This document shows, one piece after another, positions 1 through 34,436 of a stretch of 34,436 nucleotides of DNA. The notes under the pieces were generated by a model. That model did no database searches. It was not told the origin of the DNA and saw nothing but the letters and a program-made list of their open reading frames with translations. Made by a program: the position numbers and the translations under genes. This DNA is from Burkholderiales bacterium (GTDB lineage: Bacteria; Pseudomonadota; Gammaproteobacteria; Burkholderiales; Usitatibacteraceae). The number at the start of each line of letters is the position of its first letter. The stretch's first letter is position 1. Location: assembly GCA_043780475.1 (NCBI GenBank), contig JAYWCO010000451.1, forward strand, positions 1-34,436, read 5' to 3'.

Positions 1-983
1 CCAGCCGCTGTGTGCGCCACACCCACCGCAGCGCCGTGCTCTTCACTGTGCTCTTTCATGGCCGCTTCATGGCGATCCAGAAAATCTTTGGTGGAATCGT
101 AGCCGCGGGTTTGCAAAATATAGTGGCGCACTGCGGCTTCAACCAGCACCGCCAGATTACGACCCGCTACCACCGCCAGCGTGACGGTCGGGATTTCAAC
201 CCCGAGAATTGTGGTGGTGCTGGATTTGGTTTGCAACCGATCAAGTCCGCGAAAATATTCTTCAGTCGGGCGCTCCAGATGCACGATCAGACGCAAAGTT
301 TTACGCGGGCGCACTGCCGTCTCGCCAAAGATGGCTTTGATATTGAGCACACCAATGCCGCGCACTTCAAGAAAATCGCGCAGGAGCGCAGGACAACGAC
401 CCTGAATAGTTTCAGGGCCAATCTGGAATAGCTCAACCGCATCATCCGCCACCAAGCCCGCGCCGCGTGAAATTAATTCAAGCGCCAATTCACTTTTGCC
501 TATTTGCGAGTTGCCGGTAATGAGAATGCCGAACCCCAACACATCCAGGAATACGCCGTGGGTGGTGGTGACTTCGGATAATTCACGCTGCAGGTAAGGG
601 CGCAGCAAATTAACGAATACGCGGCCCTTTTTTTGCGATAAAAATAACGGCATGGCGTGCTGATCACAGACCGCCATCAGATAGTCGGGTGCGTCAATGC
701 CATCACATAAAAATACCGCCAGCGTCTCACCGGTGCAAAGCGCGGTCAGACTGGTTTGTAGCGTCTCTGCATCAAGCCCGTTTAGATAGTCAATATCCGT
801 GCTGCCCAACGCCTGAATCAGAATCGGATGAATCAGATTCAAATGCCCGACCAAACCAACATTCGGTCGGTTCAGCGCATCTTTGGGCAGAATGCGCGAG
901 CCGCCGCGTTGGCCACCAACCCACGTCAGCTGTAGTTTATCGCGGCGGTCTTCAAAGAGCTGCTGAACGCTTAGCTGGGGCAT
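1..983 (-). CDS. hprK: HPr kinase/phosphorylase; the 3' end runs off the window start
   Basis: Absent from the ORF track because it has no stop inside the window. The reverse-strand frame opens at ATG (cat 981-983) and reads MPQLSVQQLFEDRRDKLQLTWVGG... It has the P-loop/active region ITGNSQIGKSELALELISRGAGLVADD. It sits directly after ptsN, as in beta-proteobacterial rpoN operons. Confidence 0.85.
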   Translation of the reverse strand, partial: MPQLSVQQLFEDRRDKLQLTWVGGQRGGSRILPKDALNRPNVGLVGHLNLIHPILIQALGSTDIDYLNGLDAETLQTSLTALCTGETLAVFLCDGIDAPDYLMAVCDQHAMPLFLSQKKGRVFVNLLRPYLQRELSEVTTTHGVFLDVLGFGILITGNSQIGKSELALELISRGAGLVADDAVELFQIGPETIQGRCPALLRDFLEVRGIGVLNIKAIFGETAVRPRKTLRLIVHLERPTEEYFRGLDRLQTKSSTTTILGVEIPTVTLAVVAGRNLAVLVEAAVRHYILQTRGYDSTKDFLDRHEAAMKEHSEEHGAAVGVAHTAA

Positions 984-1473
984 GGTCGGCAATGTTTTCG
1001 TGGTTTGCGTAATTTATAAACGGTGTCCATTCAGACAGCAATTGGTGGACACGGGCAGGATCATTCTCGGTCAATAATATTTGCCGCAAATGGGTATCGC
1101 TAAATAGCTGCGCTAATTCTGACAGCATGTTCAGGTGCTGCTCGGTCGCATGCTCGGGCACCAGCATCGCAAACACCAGGCGCACCGGCTCGCCATCCGG
1201 CGATTCAAACGGCACCCCGTCTTTGGCGCGAATAAACATTGCCAGGGTATCGCGCAAGCCCTTGATGCGTCCGTGCGGGATCGACACCCCAAAGCCCAAG
1301 CCAGTGGAGCCCAGTTTTTCGCGTGCAAAAAGGGCATCAAAAATCTGTGCGCGACCCAGTCGATTTTCATTTTCAAAAAACAAACCGATTTGTTCGAACA
1401 ACCGTTTTTTGCTGGTCACTTCCAGATCGAGAGTGATATGTGAGGCCGGCAGGAGTTTGGCGAGGAGAGTCAT
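952..1473 (-). CDS. ptsN: PTS IIA-like nitrogen regulatory protein PtsN (173 aa)
   Basis: Internal ATG (cat 1471-1473) of the 297-aa track ORF gives MTLLAKLLPASHITLDLEV... with the IIA(Ntr) His motif GLGFGVSIPHGR. The longer ORF would overlap hpf. The gene overlaps the hprK start by 32 nt. Confidence 0.85.
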   Translation of the reverse strand: MTLLAKLLPASHITLDLEVTSKKRLFEQIGLFFENENRLGRAQIFDALFAREKLGSTGLGFGVSIPHGRIKGLRDTLAMFIRAKDGVPFESPDGEPVRLVFAMLVPEHATEQHLNMLSELAQLFSDTHLRQILLTENDPARVHQLLSEWTPFINYANHENIADHAPAKRSAAL

Positions 1474-1633
1474 GACATGCGAAGTGGAGGTGATAGTGGC
1501 CGTGATAATGGTGGTGATCTGAAGCGCTGGCAAGGCGATCATGTGGAGGGCCCAATTCAGTATAATTTGCCCGGCACGGCCAGCCATGAATAGTCTGGCC
1601 GCGCGGGATAGGCAAAAACTTAAAGCCCCGGAT

Positions 1634-1969
1634 TCAGGGCGCTGACTCTTCCAAAATAATCCGCTTGGGCGCTTCGCCAACATGTTTGTTTTTGATTTTT
1701 TCTTTGTGCTTGACGATTTGCCGGTCAAGCTTGTCAACCAATAAATCAATGGCAGCATACATATCATCGTTCTCGCTTTCGGCAAAAATATCTTTACCGG
1801 CAAGGTGGACATTGGCCTCAATTTTTTGTCGTAGTTTTTCGACACTAAGAATCATGTTCACATCAATTACATGATCGAAATGACGGTTAATGCGGGTCAT
1901 CTTTGAGGAAACATAATCACGTATTGAAGGGGTGATTTCGAGGTGATGGCCGGTCATGTGCAAGTTCAT
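1634..1969 (-). CDS. hpf: Ribosome hibernation promoting factor / sigma-54 modulation protein (111 aa)
   Basis: MNLHMTGHHLEITPSIRDYV... is a typical HPF/YfiA N-terminus. The gene lies immediately downstream of rpoN. Confidence 0.9.
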   Translation of the reverse strand: MNLHMTGHHLEITPSIRDYVSSKMTRINRHFDHVIDVNMILSVEKLRQKIEANVHLAGKDIFAESENDDMYAAIDLLVDKLDRQIVKHKEKIKNKHVGEAPKRIILEESAP

Positions 1970-2136
1970 TTGCCACGCTCCTTTCGGGATTTAACGACTG
2001 TTTCATCTTTACAATTTACTGGTCAATCTGGTTACTGCTCATCTTTTCTGCTCACTACTTGCTGCGCACTCACTTAAATTATTGCCGCATCACAACAATT
2101 CCAGTCACAAAACTTATATTACTACTTGGTCGTAGA

Positions 2137-3618
2137 TTAAATAGACTTCCGAAGGTTTGCTGGCTGTATATGCAGGCCTTCGCGATATTTCGCTACCGTG
2201 CGCCTTGCAACCAGAATTCCTTGTTGACTTAGAATATCGGAAATACGGTTATCTGACAGCGGTTTCTTTTGGTCTTCCGCTTGAACTAATTGCTTAATAA
2301 GCGCACGAATGGCGGTAGCGGAACAAGCGCCGCCCGTATCCGTTGCAACGGACGAGCCAAAGAAATATTTCAGCTCGAATATACCTCTTGGGGTGAGCAT
2401 GTATTTTTGCGTGGTGACGCGTGAAATGGTGGACTCGTGCAGTCCAACCTGGTCGGCGATTTCGCGCAGCACCAAAGGCCTCATCGCCACCTCCCCATGC
2501 TCAAAAAAATGTTTTTGCCGCTCAACAATAGCCTGGGTAACGCGCAAAATTGTATCGAACCGTTGTTGTACATTCTTGATTAACCAGCGCGCCTCCTGCA
2601 ACTGCCCCGCCAGATTTTTACCGTCAGCATCGCGACTTTTGTGCAGCAAATCAGCGTATAGCTTGTTCACGCGTAATCTTGGCATGGCTTCCTGATTCAA
2701 CATGGCTTGCCACTTGCCCTGCAATTTTTTGACCACCACATCGGCCACCACATAGCGAATATCATCGTGGCTGAAGCAGCGGCCTGGTTTGGGCTCAAGC
2801 GAGACGATCAGCTCGCGAATACGTTTTAGCTCTTCATCATTGACGCGTAGCAGCCGCTTTAGTTTCATGAAATCACGCGCTGCCAGCAAATCAAGATGTT
2901 GTTCTACCAATTGCAGCGCTTTCGCCCGCAGCGGCACGCTGTCCGGCGTCGCGAGCAACTGTAACTTCAGGCATTCTGCAAGGGAGCGTGCGCCCACGCC
3001 GGTCGGCTCAAAATTTTGTAAATGTTTAAGCGCAATGTGTAAATCATCAGCATCGATCTCAAGATGCTCGGCAATCAAACCCGCCAAGTCGTCAAGCTCG
3101 TAAGTCAGATAGCCATCTTCATCCAGATGGGCAATTAATAACAACACCAGCTGACGATCTGTTTCGGTTAGCGACATTAACGCGAGTTGAGCGGTCAGGT
3201 GCTCCTGGAGCGTGGGTTCAGCCGCCGCTATTTGACCGAAGCCATTATCGTCGTCGTCACCATCGCTATTACTGTTATTGCTGCGGGTGCCGGATGAATA
3301 GCTGGCGCCATCATCGCCACTAAATGCAGCGTCGTCGTTGCGCGCATCGGCTGAGTCTTGCGCATTGTTTTGATTGCCCGAATCCGTCTCGCCTTGACCG
3401 GAGGCCGGGAAATCGGCTTGTCCATTAAACGGTAACGCCGGCGATTCATCGGTGTCACCCGCTGTATCGACCCGCTCCAGCAACGGGTTTTCCAGCAGAT
3501 AGCGCTCCAGTTCCTGGTTAAGCTCAACCGTTGATAGCTGCAATAATTTGATTGACTGCTGCAATTGCGGCGTCAATGTCAAATGCTGTGAAAGCCTGAG
3601 CTGAAGGGAGTTCTTCAT
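2137..3618 (-). CDS. rpoN: RNA polymerase sigma-54 factor (493 aa)
   Basis: N-terminal Gln/Leu-rich region (LQLRLSQHLTLTPQLQQSIKLLQLS), an acidic linker, and the C-terminal RpoN box ARRTVAKYRE. Confidence 0.95.
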   Translation of the reverse strand: MKNSLQLRLSQHLTLTPQLQQSIKLLQLSTVELNQELERYLLENPLLERVDTAGDTDESPALPFNGQADFPASGQGETDSGNQNNAQDSADARNDDAAFSGDDGASYSSGTRSNNSNSDGDDDDNGFGQIAAAEPTLQEHLTAQLALMSLTETDRQLVLLLIAHLDEDGYLTYELDDLAGLIAEHLEIDADDLHIALKHLQNFEPTGVGARSLAECLKLQLLATPDSVPLRAKALQLVEQHLDLLAARDFMKLKRLLRVNDEELKRIRELIVSLEPKPGRCFSHDDIRYVVADVVVKKLQGKWQAMLNQEAMPRLRVNKLYADLLHKSRDADGKNLAGQLQEARWLIKNVQQRFDTILRVTQAIVERQKHFFEHGEVAMRPLVLREIADQVGLHESTISRVTTQKYMLTPRGIFELKYFFGSSVATDTGGACSATAIRALIKQLVQAEDQKKPLSDNRISDILSQQGILVARRTVAKYREGLHIQPANLRKSI

Positions 3619-3643
3619 GAAATATAAACGCCGCTCGCGACCG

Positions 3644-4417
3644 CTAGAGGCGGAAGTTTTCCCCTAGATAAACCTTACGCACCGTTTCATTCACCACGAT
3701 TTCGTCCGGCGCACCACTGGCCAGCACCGAGCCTTGATTGATGATGTAGGCGTGATCGCAAATACCCAGGGTTTCACGCACATTGTGGTCTGTAATGAGC
3801 ACGCCGATGCCGCGATTCTTGAGAAATTTTATGATCTCCTGAATATCGATCACCGCGATCGGATCGACACCTGCGAACGGCTCATCCAACAAAATAAACC
3901 GCGGATCAACCGCAAGCGCGCGGGCAATTTCAACCCTGCGACGCTCGCCGCCGGAAAGACTGATCGCCGGATTATCACGCAGGTGTGAAATATGCAGCTC
4001 TTCCATCAGCGCGGTGCAGCGTGAATCAATATCGTCGCCGGATAAATCCCGCAGCTCCAAAATAGCGCGAATATTTTCAGACACCGTGAGCTTGCGGAAA
4101 ATCGATGCCTCCTGCGGCAAGTAGGCCACGCCCAATCGGGAGCGCCGAAAAATCGGCATGCGCGATAAATCGCTGCCATCCAGATGAATGCTGCCGCCAT
4201 CGACCGGCACCAGGCCCACGATCATATAAAAACAGGTGGTTTTACCGGCACCGTTGGGGCCCAGTAAGCCAACCACCTGGCCGCTTTCAACCTGCAGCGA
4301 CACGTCACTCACCACGACGCGTTTTTTATATTGTTTGCGCAGGCCATCCGCCCGCAACACACTCTTGGCGCCGAGAACGTTTTGGGTATCCATGGTGAGT
4401 GGTGTGGGTTGATTCAT
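3644..4417 (-). CDS. lptB: LPS export ABC transporter ATPase LptB
   Basis: Walker [13 protein letters not shown] signature LSGGERRR, Walker B ILLDEP. Start chosen at ATG 4417 (MNQPTPL...) just after the lptA stop; ATG 4393 is an alternative. Confidence 0.9.
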
Positions 4418-4442
4418 TTTTTCTGCGCGATGTAAATTTGAA

Positions 4443-5030
4443 TTAATTCGATTTGGCGGGTGTGCTAGGTACAGCAGGTGCAGCATCTTTCAATTTTGGA
4501 TACAACACCCCTTTTACGCGGCCGGCGCTTCCTATATTGGCAGGCAACTTGGCGCCGGGCGCCACACCCGCGGCTTCATAGCGCTCGGTCAGTGTGTTGT
4601 ACACAATATATTCTGCGGTGAGCTCGTCTTTGGCGAGTTTCAGTTTTGCATTCGTAAACAGTTTTACGGTATTGGTGCGCTCATCAAACTCCAGACGTTC
4701 GCCGACCGCCTCCAGATAATCAGCGCGGCCTTCCTGCTTTTGCGTAAAAAAAACCGGCACGCCAAAGCCCTCGCCGTAACGCTTGCCGTCTTTATCCTGT
4801 TTAAAAATGACCTTGCCCGCTTTGATGCGCATAGTGCCCTGCGTGATCACCACATCACCTTCCAGTAACACACTTTTAATCTCGCCTTGCTCTGGCAGGA
4901 TGGCTTGTTTATCGGCTTCATATTTGAGCACTTCCAGGCGATCGTTTTTTTCGGCACGCGCAGTCAAGGGCTGGCATGTCAGCATCAGCGTGATCGCTAT
5001 GAGTGGGATACTACCTATATTATTTTTCAT
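4443..5030 (-). CDS. lptA: LPS transport periplasmic protein LptA (OstA-like)
   Basis: Signal peptide ([19 protein letters not shown]) followed by an OstA-type beta-jellyroll sequence ([21 protein letters not shown]...). ATG at 5030 is preferred over the TTG at 5048. Position is between lptC and lptB. Confidence 0.8.
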
Positions 5031-5643
5031 TTTTAGTCCCTTTTTCAACTGCTGTACTGTTATTGGTGGCGTACGTTGCGTTACGAGACATGGTGCCTTT
5101 CACCTTGGTCAAATTGGCCGCGCGGGATTGGCTGTTGAATTCAAATGTAGCCGCGTTGACGTTAACGGTCGGCGTGGTGAACACCACACCTGAAGTTGAA
5201 CGCGCCAGATTTTGTTTCGGGTAAATATGCAACGTGGGTGTGATCATTTGCATCGGCGGATAGTGGAGCGCTGCCTGGGTTTGCATCACTACCCCGCCTT
5301 CCATCCTGATTTCGTTGCTACCCTCCAGCAATTGGCCATTGGGCGCACGGACAGTGAGCTCTGGCTTGCCCGGCTCAGTGGCGGTGAACAGCACATTTTC
5401 CATTTTCGATGAATCATCATCCGGGTAATGCATCATTCGGTCTGCTTTCAGCACATATTGTATGTCGCCGGTGGGACTCATTTTTTTGGCCACAAAGTTT
5501 TCGATGATCGATTCCGGGTCGTGGCGCAGCTTGCCATTGGCGTTAGCGTTGAGCGGCTGCACAAATCGTGATAACCAGAAGGTGAGCAGTACCAGCGCCA
5601 CCAACACCGCGAGCGGCAACAGCGGTAATGACCGTGCGTTCAT
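5020..5643 (-). CDS. lptC: LPS export system protein LptC (207 aa)
   Basis: Single N-terminal TM anchor (LPLLPLAVLVALVLLTFWL) plus a periplasmic beta-rich domain. It overlaps the lptA start in the conserved lptCAB order. Confidence 0.75.
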   Translation of the reverse strand: MNARSLPLLPLAVLVALVLLTFWLSRFVQPLNANANGKLRHDPESIIENFVAKKMSPTGDIQYVLKADRMMHYPDDDSSKMENVLFTATEPGKPELTVRAPNGQLLEGSNEIRMEGGVVMQTQAALHYPPMQMITPTLHIYPKQNLARSTSGVVFTTPTVNVNAATFEFNSQSRAANLTKVKGTMSRNATYATNNSTAVEKGTKNEK

Positions 5644-5695
5644 GGCATCGCCCGGCTGGCGCTTATGCTACTGCTGATGCTGATCCCGCGCTGGT

Positions 5696-6394
5696 TCATT
5701 TGAGCAGCTCTTTGTAACTCGGCGGCGGCACGGAACGGTTCTGAATATTGACCACCAGCAAGCGTGCGTTGTCGCCATATTCCAGACCGACCGCCACCGG
5801 CGGCGTGACATCATTTGAACGCGCGCCCAACGATTCAGCAGGCCATTGATCACGCCAATTGCCGGCCTCATCAAGGTAGCGGAACCGTCCATTGCTGCCG
5901 GCCCATGAGAACGCGGTATAGTATGACTTTGCACCGGCAAATTTATCAAAAGCGGCCGTGCTCTGTGCGCTGGCTTCGGCGGCGCTTTCATACTGCAATT
6001 CAGTTTCATTGGTGCGTGAATTAAACGCAAGCGACCAGGCAAATATGCCGGGCCCGGCGCTATTGGTGTTTAGCGACTGCAGGGTCAAGCCCGACAGGCT
6101 GCGCGCACTACCGGTTAATGGCGGCCCCTGCTCCGAGCCTAATGGTGGAATGATCGCCAAGCCCACCGTGTCGCGAAACCAGCCCAAGCGTATCGCCGCA
6201 TCGCGCGAATAAGTGGTTTCAGCTTGGCCAACTTCGGCCAGGCGCATGGCCTGCGCCACACCGGACACCAGGATGCCGATCACCATAAAAAATACCGTCA
6301 TGGCCGCCATGATTTCAATCAGCGTAAAGCCGCTGTGTTGAGATGGGTACGACGCTGAGCTGGAAAGATGGCAATAACGCGAAGGGGTTAGCAA
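5696..6394 (-). CDS. Pseudopilin / type IV pilin-like protein with prepilin-type N-terminal methylation motif (GspJ-sized, 232 aa)
   Basis: Class III signal ...QHSG|FTLIEIMAAMTVFFMVIGILV (Gly-1, Phe+1, Glu+5, hydrophobic helix). The only in-frame start is TTG at 6394, giving an unusually long 22-aa leader. Confidence 0.7.
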   Translation of the reverse strand: MLTPSRYCHLSSSASYPSQHSGFTLIEIMAAMTVFFMVIGILVSGVAQAMRLAEVGQAETTYSRDAAIRLGWFRDTVGLAIIPPLGSEQGPPLTGSARSLSGLTLQSLNTNSAGPGIFAWSLAFNSRTNETELQYESAAEASAQSTAAFDKFAGAKSYYTAFSWAGSNGRFRYLDEAGNWRDQWPAESLGARSNDVTPPVAVGLEYGDNARLLVVNIQNRSVPPPSYKELLK

Positions 6395-6480
6395 AATATG
6401 AAGGTTTCTGTGTTGGCGATTTTATGTTTCTGTTTTTATATTTACGGGAGTCTTCATGATAACCCGTCATTAGATGGCGT

Positions 6481-6496
6481 ACAAATTTCGTGCCAA
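6481..6496 (-). promoter_or_regulatory. Candidate sigma-54 (-24/-12) promoter facing the pseudopilin gene
   Basis: The reverse strand reads TGGCACG-AAAT-TTGTA, against consensus TGGCACG-N4-TTGCW. The only deviation is T for C in the -12 GC. It lies about 85 nt upstream of the pseudopilin TTG start. Confidence 0.35.
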
Positions 6497-6545
6497 CTGT
6501 GTTTTTACAAGTACGGGCCACCATTTTCGTGATTTATACTGTGTC

Positions 6546-7853
6546 ATGCCTATTCTTTCAACTCATCATCATGTCATCAAGTGCGGCGGTCTTCCCCAAC
6601 GCTGCGCCCCACGCGCCGCCGGTTTCATTCTGGTTGCCACGCTATTCGCGATTGCGGTGATTGCCATCGGAGCCGCTTATTTTGCGTCGCGAGTAGAGGG
6701 GCTACAAACGGCTGCGTTTCAACAACAAACCGTCACTGAAGCTGAACGCGAAGTGGTGTCGATTGGCCAGGCGCTGATCCAGGCGGTGCTGCTTAACCCC
6801 ATTACCGAGCGGGGCTTGGTCATAAAAGACGCGCCTGATGAGCCGTTATTGCTGGACGGGCGCTTTTATCGAATGGGCGATAAAACCCAAATTGCGATAC
6901 AAGACGAGCGTGGGCTTATGAGCCTTAACATCAACGATGATCTCCAGCTGCGGCGCTTTTTTAGTGCGGCAGGCCTGCCGGTTGAACGCCATGATCGTCT
7001 ACTTGACACCCTGCGTGACTATGTTGATGTGGATGATTTTAAACGCTTGAACGGTGCGGAACGGCGCGATTATATTGAAGCCAAATTACCGCCACCGGCG
7101 AATGATTTTTTTTCCTCACGCGATGAGTTAAGACGTATCCCCGGCTGGCGTGAATTGCTCGCTGAGCTGGATGCGCGCGGTAAACCTGGTGCGGCCGAAC
7201 GGTTTCTGGGCTATTTCAGCGCGCACCGAATGGCCGCGATCAATTTGAATACCGCGCCGCGTCTGGTGGTGCAATCTCTGGCTGACATTGACCAAGCGCG
7301 GACGCGTGCGCTATTGGATCAACGTCGGCTGGCGCCATTTCAGAGCGTCGCAGAACTAGGCCTGTTTACGAACGGCCCGATAGATCTCGACACGATCCAG
7401 CTAGTGGGTGCTAACACTTGGCGACTTACCTATCAGCGGGACGATCTGGCGTTCCTGATAGAATGCCGATTGGTTATTACGCCAGCCGCGAGCGATAAAG
7501 CAGCACAGGTGAATGAGTGTCGTCACCGGCCGCGAAATAGCCTCGCAGATGATGATGATGTTGAAGACTTTGCGCGTGTTTTCAGTACCCCGTTTAGTGC
7601 CCGTTTTTCGTTATCAACGCCTGCTTCCGATACCAACTCTGATCGCGTGCTTAAAAACTCGCCTTCGAAAAATTCATCTTCGGGTTTTCAATCTCAGTCA
7701 TCTTTTTCACCTTTATCACCTACCAACCGTGAAGTTAGCCAACGTGCCTCCGATAACCGCTCGCTCTCCTGGCTCAAGCTCAAAGCCGGGCTGGTGGTCA
7801 GCCCTGCTAATGCGAATGCCCTTGCCGTTCCCATTCCTGCACCGCGCCCATAA
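6546..7853 (+). CDS. GspK-like minor pseudopilin (T2SS protein K family) with a Ser-rich C-terminal tail
   Basis: N-terminal hydrophobic segment RAAGFILVATLFAIAVIAIGAAY. GspK-type acidic motif LRDYVDVDDFKRLNGAERRDYI...ANDFFSSRDELRRIPGW. HhH-like AINLNTAPRLVVQSL. Start set at ATG 6546. Confidence 0.7.
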   Translation: MPILSTHHHVIKCGGLPQRCAPRAAGFILVATLFAIAVIAIGAAYFASRVEGLQTAAFQQQTVTEAEREVVSIGQALIQAVLLNPITERGLVIKDAPDEPLLLDGRFYRMGDKTQIAIQDERGLMSLNINDDLQLRRFFSAAGLPVERHDRLLDTLRDYVDVDDFKRLNGAERRDYIEAKLPPPANDFFSSRDELRRIPGWRELLAELDARGKPGAAERFLGYFSAHRMAAINLNTAPRLVVQSLADIDQARTRALLDQRRLAPFQSVAELGLFTNGPIDLDTIQLVGANTWRLTYQRDDLAFLIECRLVITPAASDKAAQVNECRHRPRNSLADDDDVEDFARVFSTPFSARFSLSTPASDTNSDRVLKNSPSKNSSSGFQSQSSFSPLSPTNREVSQRASDNRSLSWLKLKAGLVVSPANANALAVPIPAPRP

Positions 7854-9084
7854 CGGCCTGGCGCTGGCTGAGCACTATCGGCAAACCAGCGATGGCGTCG
7901 CCTCGCCTGACGCGATCAGCCGCCGCACTTATTGGATTTTGTCGCGTTCACTTTATCGCGTCAAAACGATTACATTAGCAAATGTAGCCGCCAATCGGCG
8001 TGCCGCAGCGATCCAGCTTGAGCTGACGGCGTGGACACCGTTTCGCCAGACCGCTCACTACGTCATACCGCAGGGTGCAGGCGATACCCATGCATTGCTC
8101 ATGGCGTGGGATCAGAACGCGGTTGAAGTCGCCCAGGCCGAGGCCGGGGTAGCCGAGCGGGAGCTACCGGTGATCCCCGAAGGCGCACTAAAGTCACTCG
8201 CGGCCAGCAGCGGTGATGGCGACGGCGTAAGCGTCCACACCTGCCTGGATGGCATCGAAGCTATCGTGATGCAGCATGGCATCGTCGCGGCAAGCCAGTG
8301 GTGGAGTGCTGCACCTAATCAAACCATCTGGGCTAACTTCCAACGTACCCATCGTACGCAGGGTATCCTAAGTGTGGGGGCCAACGGGTTCAATGTGGCA
8401 CCGCGCAATGAAACTTTCCCAAGTCCGCAAATGGCAACTTGGCTGGCACGTCCACTAGGCTATGCGCGTGGACAGTCCCATGCACCAGACGCTCAGCGCG
8501 AAATCTGGATCGTGGCTGCTGCTGCACTGCTGCTGGCTATGCCGACGATTTGGTTTGCCAATGATTATCGCCGCCATGCGGTGGCTTTGTCGGCGGCTGA
8601 AAGCCGACTCACCAGCACCGAACTCGAGCTGGATGGCTTGCTCGGCGCACGTGGCAATGCCGTCGGCAGCCTCGCCCGTGCGGAGCGTTTTGACGCCGCT
8701 TTTAATCAGATTGATGCGCTTTTGATGTTTGCCGAGATCAGCCGTGCGCTAGGAACAATTAGCAAACCGGGTGCGCTGGTGTTGACGGAATGGGATTGGC
8801 GGGGCGATGGCAGCGATCTTCGCAGCAAACGCCTCAAAATGTTATTTACCACCACCGGCCCACCACCTGCCGCAACGGCGCTGGTCAAAGCTTTCGAAGC
8901 CAACCCAGCGTTTCGTGATGTGCAAGTCAATAGTGAAGGCTCTCGCTTGAGCGTTGAGCTTCGTGTTGAGCAGGTGCGTGCTGATACCGTTAAGGTCGCT
9001 GTGCCTGTTGCTGCGTCAACACCCCCTACAGCAGCTCCTCTAGCAACCCCGGGCGCCGCGCCTGCGTTGCCAACGGGCGGATAA
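7810..9084 (+). CDS. GspL/PilM-PilN-like bitopic inner-membrane assembly protein (tentative)
   Basis: Call rests on topology and position only. It has a cytoplasmic part of about 220 aa, one TM (IWIVAAAALLLAMPTIWFAN), then a coiled-coil and an alpha/beta periplasmic part. It lies between the K-like and M-like genes. Start taken at ATG 7810 or 7816; the upstream part of the track ORF looks non-coding. Confidence 0.5.
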   Translation: MRMPLPFPFLHRAHNGLALAEHYRQTSDGVASPDAISRRTYWILSRSLYRVKTITLANVAANRRAAAIQLELTAWTPFRQTAHYVIPQGAGDTHALLMAWDQNAVEVAQAEAGVAERELPVIPEGALKSLAASSGDGDGVSVHTCLDGIEAIVMQHGIVAASQWWSAAPNQTIWANFQRTHRTQGILSVGANGFNVAPRNETFPSPQMATWLARPLGYARGQSHAPDAQREIWIVAAAALLLAMPTIWFANDYRRHAVALSAAESRLTSTELELDGLLGARGNAVGSLARAERFDAAFNQIDALLMFAEISRALGTISKPGALVLTEWDWRGDGSDLRSKRLKMLFTTTGPPPAATALVKAFEANPAFRDVQVNSEGSRLSVELRVEQVRADTVKVAVPVAASTPPTAAPLATPGAAPALPTGG

Positions 9085-9087
9085 GCG

Positions 9088-9759
9088 ATGAGCGCTCGAA
9101 GTCAACTCACCGCCGCCTTAACCGATGCTCGCGAGCAATGGCGCGGGAATCCGCGCCTGCGCTATGGCGTGTATGTCATCGCGGCGATTATGTGTATTTA
9201 CGGTATTTTAGTGCTGCGCGATGCCGTCACCGCCAAGCGCGAAGCCTGGGCCGCCACCGAGGCACGTATTGCGCGTGCCCGCGCATTGGCCAATTCAGGC
9301 GATTGGGTAAATCGTGCCAGTGAAGTTAAAGCTGCGATGAGCGAATTTGAAAGTTTGCTCTGGAAGGAAGGCAGCTTAGGGTTGGCGCAAGCAGCTGTTC
9401 AAGAGTCTGTTACGCGCACCTTGACCAGCGCCGGGCTAACCGCGCGGCAGGTTAAAGTGACCGTCAGCGATGCCCCGCTGTCAGCCGAGATGCCTGAAAT
9501 AGTCCCGATCCGCGCTCGTGTCCTAATCGATTTTCGGCCCTTGGCTGTGAATGCCTGGCTCGCCGCGATGGCGCGTGATGTGAGTGAAAAAAGGCCGGCC
9601 ATGGTGATTGAGAGTCTGACCATCAGAGGCGCACCGGCGCCGGTTGCAGATATCGAATTAGTGGCGTATGCGCTACGACCCGAAGCGATTCCGATCACTA
9701 ACAATATCAAGTCCGCCGGGAACACAGCAACGGGAAACACAAGCGGAGGCGCAAAATGA
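9088..9759 (+). CDS. GspM/PilO-like inner-membrane assembly protein (tentative, 223 aa)
   Basis: Short cytoplasmic N-terminus, single TM (YGVYVIAAIMCIYGILVL), periplasmic domain. It starts 3 nt after the L-like stop, and its stop overlaps the next start (ATGA at 9756-9759). Confidence 0.5.
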   Translation: MSARSQLTAALTDAREQWRGNPRLRYGVYVIAAIMCIYGILVLRDAVTAKREAWAATEARIARARALANSGDWVNRASEVKAAMSEFESLLWKEGSLGLAQAAVQESVTRTLTSAGLTARQVKVTVSDAPLSAEMPEIVPIRARVLIDFRPLAVNAWLAAMARDVSEKRPAMVIESLTIRGAPAPVADIELVAYALRPEAIPITNNIKSAGNTATGNTSGGAK

Positions 9760-10217
9760 GGCCGCGCCAAATTTTTATCTACTGGTTATGGGCGGTCGCG
9801 ATTTTAGGGCTGGTGGTCGTGCTACTAGTGCCCGCACCGGCCATCGATCCAGCTACTCTCACCGTAGCGCGTGCTGATGAAGGTTGGCGCGTGACTCGCT
9901 TGAACATCACCAACCGTGCCACGGATAATTTGGCTGAACTGACCCGCAGTAATTTATGGGGCGGGCAATTTCAAACCGACGGTGAGGTTGATGAACGCGC
10001 CAAACGCTGGCGCGTGGCCGGCGTGGCCGGTCAAGCCCGCGACCGTGTAGTGCTGGTACAGTTTGGCGATGATCGAATTTTACCGTTGAAGGTAGGTGAA
10101 AAATTTCCGGACGGCACACCGATCGTGGATATCAAGGACAATGGTGTGTGCGTCAATATTGAGGGCAAGAAGCGTTTGCTACCGCTGGCCGAACAAACAA
10201 TTCCGATTGTATGGTGA
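9756..10217 (+). CDS. GspC(HR domain)/PilP/GspN-like secretin-coupling protein (tentative, 153 aa)
   Basis: N-terminal TM (IFIYWLWAVAILGLVVVLLV) followed by a small beta-rich domain: RWRVAGVAGQARDRVVLVQFGDDRILPLKVGEKFPDGTPIVDIKDNGVCVNIEGKKRLLPL. GGAGG RBS at 9745-9749. It overlaps the secretin start by 7 nt. Confidence 0.45.
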   Translation: MRPRQIFIYWLWAVAILGLVVVLLVPAPAIDPATLTVARADEGWRVTRLNITNRATDNLAELTRSNLWGGQFQTDGEVDERAKRWRVAGVAGQARDRVVLVQFGDDRILPLKVGEKFPDGTPIVDIKDNGVCVNIEGKKRLLPLAEQTIPIVW

Positions 10218-12475
10218 TGATGAAAACAAAATTGATGAGAACCCGGTCGGCCCACGCGGTCATGTTGGCTTTGGGTTTAGGTATAGGGTTACAACTGGGC
10301 GGCTGCGCAACCGAGCCAGTGATTCCCGCCAAACTGGACCTGCCGCCACGCGCGCCGTCACTATTTGACATCGCACCCAGCGCTGTGACCGCGAGCGTTG
10401 CCACCAATAGCGCCAAGAGCGGTGGCACCGCCATCATCGCGGACAATCCCAAACCGCCGTTATTGCCCAACAAGCCTGCGCAAGCGGCTGCTACGGTTGT
10501 TACTTCAGGGCAATCAGCCGATGTCACGCTTAATTTTGATTCGTTGCCGCTGCCCGCATTTATCCAGACAGTCTATGCCACCGTGCTAAAACGCAATATC
10601 AGTATTGACCCTGCAGTGATGGCGCGAAAGGATTTAGTTACGTTGCGCAGCGGTAAAGCATTGACCGCGGGCGAAGCTGAAAATAGTGCGCGTCTGTTGC
10701 TCAAAAGCTACGGCATTGCGGTGCAGGATATTGGCGGTTTGATTCGCATCGTGCCGGACAGTATCAACACCGGCTACCTGCCTGAAATTCGCCGTGGCCG
10801 GGCGCTGCCGGATACGCCGTTACCGCTGCGTCCCGTGTTCCAGCTGGTAGAACTGCAAGCGGTGCGCAATACCGAAATCATCAGCTACATTAAAACGTTA
10901 TTCGGTGAAAAAATTCGCGTCACTGAAGATCCGATTCGCAATTCCCTGCTTCTGGCGGGCAATGGTGATGATGTGCAAGCCGCGCTGGAAGCGATTCAAA
11001 TGCTCGACCAGCCGCTGTTCAAAGGCCGCAACTCTATTCGCATCACCCCGCTGATTTGGTCGGCTGAGGAATTGGTTAAACGCTTGACCGAGATTTTGAC
11101 GCAGGAAGGTTATGCGGTAGGCACAACCACGCCCGGCTCGGTTCAATATCCGATCACGCTTTTGCCGGTAGCCGGTATCAATAGTGTGATTGTGTTTGCT
11201 CAATCCAAAGAGATCATCAACCATATCGCGGAATGGGCGCAGACGCTGGATAAACCCGCTGAAAAAAGTGTAGGGCGAAGCTTTTTTAGCTACCAGGTCC
11301 AAAATACCGATGCCTCGCGCTTAGCCGAAACGCTGCAACAATTATTGAGCAGCAGCGGCGCCAGCGGCAGCAACAAAGGCTTGGCCGCCGCGAATATGTC
11401 AAGTCCTAGTAACACCCCTTCCACCACCGCGACAGGCGCACCCACGGTGCGTGCCACCGGTAATGTAGTGGTTGATGCTGGCACCAACACCATCCTGTTT
11501 CGCGCCAACGGCGAGGACTATACCGACATGATTCGCCTGCTGCGCGAGCTGGATCGCCCCACTCGGCAGGTCTTGATTGAAGTCACTGTTGCTGAGGTAT
11601 CACTCGATGATACGACTGCGGTGGGGGTTGACTGGATATTCAAGGCGCTCAACCGAACCGGGCTCAATGTGACTTCGCTGGGCGGCAACACGGGCGTGGT
11701 TAACAAGGTCGATACCACCGCAACGGCGGCGGGTACTGGGGGAACCGCAACTACTCCTCCGGCCCCTCTGCCTAGCGGCATCGGCAGGTCTACCCTGTTA
11801 GGGGAAATCACTGGCTTTGTGGTGGGTCAACTTGATGGCAGCGGCAACCCTCGCGTGGTACTTTCTGCACTCGCTCAGCTGACTAAAACCAATATTTTAT
11901 CGACCCCGCGAATCCAGGCGCGTAATGGTGAAACCGCGACCATTCGTGTGGGTGACGAAGTGCCGATCAATACCGGTCAGCAAAGTACCGCTTCGGGCAC
12001 CATCACGACCACGCAATATCGCAGCACCGGCACGATCCTGCGCATCAAGCCGGTGGTGCATTCATCAGATCAGGTCGATATCGATATCAGCCAGGAAAAC
12101 AGCATTGTCAAAAGTGTCGCTGGCGCAAGCGGGATCAATCCCACGATCAGCACCCGCGCCCTAGATACCAAGCTGACGCTGCGTCATGGCGAGACTTTTG
12201 TGATGGGCGGCTTAATATCCAACACCACTTCCAACACCGATAGCGGAGTGCCGTTCTTGAAGGACATTCCGATTTTGGGTTATGCGTTCAAAAAGAACTC
12301 GACCACGCTCGCACGGACTGAATTGATTGTGCTCATCACGCCCTACATCATCAATGATTCAACTGAGGCACGCGCCGTGACGGATGCGTTCCGGAAACAG
12401 CTCGGCCCGTGGGCGCAAGCGCAACCCAAGCTGGCGCCTGAGCAAAAAACGATGGCGGCGCCCAGCAACGAGTAA
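10211..12475 (+). CDS. Secretin (GspD/PilQ family) with lipoprotein signal (liposecretin-like, 754 aa)
   Basis: Lipobox LGIGLQLGG|C. N-domain repeats. C-terminal secretin domain with GVPFLKDIPILGYAFK and TELIVLITPYII. Two Ser/Thr/Ala/Gly-rich inserts. Confidence 0.9.
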   Translation: MVMMKTKLMRTRSAHAVMLALGLGIGLQLGGCATEPVIPAKLDLPPRAPSLFDIAPSAVTASVATNSAKSGGTAIIADNPKPPLLPNKPAQAAATVVTSGQSADVTLNFDSLPLPAFIQTVYATVLKRNISIDPAVMARKDLVTLRSGKALTAGEAENSARLLLKSYGIAVQDIGGLIRIVPDSINTGYLPEIRRGRALPDTPLPLRPVFQLVELQAVRNTEIISYIKTLFGEKIRVTEDPIRNSLLLAGNGDDVQAALEAIQMLDQPLFKGRNSIRITPLIWSAEELVKRLTEILTQEGYAVGTTTPGSVQYPITLLPVAGINSVIVFAQSKEIINHIAEWAQTLDKPAEKSVGRSFFSYQVQNTDASRLAETLQQLLSSSGASGSNKGLAAANMSSPSNTPSTTATGAPTVRATGNVVVDAGTNTILFRANGEDYTDMIRLLRELDRPTRQVLIEVTVAEVSLDDTTAVGVDWIFKALNRTGLNVTSLGGNTGVVNKVDTTATAAGTGGTATTPPAPLPSGIGRSTLLGEITGFVVGQLDGSGNPRVVLSALAQLTKTNILSTPRIQARNGETATIRVGDEVPINTGQQSTASGTITTTQYRSTGTILRIKPVVHSSDQVDIDISQENSIVKSVAGASGINPTISTRALDTKLTLRHGETFVMGGLISNTTSNTDSGVPFLKDIPILGYAFKKNSTTLARTELIVLITPYIINDSTEARAVTDAFRKQLGPWAQAQPKLAPEQKTMAAPSNE

Positions 12476-12476
12476 A

Positions 12477-14654
12477 TCAGGGAGCGGGCTCAATCGCCGC
12501 CAGCACGATGGCGGGGGTTAATAATTCCGGCAAGATTATCGGCTCTCCCTGAGCTGGGTAAAACACATAGAGCGGCACACCGTTACGGCCAAATTCGGCG
12601 AGCGTTGCGGTGATCACCGGGTCTTTCACGGTCCAATCGGCCTTCATCCGCACCACCGATAATGCCTGAAAGCGATTGATCACCTCGGCCTGATTCAGCG
12701 CGGCGCGTTTATTGACCTGGCAGGTGATACACCAAGTAGCGGTGAAATCAACGAACACCGGTTTTCCCTGCGCACGCAGCTCGGTAATTTTGGCCGGTGA
12801 GAACGACACCCAACCGTCTTCAAGCTTGGCTTGCGGGAGGTTCTGCGTTTCCCCTGAGGGCCAGGCCAACGCGATGCCGACGGCCACGCCGATCAAGCCC
12901 AATGCGATGGCGAGCATCGGTTTTTTAACCTGCCAGCGCCCATACGCCCATGCCGCAAACGCGATCGTGGTCAGCGCCGCGAGTAATTTGGTCACGCCAT
13001 CATTGCCTGTCTGTGCGCCCAATACCCAGGCCAGCCAGACGACGGTGGCATACAGCGGGAACGCCATGAATTGTTTGAACGTCTCCATCCACGCACCCGG
13101 TCTGGGCAAAAACCTTAACCACGCAGGCACGAACGAGAGCAATAGCACCGGCAACGCAAGCCCGACCGCAATCGCCAAAAACACCAGCAATGCAATCGGC
13201 GCGCTTTGGCTTAGCGTGAATCCCACGGATGCACCCAGACCTGGCGCCATGCATGGTGTGGCCACCAGCGTAGCCAGCACGCCGGATGCGAATGCACCGG
13301 CGAGCGGATTTTTTTGCGCCTTCATTTCGGCCTGACCTGCCGCCGATTGCAATGAGGTGCCGATTTCAAACGCCCCTGATAGATTCAACGCCATGACAAA
13401 AAATATGATCGCGAGCAGCACGATGAAGCCTGGCTCTTGCAACTGGAACCCCCAGCCAATCGATTGGCCCGCCGCACGCAGCGTCAACATCAGCGCTGCC
13501 AGCACCACAAACGACACCACCACCCCGGCAAAAAATGCGAGCCCCTGGCGGCGCAGGATACGGGCATCGCCGTGGGCGTTTTCCACAAAGCCCATCACCT
13601 TGATACCCAGCACTGGAAACACGCAAGGCATCAGATTAAGCACCAAGCCGCCCAGCAACGCGGCTCCAATTGCTGCAAACAAACCCAAGGCGGGGAGCGC
13701 ACCTTGAGCCATTTTTGGCTTGATAGCCACTCCAGTGCTAGGGTTTGAATTTACCGCATAACTAACCGGCGCCGCAATCGCCACGGCTTTACCCACATGC
13801 GCGCGACCCCAATTATTCGATGTCACCAATACGCCATCGAGTATTTTAAGATCGCTCACCACAGGATCCGCCAATGGCATCGTCAGCCTGAAACTTTCCC
13901 GCCCACCTTCGGTAAGCCGCGTCAGCACTTGCTTGCCGGCGTTGGCGATAACATCGTCGCGGATCGGATAAAACGCGATGTCCTCGATATCCTTGAACTC
14001 AACGGTTTCGCCTGACGGCGGCATCAGATCAATTTGCAGACCCTCTGCGGAGAGCCGGGCGCTGCTATTCCAGCCTGATAATGGCGTGGGCAATGCTGCA
14101 TGTGCAGCCGTAAATGCGCTAGCCCAGCGCGCGTCCGGTCGGTTAGTCGCCCCAGCAGCAGCGACCGGCAAGGTGATCGAAACTTGGCCGTCTTCGGGAA
14201 TACATACATCCGCACACACCAGCCATTCGGCCTTGGCACTCAGCGTAATTTTCTCGCCAGCCTTCAACGTATTAGGCGTTTGAATCGTGACCAGATGCAG
14301 CACCTCGCCCTCGTAGCCAAAATTCATCAGCGGGCCCAGCGGTAATTTTTTTGGGTACGGCCAATCGATGGCACTTGCGGTAAAACCGCCAGGCAAATTC
14401 CATTTGAGTTTGGTCGGCAAACCCGAATCTCCCGGGTTTCGCCAGTAGGTGTGCCAGTGCTCGATGATATTCAAGCGCAGCGCCACCTCGATACTCTGCC
14501 CCGGAACAATGGCCGTATGACGCGCAATTAGCTCGGCCTCAACATGCGGCGTTTTAACGACTGCAGCACCTGCCATGGCGTCGGCCTGTGTGCCGATGAA
14601 AATAAATATTGTGGCCAGCAAGATTGAGAAAAAATGCGTTATGAGTTTAGGCAT
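12477..14654 (-). CDS. dsbD: DsbD-family protein-disulfide reductase (N-terminal DsbD-alpha/ScsB-like domain, CcdA-type membrane core, C-terminal thioredoxin)
   Basis: Signal peptide, CADVCIP motif, membrane core with MPCVFPVL and ATPCMAP, C-terminal thioredoxin WCITCQ. Start at ATG 14654 (MPKLITHFF...). Confidence 0.85.
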   Translation of the reverse strand: MPKLITHFFSILLATIFIFIGTQADAMAGAAVVKTPHVEAELIARHTAIVPGQSIEVALRLNIIEHWHTYWRNPGDSGLPTKLKWNLPGGFTASAIDWPYPKKLPLGPLMNFGYEGEVLHLVTIQTPNTLKAGEKITLSAKAEWLVCADVCIPEDGQVSITLPVAAAGATNRPDARWASAFTAAHAALPTPLSGWNSSARLSAEGLQIDLMPPSGETVEFKDIEDIAFYPIRDDVIANAGKQVLTRLTEGGRESFRLTMPLADPVVSDLKILDGVLVTSNNWGRAHVGKAVAIAAPVSYAVNSNPSTGVAIKPKMAQGALPALGLFAAIGAALLGGLVLNLMPCVFPVLGIKVMGFVENAHGDARILRRQGLAFFAGVVVSFVVLAALMLTLRAAGQSIGWGFQLQEPGFIVLLAIIFFVMALNLSGAFEIGTSLQSAAGQAEMKAQKNPLAGAFASGVLATLVATPCMAPGLGASVGFTLSQSAPIALLVFLAIAVGLALPVLLLSFVPAWLRFLPRPGAWMETFKQFMAFPLYATVVWLAWVLGAQTGNDGVTKLLAALTTIAFAAWAYGRWQVKKPMLAIALGLIGVAVGIALAWPSGETQNLPQAKLEDGWVSFSPAKITELRAQGKPVFVDFTATWCITCQVNKRAALNQAEVINRFQALSVVRMKADWTVKDPVITATLAEFGRNGVPLYVFYPAQGEPIILPELLTPAIVLAAIEPAP

Positions 14655-14841
14655 GGAACATTCAATAGTTGCGTAAAAAATGCCGCACATGACCTTCGCT
14701 ACGGCTGGCGGAGAATAAAAAATGCGGGCGTGCGCATTCCGAAGATGATTTTAAATACGAAAGGGCTTGCCGTACAGATGTGAACGGAATGCAGATATTG
14801 ACCCATGGACAACCGGTGAGAGAGTATGCGCTCAAGAAGGG

Positions 14842-14915
14842 TGGTGCCCACAGTCTGGATTGAACAGACGACCTACCGCTTACAAAGCGGTTGAAAGGCG
14901 ATTTTCTATACGCAC
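14842..14915 (-). pseudogene. Degenerate tRNA-Thr(UGU): 3' 50 nt intact, 5' part non-canonical
   Basis: The reverse strand from 14891 to 14842 reads ACCGC-TTTGTAA-GCGGT (anticodon UGU), AGGTC, GTCTG-TTCAATC-CAGAC, TGTGGGC-A-CCA. The 5' part GTGCGTA-TA-GAAA-ATCGCC-TTTC pairs poorly with the acceptor 3' strand (one mismatch, three G-U) and lacks the D-loop GG. Confidence 0.6.
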
Positions 14916-15162
14916 GATTCCAAAATTTATCGAGAAAAATTGGTTTTAATTCCAATAGTTACCTACGGAATTTCAAAATTTATTGTAACTCAATGTGTTG
15001 CGCGTTTTGCCCATTTAATGGCCAGCAAATGGCCACGCATGAAAATTGAAGGTGCCGAGTTAAAGCGAAAAACCGGCAAAATTTGGAAACTGGTAAGACT
15101 CAAATGCTCAATAATTTCACCGCGTATTTTCCCGTCATGCCATAGCTTGTTGGCGCCAATGC

Positions 15163-15294
15163 GCGTTTGACCTGAGCTACCGATTTTGACTGACCCACCG
15201 CAAATTGGCGAAACCCCTGAATAGGCAACGGTTCGCGAGGGCTTCTGCTGGGTCAATAAAATGTCGGCAAGTGGGTCAATTTGGTTTCGGCGGC
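15163..15294 (+). repeat. Left copy of a long imperfect inverted repeat (partner at 25257-25370)
   Basis: Hand alignment of 15201-15294 to the reverse complement of 25257-25349 gives roughly 85 percent identity. This includes a perfect 23-mer, ccctgaataggcaacggttcgcg (15215-15237 vs 25313-25335). It contains three copies of a ~19-nt motif GTGGGTCAAT-N5-6-TCGG at 15180-15198 (inverted), 15248-15267 and 15271-15290. Confidence 0.8.
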
Positions 15295-16334
15295 AACAGC
15301 ACTAGCCATAAATCCAGTACCGGAAAGCCTTAGGCAGATTCGAGGATCCGGAATCGCGAGTTAAAAAAGCCATGAAAGTTGATCAAGTACCAGCCGCCAA
15401 TCCAACCGACTTGGGGTAACTCGCTTGTCAACTATTTGCTTTACATCTACGAAAGAGAAACAATTTTGATGTCAAAAATTGCAACACACACTAACTATTG
15501 ACTAGAAATTTGGTGTTCATGGCCGGACGGTGAATTGCGTTGGGCAAGCAATGGTAATCGTATTTGCATGCGCCTTGGCCAGCGTGTCCACCCAGTCAAA
15601 GGGTATATTGCCGACGTGCGTTCGTTTCCTCGATGGGGCAAAGGTTTAGTCTTGGCCAACTTTGGTTGTCGCGTTTCTAGAAAATCAAGCCGAAACCAAA
15701 GTGTGAGCGGCGATTCTGCAAAAGAACGCAGTTACTGGCTTCGGGTATAGAGCGCTGAGATATCCGAGCCCAGTCTATTTTGTAGCGATGGATTGGTCGG
15801 TGCGTTGAATTGCAGTGAAATTTGAGCCCAGTTGAGCAGTAAATTTTATAAAAAATAGCCTCACATCAAACCACAATTCCATTTTATTTTACGCTGCGAG
15901 ACGGAGTGGCGAGTTGGGTTAGCATTCTCAGCTGTCAACGCTTCTTCCTAGCCAAATTGAGTGCACTACGCATGCTGATACCTCTGATAAGCTGGTCGAT
16001 GCTGGACTGGCTGGAGGGAACAACCCGACCGCAGAAGCCTGGAAACGGAAGCCATCCCCACTCAGAAACACGGTCACCGATTCGGAAAATTGCGCTGATC
16101 TGAGCACTAATCCCGCCTCAACCCGGACCGCCGTTAGCTCAAATCCACTGTCCGGCGCGGCCTTCTCAAACCGAGTTTTTTGGAGCGGTGTCGCTAACTG
16201 TCCTCCATCCTAGGCAGGCTTGTTGCCAGTCGCCGCCGAAAAGCCAGGTCGTTTTCGTCGTTAGCTTTGCGCTCCAGCAGTAGCACGTCTTTCTGTTGCA
16301 TCGATTCTGGCGGTGCCGATGTCGTCGTCACAAT

Positions 16335-16796
16335 TTACTGAAACGGAACGCCGCCACTATTGGACAGCTGGCTTTCTGCCTCTCCCGCAAGCAGCAAATA
16401 TTCACTGTAAAGCCGGCCGCTCATATCGGCTTCGAGCGGGCAGTCGTGTACTACAAACCCCGGATGATGACTGGACTTTGATGTCGCGGCATCCAACAAG
16501 CAAACCATATCGTCTATAAGCATCTCAAGGACCTGGTAAGCCTCACCCTCCCGAGCAAGCTGAAAGGGTCTCATTTCACTATCCGATATGAAGCGGCCAT
16601 GCTCGCCTTCGCCTAGTATCCTGGCAGCCACTAACGCCGTCGGCGCTTTGATTTGTTCCCGTCGCTCGTCACGCTCTATTCCGCGCTTTACAACGGTGAC
16701 TTTGTGTTCATTTCGGTCGCGAGTCAATAACTTTTTCCTCGCTTGGGCTCGTTGCAGGGGATGCACAAGCGCATCGGTTAGCCAAAGCGCCCGCAC
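16335..16796 (-). CDS. Hypothetical protein (153 aa from a GTG start); possibly a 5'-damaged gene
   Basis: ORF only, with no recognisable motif. The frame stays open and protein-like for 21 more codons upstream (VIYIVGNGADDQPQDSLKSAK) without any ATG/GTG/TTG. Confidence 0.35.
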   Translation of the reverse strand: MRALWLTDALVHPLQRAQARKKLLTRDRNEHKVTVVKRGIERDERREQIKAPTALVAARILGEGEHGRFISDSEMRPFQLAREGEAYQVLEMLIDDMVCLLDAATSKSSHHPGFVVHDCPLEADMSGRLYSEYLLLAGEAESQLSNSGGVPFQ

Positions 16797-16897
16797 TTTA
16801 GCCGATTTTAGCGAATCTTGCGGCTGATCGTCTGCACCATTACCAACGATATAAATGACCTACGCAACAGCGCAGCTTCCGCTCTGCATACCCCAAT

Positions 16898-18100
16898 TCA
16901 AATTAATCCAATGTCTTTTGGCTGGGCACCGACGAAGATTTTTGTTAGCTGCGTATTGCTTAATCCGTACATACGCTGAAACAAGCCACCGAATACCGCG
17001 CGATATTCGTTTAGCACCGGATAATCACGATTCTGGAACAAAGATTTCTGTTCGACGGCGACATTTTCGCCAGCAATTTGCCCACCCTTAATCGATCCGC
17101 CCAGCACCCAATAGACGCTGCCATGCCCATGATCCGTACCACGGTTACCGTTCTCACGAAAAGTGCGGCCGAATTCGCTGACCACCACGACCACCGTGTT
17201 GCGCCATTCGTTACCCATTTCGTTGGCAAATGCGGCAAGTCCGCGACCAAGCTCATCAAAACGGCCAGCCAGATACCCAGTAGCGTTACCTTGGGCAACG
17301 TGGGTATCCCAACCGCCGACATCGACAAATCCAATGTTGTGCTTGTCCTTCATCAGCTTGGCGATGCGGCGCGCTTCCAGCTCAAAACCTTTTGCTGAAA
17401 TCGCATTGCGGCTCGCCCCGTCCATTTCAGCCGTCAATTCACGCATCACTTCATCACGAATAGTAAAACCCTCGCCAACGCGCTGCTCAAGCGGCGTTCC
17501 CCGGTACATCGCCGCAATCATTGCCGTTTGCCTGGCATCTAGCGCGGGTTTTGAAACAGAGCGCAACGCGGTGTTGGGGATTTGCATGCTGCCCTGTAGC
17601 ACGATGGGCAATTGATCCGTAAACGCAATGGCACCTTGGCTATTCAAAGTAACAGCAAGCCGATTCAGAAAGCCCGACTGATAATTGCGCCCCTGATTGA
17701 GTGGTTGGCCCAGTTCAATGCTGTCTTGCGTTTCAAAATGACTGCGCGACAGGTCGTCAATTCCGGCAAATGGGATAAAGGCGGCCTGTCCGGCAGTAAA
17801 CAGCGGATAAATCGATTCGCGCAGTGTGGGATGCAGCCCCCAATCTGTACTGAGCGGCAGTGCCGTATTGGCCACAGTGCCGGGTGCAGGAATGGCGATA
17901 TTCGGGCGTGCCTCATAGTAAAACTTGCTCGATATCGGTACCAGCAAGCTGGCTGCATCATAGCCACCTCGCATGAATACCACCAGCAAGCGGTTGCTGG
18001 TGGTCGGCGCGGCGAACAATCGCCCCACGCGCAGCGTAGAAGTGGCCGCATAAGCCGTCGCGGCTACAGCCGCGCATTTCAATAATTGACGACGATTCAT
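16898..18100 (-). CDS. DUF1501 family protein (sulfatase/phosphatase-like fold) with Tat signal (400 aa)
   Basis: Twin-arginine leader MNRRQLLKCAAVAATAYA. DUF1501-type motifs LVVFMRGGYDAASLL and DVGGWDTHVAQG. GGAGA RBS 8 nt upstream. Confidence 0.85.
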   Translation of the reverse strand: MNRRQLLKCAAVAATAYAATSTLRVGRLFAAPTTSNRLLVVFMRGGYDAASLLVPISSKFYYEARPNIAIPAPGTVANTALPLSTDWGLHPTLRESIYPLFTAGQAAFIPFAGIDDLSRSHFETQDSIELGQPLNQGRNYQSGFLNRLAVTLNSQGAIAFTDQLPIVLQGSMQIPNTALRSVSKPALDARQTAMIAAMYRGTPLEQRVGEGFTIRDEVMRELTAEMDGASRNAISAKGFELEARRIAKLMKDKHNIGFVDVGGWDTHVAQGNATGYLAGRFDELGRGLAAFANEMGNEWRNTVVVVVSEFGRTFRENGNRGTDHGHGSVYWVLGGSIKGGQIAGENVAVEQKSLFQNRDYPVLNEYRAVFGGLFQRMYGLSNTQLTKIFVGAQPKDIGLI

Positions 18101-18145
18101 CTCAACATCTCCGGGGACAATGACAGGTATTCATGCAGCGGTTAC

Positions 18146-19747
18146 TTACCGATACATCATTTCAGGCGCGGACAATAGCACCATATTCCATTCTTGCGGT
18201 GTGGCAGATTGTTCTAATGCCTTGCGCGTAGCCTGATTGAGGCTGCGTTCAATTTGATTGTAGTAAAGCGCATTGGCAAGTTGTGGGAAGGCTGGCTTTT
18301 CAACAGGCTGGGGCCCTTCCGTCTTAAATAGTCCAGCACTGCCTGAACCAATCGCCTTGGCAATTTCAAATCGGGTGTTCATCTGTCCCGGGCTGGCCCA
18401 TGCCGACTCAATCATCGAATAACCGTCTGGCGTTTGACGGCCAAACAGCGGTTGCCCCATGCGGTTTAGCCAATTTTGCATCGGGCCTGCGTTGAGAATT
18501 GGTTTGTCGTCGTAAGCCAACCGCACCGCCGACACCACATACTGCATCGGCGTTTTGAATTTATGGCCAAGCGAGGCGTTGAATTCATTGCTCGCAAACA
18601 GCGTCCTAAGCGTGGCTGAAATATCGCCATCAGTCTGCAAAAAAGTGACCGTCATCCGGTCAACGAGCGCAGCGGGCGGTTGGTCAGCGACAAAGTAAAT
18701 GGCGAGCTTGCTGCAAACGTAGCGCGCGGTTGACGGATGGCGCGCTAGCAAGCCAATAGCCTCATTGACTTCAGCAAGCCCACGCCCTTTTAATGTGCGT
18801 CCTAGCAGCAATTTGTCGCCATAGTCATGGCGATTCGGGTTGAATTCAAAAATGCCGCTACGCACATATTGGGCTGCAATTTCTTTGCGCACATTGGGTT
18901 TTGTAGTGCCCAGATTGACCCCTACTCCAGTCAGCACGCGTGCCAGCTCCTGCACGTCCTTCTGGCTGTAGCCGCCGCCAACGCCGAGCGTGTGCAGTTC
19001 CATCAGCTCACGAGCGTAATTTTCGTTGATACGGTTGACCGCATTTTGCTCATTGTCCAGATAACGGATCATTGCCGGATGAAACACTGTCGCGGTCAGC
19101 AGCTCGCGAAATTTGCCCAGGACATGCGGGCGAATAGCGGATTCTTCAAAATCGCCAATCATTGCGCGAATATTGTGCTTGCCCTGATGGATGCTGAAAT
19201 GATTCATCCAGAACCAGACCATTTGCTCCTGTAACTGGTTGGGCGAGTACACCGCGCGCATCAGTGCGCGCGTTGACGCTTCGCGGGCAACGCGGTTCAT
19301 CTCATTCTGATAAGCCTGCTGCGCCACTTTTTTGGCGTCGTCATCCTTGATGATGTCGGCGTCTTTACGACGTTGCTCCAGTTCCGCAACCAGCGACGGC
19401 ATGTCTTGTTTGACGATAGTCATATCGGTAATTTGCTGGCTGATCGCCGCTGGCAATGCCCGCTTTTGCGTCAATTGCGCATCGAGATAACGCGACACGC
19501 CAATCTGGTCAACTTGCTGCATCGTACTTGCATTCACACCCCACGTAATGCGATTAATGACGTCTAGTGGCTTGCCTGCCACGACAGCCAAGGCGCTCTG
19601 CATGGGCGGCTTGCTGGGCGCGTCGACAGTGGCGCAACCCGATAACGCTAACATTAGCAACAGTGCTCCACGCGGTAACGCACCTGACTTGCTCGACAGT
19701 TGCTCGAATCCAAGCAGTCGATTAAAACGGTGTAAAAAAATCAGCAT
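18146..19747 (-). CDS. DUF1800 family protein, probable lipoprotein (533 aa)
   Basis: Start at ATG 19747 with a GGAGA RBS. Lipobox LLMLALSG|C. DUF1800-type motif ELHTLGVGGGYSQKDVQELARVLTGVG. Paired with DUF1501 as is usual for these families. Confidence 0.8.
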   Translation of the reverse strand: MLIFLHRFNRLLGFEQLSSKSGALPRGALLLMLALSGCATVDAPSKPPMQSALAVVAGKPLDVINRITWGVNASTMQQVDQIGVSRYLDAQLTQKRALPAAISQQITDMTIVKQDMPSLVAELEQRRKDADIIKDDDAKKVAQQAYQNEMNRVAREASTRALMRAVYSPNQLQEQMVWFWMNHFSIHQGKHNIRAMIGDFEESAIRPHVLGKFRELLTATVFHPAMIRYLDNEQNAVNRINENYARELMELHTLGVGGGYSQKDVQELARVLTGVGVNLGTTKPNVRKEIAAQYVRSGIFEFNPNRHDYGDKLLLGRTLKGRGLAEVNEAIGLLARHPSTARYVCSKLAIYFVADQPPAALVDRMTVTFLQTDGDISATLRTLFASNEFNASLGHKFKTPMQYVVSAVRLAYDDKPILNAGPMQNWLNRMGQPLFGRQTPDGYSMIESAWASPGQMNTRFEIAKAIGSGSAGLFKTEGPQPVEKPAFPQLANALYYNQIERSLNQATRKALEQSATPQEWNMVLLSAPEMMYR

Positions 19748-19987
19748 AAATTCTCCGCATGAATCAGCATAAATCTCAAAATCAATGACTTGCCAGCAGC
19801 GCGCAATTGCCAAGAACATAGTTAACGCTAAAAACACCAGTGAAGTGCACACGAGTTGCAACAACTTATGACAACACTGGCAACGATGATGAACTTCCGT
19901 CGTTTGGTGTTCATCGTCTGCACGCTCACAAGGCGACCTTGCCCCTGTTTAACGTATCCCTTAACCAGGCCGGTTATGCGGTCTGTG

Positions 19988-20359
19988 TTATCTGATCCGC
20001 ATGCCTTGCTGCTTCAAACTGCATCGGACGACGTAGTCCAGCGCCCCGGTCAGCAGTAAAACAACGAGCAGGGTAGGGCACAGCATTTGCAGCGACTGGC
20101 AAATCGCGATCACTTTTCGGCGGTCGCCGCGATCGGCGAGTAAGCCATCTGCGAGCGTCAACAGCCAAATGGGCGCTCCCAAAGCAAATGCGTCTAGACC
20201 AATCAGAAACGACGAAGCGCCGAGACTCAATATCAGCCACGGCGGCGCCACTTGCTGTGCCCACGTGCTAATGTTGGCAAGCAGACTGGCGAACCAGAAA
20301 GTACCAAAGCGGCGGGTAAATATGAGGCTAGTCGATTCGCGAAAGGCAATCTTCTTCAT
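19988..20359 (-). pseudogene. 5' stump of an MFS transporter gene (EntS/MFS_3-like)
   Basis: MKKIAFRESTSLIFTRRFGTFWFASLLANISTWAQQVAPPWLILSLGASSFLIGLDAF...LADRGDRRKV matches the first 2-3 helices of MFS_3-type exporters. The frame terminates after about 123 codons, against the 400+ expected. Confidence 0.6.
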
Positions 20360-20634
20360 GACGATGCAAGCTAACACAGCACGAGCCTGTTGCTCTGTCG
20401 TTTACGCAACCGAGCCTAGTTTTTCTAAACGAAATCGCCAGATCGACCAACTCACAGCGTCAATCCCAAGCCTTCAACCGCGACAAAACTTTGTTGCGAC
20501 GCTCTGGGTTGAACCTAAACGTACCCGCTAATTTGCCAAATGGAGACAACGCGCCCACCGTTGTTTTTAATTCCTTGGGCAATCCTGAGCCATGCAAACT
20601 ATAAACTGCGGGTAGACTCACTTAGGGACTAATT

Positions 20635-20714
20635 TTAAGTATTCGTTTGTCAGTGCGGATTAACTGATCGCGGATTAAGTATTCGTTTGTCAGTGCGGAT
20701 TAACTGATCGCGGA
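20635..20714 (+). repeat. Perfect 40-bp tandem duplication (2 units)
   Basis: ttaagtattcgtttgtcagtgcggattaactgatcgcgga occurs at 20635-20674 and again at 20675-20714. Each unit carries two gcggatt sub-motifs. Confidence 0.95.
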
Positions 20715-21047
20715 TTTTTAGCGGCGGCGGAAGTGAAATTGATGGACTTTGGCCCTCCAAATTACGTGCAGTTTGAAGTGAAAGTAAATCATCGCGATGA
20801 AAGTTCGTTCCTTGCATTGATAGCGTGATGAGATGCGTGCGGAGATGGCTGCGTCTGCCGATTTGGCAACCCCTACCGATGAGAGTAGTGAAGCGTTGCA
20901 GCTCAACACTGAGAATTCAATTCGCTAGCTGGCACTAGACAACCATTGCTTTATTGGATGGTTTTAAATTCCGATCAAATTTTTACAGCAGGCAAACGAC
21001 GATAATCATAAAAAATTTGATGATCGTGTTTGTATACTGTCGTCAGT

Positions 21048-21893
21048 TCACTTTACCACTGGCGCTTTGTGTTTCTTTTTTGTGGCCGGTGGACTCTTTT
21101 GCTCGGCCTCTTCCTTCGCTTCGGACGCTTTTTGCTTATCAATGCGGTGTTGTTCAACTTCCTTCGTTAATTCTTCTTTACGAGCTTCGATCTTCGCTTC
21201 GTTCATGGTCCGGCGATAGGCCTCCGGGGCGCGATCTACTTTCTTTGGTGGCTTTTTGGGGTCGTGTGACACATAGGCAAATTGCCCGGCATTGATGATG
21301 ACTTCGCCAGCGGGATTTTTGAGCGACGTACTGCCACTGTTTACTTTTTCATAGGTGCCCGGTTCGCCGCCAACAGCTTTTTCGCCTGGTCCCGGAATCG
21401 GGATGTGCAACGGTTCATGGTCAGTGCCCCGAATCCCAATCGTCGCCGAAGGTGTTCGGATCGCATAATGATTCGCGTTGTTCCGGCCAATCCAGCCGGT
21501 AATCGAGCGCATCGCGCCATAGGCCATTGACATGATCACGCCGTCGTCTTTATCGCCTTTAGCCCGATAAAACTCGACTAACACCTTCGAATTCGGGCGA
21601 AATGCCATGTAGCCGTGGTCGTCGGTACGAACATGCAATTCACCGTCACGCCCGGTCATGATGGTTTCGCCCTCAATGATCTTATCGTTAACGTGTACCA
21701 AGCGTGTTTGGCCTTTTGTGTCGATAACCGATACCTTGCCTTCCACCAATTCCACCACGCCAAATTCATTCTCAGCCCATGCCACCGGCGCGGCCACCAG
21801 GACACAACTTAAAATGAGTAAGCTGAATGTGCCGGTAAACCGGGCCACCACCGTCAAAAAAAGATTCTTTAAAAACATCGAGCGCAGACGCAT
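21048..21893 (-). CDS. Secreted FecR-domain protein with Lys/Glu-rich C-terminal tail (281 aa)
   Basis: Signal peptide ...LVAAPVAWA|EN. FecR-type beta-rich core (GKVSVIDTKGQTRLVHVNDKIIEGETIMTGRDGELHVRTDDHGYMAFRPNSKVLV). Charged coiled tail. AGGAG RBS 8 nt upstream. Confidence 0.75.
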   Translation of the reverse strand: MRLRSMFLKNLFLTVVARFTGTFSLLILSCVLVAAPVAWAENEFGVVELVEGKVSVIDTKGQTRLVHVNDKIIEGETIMTGRDGELHVRTDDHGYMAFRPNSKVLVEFYRAKGDKDDGVIMSMAYGAMRSITGWIGRNNANHYAIRTPSATIGIRGTDHEPLHIPIPGPGEKAVGGEPGTYEKVNSGSTSLKNPAGEVIINAGQFAYVSHDPKKPPKKVDRAPEAYRRTMNEAKIEARKEELTKEVEQHRIDKQKASEAKEEAEQKSPPATKKKHKAPVVK

Positions 21894-21933
21894 GATGGTG
21901 ACTCCTATAAAAACGACAGAAAATGAATACCGT

Positions 21934-22734
21934 TTAAAAATCGGATGAAATGGTCATACCAAAACCGTTATCGGGACTTTGCGCCGATCGCCCCGAAATG
22001 GCATAAATATCAACCTTAACGCCTTTGAACGGCTTGAAATTAATATAGTAAGTAACATCGCGCGATCGTGGTAAACCGTCCGCAATCGATCCACCCTCAC
22101 TGAAGGTTACGCCAACGGACGTCGTTTTACTAATACGATAACTGCCATCGAACGAGCCGTAAAAAGCATTTTTGAATCTTTGACCATCGGGCTTTCCGAC
22201 AAACGTATAGCCAACGGTCAATGCGCCATTAAAAGAGCCGAGTGCGTGCGACAAGACAGACTGAAATGAAAGATCATCCTTGCCAGACCCTAGGCCTTTG
22301 GCACTGGACGCAGTACTAAATTTCGCAATGCCGCCGAAATCAAGATCAACCCCATTGTCTTCTTCGGTCAGGAGATATCGGGTAACGCCGGCGGTGACAT
22401 CGCCGAGCCCGGATGCCTTCTGATCGGGGCCGACGATGACGGTGGGTCGCCGCCCCGGGATCGAGATAAGCCGTCCGGGCCCTTGTTGGTGAACATACGG
22501 AACAACGACATCGAACGAATAGTCGTCCACGTCATAGGTCACGGTCGTGGAGGTGATAGAGACGACGGAATATTGGCTTTGACCGTATTTGCCTTTTGAC
22601 CGGTCGTAGCCAATTTTCGCATTCAAGGTCGGCTCGTCCTTGGTTGTGGCCTCCTCCTCAATGGCAAAAGCGTTAGGAATTCCTATTGTCACCGCGATAA
22701 ACAAGCGCGCGCAAAATTTAAAAGTAGCGTTCAT
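21934..22734 (-). CDS. Outer-membrane beta-barrel protein (MetA-pathway/transporter-like family, tentative; 266 aa)
   Basis: Signal peptide ...PNAFA|IE. Alternating beta-strand pattern, SGLGDV motif, C-terminal ...MTISSDF ending in Phe. Confidence 0.65.
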   Translation of the reverse strand: MNATFKFCARLFIAVTIGIPNAFAIEEEATTKDEPTLNAKIGYDRSKGKYGQSQYSVVSITSTTVTYDVDDYSFDVVVPYVHQQGPGRLISIPGRRPTVIVGPDQKASGLGDVTAGVTRYLLTEEDNGVDLDFGGIAKFSTASSAKGLGSGKDDLSFQSVLSHALGSFNGALTVGYTFVGKPDGQRFKNAFYGSFDGSYRISKTTSVGVTFSEGGSIADGLPRSRDVTYYINFKPFKGVKVDIYAISGRSAQSPDNGFGMTISSDF

Positions 22735-22807
22735 TCAACCGTTCACATTCGTTAATACGTTAGTCGGAAAACAACAATACGGAGCTTTGTTTGGCGTCAA
22801 TTACCGC

Positions 22808-23026
22808 CTACACACGTCTCCGCAATCGGTGAGTCACGGTTCGCCGGTGATCGCGACGGCTTTTGATCGCGTCGTGCTGCGCTTTGGTGGCGTCGGGCTT
22901 TGTGACGCTGTCCTTATTTTTAACCTCTTTTGCGGCAGGGATTGGGGGCGGCGTTTCCTGAGCTTGCGTGAGTGTGTTAACACTAACGAGCAAGCCTGTC
23001 AAAATCAACAGCAGGTATTTTTTCAT
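22808..23026 (-). CDS. Small secreted Pro/Lys-rich basic peptide (72 aa)
   Basis: GGAGA RBS 8 nt before ATG 23026. Signal peptide MKKYLLLILTGLLVSVNTLTQA|QETPPPIPAAKEVKNKD..., with an Arg-rich tail. Confidence 0.5.
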   Translation of the reverse strand: MKKYLLLILTGLLVSVNTLTQAQETPPPIPAAKEVKNKDSVTKPDATKAQHDAIKSRRDHRRTVTHRLRRRV

Positions 23027-23155
23027 GATGTAAGTCTCCATTTGTTACAATATTTTAGATCGGAGGTGATGGTGTCGTAATAATATGTTGTTGTTGAGTT
23101 ATGAACAAACTTTTACAAATTTACTCATTCTCACGATTCAAAAAATAGAGGATTT

Positions 23156-23365
23156 ATGAAAATTCTAAATATTTTTGTTGCAACCCTGTTGACGAGCTTT
23201 GCGATGCAAGGTTGGGCTCAGACGCCAAAGCCGCCCGAGCCACCGGGCAAAACAGTGGCTAAAACAGACGCCAAAGAAGAGAAAAAGGACAAAGAAGAAG
23301 AAAAAGACAAGGACGAGAAAAAAACGAAAGCCCATAAAAAGCATACGCATAAACACAAGGAATAA
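23156..23365 (+). CDS. Small secreted Lys/Glu/His-rich peptide (69 aa), paralogous in layout to 22808-23026
   Basis: AGAGGA RBS. Signal peptide MKILNIFVATLLTSFAMQGWA|QTPKPPEPPGK..., then a KEEKKDKEEEKDKDEKK tract and the tail KAHKKHTHKHKE. Confidence 0.55.
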   Translation: MKILNIFVATLLTSFAMQGWAQTPKPPEPPGKTVAKTDAKEEKKDKEEEKDKDEKKTKAHKKHTHKHKE

Positions 23366-23468
23366 CGTGTCGCCTGCTTGCAACAGGGGAAAGCATCTGT
23401 CGTTGACATCCATCGAGCCCCTGTTAGAGTATGTAATCATTCATTAATTCTCATTGCAAGGCGTTAGC

Positions 23469-25127
23469 ATGACGACTGGTCTTGCCAAGGAAAAGCGAGA
23501 GCGCCTGATGTATCGCGTTGTTAAGCGATTTGACAGGCGCTTTTTTCTTTACCTCGCTGTCTTCGCGTCATTGTTGGTTGCCGTCGATGTCAGTACGACC
23601 AAATTGGTCGGAGGAATGGAACAGGCAACTTTTGATTGGTTGATGAAGCATCGCATTCACTATGCGGCGCCCGATCGTGACATTGTCATTGTCGATATCG
23701 ATGATGCAAGCATCAAAGAGTTGTCACTGCGATACGGTCGGTGGCCTTGGCCGCGCGAGGTGATTGGTGGACTGCTTGAAAAACTGGCCGTAGCCAAGCC
23801 TCGTGCAATTGTTTTTGATATTGCTTTTAGTGAACCGGATAAATTAAACCCGGTTTCCGATCAGCACTTTCTGGAGCAATTACGAAAATCAGGGAATGTT
23901 TTTTTCCCGATGGTGCTGTTAGATGAGACCGGCGTTAGCAGCATCCCGCTGCGATCCTTGGCCAGTGCCAAGCGTTTGTCGGCAACCGCCTTGGACAGCG
24001 AAAAAACTTCGGTTTTATTGCCGTTCTTCCATGATGAACTTAAGCCAACCCAAATTGGCACGAACAACATTACGCCCGATAAAGATGGCATCATCCGCCG
24101 CTTTGCGCCACAGCGCGAGACGAACGGTTGGGGAATACCGTCAATTGCGCTCCAAGTCGCGCGATCGTTGAACTTTCCGCCCTTGCAGAACCCAAATTTT
24201 CTGGTCAATTGGCGGGGCCCACCGTACTCCTATTCCTCGGCGTCGTTTAGCCATATTTTGTCATCACCCATCGAGGGACCCGACTCGCATCTCAAAGAAG
24301 ATTTCGGGGGTAAAATTGTCATTATTGGCTCGACCGCGGCGAGTTTGTTCGACATCAAAGCTTCACCGATGGCGCGCATCCATCCGGGTGTCGAGATGCT
24401 CGCGACCGTGGTTGATAATATTAAAAATAATGATCCGCTTCATGAGCTCCCATCGTCCGTCTACGCATTTGCCGCGATAGCATTCATCTTCGTACTGGCC
24501 TTCACATTGTATTCAGAGCGCAGTGCCATGGTGACGGATTGGCTGTTTATTTTGTTGCAATTCGTGGCCATCGGTGTCTGCTACCTGTTGCTCAATCTGG
24601 GCAACACCTATCTTGATATGACCGTGCCTATTGCGTTTTCAGTCGGCTTCTTCACGGTGGCACGTATCTATGGCTACTACCTTTCGGAATACCGGGCAAT
24701 GCAAATTTCACCCGATATCAAGCTTCAATACGGGAGTCGTTATCGGTTGTCAGTAATGGCAATTCGATTTGCCTCCGGGAATACCGTCTCTCGAAAAAAG
24801 ATCGAGCAATTGCTGCGCAAAACCCTTGCGTCGTCGGAGCTCAAAGCAAATGTTGAGATGCATCCGTTTGGATCGTCGCGATTGCTCGAGAACCTTGTCC
24901 CTAATCTGTTTTTAATTTCCTGGATTACGATCGAGGATGTCACAACCGACGCAAAAATTGAAATGGAAACGTATCGAATCACTGGTTTTTTAAGAAATAC
25001 TTATGACGAAAAACATTTCACAACGAGCACCGAATCGGGAACATTGATTGTCGACGAACAGGCAAACGTGATTCAAGGACAAGATATCGCGATGGCGGCG
25101 ATAAATTCGATCACCTCGCCACGATAA
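23469..25127 (+). CDS. CHASE2-domain membrane sensor with an uncharacterised ~147-aa cytoplasmic C-terminal domain (552 aa)
   Basis: N-terminal TM, then CHASE2 motifs IVIVDIDDASIKELSLRYGRWPWPR and KIVIIGSTAASLFDIKASP, then three TM helices. The tail has no kinase, GGDEF/EAL, cyclase metal-binding Asp or protease motif visible. Confidence 0.8.
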   Translation: MTTGLAKEKRERLMYRVVKRFDRRFFLYLAVFASLLVAVDVSTTKLVGGMEQATFDWLMKHRIHYAAPDRDIVIVDIDDASIKELSLRYGRWPWPREVIGGLLEKLAVAKPRAIVFDIAFSEPDKLNPVSDQHFLEQLRKSGNVFFPMVLLDETGVSSIPLRSLASAKRLSATALDSEKTSVLLPFFHDELKPTQIGTNNITPDKDGIIRRFAPQRETNGWGIPSIALQVARSLNFPPLQNPNFLVNWRGPPYSYSSASFSHILSSPIEGPDSHLKEDFGGKIVIIGSTAASLFDIKASPMARIHPGVEMLATVVDNIKNNDPLHELPSSVYAFAAIAFIFVLAFTLYSERSAMVTDWLFILLQFVAIGVCYLLLNLGNTYLDMTVPIAFSVGFFTVARIYGYYLSEYRAMQISPDIKLQYGSRYRLSVMAIRFASGNTVSRKKIEQLLRKTLASSELKANVEMHPFGSSRLLENLVPNLFLISWITIEDVTTDAKIEMETYRITGFLRNTYDEKHFTTSTESGTLIVDEQANVIQGQDIAMAAINSITSPR

Positions 25128-25256
25128 AAACTGTTCGATGGCGAAGTGCCCGCATGTAGACTAATCTGTCGGCCAGCAGACTGGACTGCAGAGATCACGC
25201 CCCCGGCTTGCTGGCCGCTTGGGATATGTTACGACTGTCCCTTACGAACAATTGTG

Positions 25257-25370
25257 GCCGCCGACATCAAATTGACCCACCTGCCGATTTTGATTGCCCC
25301 ACTCCAAGCCCCCGCGAACCGTTGCCTATTCAGGGATTACGCCAATTTGGGGTAGGTTGGTCAAACAGCG
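25257..25370 (-). repeat. Right copy of the long imperfect inverted repeat (partner at 15163-15294)
   Basis: See the left copy. Motif copies lie at 25261-25280, 25284-25302 and 25351-25370 (the last inverted relative to the first two). Confidence 0.8.
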
Positions 25371-25452
25371 TGCAACACTTTCCAGTTTAGGGGTGGAAAC
25401 AGCGTCCAATAGTTTCCACCCCTAAACTGGAAAGTGTTGCACGCTGTTTGAC
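25360..25452. repeat. Perfect palindrome: 41-bp arms separated by 11 nt
   Basis: 25360-25400 (gtcaaacagcgtgcaacactttccagtttaggggtggaaac) is the exact reverse complement of 25412-25452. The spacer is agcgtccaata. Each arm also holds a small internal hairpin, TTTCCA-N9-TGGAAA. Confidence 0.95.
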
Positions 25453-25496
25453 ATCAAGGTGCGGTACCACCAGAATATTTTGAGCGCCCCTATTTT

Positions 25497-26013
25497 TTGG
25501 CGCCGACCGCGAAAGGCGAAAAAGTGTACGCGCTATTGCGCGAGACCTTGCGCAAAGAAAAGAAAATCGGCATCGCCTATGTGGTGATCGCGACCAAGCA
25601 GCATCTGGCTGCGTTGAAGCGCGTGTTCGATATCGACATCGAGCGCTGCCCGCACTGCGGCGGGCAACTGAAGCTCATCGCGGCCATTGAGGATGCGGCC
25701 GCCATCGCCCGCATCCTCACGCATCTGGGGCTGGCCGCGCAGCCGCCACCGCGCGCGCCGGCGAGACGGGTGGATCTGTTTCAGGCGGCGTGAGACGTAA
25801 AACTGGACTGGACTTTGACAGGGCTGGGGGAGGTGTGCGGACGGCGCTCGGGCAAACGCTCAGATGGAGTGGAATTCAGGCGCGCTGAGTGCGGAAATTG
25901 TCTGCGAGGTTAACTGAGCCATGGGCTTTTAGAGGTTGCGCGCGCGTTTGACCGCTCAACGATCATCGGATACATTCAGGATGCTTGAAAAGGGGCGTTT
26001 GAAATTCCTATAC
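25497..26013 (+). mobile_element. 5'-truncated IS91/ISCR-family element: transposase C-terminal stump (25497-25793) plus oriIS-like end
   Basis: ...LKRVFDIDIERCPHCGGQLKLIAAIEDAAAIARILTHLGLAAQPPPRAPARRVDLFQAA is the characteristic C-terminus of IS91-family rolling-circle transposases. GGCGTTTGAAATTCCTATAC at 25994-26013, about 200 bp after the stop, resembles the IS91/ISCR oriIS consensus as I recall it. Most of the transposase is missing. Confidence 0.75.
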
Positions 26014-26096
26014 GTCGTTCCGACTCAGCTATGCCACCAGGGAAAGCGAGCCAGCCGCCTCGCCCGCGCGCCGTCAAGGGTGGCTGCGAGAAACGC

Positions 26097-27395
26097 TCAG
26101 GGACCGCTGACCTGGATGGCCACCAGCTTGCCTGCGCCTTGTAAGAACAAGGGCCCGCTGTCGAATACACCCGCGGCCGCGCCGCACGAGACGTTGTACG
26201 TTGTCTGCACAGCAGGATTTACGATCGCATCGAGCGTGGCAAGGACCGTCGAACTGAGAGTGGTCGTATTGAATCCAGCGCCGGTTACCGTCGCGGATGG
26301 CACCGTGAAGTGTACAAGGTCGATCTGCGTGGCCGGAATGGACGAGGTATCGAGCAGATTGCATTGCGCCGAGTAGAGCGTGGGAATGGGCACCAAAGTC
26401 CCGTCAGCGAGCGTGATCGAGGACGGCGGCGTACTCGTGGCGACCTCCGTTCGGGTGTGCAGCGCGTAGCGGCCGGGCGGAAGAGTGATGCTGCTGCCCG
26501 TGGCGCTGAATGCCGCGCCGCCGCCGCCGCCCGTCCCCGCGGGGCCCTGCGCGCCAGTCGCGCCAGCAGGGCCGGCGACTCCTTGAGCTCCGTTCATGCC
26601 ATTTGTTCCGGAAACGCCGGGCGTTCCTGCGGGGCCCACAGCGCCCGTTTGTCCGGCCGGTCCCGCGGGGCCCGTTGCACCGGTCAGTCCGGCCGATCCC
26701 GCGGGGCCTGTCGCGCCTGTCAGTCCGGCAATTCCTGCGGGGCCTGTCGCGCCCGTCAGACCTGCGATTCCTGCGGGGCCCACCGCGCCCGTCAGTCCGG
26801 CGATTCCTGCGGAGCCTGTCGCGCCCTTCAGTCCGGCCGTCCCTGCGGGGCCTGTCGCGCCCTTCAGTCCGGCAGGTCCAACCGCGCCGGCGATTCCCTG
26901 CGGTCCCGGCGGGCCCGCCGATCCCGCAGGGCCCTGGGGTCCGGCGAGGTCGCCGATCTTGACGAAGAACGGTTCCGAACTAGCGGTCCCGTTGGCGACG
27001 ACGAGCTTGTGCGTACCCTCAACGCCTTCGTCGAGCGATGCAATGATTGACTCGTCCGTGCCCCCGCACGGCGATCCGGAGGAGGCGGCCAGCACCTGCT
27101 GGGTAATCAAAATCTCGCCGCCGAGAGCGACGCGCGGAGTCGACCCGAAACCATGGCCGCAAATCGTCATGACGCGATAGGTGGTGTCGGGGCAAACCCG
27201 CAAGACGCAAATCCCCGTGGCGCAATCCTTGGCCGGGTCAAAGTCGTGATTGCTCGCGGCCCTGAGGTTGGAGCAGGTCTGCGCCTGCGCAGCACCCGGG
27301 AGGCCAAAGGCAAAGAGGCCACAGACCGCAGTGACCGCGAGCGGAAGGAAGCGAAAACGGCGCTGCAGCACATTGAACTGGTTGATTTCACCCAT
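26097..27395 (-). CDS. Secreted collagen-like triple-helix repeat protein (432 aa)
   Basis: AGGAGG RBS 6 nt before ATG 27395 and a signal peptide ...GLPGAAQA|QT. A Cys-containing Ig/IPT-like N-domain is followed by about 55 uninterrupted Gly-X-Y triplets ([16 protein letters not shown]...[10 protein letters not shown]). The ~135-aa beta-rich C-terminal domain could be a C1q/BclA-like trimerisation domain (inference). Confidence 0.85.
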
Positions 27396-27493
27396 GGTGG
27401 ACCTCCTGTAAAAATGAGCCTGGAAGGTAGCGTATCGAGCCCTCGCTGTCAACTGGTCGAGCGGTCGTTCAGGTCACTGCACTCAACCATTGA

Positions 27494-27973
27494 GAAAGAG
27501 ATTATTTTCAGCGCGGAAACTCAACGCCCAGCCGTGCGGTGGTGCAAAGCGCGGGCCAAGGGTTTCGTTTAAAAGCGAAAGTTATACAAGACAAGTTTGC
27601 TGAATTCGGCCCAGCCACTCACTTATTGCTTCGATATACGCGGGCGTTGATCACACAAATGGCGCAGACAGCAGTCTGCAACCGCCATCATTCCCTTGAC
27701 AAGCAACTGTGTCGTTGGCTATTACTGAGTCTTGATCGCCTGTCGGGTAATGAGTTAGTGATGACCCAGGAATTGATTGCCAACATGCTCGGCGTTCGCC
27801 GAGAAGGCGTCACGGAAGCGGCCGCCAAGTTGCAGAAGGCTGGCTTAATTAGCTATACACGTGGGCGCATAGAGGTGCTGAATCGCGACGGGCTGGAGAA
27901 GCGGTCATGTGAGTGTTATGCAGTGGTCAAAGCAGAATACGACCGCTTGCTTCCGAATCAGATAGCCGTCTGA
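27494..27973 (+). pseudogene. Crp/Fnr-family regulator lacking most of its cNMP-binding domain
   Basis: The C-terminal HTH part is intact (LCRWLLLSLDRLSGNELVMTQELIANMLGVRREGVTEAAAKLQKAGLISYTRGRIEVL). Homology (..GNSTPSRAVVQSAGQGFRLKAKV..) runs up to an in-frame TGA at 27491. Only a GTG at 27539 is available as a start. Confidence 0.65.
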
Positions 27974-28146
27974 CTTATTGCCGGTCATCCATCACCGTGA
28001 CCATTTTTTTCAAAACTTGCACAATTAAGCAGAAGCTAAAATGAAATTTACAGAATCTTTCTGGGATATACAGTTTTTCTGTGTAGTCCTGCCTGTATGA
28101 GTAACATACGCCAGATGCTGAAATCTCATCAACCTATTGCTGCTAC

Positions 28147-28386
28147 GTGAGAGATAAGGGCGGTGCGTTTATGACCGCTAACACGATGCTGGATGCCAGA
28201 ACAGTTGAGTATCCAAAACGCGAAACGCTTGCTTCATATTGTGGTTTGCCTATTTTGGACAGCGAAGGCAGAATTCTTGGAACATTGTGTCACTACGATG
28301 TGATGCCGCGTGATCCCGAACAAATTGATTTATCACTAATGTTGTCGGTTGCCGTTACGCTGTTGAAAAGCCACTTCGTAGATTGA
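28147..28386 (+). pseudogene. C-terminal half of a small GAF-domain protein (probable stump)
   Basis: ...ASYCGLPILDSEGRILGTLCHYDVMPRDPEQIDLSLM resembles the end of stand-alone GAF proteins of about 160 aa. Upstream there are only short broken ORFs. Confidence 0.45.
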
Positions 28387-28454
28387 ATGAAGTACGCCGA
28401 AATTTTGGCAAAACTCTGATGCATGGTTGACTCCCGATGAGATTCACGCTCTCA

Positions 28455-31400
28455 TTACCTAAAATCCCGACTACTGGTTGCCAACGCCCCCAATAGCTTC
28501 GAGTGATCCACCAACATCCCCGCCATCACATACACCGTTGTCGCTTCACGCTCAATCGTGCCGTAAACCGTAAGCAAACGTGATTGCGTCAGCGCCACCC
28601 TGAAACGCTCCGCAATATTGCGCCACACTGTGATATTGATCAGACCATACTCATCTTCCAGCGTCACAAACACCGCCCCTGAAGCCGTATCAGGCCGCTG
28701 ACGATTTAACACCACACCGCTGGTTCGCATCAACTGCCCCTGACGTGCATACTGAATATCATCAGAGGATTTCAATCGCATCGCTTTCAGTTTGGGCCGC
28801 AACAACTTCAACGGATGGCTACGCAGCGTCAAGCCAACCCGGTTGTAATCCGCCAACACATCTTCACCCTCGGTAGGCGCCAGCAATGAAGGCTGTCGCG
28901 TGTCTTGTTCCGCGCGCTGTGCGCATTGTGAACCACGCAGCAACGGCGGTAATCGCTCTGTGCCAAGTGTTGCCCACATCGCGTCCCGCCGGTGTCCGGC
29001 CAGTGACCGAAACGCATCCGCTTCGGCTAGAGCATTCATATCTTTGGCGTTTAACTGTGCCCGCTCTCTCAGCTCATCAAGACTGAGGCACGGGTTGGCG
29101 CGACGTGCCTCGACCATTCTCATGCCCCCCTCTGCTGACAACCCAGCAATACTCTTTAATCCCAGTCGAATCGCTGCCTGGCCTTTTGTATCGGCCACCA
29201 GGGTGCTGTCGTAATCGCTCATCAGCACATCCACCGGATACACCTCCACCCCATGTCGTTGCACGTCGTACACAATCTGGGCGGGTGCATAAAAGCCCAT
29301 CGGCTGACTGTTCAGCAGGCCCGCCGCGAATGCAGCCGGCTCATAGCACTTCAGCCATGCCGTCACATAGGCCAGCATCGCGAAACTCGCAGCGTGACTT
29401 TCCGGAAACCCATAATCCCCAAATCCCTTCACCATCTCAAAAATCTGTTCCGCATAGCCTGCTGCATACCCGCGCGCGAGCATGCCCTCAACGAGCTTGT
29501 CGCGAAACGGCTCCAATCCGTCTTTACGTTTCCACGCCGCCATTGCTCGACGAAGTTGGTCGGCCTCGCCCGGTGTAAAGCCCGCCGCCTTGATCGCAAT
29601 GGCCATTACCTGTTCCTGGAAAATCGTCACCCCCAGGGTGCGCTCCAAAATATATTTGATGTCGTCCGATGGGTAAGTGACGGCTTCAGTCCCCGCACGC
29701 CGACGAAGATAGGGATGCACCATGCCGCCCTTGATCGGGCCGGGACGCACAATCGCAACCTGGATGACAATATCGTAGAAGGTGCGCGGGCGCAGGGTGG
29801 GCAAACGTGCCATTTGTGCGCGGCTCTCAACCTGAAATAAACCAATGGTGTCAGCTACGCACAGCATGTCATAGACCTTTGGGTCTTCCGGTGGCATATC
29901 TTGCACCCGCAGGTTCGTACCCCGATAGCCATTGACCAGGTCAATGGATTTGCGAATCGCGGTCATCACCCCCAGCGCCAACACATCCACCTTCATCAAG
30001 CCCAGCACATCGAGGTCGTATTTATCCCATTGGATTACGGTGCGGCCCTCCATGCGTGCGGGCTCTACGGGCACTAAGCGGGTGAGCTTGCGGTTATCCA
30101 GCACAAAGCCGCCGGCGTGTTGGCCCTGGTGGCGAGGGAATGAGCGAATATCATCTGCCAGTGCCATCAGCAGCTTTACCTTGGCGTTGTCCGCATCAAA
30201 GCCCGCTTCGCTCAGTCTATCGTCCGGAATACCCGACTCATAACGTAGCGTCATGGCGGCAGATAGTTTATCGGTCTGATCCATTGAGAACCCCAGTGCT
30301 TTGCCCACATCACGCATCGCGCCCTTGGCGTGATAGGTCGATACGGTAGCGGTAATCGCGGCGCGATCACGCCCGTATTTCTGGAATAGATATTGAATCA
30401 CTTCTTCGCGCCGCTCATGCTCAAAGTCCACATCAATATCCGGCGGCTCGTTGCGTTCGCGGCTGATAAACCGTTCAAACAAAACCTGCATGCGACCCGG
30501 ATCAACCTCGGTAATGCCCAAGCAATAACAGACGGCCGAGTTAGCGGCGGAGCCGCGACCCTGGCACATGATGCCTTGGTCACGGGCAAATTTAACGATG
30601 TCATAGACGGTCAGGAAATAGGCCTCGTATTGCATCTCCTGGATGAGCGCCAGCTCATATTCAATAATGCCGCGCACCTTCTCCGGCAAACCAGCGGGGT
30701 AGCGCATCTTCACGCCGTCATAGGTCAATCGCCGCAGATAGGACGTGGGTGACTCGCCCATGGGCACCACTTCTTCAGGATACTCATAGCGAATCTGACT
30801 TAAACAAAACACGCAGCGCTGCACAATCGCCAGCGTTTCAATTAACAAGTCAGGCGGATAAATATTACTTAAGCGGCCAATGGCGCGCAGATAACGCTCG
30901 CCGTTCGGATAAAGCGCGGCACGGCATTCGGCCACCGGTTTGCCGACCCGAATCGCGGTCAACACATTCTGCAGGGCCTGGCGCGGGCGGATATGCATAT
31001 GCACATCCCCCGCCGCAACCAGTTTCAAGCCATAGACGCGGGCGATTTCCCGTAGCCGCTGCAACCACCATTTATCATCCGCGCCACGGAGTAACTCCAC
31101 CGCGATCCAGCAACGTCCCGCAAAGTGTTGCGCCAGCCAGGTTGCTTGTTCGACATAGTCAGCACCGAGGACAGAGTCTTCTCTCGGACACCAGATCAGC
31201 AGACAATCATCAATGCTGTCTGGCAGATCAGGGCGGCTCAATTGATAAGCGCCTTTCTCAGCCCGGCTGCGGGCCAGGGTGATGAGTTCACACATATTGC
31301 CGTAGCCATTCAAATTGGTTGCCAGTAGCACTAGCTTTAAGCCGTCCAGCAGCGTGATTTCAGTGCCGATGATGAGCTTGATGTTTAAATCCCGTGCCTG

Positions 31401-31562
31401 CGCATAGGCACGCACTACGCCTGCCACTGAGCACTCATCGGTGATGGCAACCGCGTGATAACCCAGCTTTGATGCTTGCTTGACCATTTCTTCCGGATGC
31501 GAGGCACCACGCAAAAACGTGTAGTTGGTCAGGCAATGCAGCTCGGCGTAGTGAGGAAGCAT
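28455..31562 (-). CDS. dnaE2: Error-prone DNA polymerase III alpha-like subunit DnaE2 (ImuC), 1035 aa
   Basis: MLPHYAELHCLTNYTFLRGASHPEEMV PHP-domain N-terminus and full Pol III alpha architecture. Located downstream of imuA-imuB. Confidence 0.95.
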   Translation of the reverse strand: MLPHYAELHCLTNYTFLRGASHPEEMVKQASKLGYHAVAITDECSVAGVVRAYAQARDLNIKLIIGTEITLLDGLKLVLLATNLNGYGNMCELITLARSRAEKGAYQLSRPDLPDSIDDCLLIWCPREDSVLGADYVEQATWLAQHFAGRCWIAVELLRGADDKWWLQRLREIARVYGLKLVAAGDVHMHIRPRQALQNVLTAIRVGKPVAECRAALYPNGERYLRAIGRLSNIYPPDLLIETLAIVQRCVFCLSQIRYEYPEEVVPMGESPTSYLRRLTYDGVKMRYPAGLPEKVRGIIEYELALIQEMQYEAYFLTVYDIVKFARDQGIMCQGRGSAANSAVCYCLGITEVDPGRMQVLFERFISRERNEPPDIDVDFEHERREEVIQYLFQKYGRDRAAITATVSTYHAKGAMRDVGKALGFSMDQTDKLSAAMTLRYESGIPDDRLSEAGFDADNAKVKLLMALADDIRSFPRHQGQHAGGFVLDNRKLTRLVPVEPARMEGRTVIQWDKYDLDVLGLMKVDVLALGVMTAIRKSIDLVNGYRGTNLRVQDMPPEDPKVYDMLCVADTIGLFQVESRAQMARLPTLRPRTFYDIVIQVAIVRPGPIKGGMVHPYLRRRAGTEAVTYPSDDIKYILERTLGVTIFQEQVMAIAIKAAGFTPGEADQLRRAMAAWKRKDGLEPFRDKLVEGMLARGYAAGYAEQIFEMVKGFGDYGFPESHAASFAMLAYVTAWLKCYEPAAFAAGLLNSQPMGFYAPAQIVYDVQRHGVEVYPVDVLMSDYDSTLVADTKGQAAIRLGLKSIAGLSAEGGMRMVEARRANPCLSLDELRERAQLNAKDMNALAEADAFRSLAGHRRDAMWATLGTERLPPLLRGSQCAQRAEQDTRQPSLLAPTEGEDVLADYNRVGLTLRSHPLKLLRPKLKAMRLKSSDDIQYARQGQLMRTSGVVLNRQRPDTASGAVFVTLEDEYGLINITVWRNIAERFRVALTQSRLLTVYGTIEREATTVYVMAGMLVDHSKLLGALATSSRDFR

Positions 31563-31619
31563 GGGTTAATAATCGGTGTGGTGAATGCGAGCGTGGGGAT
31601 GAATAGGTGTAATCTGCGG

Positions 31620-33203
31620 TTACGCAAAGTAGCCGTGTAAATGCCAGCTATTGAGATCACGTAAATCCTGATACAGCCACATGGTTTCGTGGTGGGGATT
31701 ACGGCCCACGTAATAGTCACGCAGGGCCGGTTGTCCATCCCACCAACCGGTTTCAATGCGTTCTGGCCCGGCAATAATGTCAATGCGGCCATGGCAGAGT
31801 GGCACCCCGCCATCGAGCATAAGTTTGCGCGGTGTCGGCAGTAAAAATAGCGGACGTGGACGATTCAAAAAAACATCATTCGCAGTAGATGTCATGTTGG
31901 CTGTTGCGTTGGCTGTTGCGTTGGTTATTACGGGAGCCTTCATATTTGCGCTGCCCGCTTTTTTGCGCGCCCCTGATTTCCACGGGACTTGAGATTCAAT
32001 CGCCGTCGTCGATTGCCACGATTGTTCAGGCCGATGGTCTGCTACTGCTTGCAGTCGATAAACCCGGTCGCTACCCAAGCGCGCCGTAAGTTTATCGATG
32101 AGTTGAACCCAGCTATCGGACTGAACCTGCGGGTCGGGCAACCAACTATTACTCGCCTCAATGAATGGCAGCAATCGCTCTACCTCAATGGCCATAGCCA
32201 GTACCTTCGCCGGTAACTGCGCTTGGCTCAGCCGTTCGCGGGCAAGTGACAACAAGCGCTCGGCATGGCGTTCAGGTTTGGCTACCCCCACTGTTATGGT
32301 GGCCCGCTGTTTATTCGACAGCGTCAATACCAAACGATAACCTTGCACGCCCGCACCGCGCGCGCGCAGGAATCCTTCCATCTCAGTCAATAGTCGCTTA
32401 AGCGGAAACAGTAGCGCCATCGCATCGTTTACCTCAAACCCAAACTCAGTACGGGCGCGATATGTTTCAGGCATGGCAAAGCTGGCTCGTGGGTCCGGCA
32501 AGCGGCCGATGATGCGTTGCAGGTCGCTCCAACGTTCCGGCCCAAACCGTTTAGCAAATCCTTCCGAGGGCAACGCCAGACAGTCAGCAAACCGCACAAT
32601 CCCCAACCCGGATAGTTTGCTCAATACATCATGCGGCCAATCCAGTAACGCCAATGGCAAGTCGGCGAGTCGCGCCTCAATATCCGCCACCACCGTGCAC
32701 GCGCGTACCGGATAGCCGTGATGTCGTGCTTTGGCAAACAGCCATGCCGCCAGCGGGGTCGGTGCCACGCCGCAGGACACCTGATACCCCAGCTCATGGG
32801 TGCCACGCCGTAATTTGCCCAGCAATACCGATAAGCCGTCGTGCATCATCAAGGTACTGCTGATTTCCATCAAAATACCTTCATGCGCCTGGATGGAAAC
32901 CGACGGGGTGAACTGACATGCCCAGCACGCAAAGTTATGAACGGCTGCCGTTTCTTTGTTTATCTGGCGAGACACGATGGCCAAATCATTGGCCAAATCA
33001 TTGACCAAAACGCGCGAGGACGCGATGGTCATACCGACCTGGATACCGCATTCGAGTGCCGCACGATTGGCCGCATGGACTACAGGGCGATGATCGGGGC
33101 CGCTGGAAATAATGAGCGGGGCCGTATTACCGGATTCGGCTACGACCGCACGCTCGGCAATTTGCAGAGGCAATTCGGGTAAGTAAAGCGCGATCCAGAG
33201 CAT
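31620..33203 (-). CDS. imuB: ImuB, Y-family polymerase-like protein (527 aa)
   Basis: MLWIALYLPELPLQ... is a typical ImuB N-terminus. Position is between imuA and dnaE2. Confidence 0.9.
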   Translation of the reverse strand: MLWIALYLPELPLQIAERAVVAESGNTAPLIISSGPDHRPVVHAANRAALECGIQVGMTIASSRVLVNDLANDLAIVSRQINKETAAVHNFACWACQFTPSVSIQAHEGILMEISSTLMMHDGLSVLLGKLRRGTHELGYQVSCGVAPTPLAAWLFAKARHHGYPVRACTVVADIEARLADLPLALLDWPHDVLSKLSGLGIVRFADCLALPSEGFAKRFGPERWSDLQRIIGRLPDPRASFAMPETYRARTEFGFEVNDAMALLFPLKRLLTEMEGFLRARGAGVQGYRLVLTLSNKQRATITVGVAKPERHAERLLSLARERLSQAQLPAKVLAMAIEVERLLPFIEASNSWLPDPQVQSDSWVQLIDKLTARLGSDRVYRLQAVADHRPEQSWQSTTAIESQVPWKSGARKKAGSANMKAPVITNATANATANMTSTANDVFLNRPRPLFLLPTPRKLMLDGGVPLCHGRIDIIAGPERIETGWWDGQPALRDYYVGRNPHHETMWLYQDLRDLNSWHLHGYFA

Positions 33204-33219
33204 GACCAGTTCAACAAAA

Positions 33220-34116
33220 TTAGCGTGGCGCAGAGGATGCGCGGTGCGCCTGTTGGGTTGATACCGCTATGGTTGCAGTTGTTGCAATCGTTGCTATTGG
33301 TGTTGGCGCTGGCGCTAAGGTTTCGGGCGAGCGAGGTGGTGGTTGCAATGGTTGCAATGGGCGTAATGGGCGCAATGGATTGGGAGGGCGTTCGTTGGTT
33401 GCGTTGGTTGCATTGACTGCATTGGCGGTGTTGATAGGAGCAGTCTTATTCGCATGCACGGTATGTCGGCTACGTTGCGCCCAATGAGGGGGATAAACAT
33501 TGAGTGCAAGCGTGTCGGCCATTAGCGCCGCACGGCGCTTGACCAGATGGACGAGTGTTTCACCGCCTTGACCGGTCACCGTTAAGCGAGTGGGTGCGGG
33601 TGAAGCCTGCACACCGACTTGCAAGGGTCGATACAATACCAAGCTTGTACGACCAGTTTCAGCGGCGAGCTGCAAACGACGTAGCGCCTGATAATTCACA
33701 CCGCTGCGCGCCTGCATATTCCAGCCCACCACCATGCCACAGGCACCGGATCGCGCCGCCTGTTCCATCACCCATAACTGGTCAGCAACCTCGGCTCGCA
33801 CAATGATGACCTGCTGCAGGTTAATACCCTTGGCTTCCCACGCAAGGGGTAATGGAATATAGGGTGGAGCTACCAACACAATGCCGCGTCCTGACCGGCT
33901 GGTTTCTCGAAGTGCCGGCATCAGTATGGATAATTCGCCCACGCCTTGCTCATTACACAGCAATTCCGTGAGCGCGCCTTGCTCCCAACCCTGATCAGGC
34001 AGCGCCTCATCCAACGCGGCAAAGCCAGTCTTGATTACCGTCCGCGTGCGCGCCAGCACTTGGCCAATGCGCCAGATATCGGGTCGTTGCAGGAGCGTGT
34101 TGAGGGAGACGTTCAT
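33220..34116 (-). CDS. imuA: ImuA (RecA/SulA-like translesion synthesis protein) with a ~95-aa low-complexity C-terminal tail (298 aa)
   Basis: ...RPDIWRIGQ...GFAALDEALPDQGWEQGALTELL...GVGELSILMPAL is ImuA-type. It is the first gene of the cassette and is preceded by a LexA box. Confidence 0.85.
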   Translation of the reverse strand: MNVSLNTLLQRPDIWRIGQVLARTRTVIKTGFAALDEALPDQGWEQGALTELLCNEQGVGELSILMPALRETSRSGRGIVLVAPPYIPLPLAWEAKGINLQQVIIVRAEVADQLWVMEQAARSGACGMVVGWNMQARSGVNYQALRRLQLAAETGRTSLVLYRPLQVGVQASPAPTRLTVTGQGGETLVHLVKRRAALMADTLALNVYPPHWAQRSRHTVHANKTAPINTANAVNATNATNERPPNPLRPLRPLQPLQPPPRSPETLAPAPTPIATIATTATIAVSTQQAHRASSAPR

Positions 34117-34150
34117 TTCAAGGTGGCAATAAAATTGGGTAGGCTTAATA

Positions 34151-34170
34151 TACTGTATTTAAATACAGTT
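34151..34170. promoter_or_regulatory. LexA (SOS) box
   Basis: TACTGTATTTAAATACAGTT contains CTGT-N8-ACAG (34153-34168), a near-perfect match to the gamma/beta-proteobacterial SOS box. It lies 35 nt upstream of the imuA start and overlaps a possible TTGCTT-N17-TACAGT promoter on the minus strand. Confidence 0.85.
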
Positions 34171-34216
34171 ACGAAAGCAAGCGCTTCACCGCAACTCATA
34201 GCGGAAAATGCATTGA

Positions 34217-34315
34217 ATCTTGCTGCGAAACGCCAAGCTTTCGTTGATGAAAACTCAACCGAACCCGTTCTTCTGGGCACCGTTTGTGCTTTCCGGCACT
34301 AGCGCAACACCGTAA
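34217..34315 (+). pseudogene. C-terminal stump of a CHAT-domain protein
   Basis: The frame ending at TAA 34313-34315 reads ILLRNAKLSLMKTQPNPFFWAPFVLSGTSATP. (H)P(F/Y)(F/Y)WAPFVL(S/V)G is the characteristic CHAT C-terminus. An in-frame stop at 34214 and a frame change lie upstream. Confidence 0.4.
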
Positions 34316-34436
34316 CCTTCGATTTCACGCCTCAGCTCAATCTATAGGATGAGCAATTCCGCAGGGATACTCACGTGCCGCATCACGTGGCGTCGCTGTC
34401 TTTTCCATGGTCGATGAAAAGCTGCGCAACAGATAC

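What the first reader, a model, noticed from the sequence alone, without database searches (positions are those of the whole stretch)
5696..12475. Orphan T2SS/type-IV-filament assembly module (J-like pseudopilin <-> K-L-M-C/P-liposecretin) lacking motor, platform, major pilin and peptidase
Seen: one pseudopilin with a G|FTLIE motif lies on the minus strand. On the plus strand an operon runs from a clear GspK-like gene through three bitopic membrane proteins to a secretin carrying a lipobox. The three membrane proteins have the size, order and topology of GspL, GspM and GspC/PilP. The genes are translationally coupled: a 3-nt gap at 9085-9087, an ATGA overlap at 9756-9759, and a 7-nt overlap at 10211-10217. 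Established: functional T2SS/T4P machines need a GspE/PilB ATPase, a GspF/PilC platform, a major (pseudo)pilin and a prepilin peptidase, and GspK normally works with GspI and GspJ. None of E, F, G, H, I or O is in this window, and the flanks are unrelated housekeeping genes (lptC, dsbD). Inference: this is either a satellite outer-half module that borrows a motor encoded elsewhere, or a reduced secretin system with a new function.
Basis: partly seen in the sequence, partly recalled or inferred. Interest (0 to 1): 0.65.

Follow-up and report, generated by a model that had tools for sequence, protein, structure and literature searches.

The report
Fragment of a dispersed type II secretion system
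The six genes are real type II secretion parts (tip pseudopilins J and K, inner-membrane proteins L, M and C, and a lipid-anchored outer-membrane pore), but they look like one piece of an ordinary secretion machine scattered over several loci, not a new orphan system.

Summary
In detail: the coordinates, gene junctions and the absence of E/F/G/H/I/O from the window are all as described. The window is a whole 34,436-bp MAG contig.

All six gene identities are supported. J has a conserved G|FTLIE prepilin site. K passes both Pfam T2SSK models. The Pfam-less "L" models as a GspL-like protein: its best fold matches are PulL, EpsL and GspL cytoplasmic domains and the XcpY periplasmic domain. M is XpsM-type. 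The 153-aa protein is a short GspC. D is a GspD-type secretin with a conserved lipobox.

The "orphan / new function" reading is not supported. In five distant lineages the same L family sits at the L position of contiguous E-F-G-H-I-J-K-L-M-C-D operons. In all betaproteobacterial relatives examined the layout is lptC<-J<- ->K-L-M-C-D<-dsbD. Most relatives whose contig reaches beyond dsbD then carry tRNA-Thr, I and H. The window keeps only the 3' half of that tRNA, so a rearrangement removed H-I from here.

All six genes are under purifying selection (dN/dS about 0.1). The best reading is one locus of a dispersed, sequence-divergent, Xps-order T2SS. I could not inventory E/F/G/O on the MAG's other contigs.

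The parts
5696..6394 (-). GspJ-like minor pseudopilin. It has a 21-aa leader (TTG start), the prepilin-peptidase site G22|F23-T-L-I-E27, and a hydrophobic N-terminal helix.
   Evidence: Pfam N_methyl E 4.4e-6 and TIGR02532. The motif is conserved in all relatives. Its best blastp hit is the J-position gene of complete operons. A profile of the family hits L032_J and L033_J at about 1e-39. There is a weak match to three GspJ PDB chains on the F-x-Y-x-D-x-x-G-x-W-x-x-x-W-P segment. dN/dS is 0.11.
6474..7853 (+). GspK-like minor pseudopilin. It has a prepilin-like site AAG|FILVA without Glu5, and a roughly 110-aa low-complexity C-terminal tail that varies among relatives. The real start may be Met25 at 6546.
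   Evidence: Pfam T2SSK_1st E 4.2e-10 (40.7 bits, cutoff 26.2) and T2SSK E 1.6e-5 (25.6 bits, cutoff 24.2). NCBIfam GspK E 1.5e-11, below its cutoff. dN/dS 0.16.
7810..9084 (+). GspL-like assembly-platform protein. It has an N-terminal cytoplasmic actin-like domain (about residues 40-185), one TM helix (about 232-252), a long coiled helix, and a C-terminal periplasmic alpha/beta domain (about 300-386).
   Evidence: No Pfam, NCBIfam or PDB sequence hit. AlphaFold model with mean pLDDT 67. Best Foldseek hits are PulL 5tkw, EpsL 1yf5, GspL in complex with GspE 4pht, and the XcpY periplasmic domain 5n7l/6ghu. hhalign against four annotated GspL proteins gives E 2.2e-4 over 278 collinear columns. 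The gene sits at the L position of complete T2SS operons.
9088..9759 (+). GspM of the XpsM type: a bitopic protein with its TM helix at about residues 26-43.
   Evidence: NCBIfam NF040576 T2SS_GspM_XpsM E 3e-8 (33.5 bits, cutoff 60). All 12 family members tested match it, best 8e-10. Pfam T2SSM_b is weak, matched by 6 of 12 members. The profile hits the M-position genes of L032 and L033 at 1e-46 to 1e-49.
9756..10217 (+). Short GspC: an N-terminal TM helix, a linker and an HR (PilP-like) beta domain. It has no PDZ or coiled-coil domain.
   Evidence: The profile of the window clade hits the PDB GspC chain 7oio at E 0.029 over the HR domain. It also hits L033_C at 1.9e-17 and L032_C at 1.8e-13. 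L032_C passes the Pfam T2SSC gathering score (28.4 vs 27) over positions 1-139 of the 141-position model. There is a faint PilP hint from TIGR03021.
10211..12475 (+). GspD-type liposecretin. It has a signal peptide with lipobox L-G-G-C32 and Ala at +2, then N0, three Secretin_N domains and the secretin domain.
   Evidence: Pfam Secretin 1.3e-45, Secretin_N in three stretches 1.8e-25, and GspD N0 3.3e-6. TIGR02517 GspD scores 348.7 bits (cutoff 351.35), against 176.7 bits for PilQ (cutoff 284). The lipobox Cys is conserved in all 12 family secretins examined, including those of complete operons.
14842..14915 (-). The 3' half of tRNA-Thr(TGT); the 5' half has been replaced. It marks the breakpoint beyond which relatives carry the GspI-like and GspH-like genes.
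   Evidence: Rfam tRNA 37.2 bits in E-value mode. ARAGORN finds no tRNA in the window. Relatives have an intact tRNA-Thr(TGT) at this position, followed by I, H and tRNA-Thr(CGT). The alignment shows identity only from the anticodon stem to the CCA end. There is no second copy in the window.

Best explanation
The region is one locus of a type II secretion system whose genes are dispersed in this betaproteobacterial (GTDB Burkholderiales) lineage.

Shown: it encodes two tip pseudopilins (GspJ-like, GspK), the inner-membrane assembly-platform proteins GspL, GspM and a short GspC, and a lipoprotein GspD secretin. K-L-M-C-D are translationally coupled in one operon and J is divergent. The same protein families form complete E-F-G-H-I-J-K-L-M-C-D operons in other lineages.

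Inferred mechanism, from established T2SS knowledge:
- The liposecretin is taken to the outer membrane by Lol and needs no pilotin, as for HxcQ.
- The HR domain of GspC contacts the N0 domain of the secretin and so links the two membranes.
- GspL and GspM pair through their periplasmic domains.
- The actin-like cytoplasmic domain of GspL clamps a GspE ATPase that sits on GspF.
- A prepilin peptidase cleaves J at G|FTLIE, and K, H and I at their equivalent sites.
- The H-I-J-K tip complex primes a GspG pseudopilus, which pushes folded periplasmic proteins through the secretin.

E, F, G and the peptidase, and in this genome also H and I, must be supplied from other contigs. A rearrangement at tRNA-Thr(TGT) next to dsbD explains why H-I are not adjacent here.
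For: Component identities.

Complete contiguous operons containing the same L, M, C and J families.

The split layout lptC<-J<- ->KLMCD<-dsbD is conserved across about 25 contigs down to 33% L identity. I and H follow dsbD in L007/L014 (one contig), L008, L013, L019, L021, L024 and L025.

Truncated tRNA-Thr at the expected H-I junction.

Purifying selection on all six genes, comparable to lptC and dsbD (dN/dS 0.11-0.16 against L011, where dS is 0.63-1.19).

The prepilin site of J is conserved although its leader varies.

The lipobox is conserved.

Multi-locus T2SS with a peptidase shared with type IV pili is documented for Legionella, which has five loci and pilD inside pilBCD (PMC6617341).
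Against: No gspE, gspF, gspG or prepilin peptidase was seen within 10 kb of the module in any betaproteobacterial relative. The rest of this MAG could not be searched, so the existence of a dedicated motor is inferred and not shown.

The L assignment rests on a medium-confidence model (mean pLDDT 67) with modest Foldseek E-values (0.01-0.06) and a weak hhalign result (probability 45%). Pfam T2SSL and NCBIfam GspL do not recognise the protein (only 1 of 42 family members matches TIGR01709, at E 0.0035).

M and D score below their curated NCBIfam cut-offs.

No secreted substrate is identifiable in the window.
Confidence: 0.72

Rival explanations
1. Chimeric system: the betaproteobacterial clade has lost the dedicated E/F/G genes. 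The H-I-J-K plus L-M-C-D set is instead powered by the type IVa pilus motor (PilB/PilC), uses PilA or another pilin as the filament and PilD as the peptidase, and may display the neighbouring giant PilY1-domain protein.
For: E/F/G are absent from every +/-10 kb flank in the clade. In L008, L019 and L021 the H-I pair lies next to a TonB_C gene and/or a gene for a very large PilY1 beta-propeller protein. Sharing of the prepilin peptidase between systems is well known (PMC6668835).
Against: In every complete operon the L family co-occurs with its own E, F and G. In T2SS, GspL pairs specifically with GspE (established knowledge; PDB 4pht is among the fold hits). A tRNA-Thr(CGT) gene separates H-I from the PilY1 gene, so they are not one operon, and PilY1 normally belongs to the type IVa pilus minor-pilin operon. 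Absence within 10 kb says little, because dispersed T2SS loci are documented.
Confidence: 0.12
2. Motor-independent reduced secretin system: the secretin with C, L, M, J and K works as a passive or otherwise gated outer-membrane conduit, for example for polymer or slime export, with no pseudopilus piston.
For: Four of the five complete operons of the family are embedded in sugar-nucleotide, nonulosonic-acid and ABC2/Wzt polysaccharide export genes. A 2025 paper ties GspD secretins to slime secretion in cyanobacteria and myxobacteria (PMC12475490).
Against: The prepilin cleavage site in J and the cytoplasmic domain of L are retained under purifying selection, which only makes sense with a peptidase and an ATPase. 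The window module itself is not in a glycan locus. The complete operons do carry E/F/G.
Confidence: 0.08
3. Decaying remnant: a T2SS locus left behind after loss of the motor genes, no longer functional.
For: H-I were removed from the locus in the window/L011/L012 subclade. The tRNA is truncated and the right-hand flank is heterogeneous.
Against: All six ORFs are intact on many independent contigs. Their dN/dS of about 0.1 equals that of housekeeping neighbours. Translational coupling is preserved.
Confidence: 0.03

Closest known systems
Xps type II secretion system of Xanthomonas (xpsE-F-G-H-I-J-K-L-M-N-D)
   Same: The complete operons of this family have the same gene order, E F G H I J K L M C/N D, with the secretin last (the Xps order is from my own knowledge). 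The M protein matches the NCBIfam XpsM-type GspM model in 12 of 12 members.
   Different: L is not recognised by Pfam or NCBIfam GspL models. C is a short 150-aa form with only the HR domain. In the window lineage the operon is broken up: J is inverted, H-I lie beyond dsbD or are removed, and E-F-G are elsewhere.
Legionella pneumophila Lsp T2SS (five loci; PilD shared with type IV pili)
   Same: A functional T2SS encoded in several chromosomal loci flanked by unrelated genes, with the peptidase in the pilBCD operon (PMC6617341). This is the precedent for the dispersed reading.
   Different: The split points differ: Legionella has lspC, lspDE, lspF-K, lspLM and pilD as separate loci. Its components are canonical and recognised by HMMs.
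HxcQ liposecretin of the Pseudomonas aeruginosa Hxc T2SS
   Same: A secretin with an N-terminal lipoprotein signal, which in HxcQ makes it self-piloting (Viarre et al. 2009, cited in PMC6617341). Here the lipobox Cys is conserved in all 12 family secretins examined.
   Different: Lipidation and self-piloting are not shown here. The rest of the system is not Hxc-like.
Type IVa pilus alignment complex PilM-PilN-PilO-PilP-PilQ
   Same: The same architecture logic applies: L corresponds to PilM+PilN, M to PilO, the GspC HR domain to PilP, and D to PilQ. Foldseek also returns PilM (2ych, 3jc8) and PilO (2rjz). One family member carries the Pfam PilN domain.
   Different: The secretin is GspD-type (N0 plus three N domains; GspD model 348.7 bits against 176.7 for PilQ; no AMIN domains detected). 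K carries the T2SSK domains. The complete operons carry GspG (T2SSG domain).

Membership tests
Type II secretion system (Gsp/Xps) | GspD-type secretin: N0, N1-N3 and the secretin domain | tested here: met
   Pfam Secretin 1.3e-45, Secretin_N in three stretches, and GspD N0 27.3 bits (cutoff 27). TIGR02517 scores 348.7 bits, just under its 351.35 cutoff and about twice the PilQ score.
Type II secretion system (Gsp/Xps) | GspK minor pseudopilin (T2SSK domains, prepilin-like N-terminus lacking Glu5) | tested here: met
   T2SSK_1st 40.7 bits (cutoff 26.2) and T2SSK 25.6 bits (cutoff 24.2). The AAG|FILVA site is read from the sequence.
Type II secretion system (Gsp/Xps) | GspL: cytoplasmic actin-like domain that binds GspE, one TM helix, and a periplasmic ferredoxin-like domain | tested here: inconclusive
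   Sequence HMMs fail. Topology, fold matches (PulL, EpsL, GspL-GspE, XcpY), hhalign at E 2.2e-4 and probability 45%, and the L position in complete operons all agree. Binding to GspE was not tested.
Type II secretion system (Gsp/Xps) | GspM bitopic partner of GspL | tested here: met
The gene is in the right position and its single N-terminal TM helix can be read from the translation.
Type II secretion system (Gsp/Xps) | GspC with an HR domain linking the platform to the secretin | tested here: met
   The profile hits PDB GspC 7oio at E 0.029. Homology is also transitive: the window-clade profile hits L032_C at 1.8e-13, and L032_C passes the Pfam T2SSC gathering score.
Type II secretion system (Gsp/Xps) | GspE ATPase, GspF platform and GspG major pseudopilin in the same genome | not testable with these tools
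   They are absent from the window and from +/-10 kb in all betaproteobacterial relatives. The window is an entire contig and the other contigs of the MAG cannot be fetched. They are present next to the same L, M and C families in five other lineages.
Type II secretion system (Gsp/Xps) | Prepilin peptidase and cleavable pseudopilins (G|F-x-x-x-E) | tested here: inconclusive
   The substrate motif is present and conserved in J. No Peptidase_A24 gene is in the window. The rest of the genome was not searchable.
Type II secretion system (Gsp/Xps) | Secretion of folded periplasmic proteins | not testable with these tools
   This needs a secretome comparison of mutants. No candidate substrate was identified in the window.
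Type IVa pilus PilMNOPQ | PilQ-type secretin (AMIN domains; TIGR02515) | tested here: not met
   TIGR02515 scores 176.7 bits against a cutoff of 284, and no AMIN domain appears in the Pfam scan.
Liposecretins (HxcQ-like) | N-terminal lipoprotein signal peptide with a lipobox Cys, and no Asp at +2 | tested here: met
   LGGC32-A in the window. The Cys is conserved in all 12 secretins of the family examined. Actual acylation was not tested.

The most novel reading that the evidence does not exclude
The whole betaproteobacterial clade carrying the lptC<-J<- ->K-L-M-C-D<-dsbD layout has no dedicated GspE/F/G. Its tip-pseudopilin, platform and secretin set would then be driven by the type IVa pilus motor and peptidase, possibly to present or secrete the giant PilY1-domain protein encoded beside H-I. 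That would be a naturally occurring T2SS/T4P chimera.
Probability: 0.1. Interest if true: 0.7.

Novelty: new member of a known kind. Interest (0 to 1): 0.3.

Why it matters
The practical value is mainly for annotation. About 600 clusters (at 50% identity) of "hypothetical proteins" turn out to be the GspL of a sequence-divergent T2SS lineage with an Xps-like gene order and a liposecretin; one of them is a RefSeq Rhodoferax protein. Its M and C partners are also poorly recognised by current models. Tools that demand L/M hits or a single locus will under-call T2SS in many uncultured Burkholderiales.

The lineage also gives a clear example of an operon being taken apart: J is inverted, dsbD and tRNA genes are interposed, and H-I are removed at a tRNA breakpoint, yet every piece stays under selection.

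If the motor genes really are missing from this clade, which I think unlikely, it would be a natural test of how interchangeable the parts of type IV filament machines are.

Tried and rejected
- Sequence searches of the L family against Pfam, NCBIfam and PDB sequences gave nothing usable.
- tblastn of L against PLSDB plasmids found no match. megablast of the whole module against plasmids also found none.
- The first AlphaFold model, from 9 close sequences, was poor (pLDDT 53). Adding three distant homologues raised it to 67.
A PDB profile search and transitive Pfam evidence replaced it.
- The M profile against PDB sequences gave no hit. hhalign of M against enterobacterial GspM gave no signal, which fits M being the XpsM / 'M subtype b' kind.
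- I looked for H/I pseudogenes in the window with tblastn and found none.
- I tried to survey the family in JGI metagenomes with broad alignments. A narrower alignment returned only 10 loci, all with the split layout.
- I could not inventory E/F/G/O in the MAG.
- I considered a T4aP PilMNOPQ identity and rejected it on the secretin type and the K domain.
- I considered a pseudogenised remnant and rejected it on dN/dS.
- Rfam in gathering mode and ARAGORN both missed the truncated tRNA. Rfam in E-value mode found it.


Full report
**1. What is in the sequence**

They are a minus-strand pseudopilin at 5696-6394, and on the plus strand 6474-7853, 7810-9084, 9088-9759, 9756-10217 and 10211-12475.

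The gene junctions read as described:
- L and M are separated by 3 nt.
- M and C overlap in ATGA.
- C and D overlap by 7 nt, or by 1 nt if D starts at 10217, which is the start gene callers chose on most metagenome copies.

The 7810 start for the second gene is also the one gene callers used on five independent contigs.

The flanks are lptC-lptA-lptB-rpoN on the left and dsbD on the right. The window turns out to be a complete 34,436-bp contig of a MAG. "Not in the window" therefore means "not on this contig".

No T2SSE, T2SSF, T2SSG, GspH/I or A24 peptidase gene is present. Pfam scans of the other large ORFs show PTS-EIIA, HPF, DUF1501, DUF1800, FecR, CHASE2, an MFS fragment, a collagen-repeat ORF, a Crp-type HTH, ImuB and DnaE2. 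tblastn with every component of complete operons finds only J, K, L, M, C and D.

**2. Identity of each gene**

*J.* The pseudopilin has a significant N_methyl match (E 4.4e-6). Its G|FTLIE(I/M)(M/L)AA block is conserved in all relatives while the leader in front of it is not. Gene callers start the gene at an internal ATG and so lose the motif. The only in-frame start upstream is the TTG at 6394, which gives a 21-residue leader. Its closest equivalents in complete operons are the J-position genes. The family profile weakly touches three GspJ PDB chains, all on the same segment.

*K.* It passes both Pfam T2SSK models.

*L.* It has no Pfam, NCBIfam or PDB sequence match. An exhaustive HMM search shows a family of 609 representative clusters, annotated "hypothetical protein" wherever a name exists, including one RefSeq Rhodoferax protein. 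Of 42 members sampled, none hits a relevant Pfam family and one hits TIGR01709 GspL at E 0.0035. One further member carries the PilN Pfam domain.

The AlphaFold model built with three distant homologues added has mean pLDDT 67, and 80-90 in the N-terminal domain. It shows an N-terminal alpha/beta domain, a TM helix continuing into a long helix, and a C-terminal alpha-beta-beta-alpha-beta-beta domain.

Its best PDB fold matches are:
- PulL cytoplasmic domain (5tkw)
- EpsL cytoplasmic domain (1yf5)
- GspL bound to GspE (4pht)
- XcpY (GspL) periplasmic domain (5n7l, 6ghu)
- PilO

The earlier, poorer model gave PilM and the same GspL entries. The E-values are modest (0.01-0.06), so this is supportive and not conclusive. 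hhalign of the family against four annotated GspL proteins gives a collinear 278-column alignment at E 2.2e-4 and probability 45%.

*M.* It and all 11 relatives tested match the XpsM-type GspM model.

*C.* The 153-aa protein has a TM helix and a conserved beta-rich C-terminal domain. Its profile finds the GspC structure 7oio. It also finds the C-position proteins of complete operons at 1e-13 to 1e-17, and one of those passes the Pfam T2SSC threshold over the whole model.

*D.* It is a GspD-type secretin, not a PilQ-type one. Its lipobox Cys is conserved across the family.

**3. Context in other genomes**

The exact locus recurs on metagenome contigs. Homologous loci occur in four Burkholderiales MAGs and in many further betaproteobacterial contigs, at L identities from 78% down to 33%.

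All of them show lptC<-J<- ->K-L-M-C-D<-dsbD. L007 and L014 are the same contig (JBBRAM010000013.1). Ten distinct relatives have sequence beyond dsbD. Seven of them (L007/L014, L008, L013, L019, L021, L024, L025) carry two more pseudopilin genes there. These are best matched by the I and H genes of complete operons (I at 35% identity, E 6e-27).

The order in the five that were scanned for tRNAs is dsbD, tRNA-Thr(TGT), I, H, tRNA-Thr(CGT). In some, a TonB_C gene and/or a very large PilY1-domain gene follows.

The window, L011 and L012 lack H-I at this place. In L020 the Entner-Doudoroff genes (zwf, eda, edd) lie between dsbD and the tRNA, and the locus ends just past the tRNA, so H-I may follow there.

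In the window and L011 only the 3' half of tRNA-Thr(TGT) is left, from the anticodon stem to CCA. No second copy exists on the contig. L012 has no tRNA in the fetched stretch.

To the right of the breakpoint the window is heterogeneous: a 1.4-kb low-GC stretch without ORFs, gene fragments, a 69%-GC collagen-repeat ORF, and an imuB-dnaE2 cassette. The simplest reading is an insertion or rearrangement at the tRNA that moved H-I away in this subclade. This is an inference; the other end was not found.

**4. The decisive comparison**

Five distant members of the L family that lie on long contigs (about 24-27% identity to the window or to P0018) all sit in contiguous operons with the same order. 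That order is T2SSE, T2SSF, T2SSG-domain pseudopilin, three small pseudopilins, T2SSK protein, L, M, C, secretin.

Each window gene finds its positional equivalent there. So the L/M/C trio is the L/M/C of a bona fide T2SS lineage with an Xps-like gene order. The window carries the J-K-L-M-C-D part of it.

**5. Is the module alive?**

Against L011, where dS is not saturated (0.63-1.19), dN/dS is 0.11-0.16 for all six genes. For lptC and dsbD it is 0.08-0.13. The prepilin site, the lipobox and the translational coupling are all conserved. A decaying remnant is therefore unlikely.

**6. Mechanism**

Shown:
- the component set
- its membrane topology
- its homology to complete T2SS operons
- selection on every gene

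Inferred from established T2SS biology: the Lol-targeted liposecretin forms the outer-membrane gate. The GspC HR domain docks to N0. GspL and GspM form the platform, and the cytoplasmic domain of GspL holds GspE on GspF. After cleavage by a prepilin peptidase, the H-I-J-K tip complex nucleates a GspG pseudopilus that expels folded periplasmic substrates.

E, F, G, O, and here also H and I, must come from other loci. Dispersed T2SS genes with a peptidase borrowed from the pilBCD operon are documented in Legionella (PMC6617341). Exchange of peptidases between type IV filament systems is noted by Denise et al. (PMC6668835).

**7. What remains open**

I could not search the other contigs of this MAG. 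The existence of gspE/F/G there is therefore inferred (confidence about 0.7).

No E/F/G lies within 10 kb of the module in any betaproteobacterial relative. This leaves room for a less ordinary reading in which the clade uses the type IVa pilus motor (about 0.1).

Separately, four of the five complete operons are embedded in sugar-nucleotide, nonulosonic-acid and ABC-type polysaccharide export genes. That hints at a link between this T2SS lineage and surface glycans. I did not follow it up, and the window locus does not share that context.

**8. Verdict**

- The component calls are right.
- The "orphan module with a new function" interpretation is not supported.

This is a new, poorly annotated member of a known kind: one locus of a dispersed, sequence-divergent T2SS with a liposecretin. 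Interest is modest (0.3). Its main value is for annotating the GspL-like family and for showing how a secretion operon can be dismantled without losing its parts.

Noticed in passing
window 14842-14915 (-); compare L007 17073-17147, L008 16862-16936, L019 16823-16897: Only the 3' half of tRNA-Thr(TGT) remains next to dsbD; the 5' half is replaced by unrelated sequence, and L011 shows the same truncation. ARAGORN and Rfam in gathering mode miss it. It looks like an att-type remnant of an insertion or rearrangement at the tRNA.
   Followed up: partly
window 14916-34436: Everything to the right of the tRNA remnant is heterogeneous. It holds a 1.4-kb low-GC stretch (0.47) with no long ORFs, a DUF1501/DUF1800 pair, a 129-aa MFS_3 fragment (19988-20377), FecR, a CHASE2 sensor, a Crp-type HTH and an imuB-dnaE2 cassette (28455-33203, with a 298-aa ORF lacking any Pfam hit at 33220-34116). 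It may be an island, but no integrase or second att copy lies on the contig.
   Followed up: partly
window 26097-27452 (-): A 451-aa ORF with collagen triple-helix repeats (Pfam Collagen, E 1.7e-19) lies in a stretch of 68.7% GC, far above the window average of about 54%.
   Followed up: no
L015 14864-20806; L032 221-3975 and 14668-21158; L033 1-688 and 14265-18732: Complete T2SS operons of this family are embedded in sugar-nucleotide, nonulosonic-acid (NeuB, DegT, Epimerase_2, ManC) and ABC2/Wzt polysaccharide export genes in four of five lineages. This may link the T2SS subtype to surface glycans or glycoproteins.
   Followed up: no
L008 18484-21164; L019 18174-21218; L021 17917-21110: In relatives the H-I pseudopilin pair, flanked by tRNA-Thr(TGT) and tRNA-Thr(CGT), is followed by a very large PilY1 beta-propeller protein (up to 2583 aa). 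In L008 and L019 a TonB_C protein lies between them; in L021 the PilY1 gene follows directly. Whether it belongs to this system or to the type IVa pilus is unknown.
   Followed up: partly
L015 14864-16429; L017 14791-16368: A conserved gene of 521-525 aa with no Pfam match lies directly downstream of the secretin in two complete operons. It is a candidate accessory protein or substrate.
   Followed up: no
window 6308-6394 (-), and L001-L004: Gene callers start the J-like gene at an internal ATG (204 aa), which removes the conserved G|FTLIE prepilin site. The true start is probably the TTG at 6394, giving an unusually long 21-residue leader with little positive charge.
   Followed up: yes
window 7500-7853 (+): GspK carries a roughly 110-residue Ser/Pro-rich low-complexity tail. 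The tail is absent from the 326-350-aa K proteins of complete operons and variable among relatives. The L start codon lies 44 nt inside it.
   Followed up: no

Follow-up and report, generated by a model that had tools for sequence, protein, structure and literature searches.

Inverted repeats bracketing 10 kb of an uncultured Burkholderiales chromosome are probably copies of a 151-bp IS21-derived MITE

Results

The window (the whole stretch of 34,436 nucleotides that was analysed) carries two inverted repeats, here named MITE-L and MITE-R in keeping with the interpretation reached below, that bracket 10 kb of DNA (Table 1). The genes listed for this interval in a first-pass annotation made from the sequence (DUF1501, DUF1800, an MFS stump, FecR-like, and CHASE2) were all recovered with Pfam, and, in line with the remark that no transposase lies between the repeats, tblastn revealed no istA/istB or IS3 remnants there. 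Specifically, no decayed istA/istB or IS3 genes were detected by tblastn in the ORF-free DNA beside MITE-L, and no istA/istB anywhere in the window. Six-frame reading of the same ORF-free DNA was uninformative. The GC content of positions 15299–25252 was not distinct from that of the flanks, and no tRNA match was found in the window.

Table 1. Features of the repeat pair, the DNA between the copies, and the right-hand junction. The assignment to IS21 is probable rather than certain.
Feature	Coordinates	Strand	Basis or remark
MITE-L, full-length 151-nt putative IS21-derived MITE	15148..15298	+	nhmmer E 2.5e-48, model positions 2-152
T1, outer terminal repeat of left TIR (TGTTGGCGCCAATGCGCGTTTGACCTG)	15148..15174	-	aligns with ISPst3-like IS21 terminal repeats
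I1, inner repeat of left TIR (TACCGATTTTGACTGACCCACC)	15178..15199	-	CCGA-N7-TGACCCA blocks as in ISPst3 L2/R2
Core, ~48 nt, family-specific, holds the perfect 23-mer	15200..15247	+	
I2, inner repeat of right TIR (CTGGGTCAATAAAATGTCGGCA)	15248..15269	+	
T2, outer terminal repeat of right TIR (GTGGGTCAATTTGGTTTCGGCGGCAACA), ends in CA	15271..15298	+	compare ISPst3 right end GTGGGTCAATTTTCCATCAGCGCCAACA
Intervening DNA	15299..25252	.	judged not to be the cargo of one element
ORF-free DNA, then 153-aa ORF			left end of intervening DNA
DUF1501	16898..18100		Pfam
DUF1800	18146..19864		Pfam
MFS stump	19988..20377		Pfam
FecR-like	21048..21893		Pfam
266-aa ORF			between FecR-like and CHASE2
CHASE2	23469..25127		Pfam
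MITE-R, degenerate 125-nt copy of another subfamily	25253..25377	-	nhmmer E 8e-38, model positions 29-153
MITE-R T2	25253..25281		
MITE-R I2	25282..25302		
MITE-R core	25303..25350		
MITE-R fused T1/I1	25351..25377		
Perfect 41-bp palindrome, 11-nt loop	25360..25452	.	repeat search; arms 25360-25400 / 25412-25452
Junk ORF: Ku beta-barrel fragment fused in frame to presumed IS91-type transposase C-terminus (CPHCGG...RVDLFQAA)	25497..25793	+	Pfam and translation

A repeat search of the window identified an inverted pair of 77 nt (15185–15261 and 25289–25365; 83% identity) and another of 35 nt (15264–15298 and 25253–25287; 89% identity), which are offset from each other by a 1-nt indel. The alignment first reported between 15201–15294 and the reverse complement of 25257–25349, at ~85% identity, reflects a real repeat pair of 83% identity, and the perfect 23-mer CCCTGAATAGGCAACGGTTCGCG is indeed common to the left and right copies. 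A profile built from independent copies matched the window at 15149–15299 (+ strand; nhmmer E 2.5e-48) and at 25251–25374 (- strand; E 8e-38) and nowhere else, and both repeats are thus copies of one family. The motif GTGGGTCAAT, with at most one mismatch, occurs nine times in the window versus 1.9 expected, a count that none of 100 shuffles reached. A candidate third family copy at 11821–11848 was rejected, since this segment is secretin coding sequence that is also conserved in contig L038, and the match there is by chance. The locus was reproduced in independent assemblies: L052 and L053 both contain the exact sequence of positions 25251–25460, and L052, which is 99.4% identical to the window over 13468–28415, has a full-length unit at the position of the left copy with the same profile score. 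It occurs in samples ENA ERZ27280951, JGI 3300015208, SRR22198355, SRR24581286, ERR4837129, and DRR331388.

The boundaries of the unit were taken as the points where the flanks of 12 copies diverge. This divergence falls exactly at TGTTGG and CAACA in at least 12 different contexts, defining a unit of 151 nt with sharp ends (5'-TGTTGG...CAACA-3'); all full copies start with TGTTGG (TTTTGG in one) and finish with CAACA, and hence have TG...CA termini. The left copy had originally been drawn ~50 nt short, its true start lying further left at 15148, and the weak similarity that had been followed outward to ~15122 falls outside the unit. Around a core of ~48 nt, the full unit carries four inward-pointing bipartite sites of ~22 nt (YGCCGA-N7-YTGACCCA), one pair per end. 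In MITE-L, the two direct repeats of each end occupy 15148–15199 (T1 and I1) and 15248–15298 (I2 and T2). Three such motifs per copy had been counted previously; the one overlooked is the diverged outer-left T1. The motif formerly described as inverted is I1.

MITE-L is 97% identical to a copy on a different contig (L006:8457–8612). MITE-R has lost 26 nt between two TTTGAC repeats, which removed one outer repeat and fused T1 to I1, and it is more similar to the copy on L018 (86%) than to MITE-L (83%). Judged by these sequences, MITE-L and MITE-R belong to different subfamilies.

To the right of MITE-R, a supposed third, degenerate copy starting at 25412 turned out to be one half of a perfect palindrome with 41-bp arms; all that this second arm shares with MITE-R is an inverted duplicate (25435–25452) of its final 18 nt (25360–25377). 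The palindrome has a predicted folding energy of -79.3 kcal/mol (z = -17) and is read through identically in L052 and L053, and four Logan contigs end inside it. The adjacent ORF had been termed an IS91 stump. This description holds for its C-terminus, which we take to be of IS91 type from its motif, while the other part matches Ku in Pfam (residues 3–41).

Scanning with a 19-mer from the core recovered 20 metagenome contigs, seven of which terminate in a copy, and one contig of a Burkholderiales metagenome-assembled genome (MAG). Across metagenome and genome scans, the unit was found at a minimum of 12 different sites, mostly solo. Scattered solo copies had been named beforehand, in the first-pass annotation, as an observation that would speak against a 10-kb element. 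The unit is thus small (151 nt), non-coding, and multi-copy (12 or more contexts on metagenome contigs, in addition to the window), and this distribution suggests that the family is mobile. In each of three contig pairs (L001/L003, L004/L005, and L011/window position 26079), the two members agree at one MITE flank but not at the other. Most copies derive from short-read metagenome contigs, in which assembly can join a 151-nt repeat to the wrong flanks. Three viral contigs have related IS21-type ends ~100 nt from the contig end and no full element.

None of the 12 full MITE copies is flanked by a target-site duplication of 2–9 bp, nor were cross-copy flank matches of 4 bp or more, or inversion-type relations, detected among them. 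Duplications were likewise lacking at two full MITE copies in finished Polaromonas plasmids and around the 10-kb pair as a whole, the flanks of which (...CATAGCT and CTTTCCAG...) are unrelated. Insertion of IS21-family elements normally duplicates 4–8 bp of target (5 bp for IS5376; PMC10122671). However, full ISPst3-like elements also lacked duplications in all four contexts compared, so the MITE and its presumed parents are alike in this respect. The missing duplications at both kinds of element are unexplained.

Among relatives, L058 shares only 20997–25127 (the FecR/CHASE2 module); it lacks the DUF1800/DUF1501 part, has other flanks, and diverges directly after the CHASE2 stop codon, 160 nt before the contig ends. 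L006 encodes DUF1501/DUF1800 homologs with a MITE on the opposite side only. Relatives that share dsbD (L023, L025, L038, L039, and L015) lose synteny at 14893, ~250 nt before MITE-L, and not at the MITE itself. No exact empty site was found among the relatives compared, which share only parts of the 10 kb.

In IS21 elements, tetrameric IstA binds pairs of repeats and synapses two ends, with target delivery being the task of the AAA+ helper IstB. The TIRs are ~55 bp and consist of two direct repeats, each with two conserved GC-rich blocks ~10 variable bases apart, and IstA requires both repeats and the terminal CA (PMC10122671). In ISPst3-like elements with istA and istB annotated in RefSeq, the left end reads TGTTGCCGCTGACCGAAAACTGACCCAG...CTGCCGACTGAAAACTGACCCAGG and the right end CTGGGTCAAATTTCAATCGGCAGGGTGGGTCAATTTTCCATCAGCGCCAACA. 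The MITE shares the conserved blocks, spacing, and terminus of these elements at both ends, with a TIR identity of only ~70%. Specifically, the two have in common the terminal 5'-TGTTG...CAACA-3', TIRs of ~52 bp made of two direct repeats, and identical blocks (TGCCGA ... TGACCCAG) around a variable spacer of ~7 nt; the repeats of the MITE are separated by a tight 2–3 nt, as at the right end of ISPst3. Unlike ISPst3-like elements, which are ~2605 nt long and reside on Pseudomonas plasmids, the MITE is 151 nt long, lacks istA/istB, and resides in an uncultured Burkholderiales chromosome. No autonomous IS21 element with ends more than ~75% identical was found, the nearest annotated ones being the Pseudomonas ISPst3-like elements, and the only IS21 element on a MITE-bearing contig (L008) carries repeats of another kind, of GGTAC type.

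The Polaromonas plasmids pPNAP01 (L030) and pE10SP1, both finished, carry unannotated MITE-like units of ~151 nt with the same four sites and 86–90% identity over the first 50 nt (L030 and L031). Their cores are unrelated to that of the window family and only the TIR sites are common, a pattern consistent with selection acting on the ends, as protein-binding sites, and not on the entire sequence. The pPNAP01 copy is interrupted by an IS3-family element, which is bracketed by MITE ends, and the same orfA start adjoins a terminal site in L008. Related IS3 copies end at the inner repeat GGGGGTGCGG, with 3-bp duplications where junctions were read, indicating that IS3 inserted into the MITE. An IS3-family parent of the MITE was rejected on these grounds.

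Discussion

Collectively, these observations make it very probable that the repeats both belong to a non-autonomous MITE family with a unit of 151 bp, derived from IS21 and comprising two IS21 TIRs and a ~48-nt spacer, rather than being parts of a 10-kb composite element. Two explanations had been put forward initially. The dispersed MITE or REP-like family gained support as an IS21-derived MITE, given its IS21-like ends and its mostly solo copies at 12 or more sites; the termini of a ~10-kb cargo element did not, since each copy is complete with its own two ends and lies, mostly solo, at 12 or more unrelated sites. Each ~52-bp end presents two direct bipartite sites of ~22 bp and a 5'-TG...CA-3' terminus, and the earlier suggestion that the sub-repeats are multiple transposase-binding sites fits this layout. 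The MITE would be moved in trans by an IstA/IstB pair encoded elsewhere in the genome; the window encodes neither protein. MITE-L, with four intact sites, is predicted to be a substrate still, whereas MITE-R is presumably older and, having lost one outer repeat, should have a dead outer end. We suggest that MITE-L and MITE-R inserted independently of each other into a part of the chromosome that is variable and decaying, that their facing orientation is a coincidence with one chance in two, and that the 10 kb between them is likely ordinary chromosomal DNA.

An IS21-derived MITE would resemble other bacterial MITEs derived from insertion sequences (MITEPsy1 from the IS5-family ISPsy2, the Tn3-derived TIMEs/MITEPsy2, and Correia elements) in being short, non-coding, multi-copy pairs of IS ends that lie between genes, interrupt assemblies, and presumably depend on mobilisation in trans (PMC3189936). 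Each end of those elements, however, holds a single binding site, and their duplications are clear (4 nt in MITEPsy1), whereas the present family has two sites per end and shows no duplication. Mu, Tn7, and Tn402/Tn5053 likewise combine TG...CA termini with several transposase sites of ~20 bp at each end. Ends of Tn7, Mu, or Tn402 type, a first guess from TGT...ACA and the repeated sites, were dropped, as matching ends were followed by istA/istB and not by tnsB, tniA, or MuA. A limited literature search on IS21 and MITE terms returned no description of an IS21-derived MITE.

Could the pair instead mark a rearrangement, in which the 10 kb, without being cargo, was inverted or relocated through recombination of one inverted copy with the other or through an IS21-type intramolecular event? 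The three contig pairs with one shared and one differing flank, the lack of per-copy duplications, and the loss of dsbD-relative synteny just ahead of MITE-L are all compatible with such an event. However, copies that a single recent duplicative event had produced should be more alike than 83%, the flanks lack the reverse-complement relations that an inversion would leave, and no relative with the opposite orientation was found. We consider this reading quite improbable.

It is very unlikely that the pair functions as the two ends of a ~10-kb MITE-bracketed transposon with DUF1800/DUF1501 and FecR/CHASE2 as cargo. In favour of such an element, the copies face each other across 10 kb in which no transposase lies, IstA is able to work with two like ends in vitro (PMC10122671), and MITE pairs that mobilise cargo are known from other families (mentioned in PMC3189936). 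Against it, the outer end of MITE-R is a single degenerate repeat where IstA needs two, and the copies belong, by their sequences, to different subfamilies, MITE-L being far closer to the L006 copy than to MITE-R. Moreover, the pair has no flanking duplication, the putative cargo modules occur apart, FecR/CHASE2 in L058 amid other flanks and DUF1501/DUF1800 homologs in L006 next to a MITE that lies solely on the opposite side, the GC content of the 10 kb is not distinct, the family is otherwise solo, and tblastn detected no transposase remnants in the window.

Next to no probability attaches to a structured element used by the host (a RAYT-mobilised REP/REPIN-like hairpin, or a non-coding RNA or regulatory site) instead of a transposon relic: although the unit is palindromic overall and can fold as a long hairpin (z = -6.3 for the L018 copy), and although copies are intergenic and some lie beside terminator-like hairpins, the fold of MITE-L is only a little more stable than those of shuffles (z = -2.3) and that of MITE-R no more stable, no single site is a palindrome and the spacers of paired sites are non-complementary and unequal in length (so that half-sites, not pairing, are conserved), no Rfam match reached the gathering score over the window or E <= 1 over 15050–15400, no RAYT-like ORF or GTAG-type REP motif was seen, and the ends match IS21 TIRs that precede istA/istB.

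Identification of the family as an IS21-derived MITE averts false annotation of a 10-kb mobile island, and the repeats break short-read assemblies of this Burkholderiales group. A natural 151-bp element of two complete IS21 TIRs would also be near the minimal IstA/IstB substrate of recent structural work. The lack of duplications and the apparently targeted insertion of IS3 elements at the ends of IS21 change no general principle, but they merit specialist attention.

These two observations can be joined in a reading that we regard as possible, albeit doubtful, namely that the MITE and ISPst3-like elements move mainly by an IS21-type "reactive junction" or cointegrate-like intramolecular route, and that ISBmu11-like IS3 elements have a landing preference for their ends. 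If the first part were true, no duplication would form at any copy, each copy would keep one old flank and gain one new, and the copies would actively generate rearrangement breakpoints, which would explain the junk-filled junction at 25378–26078, the contig pairs with one shared flank, and the variable region beside dsbD. If the second part were also true, an ISBmu11-like IS3 subgroup would prefer the terminal repeat of IS21 ends and MITEs, with insertions enriched next to TTGACCCA of IS21 TIRs, and would thus be a parasite of a parasite.

Extent and Dispersal of the Repeat Unit

The repeat finder identified an inverted pair in the window at 15185-15261 and 25289-25365 (77 nt, 83% identity) and an adjacent pair at 15264-15298 and 25253-25287 (35 nt, 89%), which together form a single alignment interrupted by a 1-nt indel. 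Both the left (MITE-L, 15148-15298, plus strand) and right (MITE-R, 25253-25377, minus strand) copies carry the perfect 23-mer CCCTGAATAGGCAACGGTTCGCG, and the 10-mer GTGGGTCAAT occurs nine times in the window with at most one mismatch, as compared to 1.9 expected. The inverted repeats described in the first-pass annotation are real and far beyond chance. No tRNA or Rfam match was detected in the window.

A 21-mer query taken from the core had a single match among 185,579 representative genomes, a solo copy in a Burkholderiales MAG (2.6-kb contig), while a 19-mer scan of metagenome contigs yielded 21 loci, one of them due to chance. When lined up on the core, the copies have sharp borders common to all, starting at TGTTGG and stopping at CAACA, 151 nt apart, outside of which the flanks are unrelated. 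Seven copies are located at extreme contig ends, as expected of a multi-copy repeat that exceeds the assembler's k-mer length. This sharp-bordered unit, with at least 12 different flanking contexts, bears out the earlier alternative of a dispersed family of MITEs (miniature, gene-less transposons). In the window, a profile of the collected copies gave a full-length match at 15149-15299 (E 2.5e-48), a second match at 25251-25374 (E 8e-38, model positions 29-153), and no further significant match. A weak 28-nt match inside the secretin gene (11821-11848) was attributed to chance because the coding sequence is conserved in an orthologue.

Four-Site Anatomy

In the unit, a bipartite site occurs four times, twice per end, with every copy oriented inward. 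Three motifs per copy had been annotated previously; I1, I2, and T2 had been seen, whereas the more diverged T1 had been missed. Read from the tip inward, the outer repeats are (TGTTG)SCGCYGA-N7-YTGACCCA and the inner repeats are TGCCGA-N7-YTGACCCA.

Sites and core of the left repeat copy (MITE-L), in window coordinates
Feature	Description	Position
T1	outer left repeat	15148-15174
I1	inner left repeat	15178-15199
Core	~48 nt	15200-15247
I2	inner right repeat	15248-15269
T2	outer right repeat	15271-15298

The variable spacers in 'paired' sites are neither complementary nor equal in length, which argues that the conserved part is the half-sites, as would be predicted if the binding protein had two DNA-binding domains, rather than a hairpin. 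Predicted folding is only marginally better than for shuffled sequences in MITE-L (z = -2.3) and no better than for these in MITE-R.

Relationship to IS21-Family Ends

Flanks of other IS3 copies pointed to IS21-type relatives. On a Pseudomonas aeruginosa plasmid, a terminal site of this kind precedes another site and then istA, and istB lies before the site at the other end. RefSeq annotates six intact ISPst3-like elements, in four insertion contexts, as IS21-like istA/istB. Their left end reads TGTTGCCGCTGACCGAAAACTGACCCAG-(12 nt)-CTGCCGACTGAAAACTGACCCAGG and their right end CTGGGTCAAATTTCAATCGGCAGGGTGGGTCAATTTTCCATCAGCGCCAACA; the latter agrees with the MITE right end (CTGGGTCAATAGAATTCCGGCAGGTGGGTCAATTTGGTGTCGGCGGCAACA) in blocks, spacing, and terminus. 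The same end layout has been described from biochemistry and cryo-EM of an IS21-family IstA, where terminal inverted repeats of ~55 bp each contain two direct repeats (L1/L2, R1/R2), each with two conserved GC-rich blocks separated by ~10 variable bases; integration requires the terminal CA and both repeats, and paired ends of either type can be used (PMC10122671). MITE-like units on Polaromonas plasmids have the four sites in common and unrelated cores, which points to selection on the ends alone. By sequence, the repeat family belongs with IS21-family ends and is predicted to work like them. We consider it highly likely that the two repeats are MITE copies derived from IS21, not the termini of a 10-kb element. 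A limited literature search, which is weak evidence of absence, returned no description of an IS21-derived MITE.

The sequence architecture, dispersal, and similarity to IS21 ends are observed, and from here we infer the steps of transposition. An IstA tetramer would bind two repeats at each MITE end, synapse the ends, and cleave at the terminal CA, with insertion into a target delivered by IstB and both proteins supplied in trans.

The right ends of ISPst3-like and ISPpn1-like IS21 elements, like the related ends in two viral contigs, have a conserved, perfect DnaA-box consensus, TTATCCACA, immediately internal to the repeats and ~40-90 nt from the element tips (contigs L042-L044, L051, L033, L048, L026, and L027); the MITE lacks it.

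Divergence of the Two Copies and Damage to the Right End

MITE-L shares 97% identity with the copy on compared contig L006 and 87-88% with the abundant metagenome type. MITE-R shares 83% identity with MITE-L and 86% with the abundant type, whose diagnostic bases it has. The two copies do not form a pair. In MITE-R, loss of 26 nt between two TTTGAC repeats has fused T1 and I1 into a single degenerate site (25351-25377), leaving its outer end without the two repeats needed by IstA. MITE-L, but not MITE-R, is predicted to be a competent substrate.

Beyond the outer end of MITE-R lies a perfect 41-bp palindrome (25360-25400 and 25412-25452, 11-nt loop), the arms of which include the last 18 nt of MITE-R, duplicated in inverted orientation; fold-back repair and template switching are possible origins. 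Four Logan contigs end within the palindrome (25360-25452). Two independent assemblies read through it and are base-for-base identical over 25251-25460, indicating that the sequence is real and not an artefact of the window's contig. After the palindrome, a 98-codon ORF (25497-25793) fuses a Ku beta-barrel fragment to a C-terminus (CPHCGGQLKLIAAIED...RVDLFQAA) that we take, from its motif, to be that of an IS91-type transposase.

The Intervening 10 kb

The first-pass annotation had also proposed a 10-kb element with the repeats as its ends. It had noted no transposase between the copies, and no transposase remnant was found in the intervening 10 kb, the GC content of which is not distinct. Relative L058 (80% nucleotide identity) has only the FecR-like/CHASE2 module (20997-25127) in common with the window; its DNA differs on both sides of the module, with no MITE within 160 nt after CHASE2. 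L006 has DUF1501/DUF1800 homologues (69% nucleotide identity), with a MITE at the other flank of the gene pair. A 10-kb element is not supported, given copies that do not form a pair, a damaged outer end, and relatives that have only parts. Rather than a discrete cargo element, the intervening region is variable and decaying and gathers mobile-element debris.

Upstream of dsbD, relatives L038, L015, and L025 lose synteny at one base, 14893, 254 nt before MITE-L. The last 65 nt before this break (14829-14893) are 94% conserved even in L025, where dsbD is 73% identical, and may be a conserved regulatory element. JGI contig L053, which represents one strain and matches window 15859-25916 at 100% identity, carries an IS256-like insertion at 15858/15859, with L053:1-117 comprising the 3' end of the transposase gene and an IS terminus. 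The ORF-free DNA beside MITE-L is thus polymorphic for this insertion.

Missing Target-Site Duplications

No target-site duplication of any length from 2 to 9 bp was detected in 12 MITE copies, nor were there cross-copy matches. Finished Polaromonas plasmids likewise had none at either full MITE copy read there, and the four contexts of full ISPst3-like elements had none. IS21-family elements usually duplicate 4-8 bp of target, or 5 bp for IS5376 (PMC10122671), and 'non-genuine' insertions of other IS also commonly lack duplications (PMC3189936). The unit is structurally a MITE in every respect except this duplication. Three contig pairs have one MITE flank in common and the other differing (L001/L003, L004/L005, and L011 with the window at 26079). 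Recombination between copies could possibly explain the missing duplications and single common flanks, as could an IS21 junction/cointegrate-like route within one replicon, with one old flank kept per copy.

In L011, the MITE end directly abuts a segment 98% identical to the window (26079-26762, L011:12862-13544), which in the window is the 3' part of a collagen-repeat gene and downstream DNA. The dsbD of the MITE-rich organism (L015) is only 73% identical. The segment suggests either a recent exchange or several related organisms in the samples.

IS3-Family Insertions at IS21-Type Ends

The Polaromonas naphthalenivorans plasmid pPNAP01 carries an IS3-family element bracketed by the same ends as those of the MITE, and metagenome contig L008 has the same orfA start 70 nt from the terminal site. 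An IS3-family parent of the MITE was rejected since alignment of related plasmid IS3 copies spans only the inner repeat (GGGGGTGCGG...) to its partner, and IS3 copies with readable junctions have their own 3-bp duplications; thus, IS3 inserted into the MITE, between T2 and I2.

Of 12 inspected copies of ISBmu11-like IS3-family elements (orfA MYSYEDRIRAVKLY...), 8 immediately adjoin the TTGACCCA block in the terminal repeat of an IS21-family end or an IS21-derived MITE (loci L030:8001-9763, L033, L037:280-1935, L034, L035, L008:3474-3626, L048, L031:16517-16570, and L006:8570-8585), with readable duplications of 3 bp (ACC, AGT, CAG). An extra CCCCC(AG) in the L006 MITE, exactly where these elements insert, is possibly a footprint. 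This looks like a target preference for another element's end and resembles IS4321/IS5075, which show such a preference for Tn21 ends. In L008, a different IS21-family element (780-3490; istA 1811-3346, istB 978-1814, GGTAC-type terminal repeats) is inserted in orfA of an IS3-family element that abuts an IS21-type terminal site, forming three nested layers of mobile elements.

Other Features of the Window

Between the MFS stump and the FecR-like gene, a non-coding 40-nt unit is perfectly duplicated in tandem (20635-20714). The collagen-repeat gene (26097-27452) encodes a secreted-looking protein with a long Gly-X-Y repeat (36-nt period, 69% GC). Comparison with L052, an independent assembly of the locus, revealed three gaps in the 15 kb common to both. 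An imuA-like/imuB (IMS family)/dnaE2 mutagenesis cassette occupies the minus strand at 28455-34116.

Follow-up and report, generated by a model that had tools for sequence, protein, structure and literature searches.

A conserved peptide, outer-membrane barrel and FecR envelope cassette, with CHASE2 in one sub-branch, in uncultured Burkholderiales

Locus organization

Five predicted genes lie together in the window (the whole stretch of DNA analysed here, 34,436 nucleotides of a Burkholderiales bacterium), and an ORF check found all of them at the coordinates given in the initial annotation (Table 1). They form two divergent arms whose products span all three layers of the envelope. The 129-bp control region common to both arms is AT-rich, as first described, and one segment of it, GAGTCTCC-TTTGTTACAAT, is kept in two related metagenome contigs, L017 and L018. 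A promoter scan of this region gave scores no better than those of shuffled sequence; promoter positions are therefore not assigned.

Table 1. Features of the cassette, with window positions and the evidence for each.
Feature	Position	Strand	Evidence
FecR-domain protein, secreted, 281 aa	21048..21893	-	PF04773
Outer-membrane beta-barrel (OMP), FapF/COG4313 type, 266 aa	21934..22734	-	AF2 model, Foldseek
pepM, secreted disordered peptide, 72 aa	22808..23026	-	alignment, dN/dS
Divergent control region common to both arms, 129 bp	23027..23155	.	30% GC
pepP, secreted disordered peptide, 69 aa	23156..23365	+	dN/dS, weak NF033636 match
CHASE2 inner-membrane protein, 552 aa	23469..25127	+	PF05226
Periplasmic CHASE2 domain	23583..24500	+	PF05226, family motifs
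Cytoplasmic C-terminal domain of CHASE2 protein	24690..25124	+	AF2 model, Foldseek

Secreted peptides

Both lead peptides do share one layout, as had been proposed: each has a signal peptide bearing an AXA-type site, then a start rich in Pro and a low-complexity stretch of charged residues, and closes with a basic C-terminal tail (net charge ~+8 in pepM and ~+6 in pepP). We favour ATG 23026 as the pepM start because GGAGAC stands 7 nt before it and the L017 orthologue lacks an upstream ATG—a longer ORF is possible from ATG 23041. The product is Sec-exported, intrinsically disordered, and strongly cationic, with a pI of 11.3 when mature. It ends in a conserved 18-residue Arg/His-rich motif, KSRRDHRRTVTHRLRRRV, for which the family alignment gives the consensus RK-RR[DE]HR[KR]-V-HR[LQ]RR; relatives form 35 clusters among 5.8 billion proteins, none of them with a name.

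The second peptide, pepP, is disordered and rich in Lys, Asp, and Glu, with a His/Lys tail, KAHKKHTHKHKE, of the pattern H-x-x-H-x-H-x-H. It resembles Asr (acid-shock periplasmic basic repetitive protein) in composition and in layout, both having a signal peptide, a Thr/Pro/Ala start, and repeats rich in His and Lys; however, its match to NF033636 (E 1.3e-3, 19.5 bits) falls far under the cutoff of 50, and the genomic context differs. The initial annotation had allowed that the small ORFs might not be translated. Measured against L017, all five genes are under purifying selection (dN/dS 0.22 for pepM and 0.09 for pepP at dS ~1, and 0.07-0.085 for the large genes), and since both small ORFs are also conserved we regard them as real genes.

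Outer-membrane barrel

The proposal that the 266-aa protein is a beta-barrel OMP is upheld by a confident AF2 model (pLDDT 86.5; a barrel with 13 strand elements) and by matches to PF13557 in 6/29 close relatives; the window protein itself matched no Pfam or NCBIfam family in a profile search. Its signal peptide ends in AFA, before I, and only ~11 mature residues precede the first strand, so the barrel lacks a plug or coiled-coil segment. The protein is acidic overall and carries a conserved acidic motif, TRYLL-EED-G-DLD, with invariant positions in the family alignment.

The best structural match in the PDB by Foldseek is FapF of the Pseudomonas functional amyloid Fap system (5o67/5o65/5o68; E 6e-12, TMq 0.70), at a sequence identity of only 13-15%, followed by the COG4313 channel Pput2725 (4rl8; E 2e-9, TMq 0.66). 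FapF, a barrel of 12 strands, is a conduit for unfolded, Sec-exported polypeptides of its own operon (PMC5557850). The fold does not establish polypeptide transport, because the two families score almost equally and COG4313 is implicated in the uptake of hydrophobic small molecules. Compared with the Fap system, the cassette OMP is without the N-terminal coiled coil or plug helix of FapF, homologues of FapA-E are absent, and a short cationic peptide takes the place of an amyloid repeat protein as candidate cargo. Compared with the COG4313/PF13557 (Phenol_MetA_deg) channels, the window OMP has neither a plug segment nor, unlike some of its relatives, a PF13557 match; that family is tied to hydrophobic compound uptake and not to FecR or peptide genes.

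FecR-domain protein

A match to PF04773 above the cutoff (E 6.3e-7, 30.2 bits; cutoff 24) confirms the annotated FecR domain. The N-terminus has a single hydrophobic segment, which we read as a cleavable signal peptide ending in VAWA, before E. The conserved fold spans ~170 aa, with the motifs TGWIG, IRGTDHE, and PGTY(D/E)KV, and is followed by a charged helix and then by a basic tail, rich in Lys, of net charge ~+7; the family alignment contains invariant D-H-E residues. The N-terminal beta-sandwich resembles in sequence the retention module of LapA and MpIBP—the protein matches NF033682 at E 2.8e-8, below the curated cutoff, and the family profile matches the MpIBP N-terminal domain (PDB 5ix9) at E 6.7e-5. 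That module sits under an outer-membrane pore, with a flexible segment threading through it (bioRxiv 10.1101/198937); the cassette protein, however, is small and Sec-exported, with no T1SS, LapG, or LapD.

The absence of the usual FecR and CHASE2 partners holds within the window: no gene for an ECF sigma factor, TonB-dependent receptor, cyclase, GGDEF/EAL protein, or kinase was found among the larger ORFs scanned (all those of at least 150 aa except antisense overlaps of longer ORFs, together with several smaller ones). What does not hold is the view of this absence as an anomaly. Operons that pair a secreted FecR-domain protein with a CHASE2 kinase or cyclase are documented (PMC5192318, PMC5498481), and the lack of an ECF sigma factor and a TonB receptor is for this reason not anomalous.

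CHASE2 protein

The CHASE2 domain is equally secure (PF05226, E 3e-54) and carries the near-invariant family motifs VDID, GRWPWPR, VFDI-FS-PD, GSTA, and HPGVE; TTG at 23454 is an alternative start for the gene. We read the protein as beginning inside the cell, followed by TM1, the periplasmic CHASE2 domain, a hydrophobic region of three TM helices, and a cytoplasmic tail of ~140 aa. Downstream of CHASE2 a hydropathy scan marks two hydrophobic ranges; we take the third helix, like the N-in orientation, from the sequence. CHASE2 without a catalytic domain had been considered unusual, but there are >1,368 relatives of ~550-570 aa, and CHASE2 is the sole Pfam domain in all 120 among the matches listed.

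The model of the tail (pLDDT 88.6) predicts a well-folded, ferredoxin-like domain of beta-alpha-beta-beta-alpha-beta-alpha order, which would be non-catalytic; it has an invariant Trp, and catalytic motifs are absent. The tail matched no Pfam family, whether in the window protein or across 46 relatives, and a PDB profile search gave no match. Among the best Foldseek matches were the GGDEF domain 3ezu (E 1.7e-3, TMq 0.55), the cyclase Ma1120 (TMq 0.43-0.46), and a group of dimeric alpha+beta barrels; no match had an E of 1e-3 or less. The tail is left without a family assignment.

Recurrence and genomic setting

The five-gene set is not confined to the source strain: L017 (CHASE2 89% identical) and L018 (55%) have the identical divergent layout, and rearranged gene sets occur in L002, L007, L019, and L020. 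Across 14 core loci, the OMP and FecR genes are adjacent and the FecR protein is conserved in every one (14/14), and a pepM-type gene adjoins the OMP gene in essentially every locus; L013 has only a variant peptide gene. The other arm is less regular, with a His/Lys peptide in 6/14 loci and CHASE2 nearby in 7/14. The picture of two equal arms must accordingly be given up—pepM, OMP, and FecR form the constant core, an operon of three genes, and CHASE2 is encoded alongside it in one sub-branch. Genes like pepP often diverge from the core; they are found in the window, L017, L018, L002, L008/L012, and L009. Among loci found through the OMP, and so unbiased for CHASE2, only 1 of ~7 with adequate flanks has CHASE2 nearby, so an adjacent CHASE2 gene cannot be a requirement for the core to work. 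Viewed from the other side, every CHASE2 relative at least 39% identical that was looked up lies beside a FecR gene and an OMP-like gene.

An all-against-all comparison of ORFs over the 14 loci found only the module genes to recur, which bears out the description of a self-contained module in which neither an enzymatic nor a DNA-binding output is recognisable. Genome assemblies supplied three relatives, all of them MAGs from Burkholderiales/Betaproteobacteria. We found no account of the five-gene set in the literature consulted; the cassette, which recurs in uncultured Burkholderiales, appears to be undescribed, as had been suspected. Its genes may supply candidate partners, open to experimental test, for CHASE2, a sensor that is poorly understood.

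The suggestion that the module is possibly mobile fared less well. Its GC content (0.49) is below that of its flanks and of the window (0.54), and it adjoins a truncated MFS gene and a Ku/ISCR fragment; however, we found neither bounding repeats around the module nor a plasmid DNA match to it, and rpoN, lptABC, and T2SS genes mark the window as core chromosome. We treat it as a conserved chromosomal envelope cassette, for which mobility is weakly supported.

Comparison with known signalling systems

A secreted FecR-domain gene adjoins a gene for a periplasmic-CHASE2 membrane protein in several known operons: Burkholderia 'BiofilmReg' (RR / LysM-FecR / CHASE2-HK / DUF4136), P. aeruginosa FecR + CHASE2-HK, and S. 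meliloti cyaD1-smc02177. In contrast to these, the CHASE2 protein of the cassette carries neither a kinase nor a cyclase domain, a response regulator is absent, and an outer-membrane barrel and two conserved peptides are added; its FecR protein also lacks the LysM domain of 'BiofilmReg'. The S. meliloti pathway from NsrA to CyaK/CyaD1/D2 is alike in that its CHASE2 inner-membrane receptors depend on an outer-membrane beta-barrel for their response to the ribosomal protein uL2, an unfolded and very basic polypeptide. NsrA is, however, ~1,200 aa and unrelated in size to the cassette OMP, its ligand is foreign rather than self-encoded, and its output is cAMP. FecA-FecR-FecI likewise sets a FecR-domain protein between an outer-membrane protein and an inner-membrane or cytoplasmic step, but the cassette has no detected anti-sigma domain, ECF sigma factor, TonB-dependent receptor, or STN domain.

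Proposed mechanism and alternatives

We tentatively propose, as a reading that falls somewhat short of probable, a trans-envelope cassette built around a FapF-like pore that handles the cationic, disordered peptides encoded with it, with the FecR protein as the link from pore to CHASE2. The barrel would be a cation-selective, polypeptide-conducting pore that binds or exports the basic peptides, or is gated by them. The FecR-domain protein may act as an adaptor at the periplasmic mouth of the pore and, by analogy with what is thought for CHASE2 kinases and cyclases, also contact the periplasmic CHASE2 domain. CHASE2, which would make no second messenger, could then relay the state of pore and peptides through the inner membrane to a protein that pairs with its tail domain. 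We count in favour the domain matches and models of the products, the recurrent linkage of their genes, the purifying selection on both peptides, and the match in charge between the basic tails of pepM, pepP, and the FecR protein and the acidic OMP with its invariant acidic motif; export of unfolded polypeptides by FapF (PMC5557850) is a precedent for the pore. Against it we count the near-equal COG4313 match, the missing coiled coil and plug, the scarcity of CHASE2 near loci found through the OMP, and the sub-cutoff retention-module match of the FecR protein.

The OMP could instead receive or take up a small molecule from outside the cell, as is proposed for COG4313 channels, with FecR relaying occupancy to CHASE2 in a Fec-like manner and the peptides serving as accessory modulators or chaperones. 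The near-equal structural match to 4rl8, the PF13557 matches among OMP relatives, the FecR domain as periplasmic relay in the Fec paradigm, and the known FecR + CHASE2 operons all suit this reading; we nevertheless consider it rather unlikely, as no anti-sigma domain was detected, an ECF sigma factor and a TonB-dependent receptor are neither present nor conserved, the N-terminal plug described for FapF is missing from the OMP, and a peptide with a conserved basic C-terminal motif beside the OMP gene in every locus goes unexplained. A little less likely again is that Asr-like disordered periplasmic peptides protect the envelope from acid or metal stress, with the OMP as a cation pore and FecR and CHASE2 only regulating, sensing, or being linked incidentally. 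The weak Asr match of pepP, its His-rich tail and Lys-rich composition, a kdp operon adjoining the L020 set, and the D-H-E residues, which could bind metal, point this way; yet the Asr score is low, the conserved peptide is pepM, which is Arg-rich and not His-rich, and the strict peptide-OMP-FecR linkage is left without a reason.

It is improbable, in our view, that the CHASE2 tail is a degenerate cyclase or GGDEF domain pairing with a catalytic CHASE2 cyclase or GGDEF protein encoded elsewhere, with a nucleotide second messenger as output. GGDEF and class III cyclase domains are among the top Foldseek matches of the tail, several CHASE2 relatives bear the JGI label 'adenylate cyclase', and in L021 a CHASE2-guanylate-cyclase gene is followed, two genes further downstream, by a CHASE2-only gene. 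An hhalign comparison with a CHASE2-cyclase domain sets tail beta3 and the H-x-G-x-I strand against the cyclase IGD and GIHTG strands, but falls short of significance (probability 0.08%, E 0.63); dimeric ferredoxin-like proteins of a generic kind score as well as the cyclases do, the metal-binding Asp positions are not conserved, the 46 relatives lack a Pfam match in the tail, and the window ORFs scanned include no cyclase gene. Chance adjacency, or debris of a horizontally acquired island in which the small ORFs are not genes and the products do not cooperate, we hold to be very improbable: the low GC and the gene fragments at the flanks would fit, but there are neither repeats nor a plasmid match, and the idea is contradicted by the 14-locus ORF comparison and the dN/dS values—the set recurs over divergent contigs in differing genomic contexts, with purifying selection on all five genes.

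Five genes at one locus

The five genes form a real and conserved cassette in which known families stand in a new combination, and we found no description of it in the searchable literature. The minus arm encodes a FecR-domain protein, a beta-barrel outer-membrane protein (OMP), and a secreted Arg-rich peptide (pepM); the plus arm encodes a His/Lys peptide (pepP) and a CHASE2 membrane protein. All five open reading frames (ORFs) lie where the initial annotation had placed them, and the arms share the intergenic region of 129 bp that it described, whose GC is 30%. Its two domain calls also hold, both being above the Pfam cutoffs—the FecR protein matches PF04773 (E 6.3e-7, 30.2 bits against a cutoff of 24) and the CHASE2 protein matches PF05226 (E 3e-54, 184.7 bits against 26.3). 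A scan of the larger window ORFs likewise agreed that the usual partners are absent, finding no ECF sigma factor, TonB-dependent receptor, cyclase, GGDEF/EAL, or kinase. Overall, what had been observed was confirmed; the interpretation was right only in part.

On inspection of the sequences, signal peptides of the AXA type are present on the FecR protein, the OMP, pepM, and pepP. The OMP and both peptides have no significant Pfam or NCBIfam match, pepP having weak sub-threshold ones. Around the cassette the window reads as ordinary chromosomal DNA, with rpoN, lptB/A/C, dsbD, genes for type II secretion and for a secretin, a DUF1800/DUF1501 pair, and an imuB-dnaE2 cluster. No Rfam families or tRNAs were found in the window. 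The gap between pepP and the CHASE2 gene holds an 8-bp inverted repeat, seen by eye (AACAGGGG ... CCCCTGTT), and the top promoter-like site of the region (TTGACA-16-TAGAGT with TG), in a promoter/terminator scan that performed at best as well as on shuffled sequence. Because of these two features, CHASE2 may be transcribed separately from pepP.

Positions of the cassette genes and other features in the window and in related loci (L numbers). dN/dS was computed for the window against contig L017, at dS ~0.9-1.3.
Feature	Contig	Position (strand)	Size	Predicted signal-peptide site	dN/dS
FecR protein	window	21048-21893 (-)	281 aa	VAWA/E	0.085
OMP	window	21934-22734 (-)	266 aa	AFA/I	0.07
pepM	window	22808-23026 (-)	72 aa	TQA/Q	0.22
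pepP	window	23156-23365 (+)	69 aa	GWA/Q	0.09
pepP-CHASE2 gap	window	23366-23468	103 bp		
CHASE2 protein	window	23469-25127 (+)	552 aa		0.07
CHASE2 tail	window	24690-25124			
DUF1501 + DUF1800 pair	window	16898-19864 (-)			
DUF1501 + DUF1800 pair	L008	3650-6371			
DUF1501 + DUF1800 pair	L012				
MFS fragment	window	19988-20377 (-)	129 aa		
Tandem duplication	window	20635-20714	40-nt unit		
Inverted repeat	window	25360-25452	41-nt arms, 11-nt loop		
Ku/ISCR-fragment ORF	window	25497-25793 (+)	98 aa		
Collagen-like protein	window	26097-27452 (-)	451 aa		
Crp-type HTH protein	window	27539-27973 (+)	144 aa		
GAF fragment	window	28147-28386 (+)	79 aa		
Error-prone polymerase cluster	window	28455-34116 (-)			
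Two pepM copies and pepP-like gene	L009	410-3368			
CHASE2-SH3_3-M48	L001	8001-11070			
CHASE2-SH3_3-M48	L004	8001-11053			
CHASE2-SH3_3-M48	L005				
CHASE2-SH3_3-M48	L022				
CHASE2-only gene and neighbours	L021	1047-10254			

Recurrence across loci

The initial annotation had proposed looking for the five-gene set in other neighbourhoods, and the set was found in other contigs (L017 and L018).

Gene layout at related loci. Identities are to the window CHASE2 protein, where the look-up gave one.
Locus	CHASE2 identity	Layout
L017	89%	Divergent five-gene layout as in the window
L018	55%	Divergent five-gene layout as in the window
L002/L003	46%	CHASE2 convergent with FecR-OMP-pepM; pepP divergent from pepM
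L007	41%	CHASE2, two FecR genes, pepM-like gene, OMP, MipA
L020	40%	FecR divergent from CHASE2-OMP(PF13557)-pepM-like-FecR
L019	39%	MipA-FecR divergent from CHASE2-DUF2147; OMP homologue with a gene for a basic peptide ahead of it
L021	38%	Among CHASE2-cyclase, MlaE/MlaD, and caspase genes
L001, L004, L005, L022	35-41%	With SH3_3 and M48 peptidase genes

Each CHASE2 relative looked up at 39% identity or more adjoins a FecR gene and an OMP-like gene, and the FecR and CHASE2 genes adjoin one another in the window, L002, L007, and L017 to L020. In the loci found through the OMP (L006, L008/L012, L009-L011, L013-L016), the OMP and FecR genes are adjacent in all, with a pepM-type gene beside them except in L013, which has a variant peptide gene, and on the short contig L016; a CHASE2 gene occurs among the OMP-found loci only in L007, within the sequence available. 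An all-against-all comparison of the ORFs from 14 loci gave just four recurring families: FecR (14/14), OMP (14/14), CHASE2 (7/14), and the pepM type. No regulator, enzyme, sigma factor, or TonB gene recurs in this comparison, an ECF sigma factor (L008) and a TonB_C gene (L006) occurring once each. From this pattern, the constant core is peptide-OMP-FecR, and pepP and CHASE2 are frequent additions. Scans with a single OMP peptide pattern found at least three loci in GTDB species genomes and at least five in metagenomes; the three genome matches are all Burkholderiales/Betaproteobacteria MAGs.

The DUF1800/DUF1501 genes adjoin the cassette only in the window and in L008/L012, a distant relative in which they directly follow pepP; identity between the two settings is 59-62% for the pair and 54% for the OMP. 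This could reflect a functional link or retained synteny. Elsewhere, a CHASE2-only gene is followed by SH3_3 and then M48 peptidase genes, contiguously in three loci and ~3 kb off in L022, which may be a separate, widespread, unstudied CHASE2 module. The CHASE2-only gene of L021 is flanked by MlaE and by a gene of caspase-like type (Peptidase_C14/DUF4384), with a CHASE2-guanylate-cyclase gene upstream and genes for MlaD and a CHAT protein close by.

The secreted peptides

Both small ORFs are genes; dN/dS against L017 indicates purifying selection on all five members of the cassette. For pepM the evidence favours a start at 23026 over the ATG at 23041: GGAGAC lies 7 nt ahead of the former, and the L017 orthologue lacks the upstream ATG. 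Within the pepM family (alignment A3) a low-complexity middle varies and an 18-residue C-terminal motif is kept, R/K-K-x-R-R-D/E-H-R-K/R-x-V-x-H-R-L/Q-R-R. A pepM profile searched against 5.8 billion proteins returned only 35 clusters, each of 69-109 aa and none with a named protein.

In pepP-like genes the signal peptide is followed by a Pro-rich start, then by a middle rich in Lys/Asp/Glu, and last by a His/Lys tail; such genes are present in the window, L017, L018, L002, L008/L012, and L009. In L009 the pepP-like gene is longer and carries Lys/Asp/Ala repeats, and pepM is present in two copies, one upstream of the OMP gene and one convergent after the FecR gene. We considered pepP as a RiPP precursor, given a weak match to chryseobasin (E 0.014), and dropped this reading because a modifying-enzyme gene recurs in no locus. 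The tails of the secreted products are basic—about +8 in pepM, +6 in pepP, and +7 in the FecR protein—and the OMP is acidic.

The outer-membrane and periplasmic proteins

Of the structure prediction that had been called for, two models were obtained with confidence: a barrel for the OMP and a fold for the CHASE2 tail. The OMP model (AF2, 29 relatives; pLDDT 86.5) shows 13 strand elements, which run from residue 36 up to the Phe at the C-terminus. In Foldseek searches of the PDB its best match is FapF (E 6e-12, TMq 0.70), followed by the COG4313 channel Pput2725 (4rl8; E 1.9e-9, TMq 0.66), with general porins at TMq ~0.4. The model is consistent with a FapF-like 12-stranded barrel, the exact strand count being uncertain because of the 13 elements. 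A profile search of solved structures with the OMP found nothing; PF13557 is matched by 6 of 29 close relatives (best E 5.7e-11) and not by the window OMP itself. Only ~11 mature residues, which are acidic (IEEEATTKDEPT), precede strand 1, and the N-terminus varies within the family, so the OMP has neither plug nor coiled coil. The family does keep an invariant acidic motif, TRYLL-EED-G-DLD.

PF04773 is the sole significant Pfam match on the FecR protein, and it is matched by 11/11 relatives; Pfam found no LysM domain. In the family alignment (A5), the FecR fold spans ~170 aa with invariant motifs TGWIG, IRGTDHE, and PGTY(D/E)KV, followed by a conserved charged helix and then a variable basic end. 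No anti-sigma domain was detected in the protein, whose N-terminus reads as a cleavable signal peptide. It also matches PDB 5ix9 (MpIBP N-terminal domain; E 6.7e-5). 5ix9 served as template for the LapA module, which sits beneath an outer-membrane pore with a flexible segment threading through it (bioRxiv 10.1101/198937).

An exhaustive search of 1.84 billion representatives gave 289 proteins matching the FecR protein at E <=1e-30, some of them 500-1,258 aa long with the FecR module N-terminal. In three long relatives inspected (P0245, P0290, P0213), a ~230-aa FecR module that takes in the charged helix stands at the N-terminus of proteins 500-1,100 aa long; all have long C-terminal extensions, and two (P0245 and P0290) carry tandem repeats of ~90 aa (DTTPDAFSF...GG-Y-INGG-FTS). 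They may be surface proteins. The FecR module is therefore broader than the cassette, and larger proteins often carry it at their N-terminus.

The CHASE2 protein

Read from sequence, the CHASE2 protein would have a cytoplasmic N-terminus, one transmembrane helix (TM), a periplasmic domain, three more TM, and a cytoplasmic tail. Hydropathy places TM1 at about residues 23-47 and flags two hydrophobic ranges after the domain, within 326-379, the third post-domain helix being read from the sequence; the CHASE2 domain lies between TM1 and the C-terminal TM bundle. The tail is modelled (AF2, pLDDT 88.6) as a ferredoxin-like beta-alpha-beta-beta-alpha-beta-alpha fold. Foldseek against the PDB puts a GGDEF domain (E 1.7e-3, TMq 0.55) among its top matches, together with a class III cyclase and with dimeric ferredoxin-like proteins; no match reaches E 1e-3. 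The tail is poorly conserved (9-26% identity, one invariant Trp), and the would-be catalytic Asp positions are not conserved.

We rejected the tail as a cyclase or GGDEF homologue: Pfam matched it neither in the window protein nor in any of 46 relatives, a profile search of the PDB gave no match, and hhalign against a CHASE2-cyclase domain was not significant. The likeness is one of weak fold resemblance alone. A profile search of solved structures with the CHASE2 protein also found nothing, and neither Pfam, fold, nor profile searches found a catalytic output (cyclase, GGDEF/EAL, kinase, or peptidase) on it. More than 1,368 relatives have ~550-570 aa, and CHASE2 is the sole Pfam domain in 120/120 among the matches listed. 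The initial annotation's "no recognisable output" is therefore correct, but it holds for a large family and does not set this locus apart.

Comparison with known systems and proposed mechanism

The pairing of FecR and CHASE2 is documented: Burkholderiales have operons of a response regulator, a LysM-FecR protein, and a CHASE2-kinase, and P. aeruginosa has a two-gene FecR/CHASE2-kinase version (PMC5192318). The cassette resembles these in placing a secreted FecR gene beside a CHASE2 membrane-protein gene; unlike them, it has no LysM, kinase/cyclase, or conserved cognate regulator. A second parallel is found in S. meliloti, where cyaD1 and smc02177 are neighbouring genes. CyaD1 is a CHASE2 cyclase and SMc02177 a FecR-domain protein (PMC5498481), and the CHASE2 cyclases respond to very basic non-ribosomal uL2, which needs the outer-membrane barrel NsrA (PMC7529298, PMC13001267). 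Common to the cassette and these systems are the pairing of FecR with CHASE2 and the theme of a basic polypeptide together with an outer-membrane barrel. The cassette is distinct in having no catalytic output, a small FapF-type barrel as OMP, and self-encoded basic polypeptides.

By the defining tests of each, the cassette falls outside the Fec system, the Fap system, LapA-type adhesins, and Asr. FapF itself, the polypeptide transporter for the functional amyloid of Pseudomonas, is a 12-stranded barrel that is plugged, has a coiled coil in the periplasm, and passes unfolded Sec-exported substrates (PMC5557850); the cassette has a FapF-like barrel whose coiled coil and plug helix are absent, and no fapA-E genes (amyloid subunits, FapD peptidase) were found in the window or related loci. 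With LapA-type adhesins the likeness is limited to the FecR N-terminal sandwich, which matches the LapA retention module NF033682 below cutoff (E 2.8e-8, 34 bits against 50); T1SS and LapG/LapD genes were not found in the window. A role in anti-phage defence was also considered and rejected, PADLOC models being matched by 0/5 cassette proteins.

The mechanism we infer is that the FapF-like pore, lacking a plug, would bind or export the cationic disordered peptides or be gated by them, that the FecR protein would act as a pore-associated periplasmic adaptor and as the link to CHASE2, and that CHASE2 would signal via protein contacts of its own tail. As a whole this is a tentative proposal, quite possible and somewhat short of probable. 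Fec-like sensing of an external small molecule would account for the FecR domain, common to both systems, and we consider it unlikely; no anti-sigma domain was detected, and an ECF sigma factor or TonB-dependent receptor was neither found among the window ORFs scanned nor conserved across loci. That the peptides serve as an Asr-like periplasmic buffer would suit the His-rich tail and Lys-rich composition of pepP, and seems somewhat less likely still, with pepP at 19.5 bits against the Asr model (NF033636, cutoff 50).

That the CHASE2 tail is a pseudo-cyclase pairing with a catalytic partner would suit its weak fold resemblance; this we regard as improbable. Adjacency by chance is scarcely credible beside FecR and OMP genes in 14/14 loci and purifying selection on all five genes. 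A bolder reading is a new kind of trans-envelope relay whose ligand or gate is a peptide encoded by the cassette itself, and in which pore occupancy would be read by CHASE2 via FecR and passed to the non-catalytic cyclase-like domain; this is quite unlikely. Under such a relay, either the conserved Arg-rich C-terminus of pepM or a threaded basic FecR tail would close or fill the plug-less pore in trans; with the FecR tail threaded, the retention-module-like FecR N-domain would remain periplasmic.

Implications for CHASE2 signalling

The signals recognised by CHASE2 have been described as unknown (Pfam text quoted in PMC5192318), and a full-text search shows that CHASE2 is seldom mentioned in the literature, in about 68 papers. 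The cassette is a compact conserved CHASE2 gene set with candidate partners in the periplasm (FecR) and outer membrane (the FapF-like pore), and two cationic peptides as candidate ligands; all products are small enough for joint expression and testing. Were the relay true, a CHASE2 system would have cationic disordered polypeptides as its natural ligands, which fits uL2/NsrA in S. meliloti—the case of CHASE2 signal perception studied there also involves an outer-membrane barrel and a basic unfolded polypeptide. The cassette suggests that a FapF-type barrel may take part in peptide handling outside amyloid systems. The cassette also points to a CHASE2 family of more than 1,300 members, unstudied, with a non-catalytic ferredoxin-like output domain.

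Flanking regions and neighbouring genes

The module had been described as possibly mobile. In favour of acquisition are its GC (0.49, against 0.54 for the window), its flanks, with the truncated MFS gene on one side and the Ku/ISCR-fragment ORF on the other, and the differing genomic contexts of its relatives; against a discrete mobile element, no direct or inverted repeats bound the module, and there is no match to plasmid DNA, only two remote "transporter" protein matches. From this balance, the module may have been acquired horizontally, and it is not recognisable as a mobile element.

The MFS piece is the N-terminal part of an MFS_3/EntS-like transporter, lying between the DUF1800 gene and the module. 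In the gene-poor gap between it and the FecR gene is a perfect tandem duplication (TTAAGTATTCGTTTGTCAGTGCGGATTAACTGATCGCGGA x2). On the other side, a perfect inverted repeat lies ~230 bp downstream of the CHASE2 stop, immediately before the Ku/ISCR-fragment ORF; it could be a mobile-element end or a large hairpin. The ORF fuses a Ku beta-barrel fragment (PF02735) to a C-terminal fragment of an ISCR clade Ia transposase (NF052416) and looks like a gene remnant.

Further along, the error-prone polymerase cluster has a DnaE2-like gene of 1035 aa and an ImuB-like one of 527 aa (IMS family); the expected imuA position is taken by a 298-aa gene without Pfam match. The secreted collagen-like protein has Gly-X-Y repeats (PF01391) and weak matches to Lcl and Scl adhesin models; the GC of its gene (0.69) is well above that of the remaining window. 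The short Crp-type HTH gene, in whose product no cNMP-binding domain was detected, and the GAF fragment may both be remnants.
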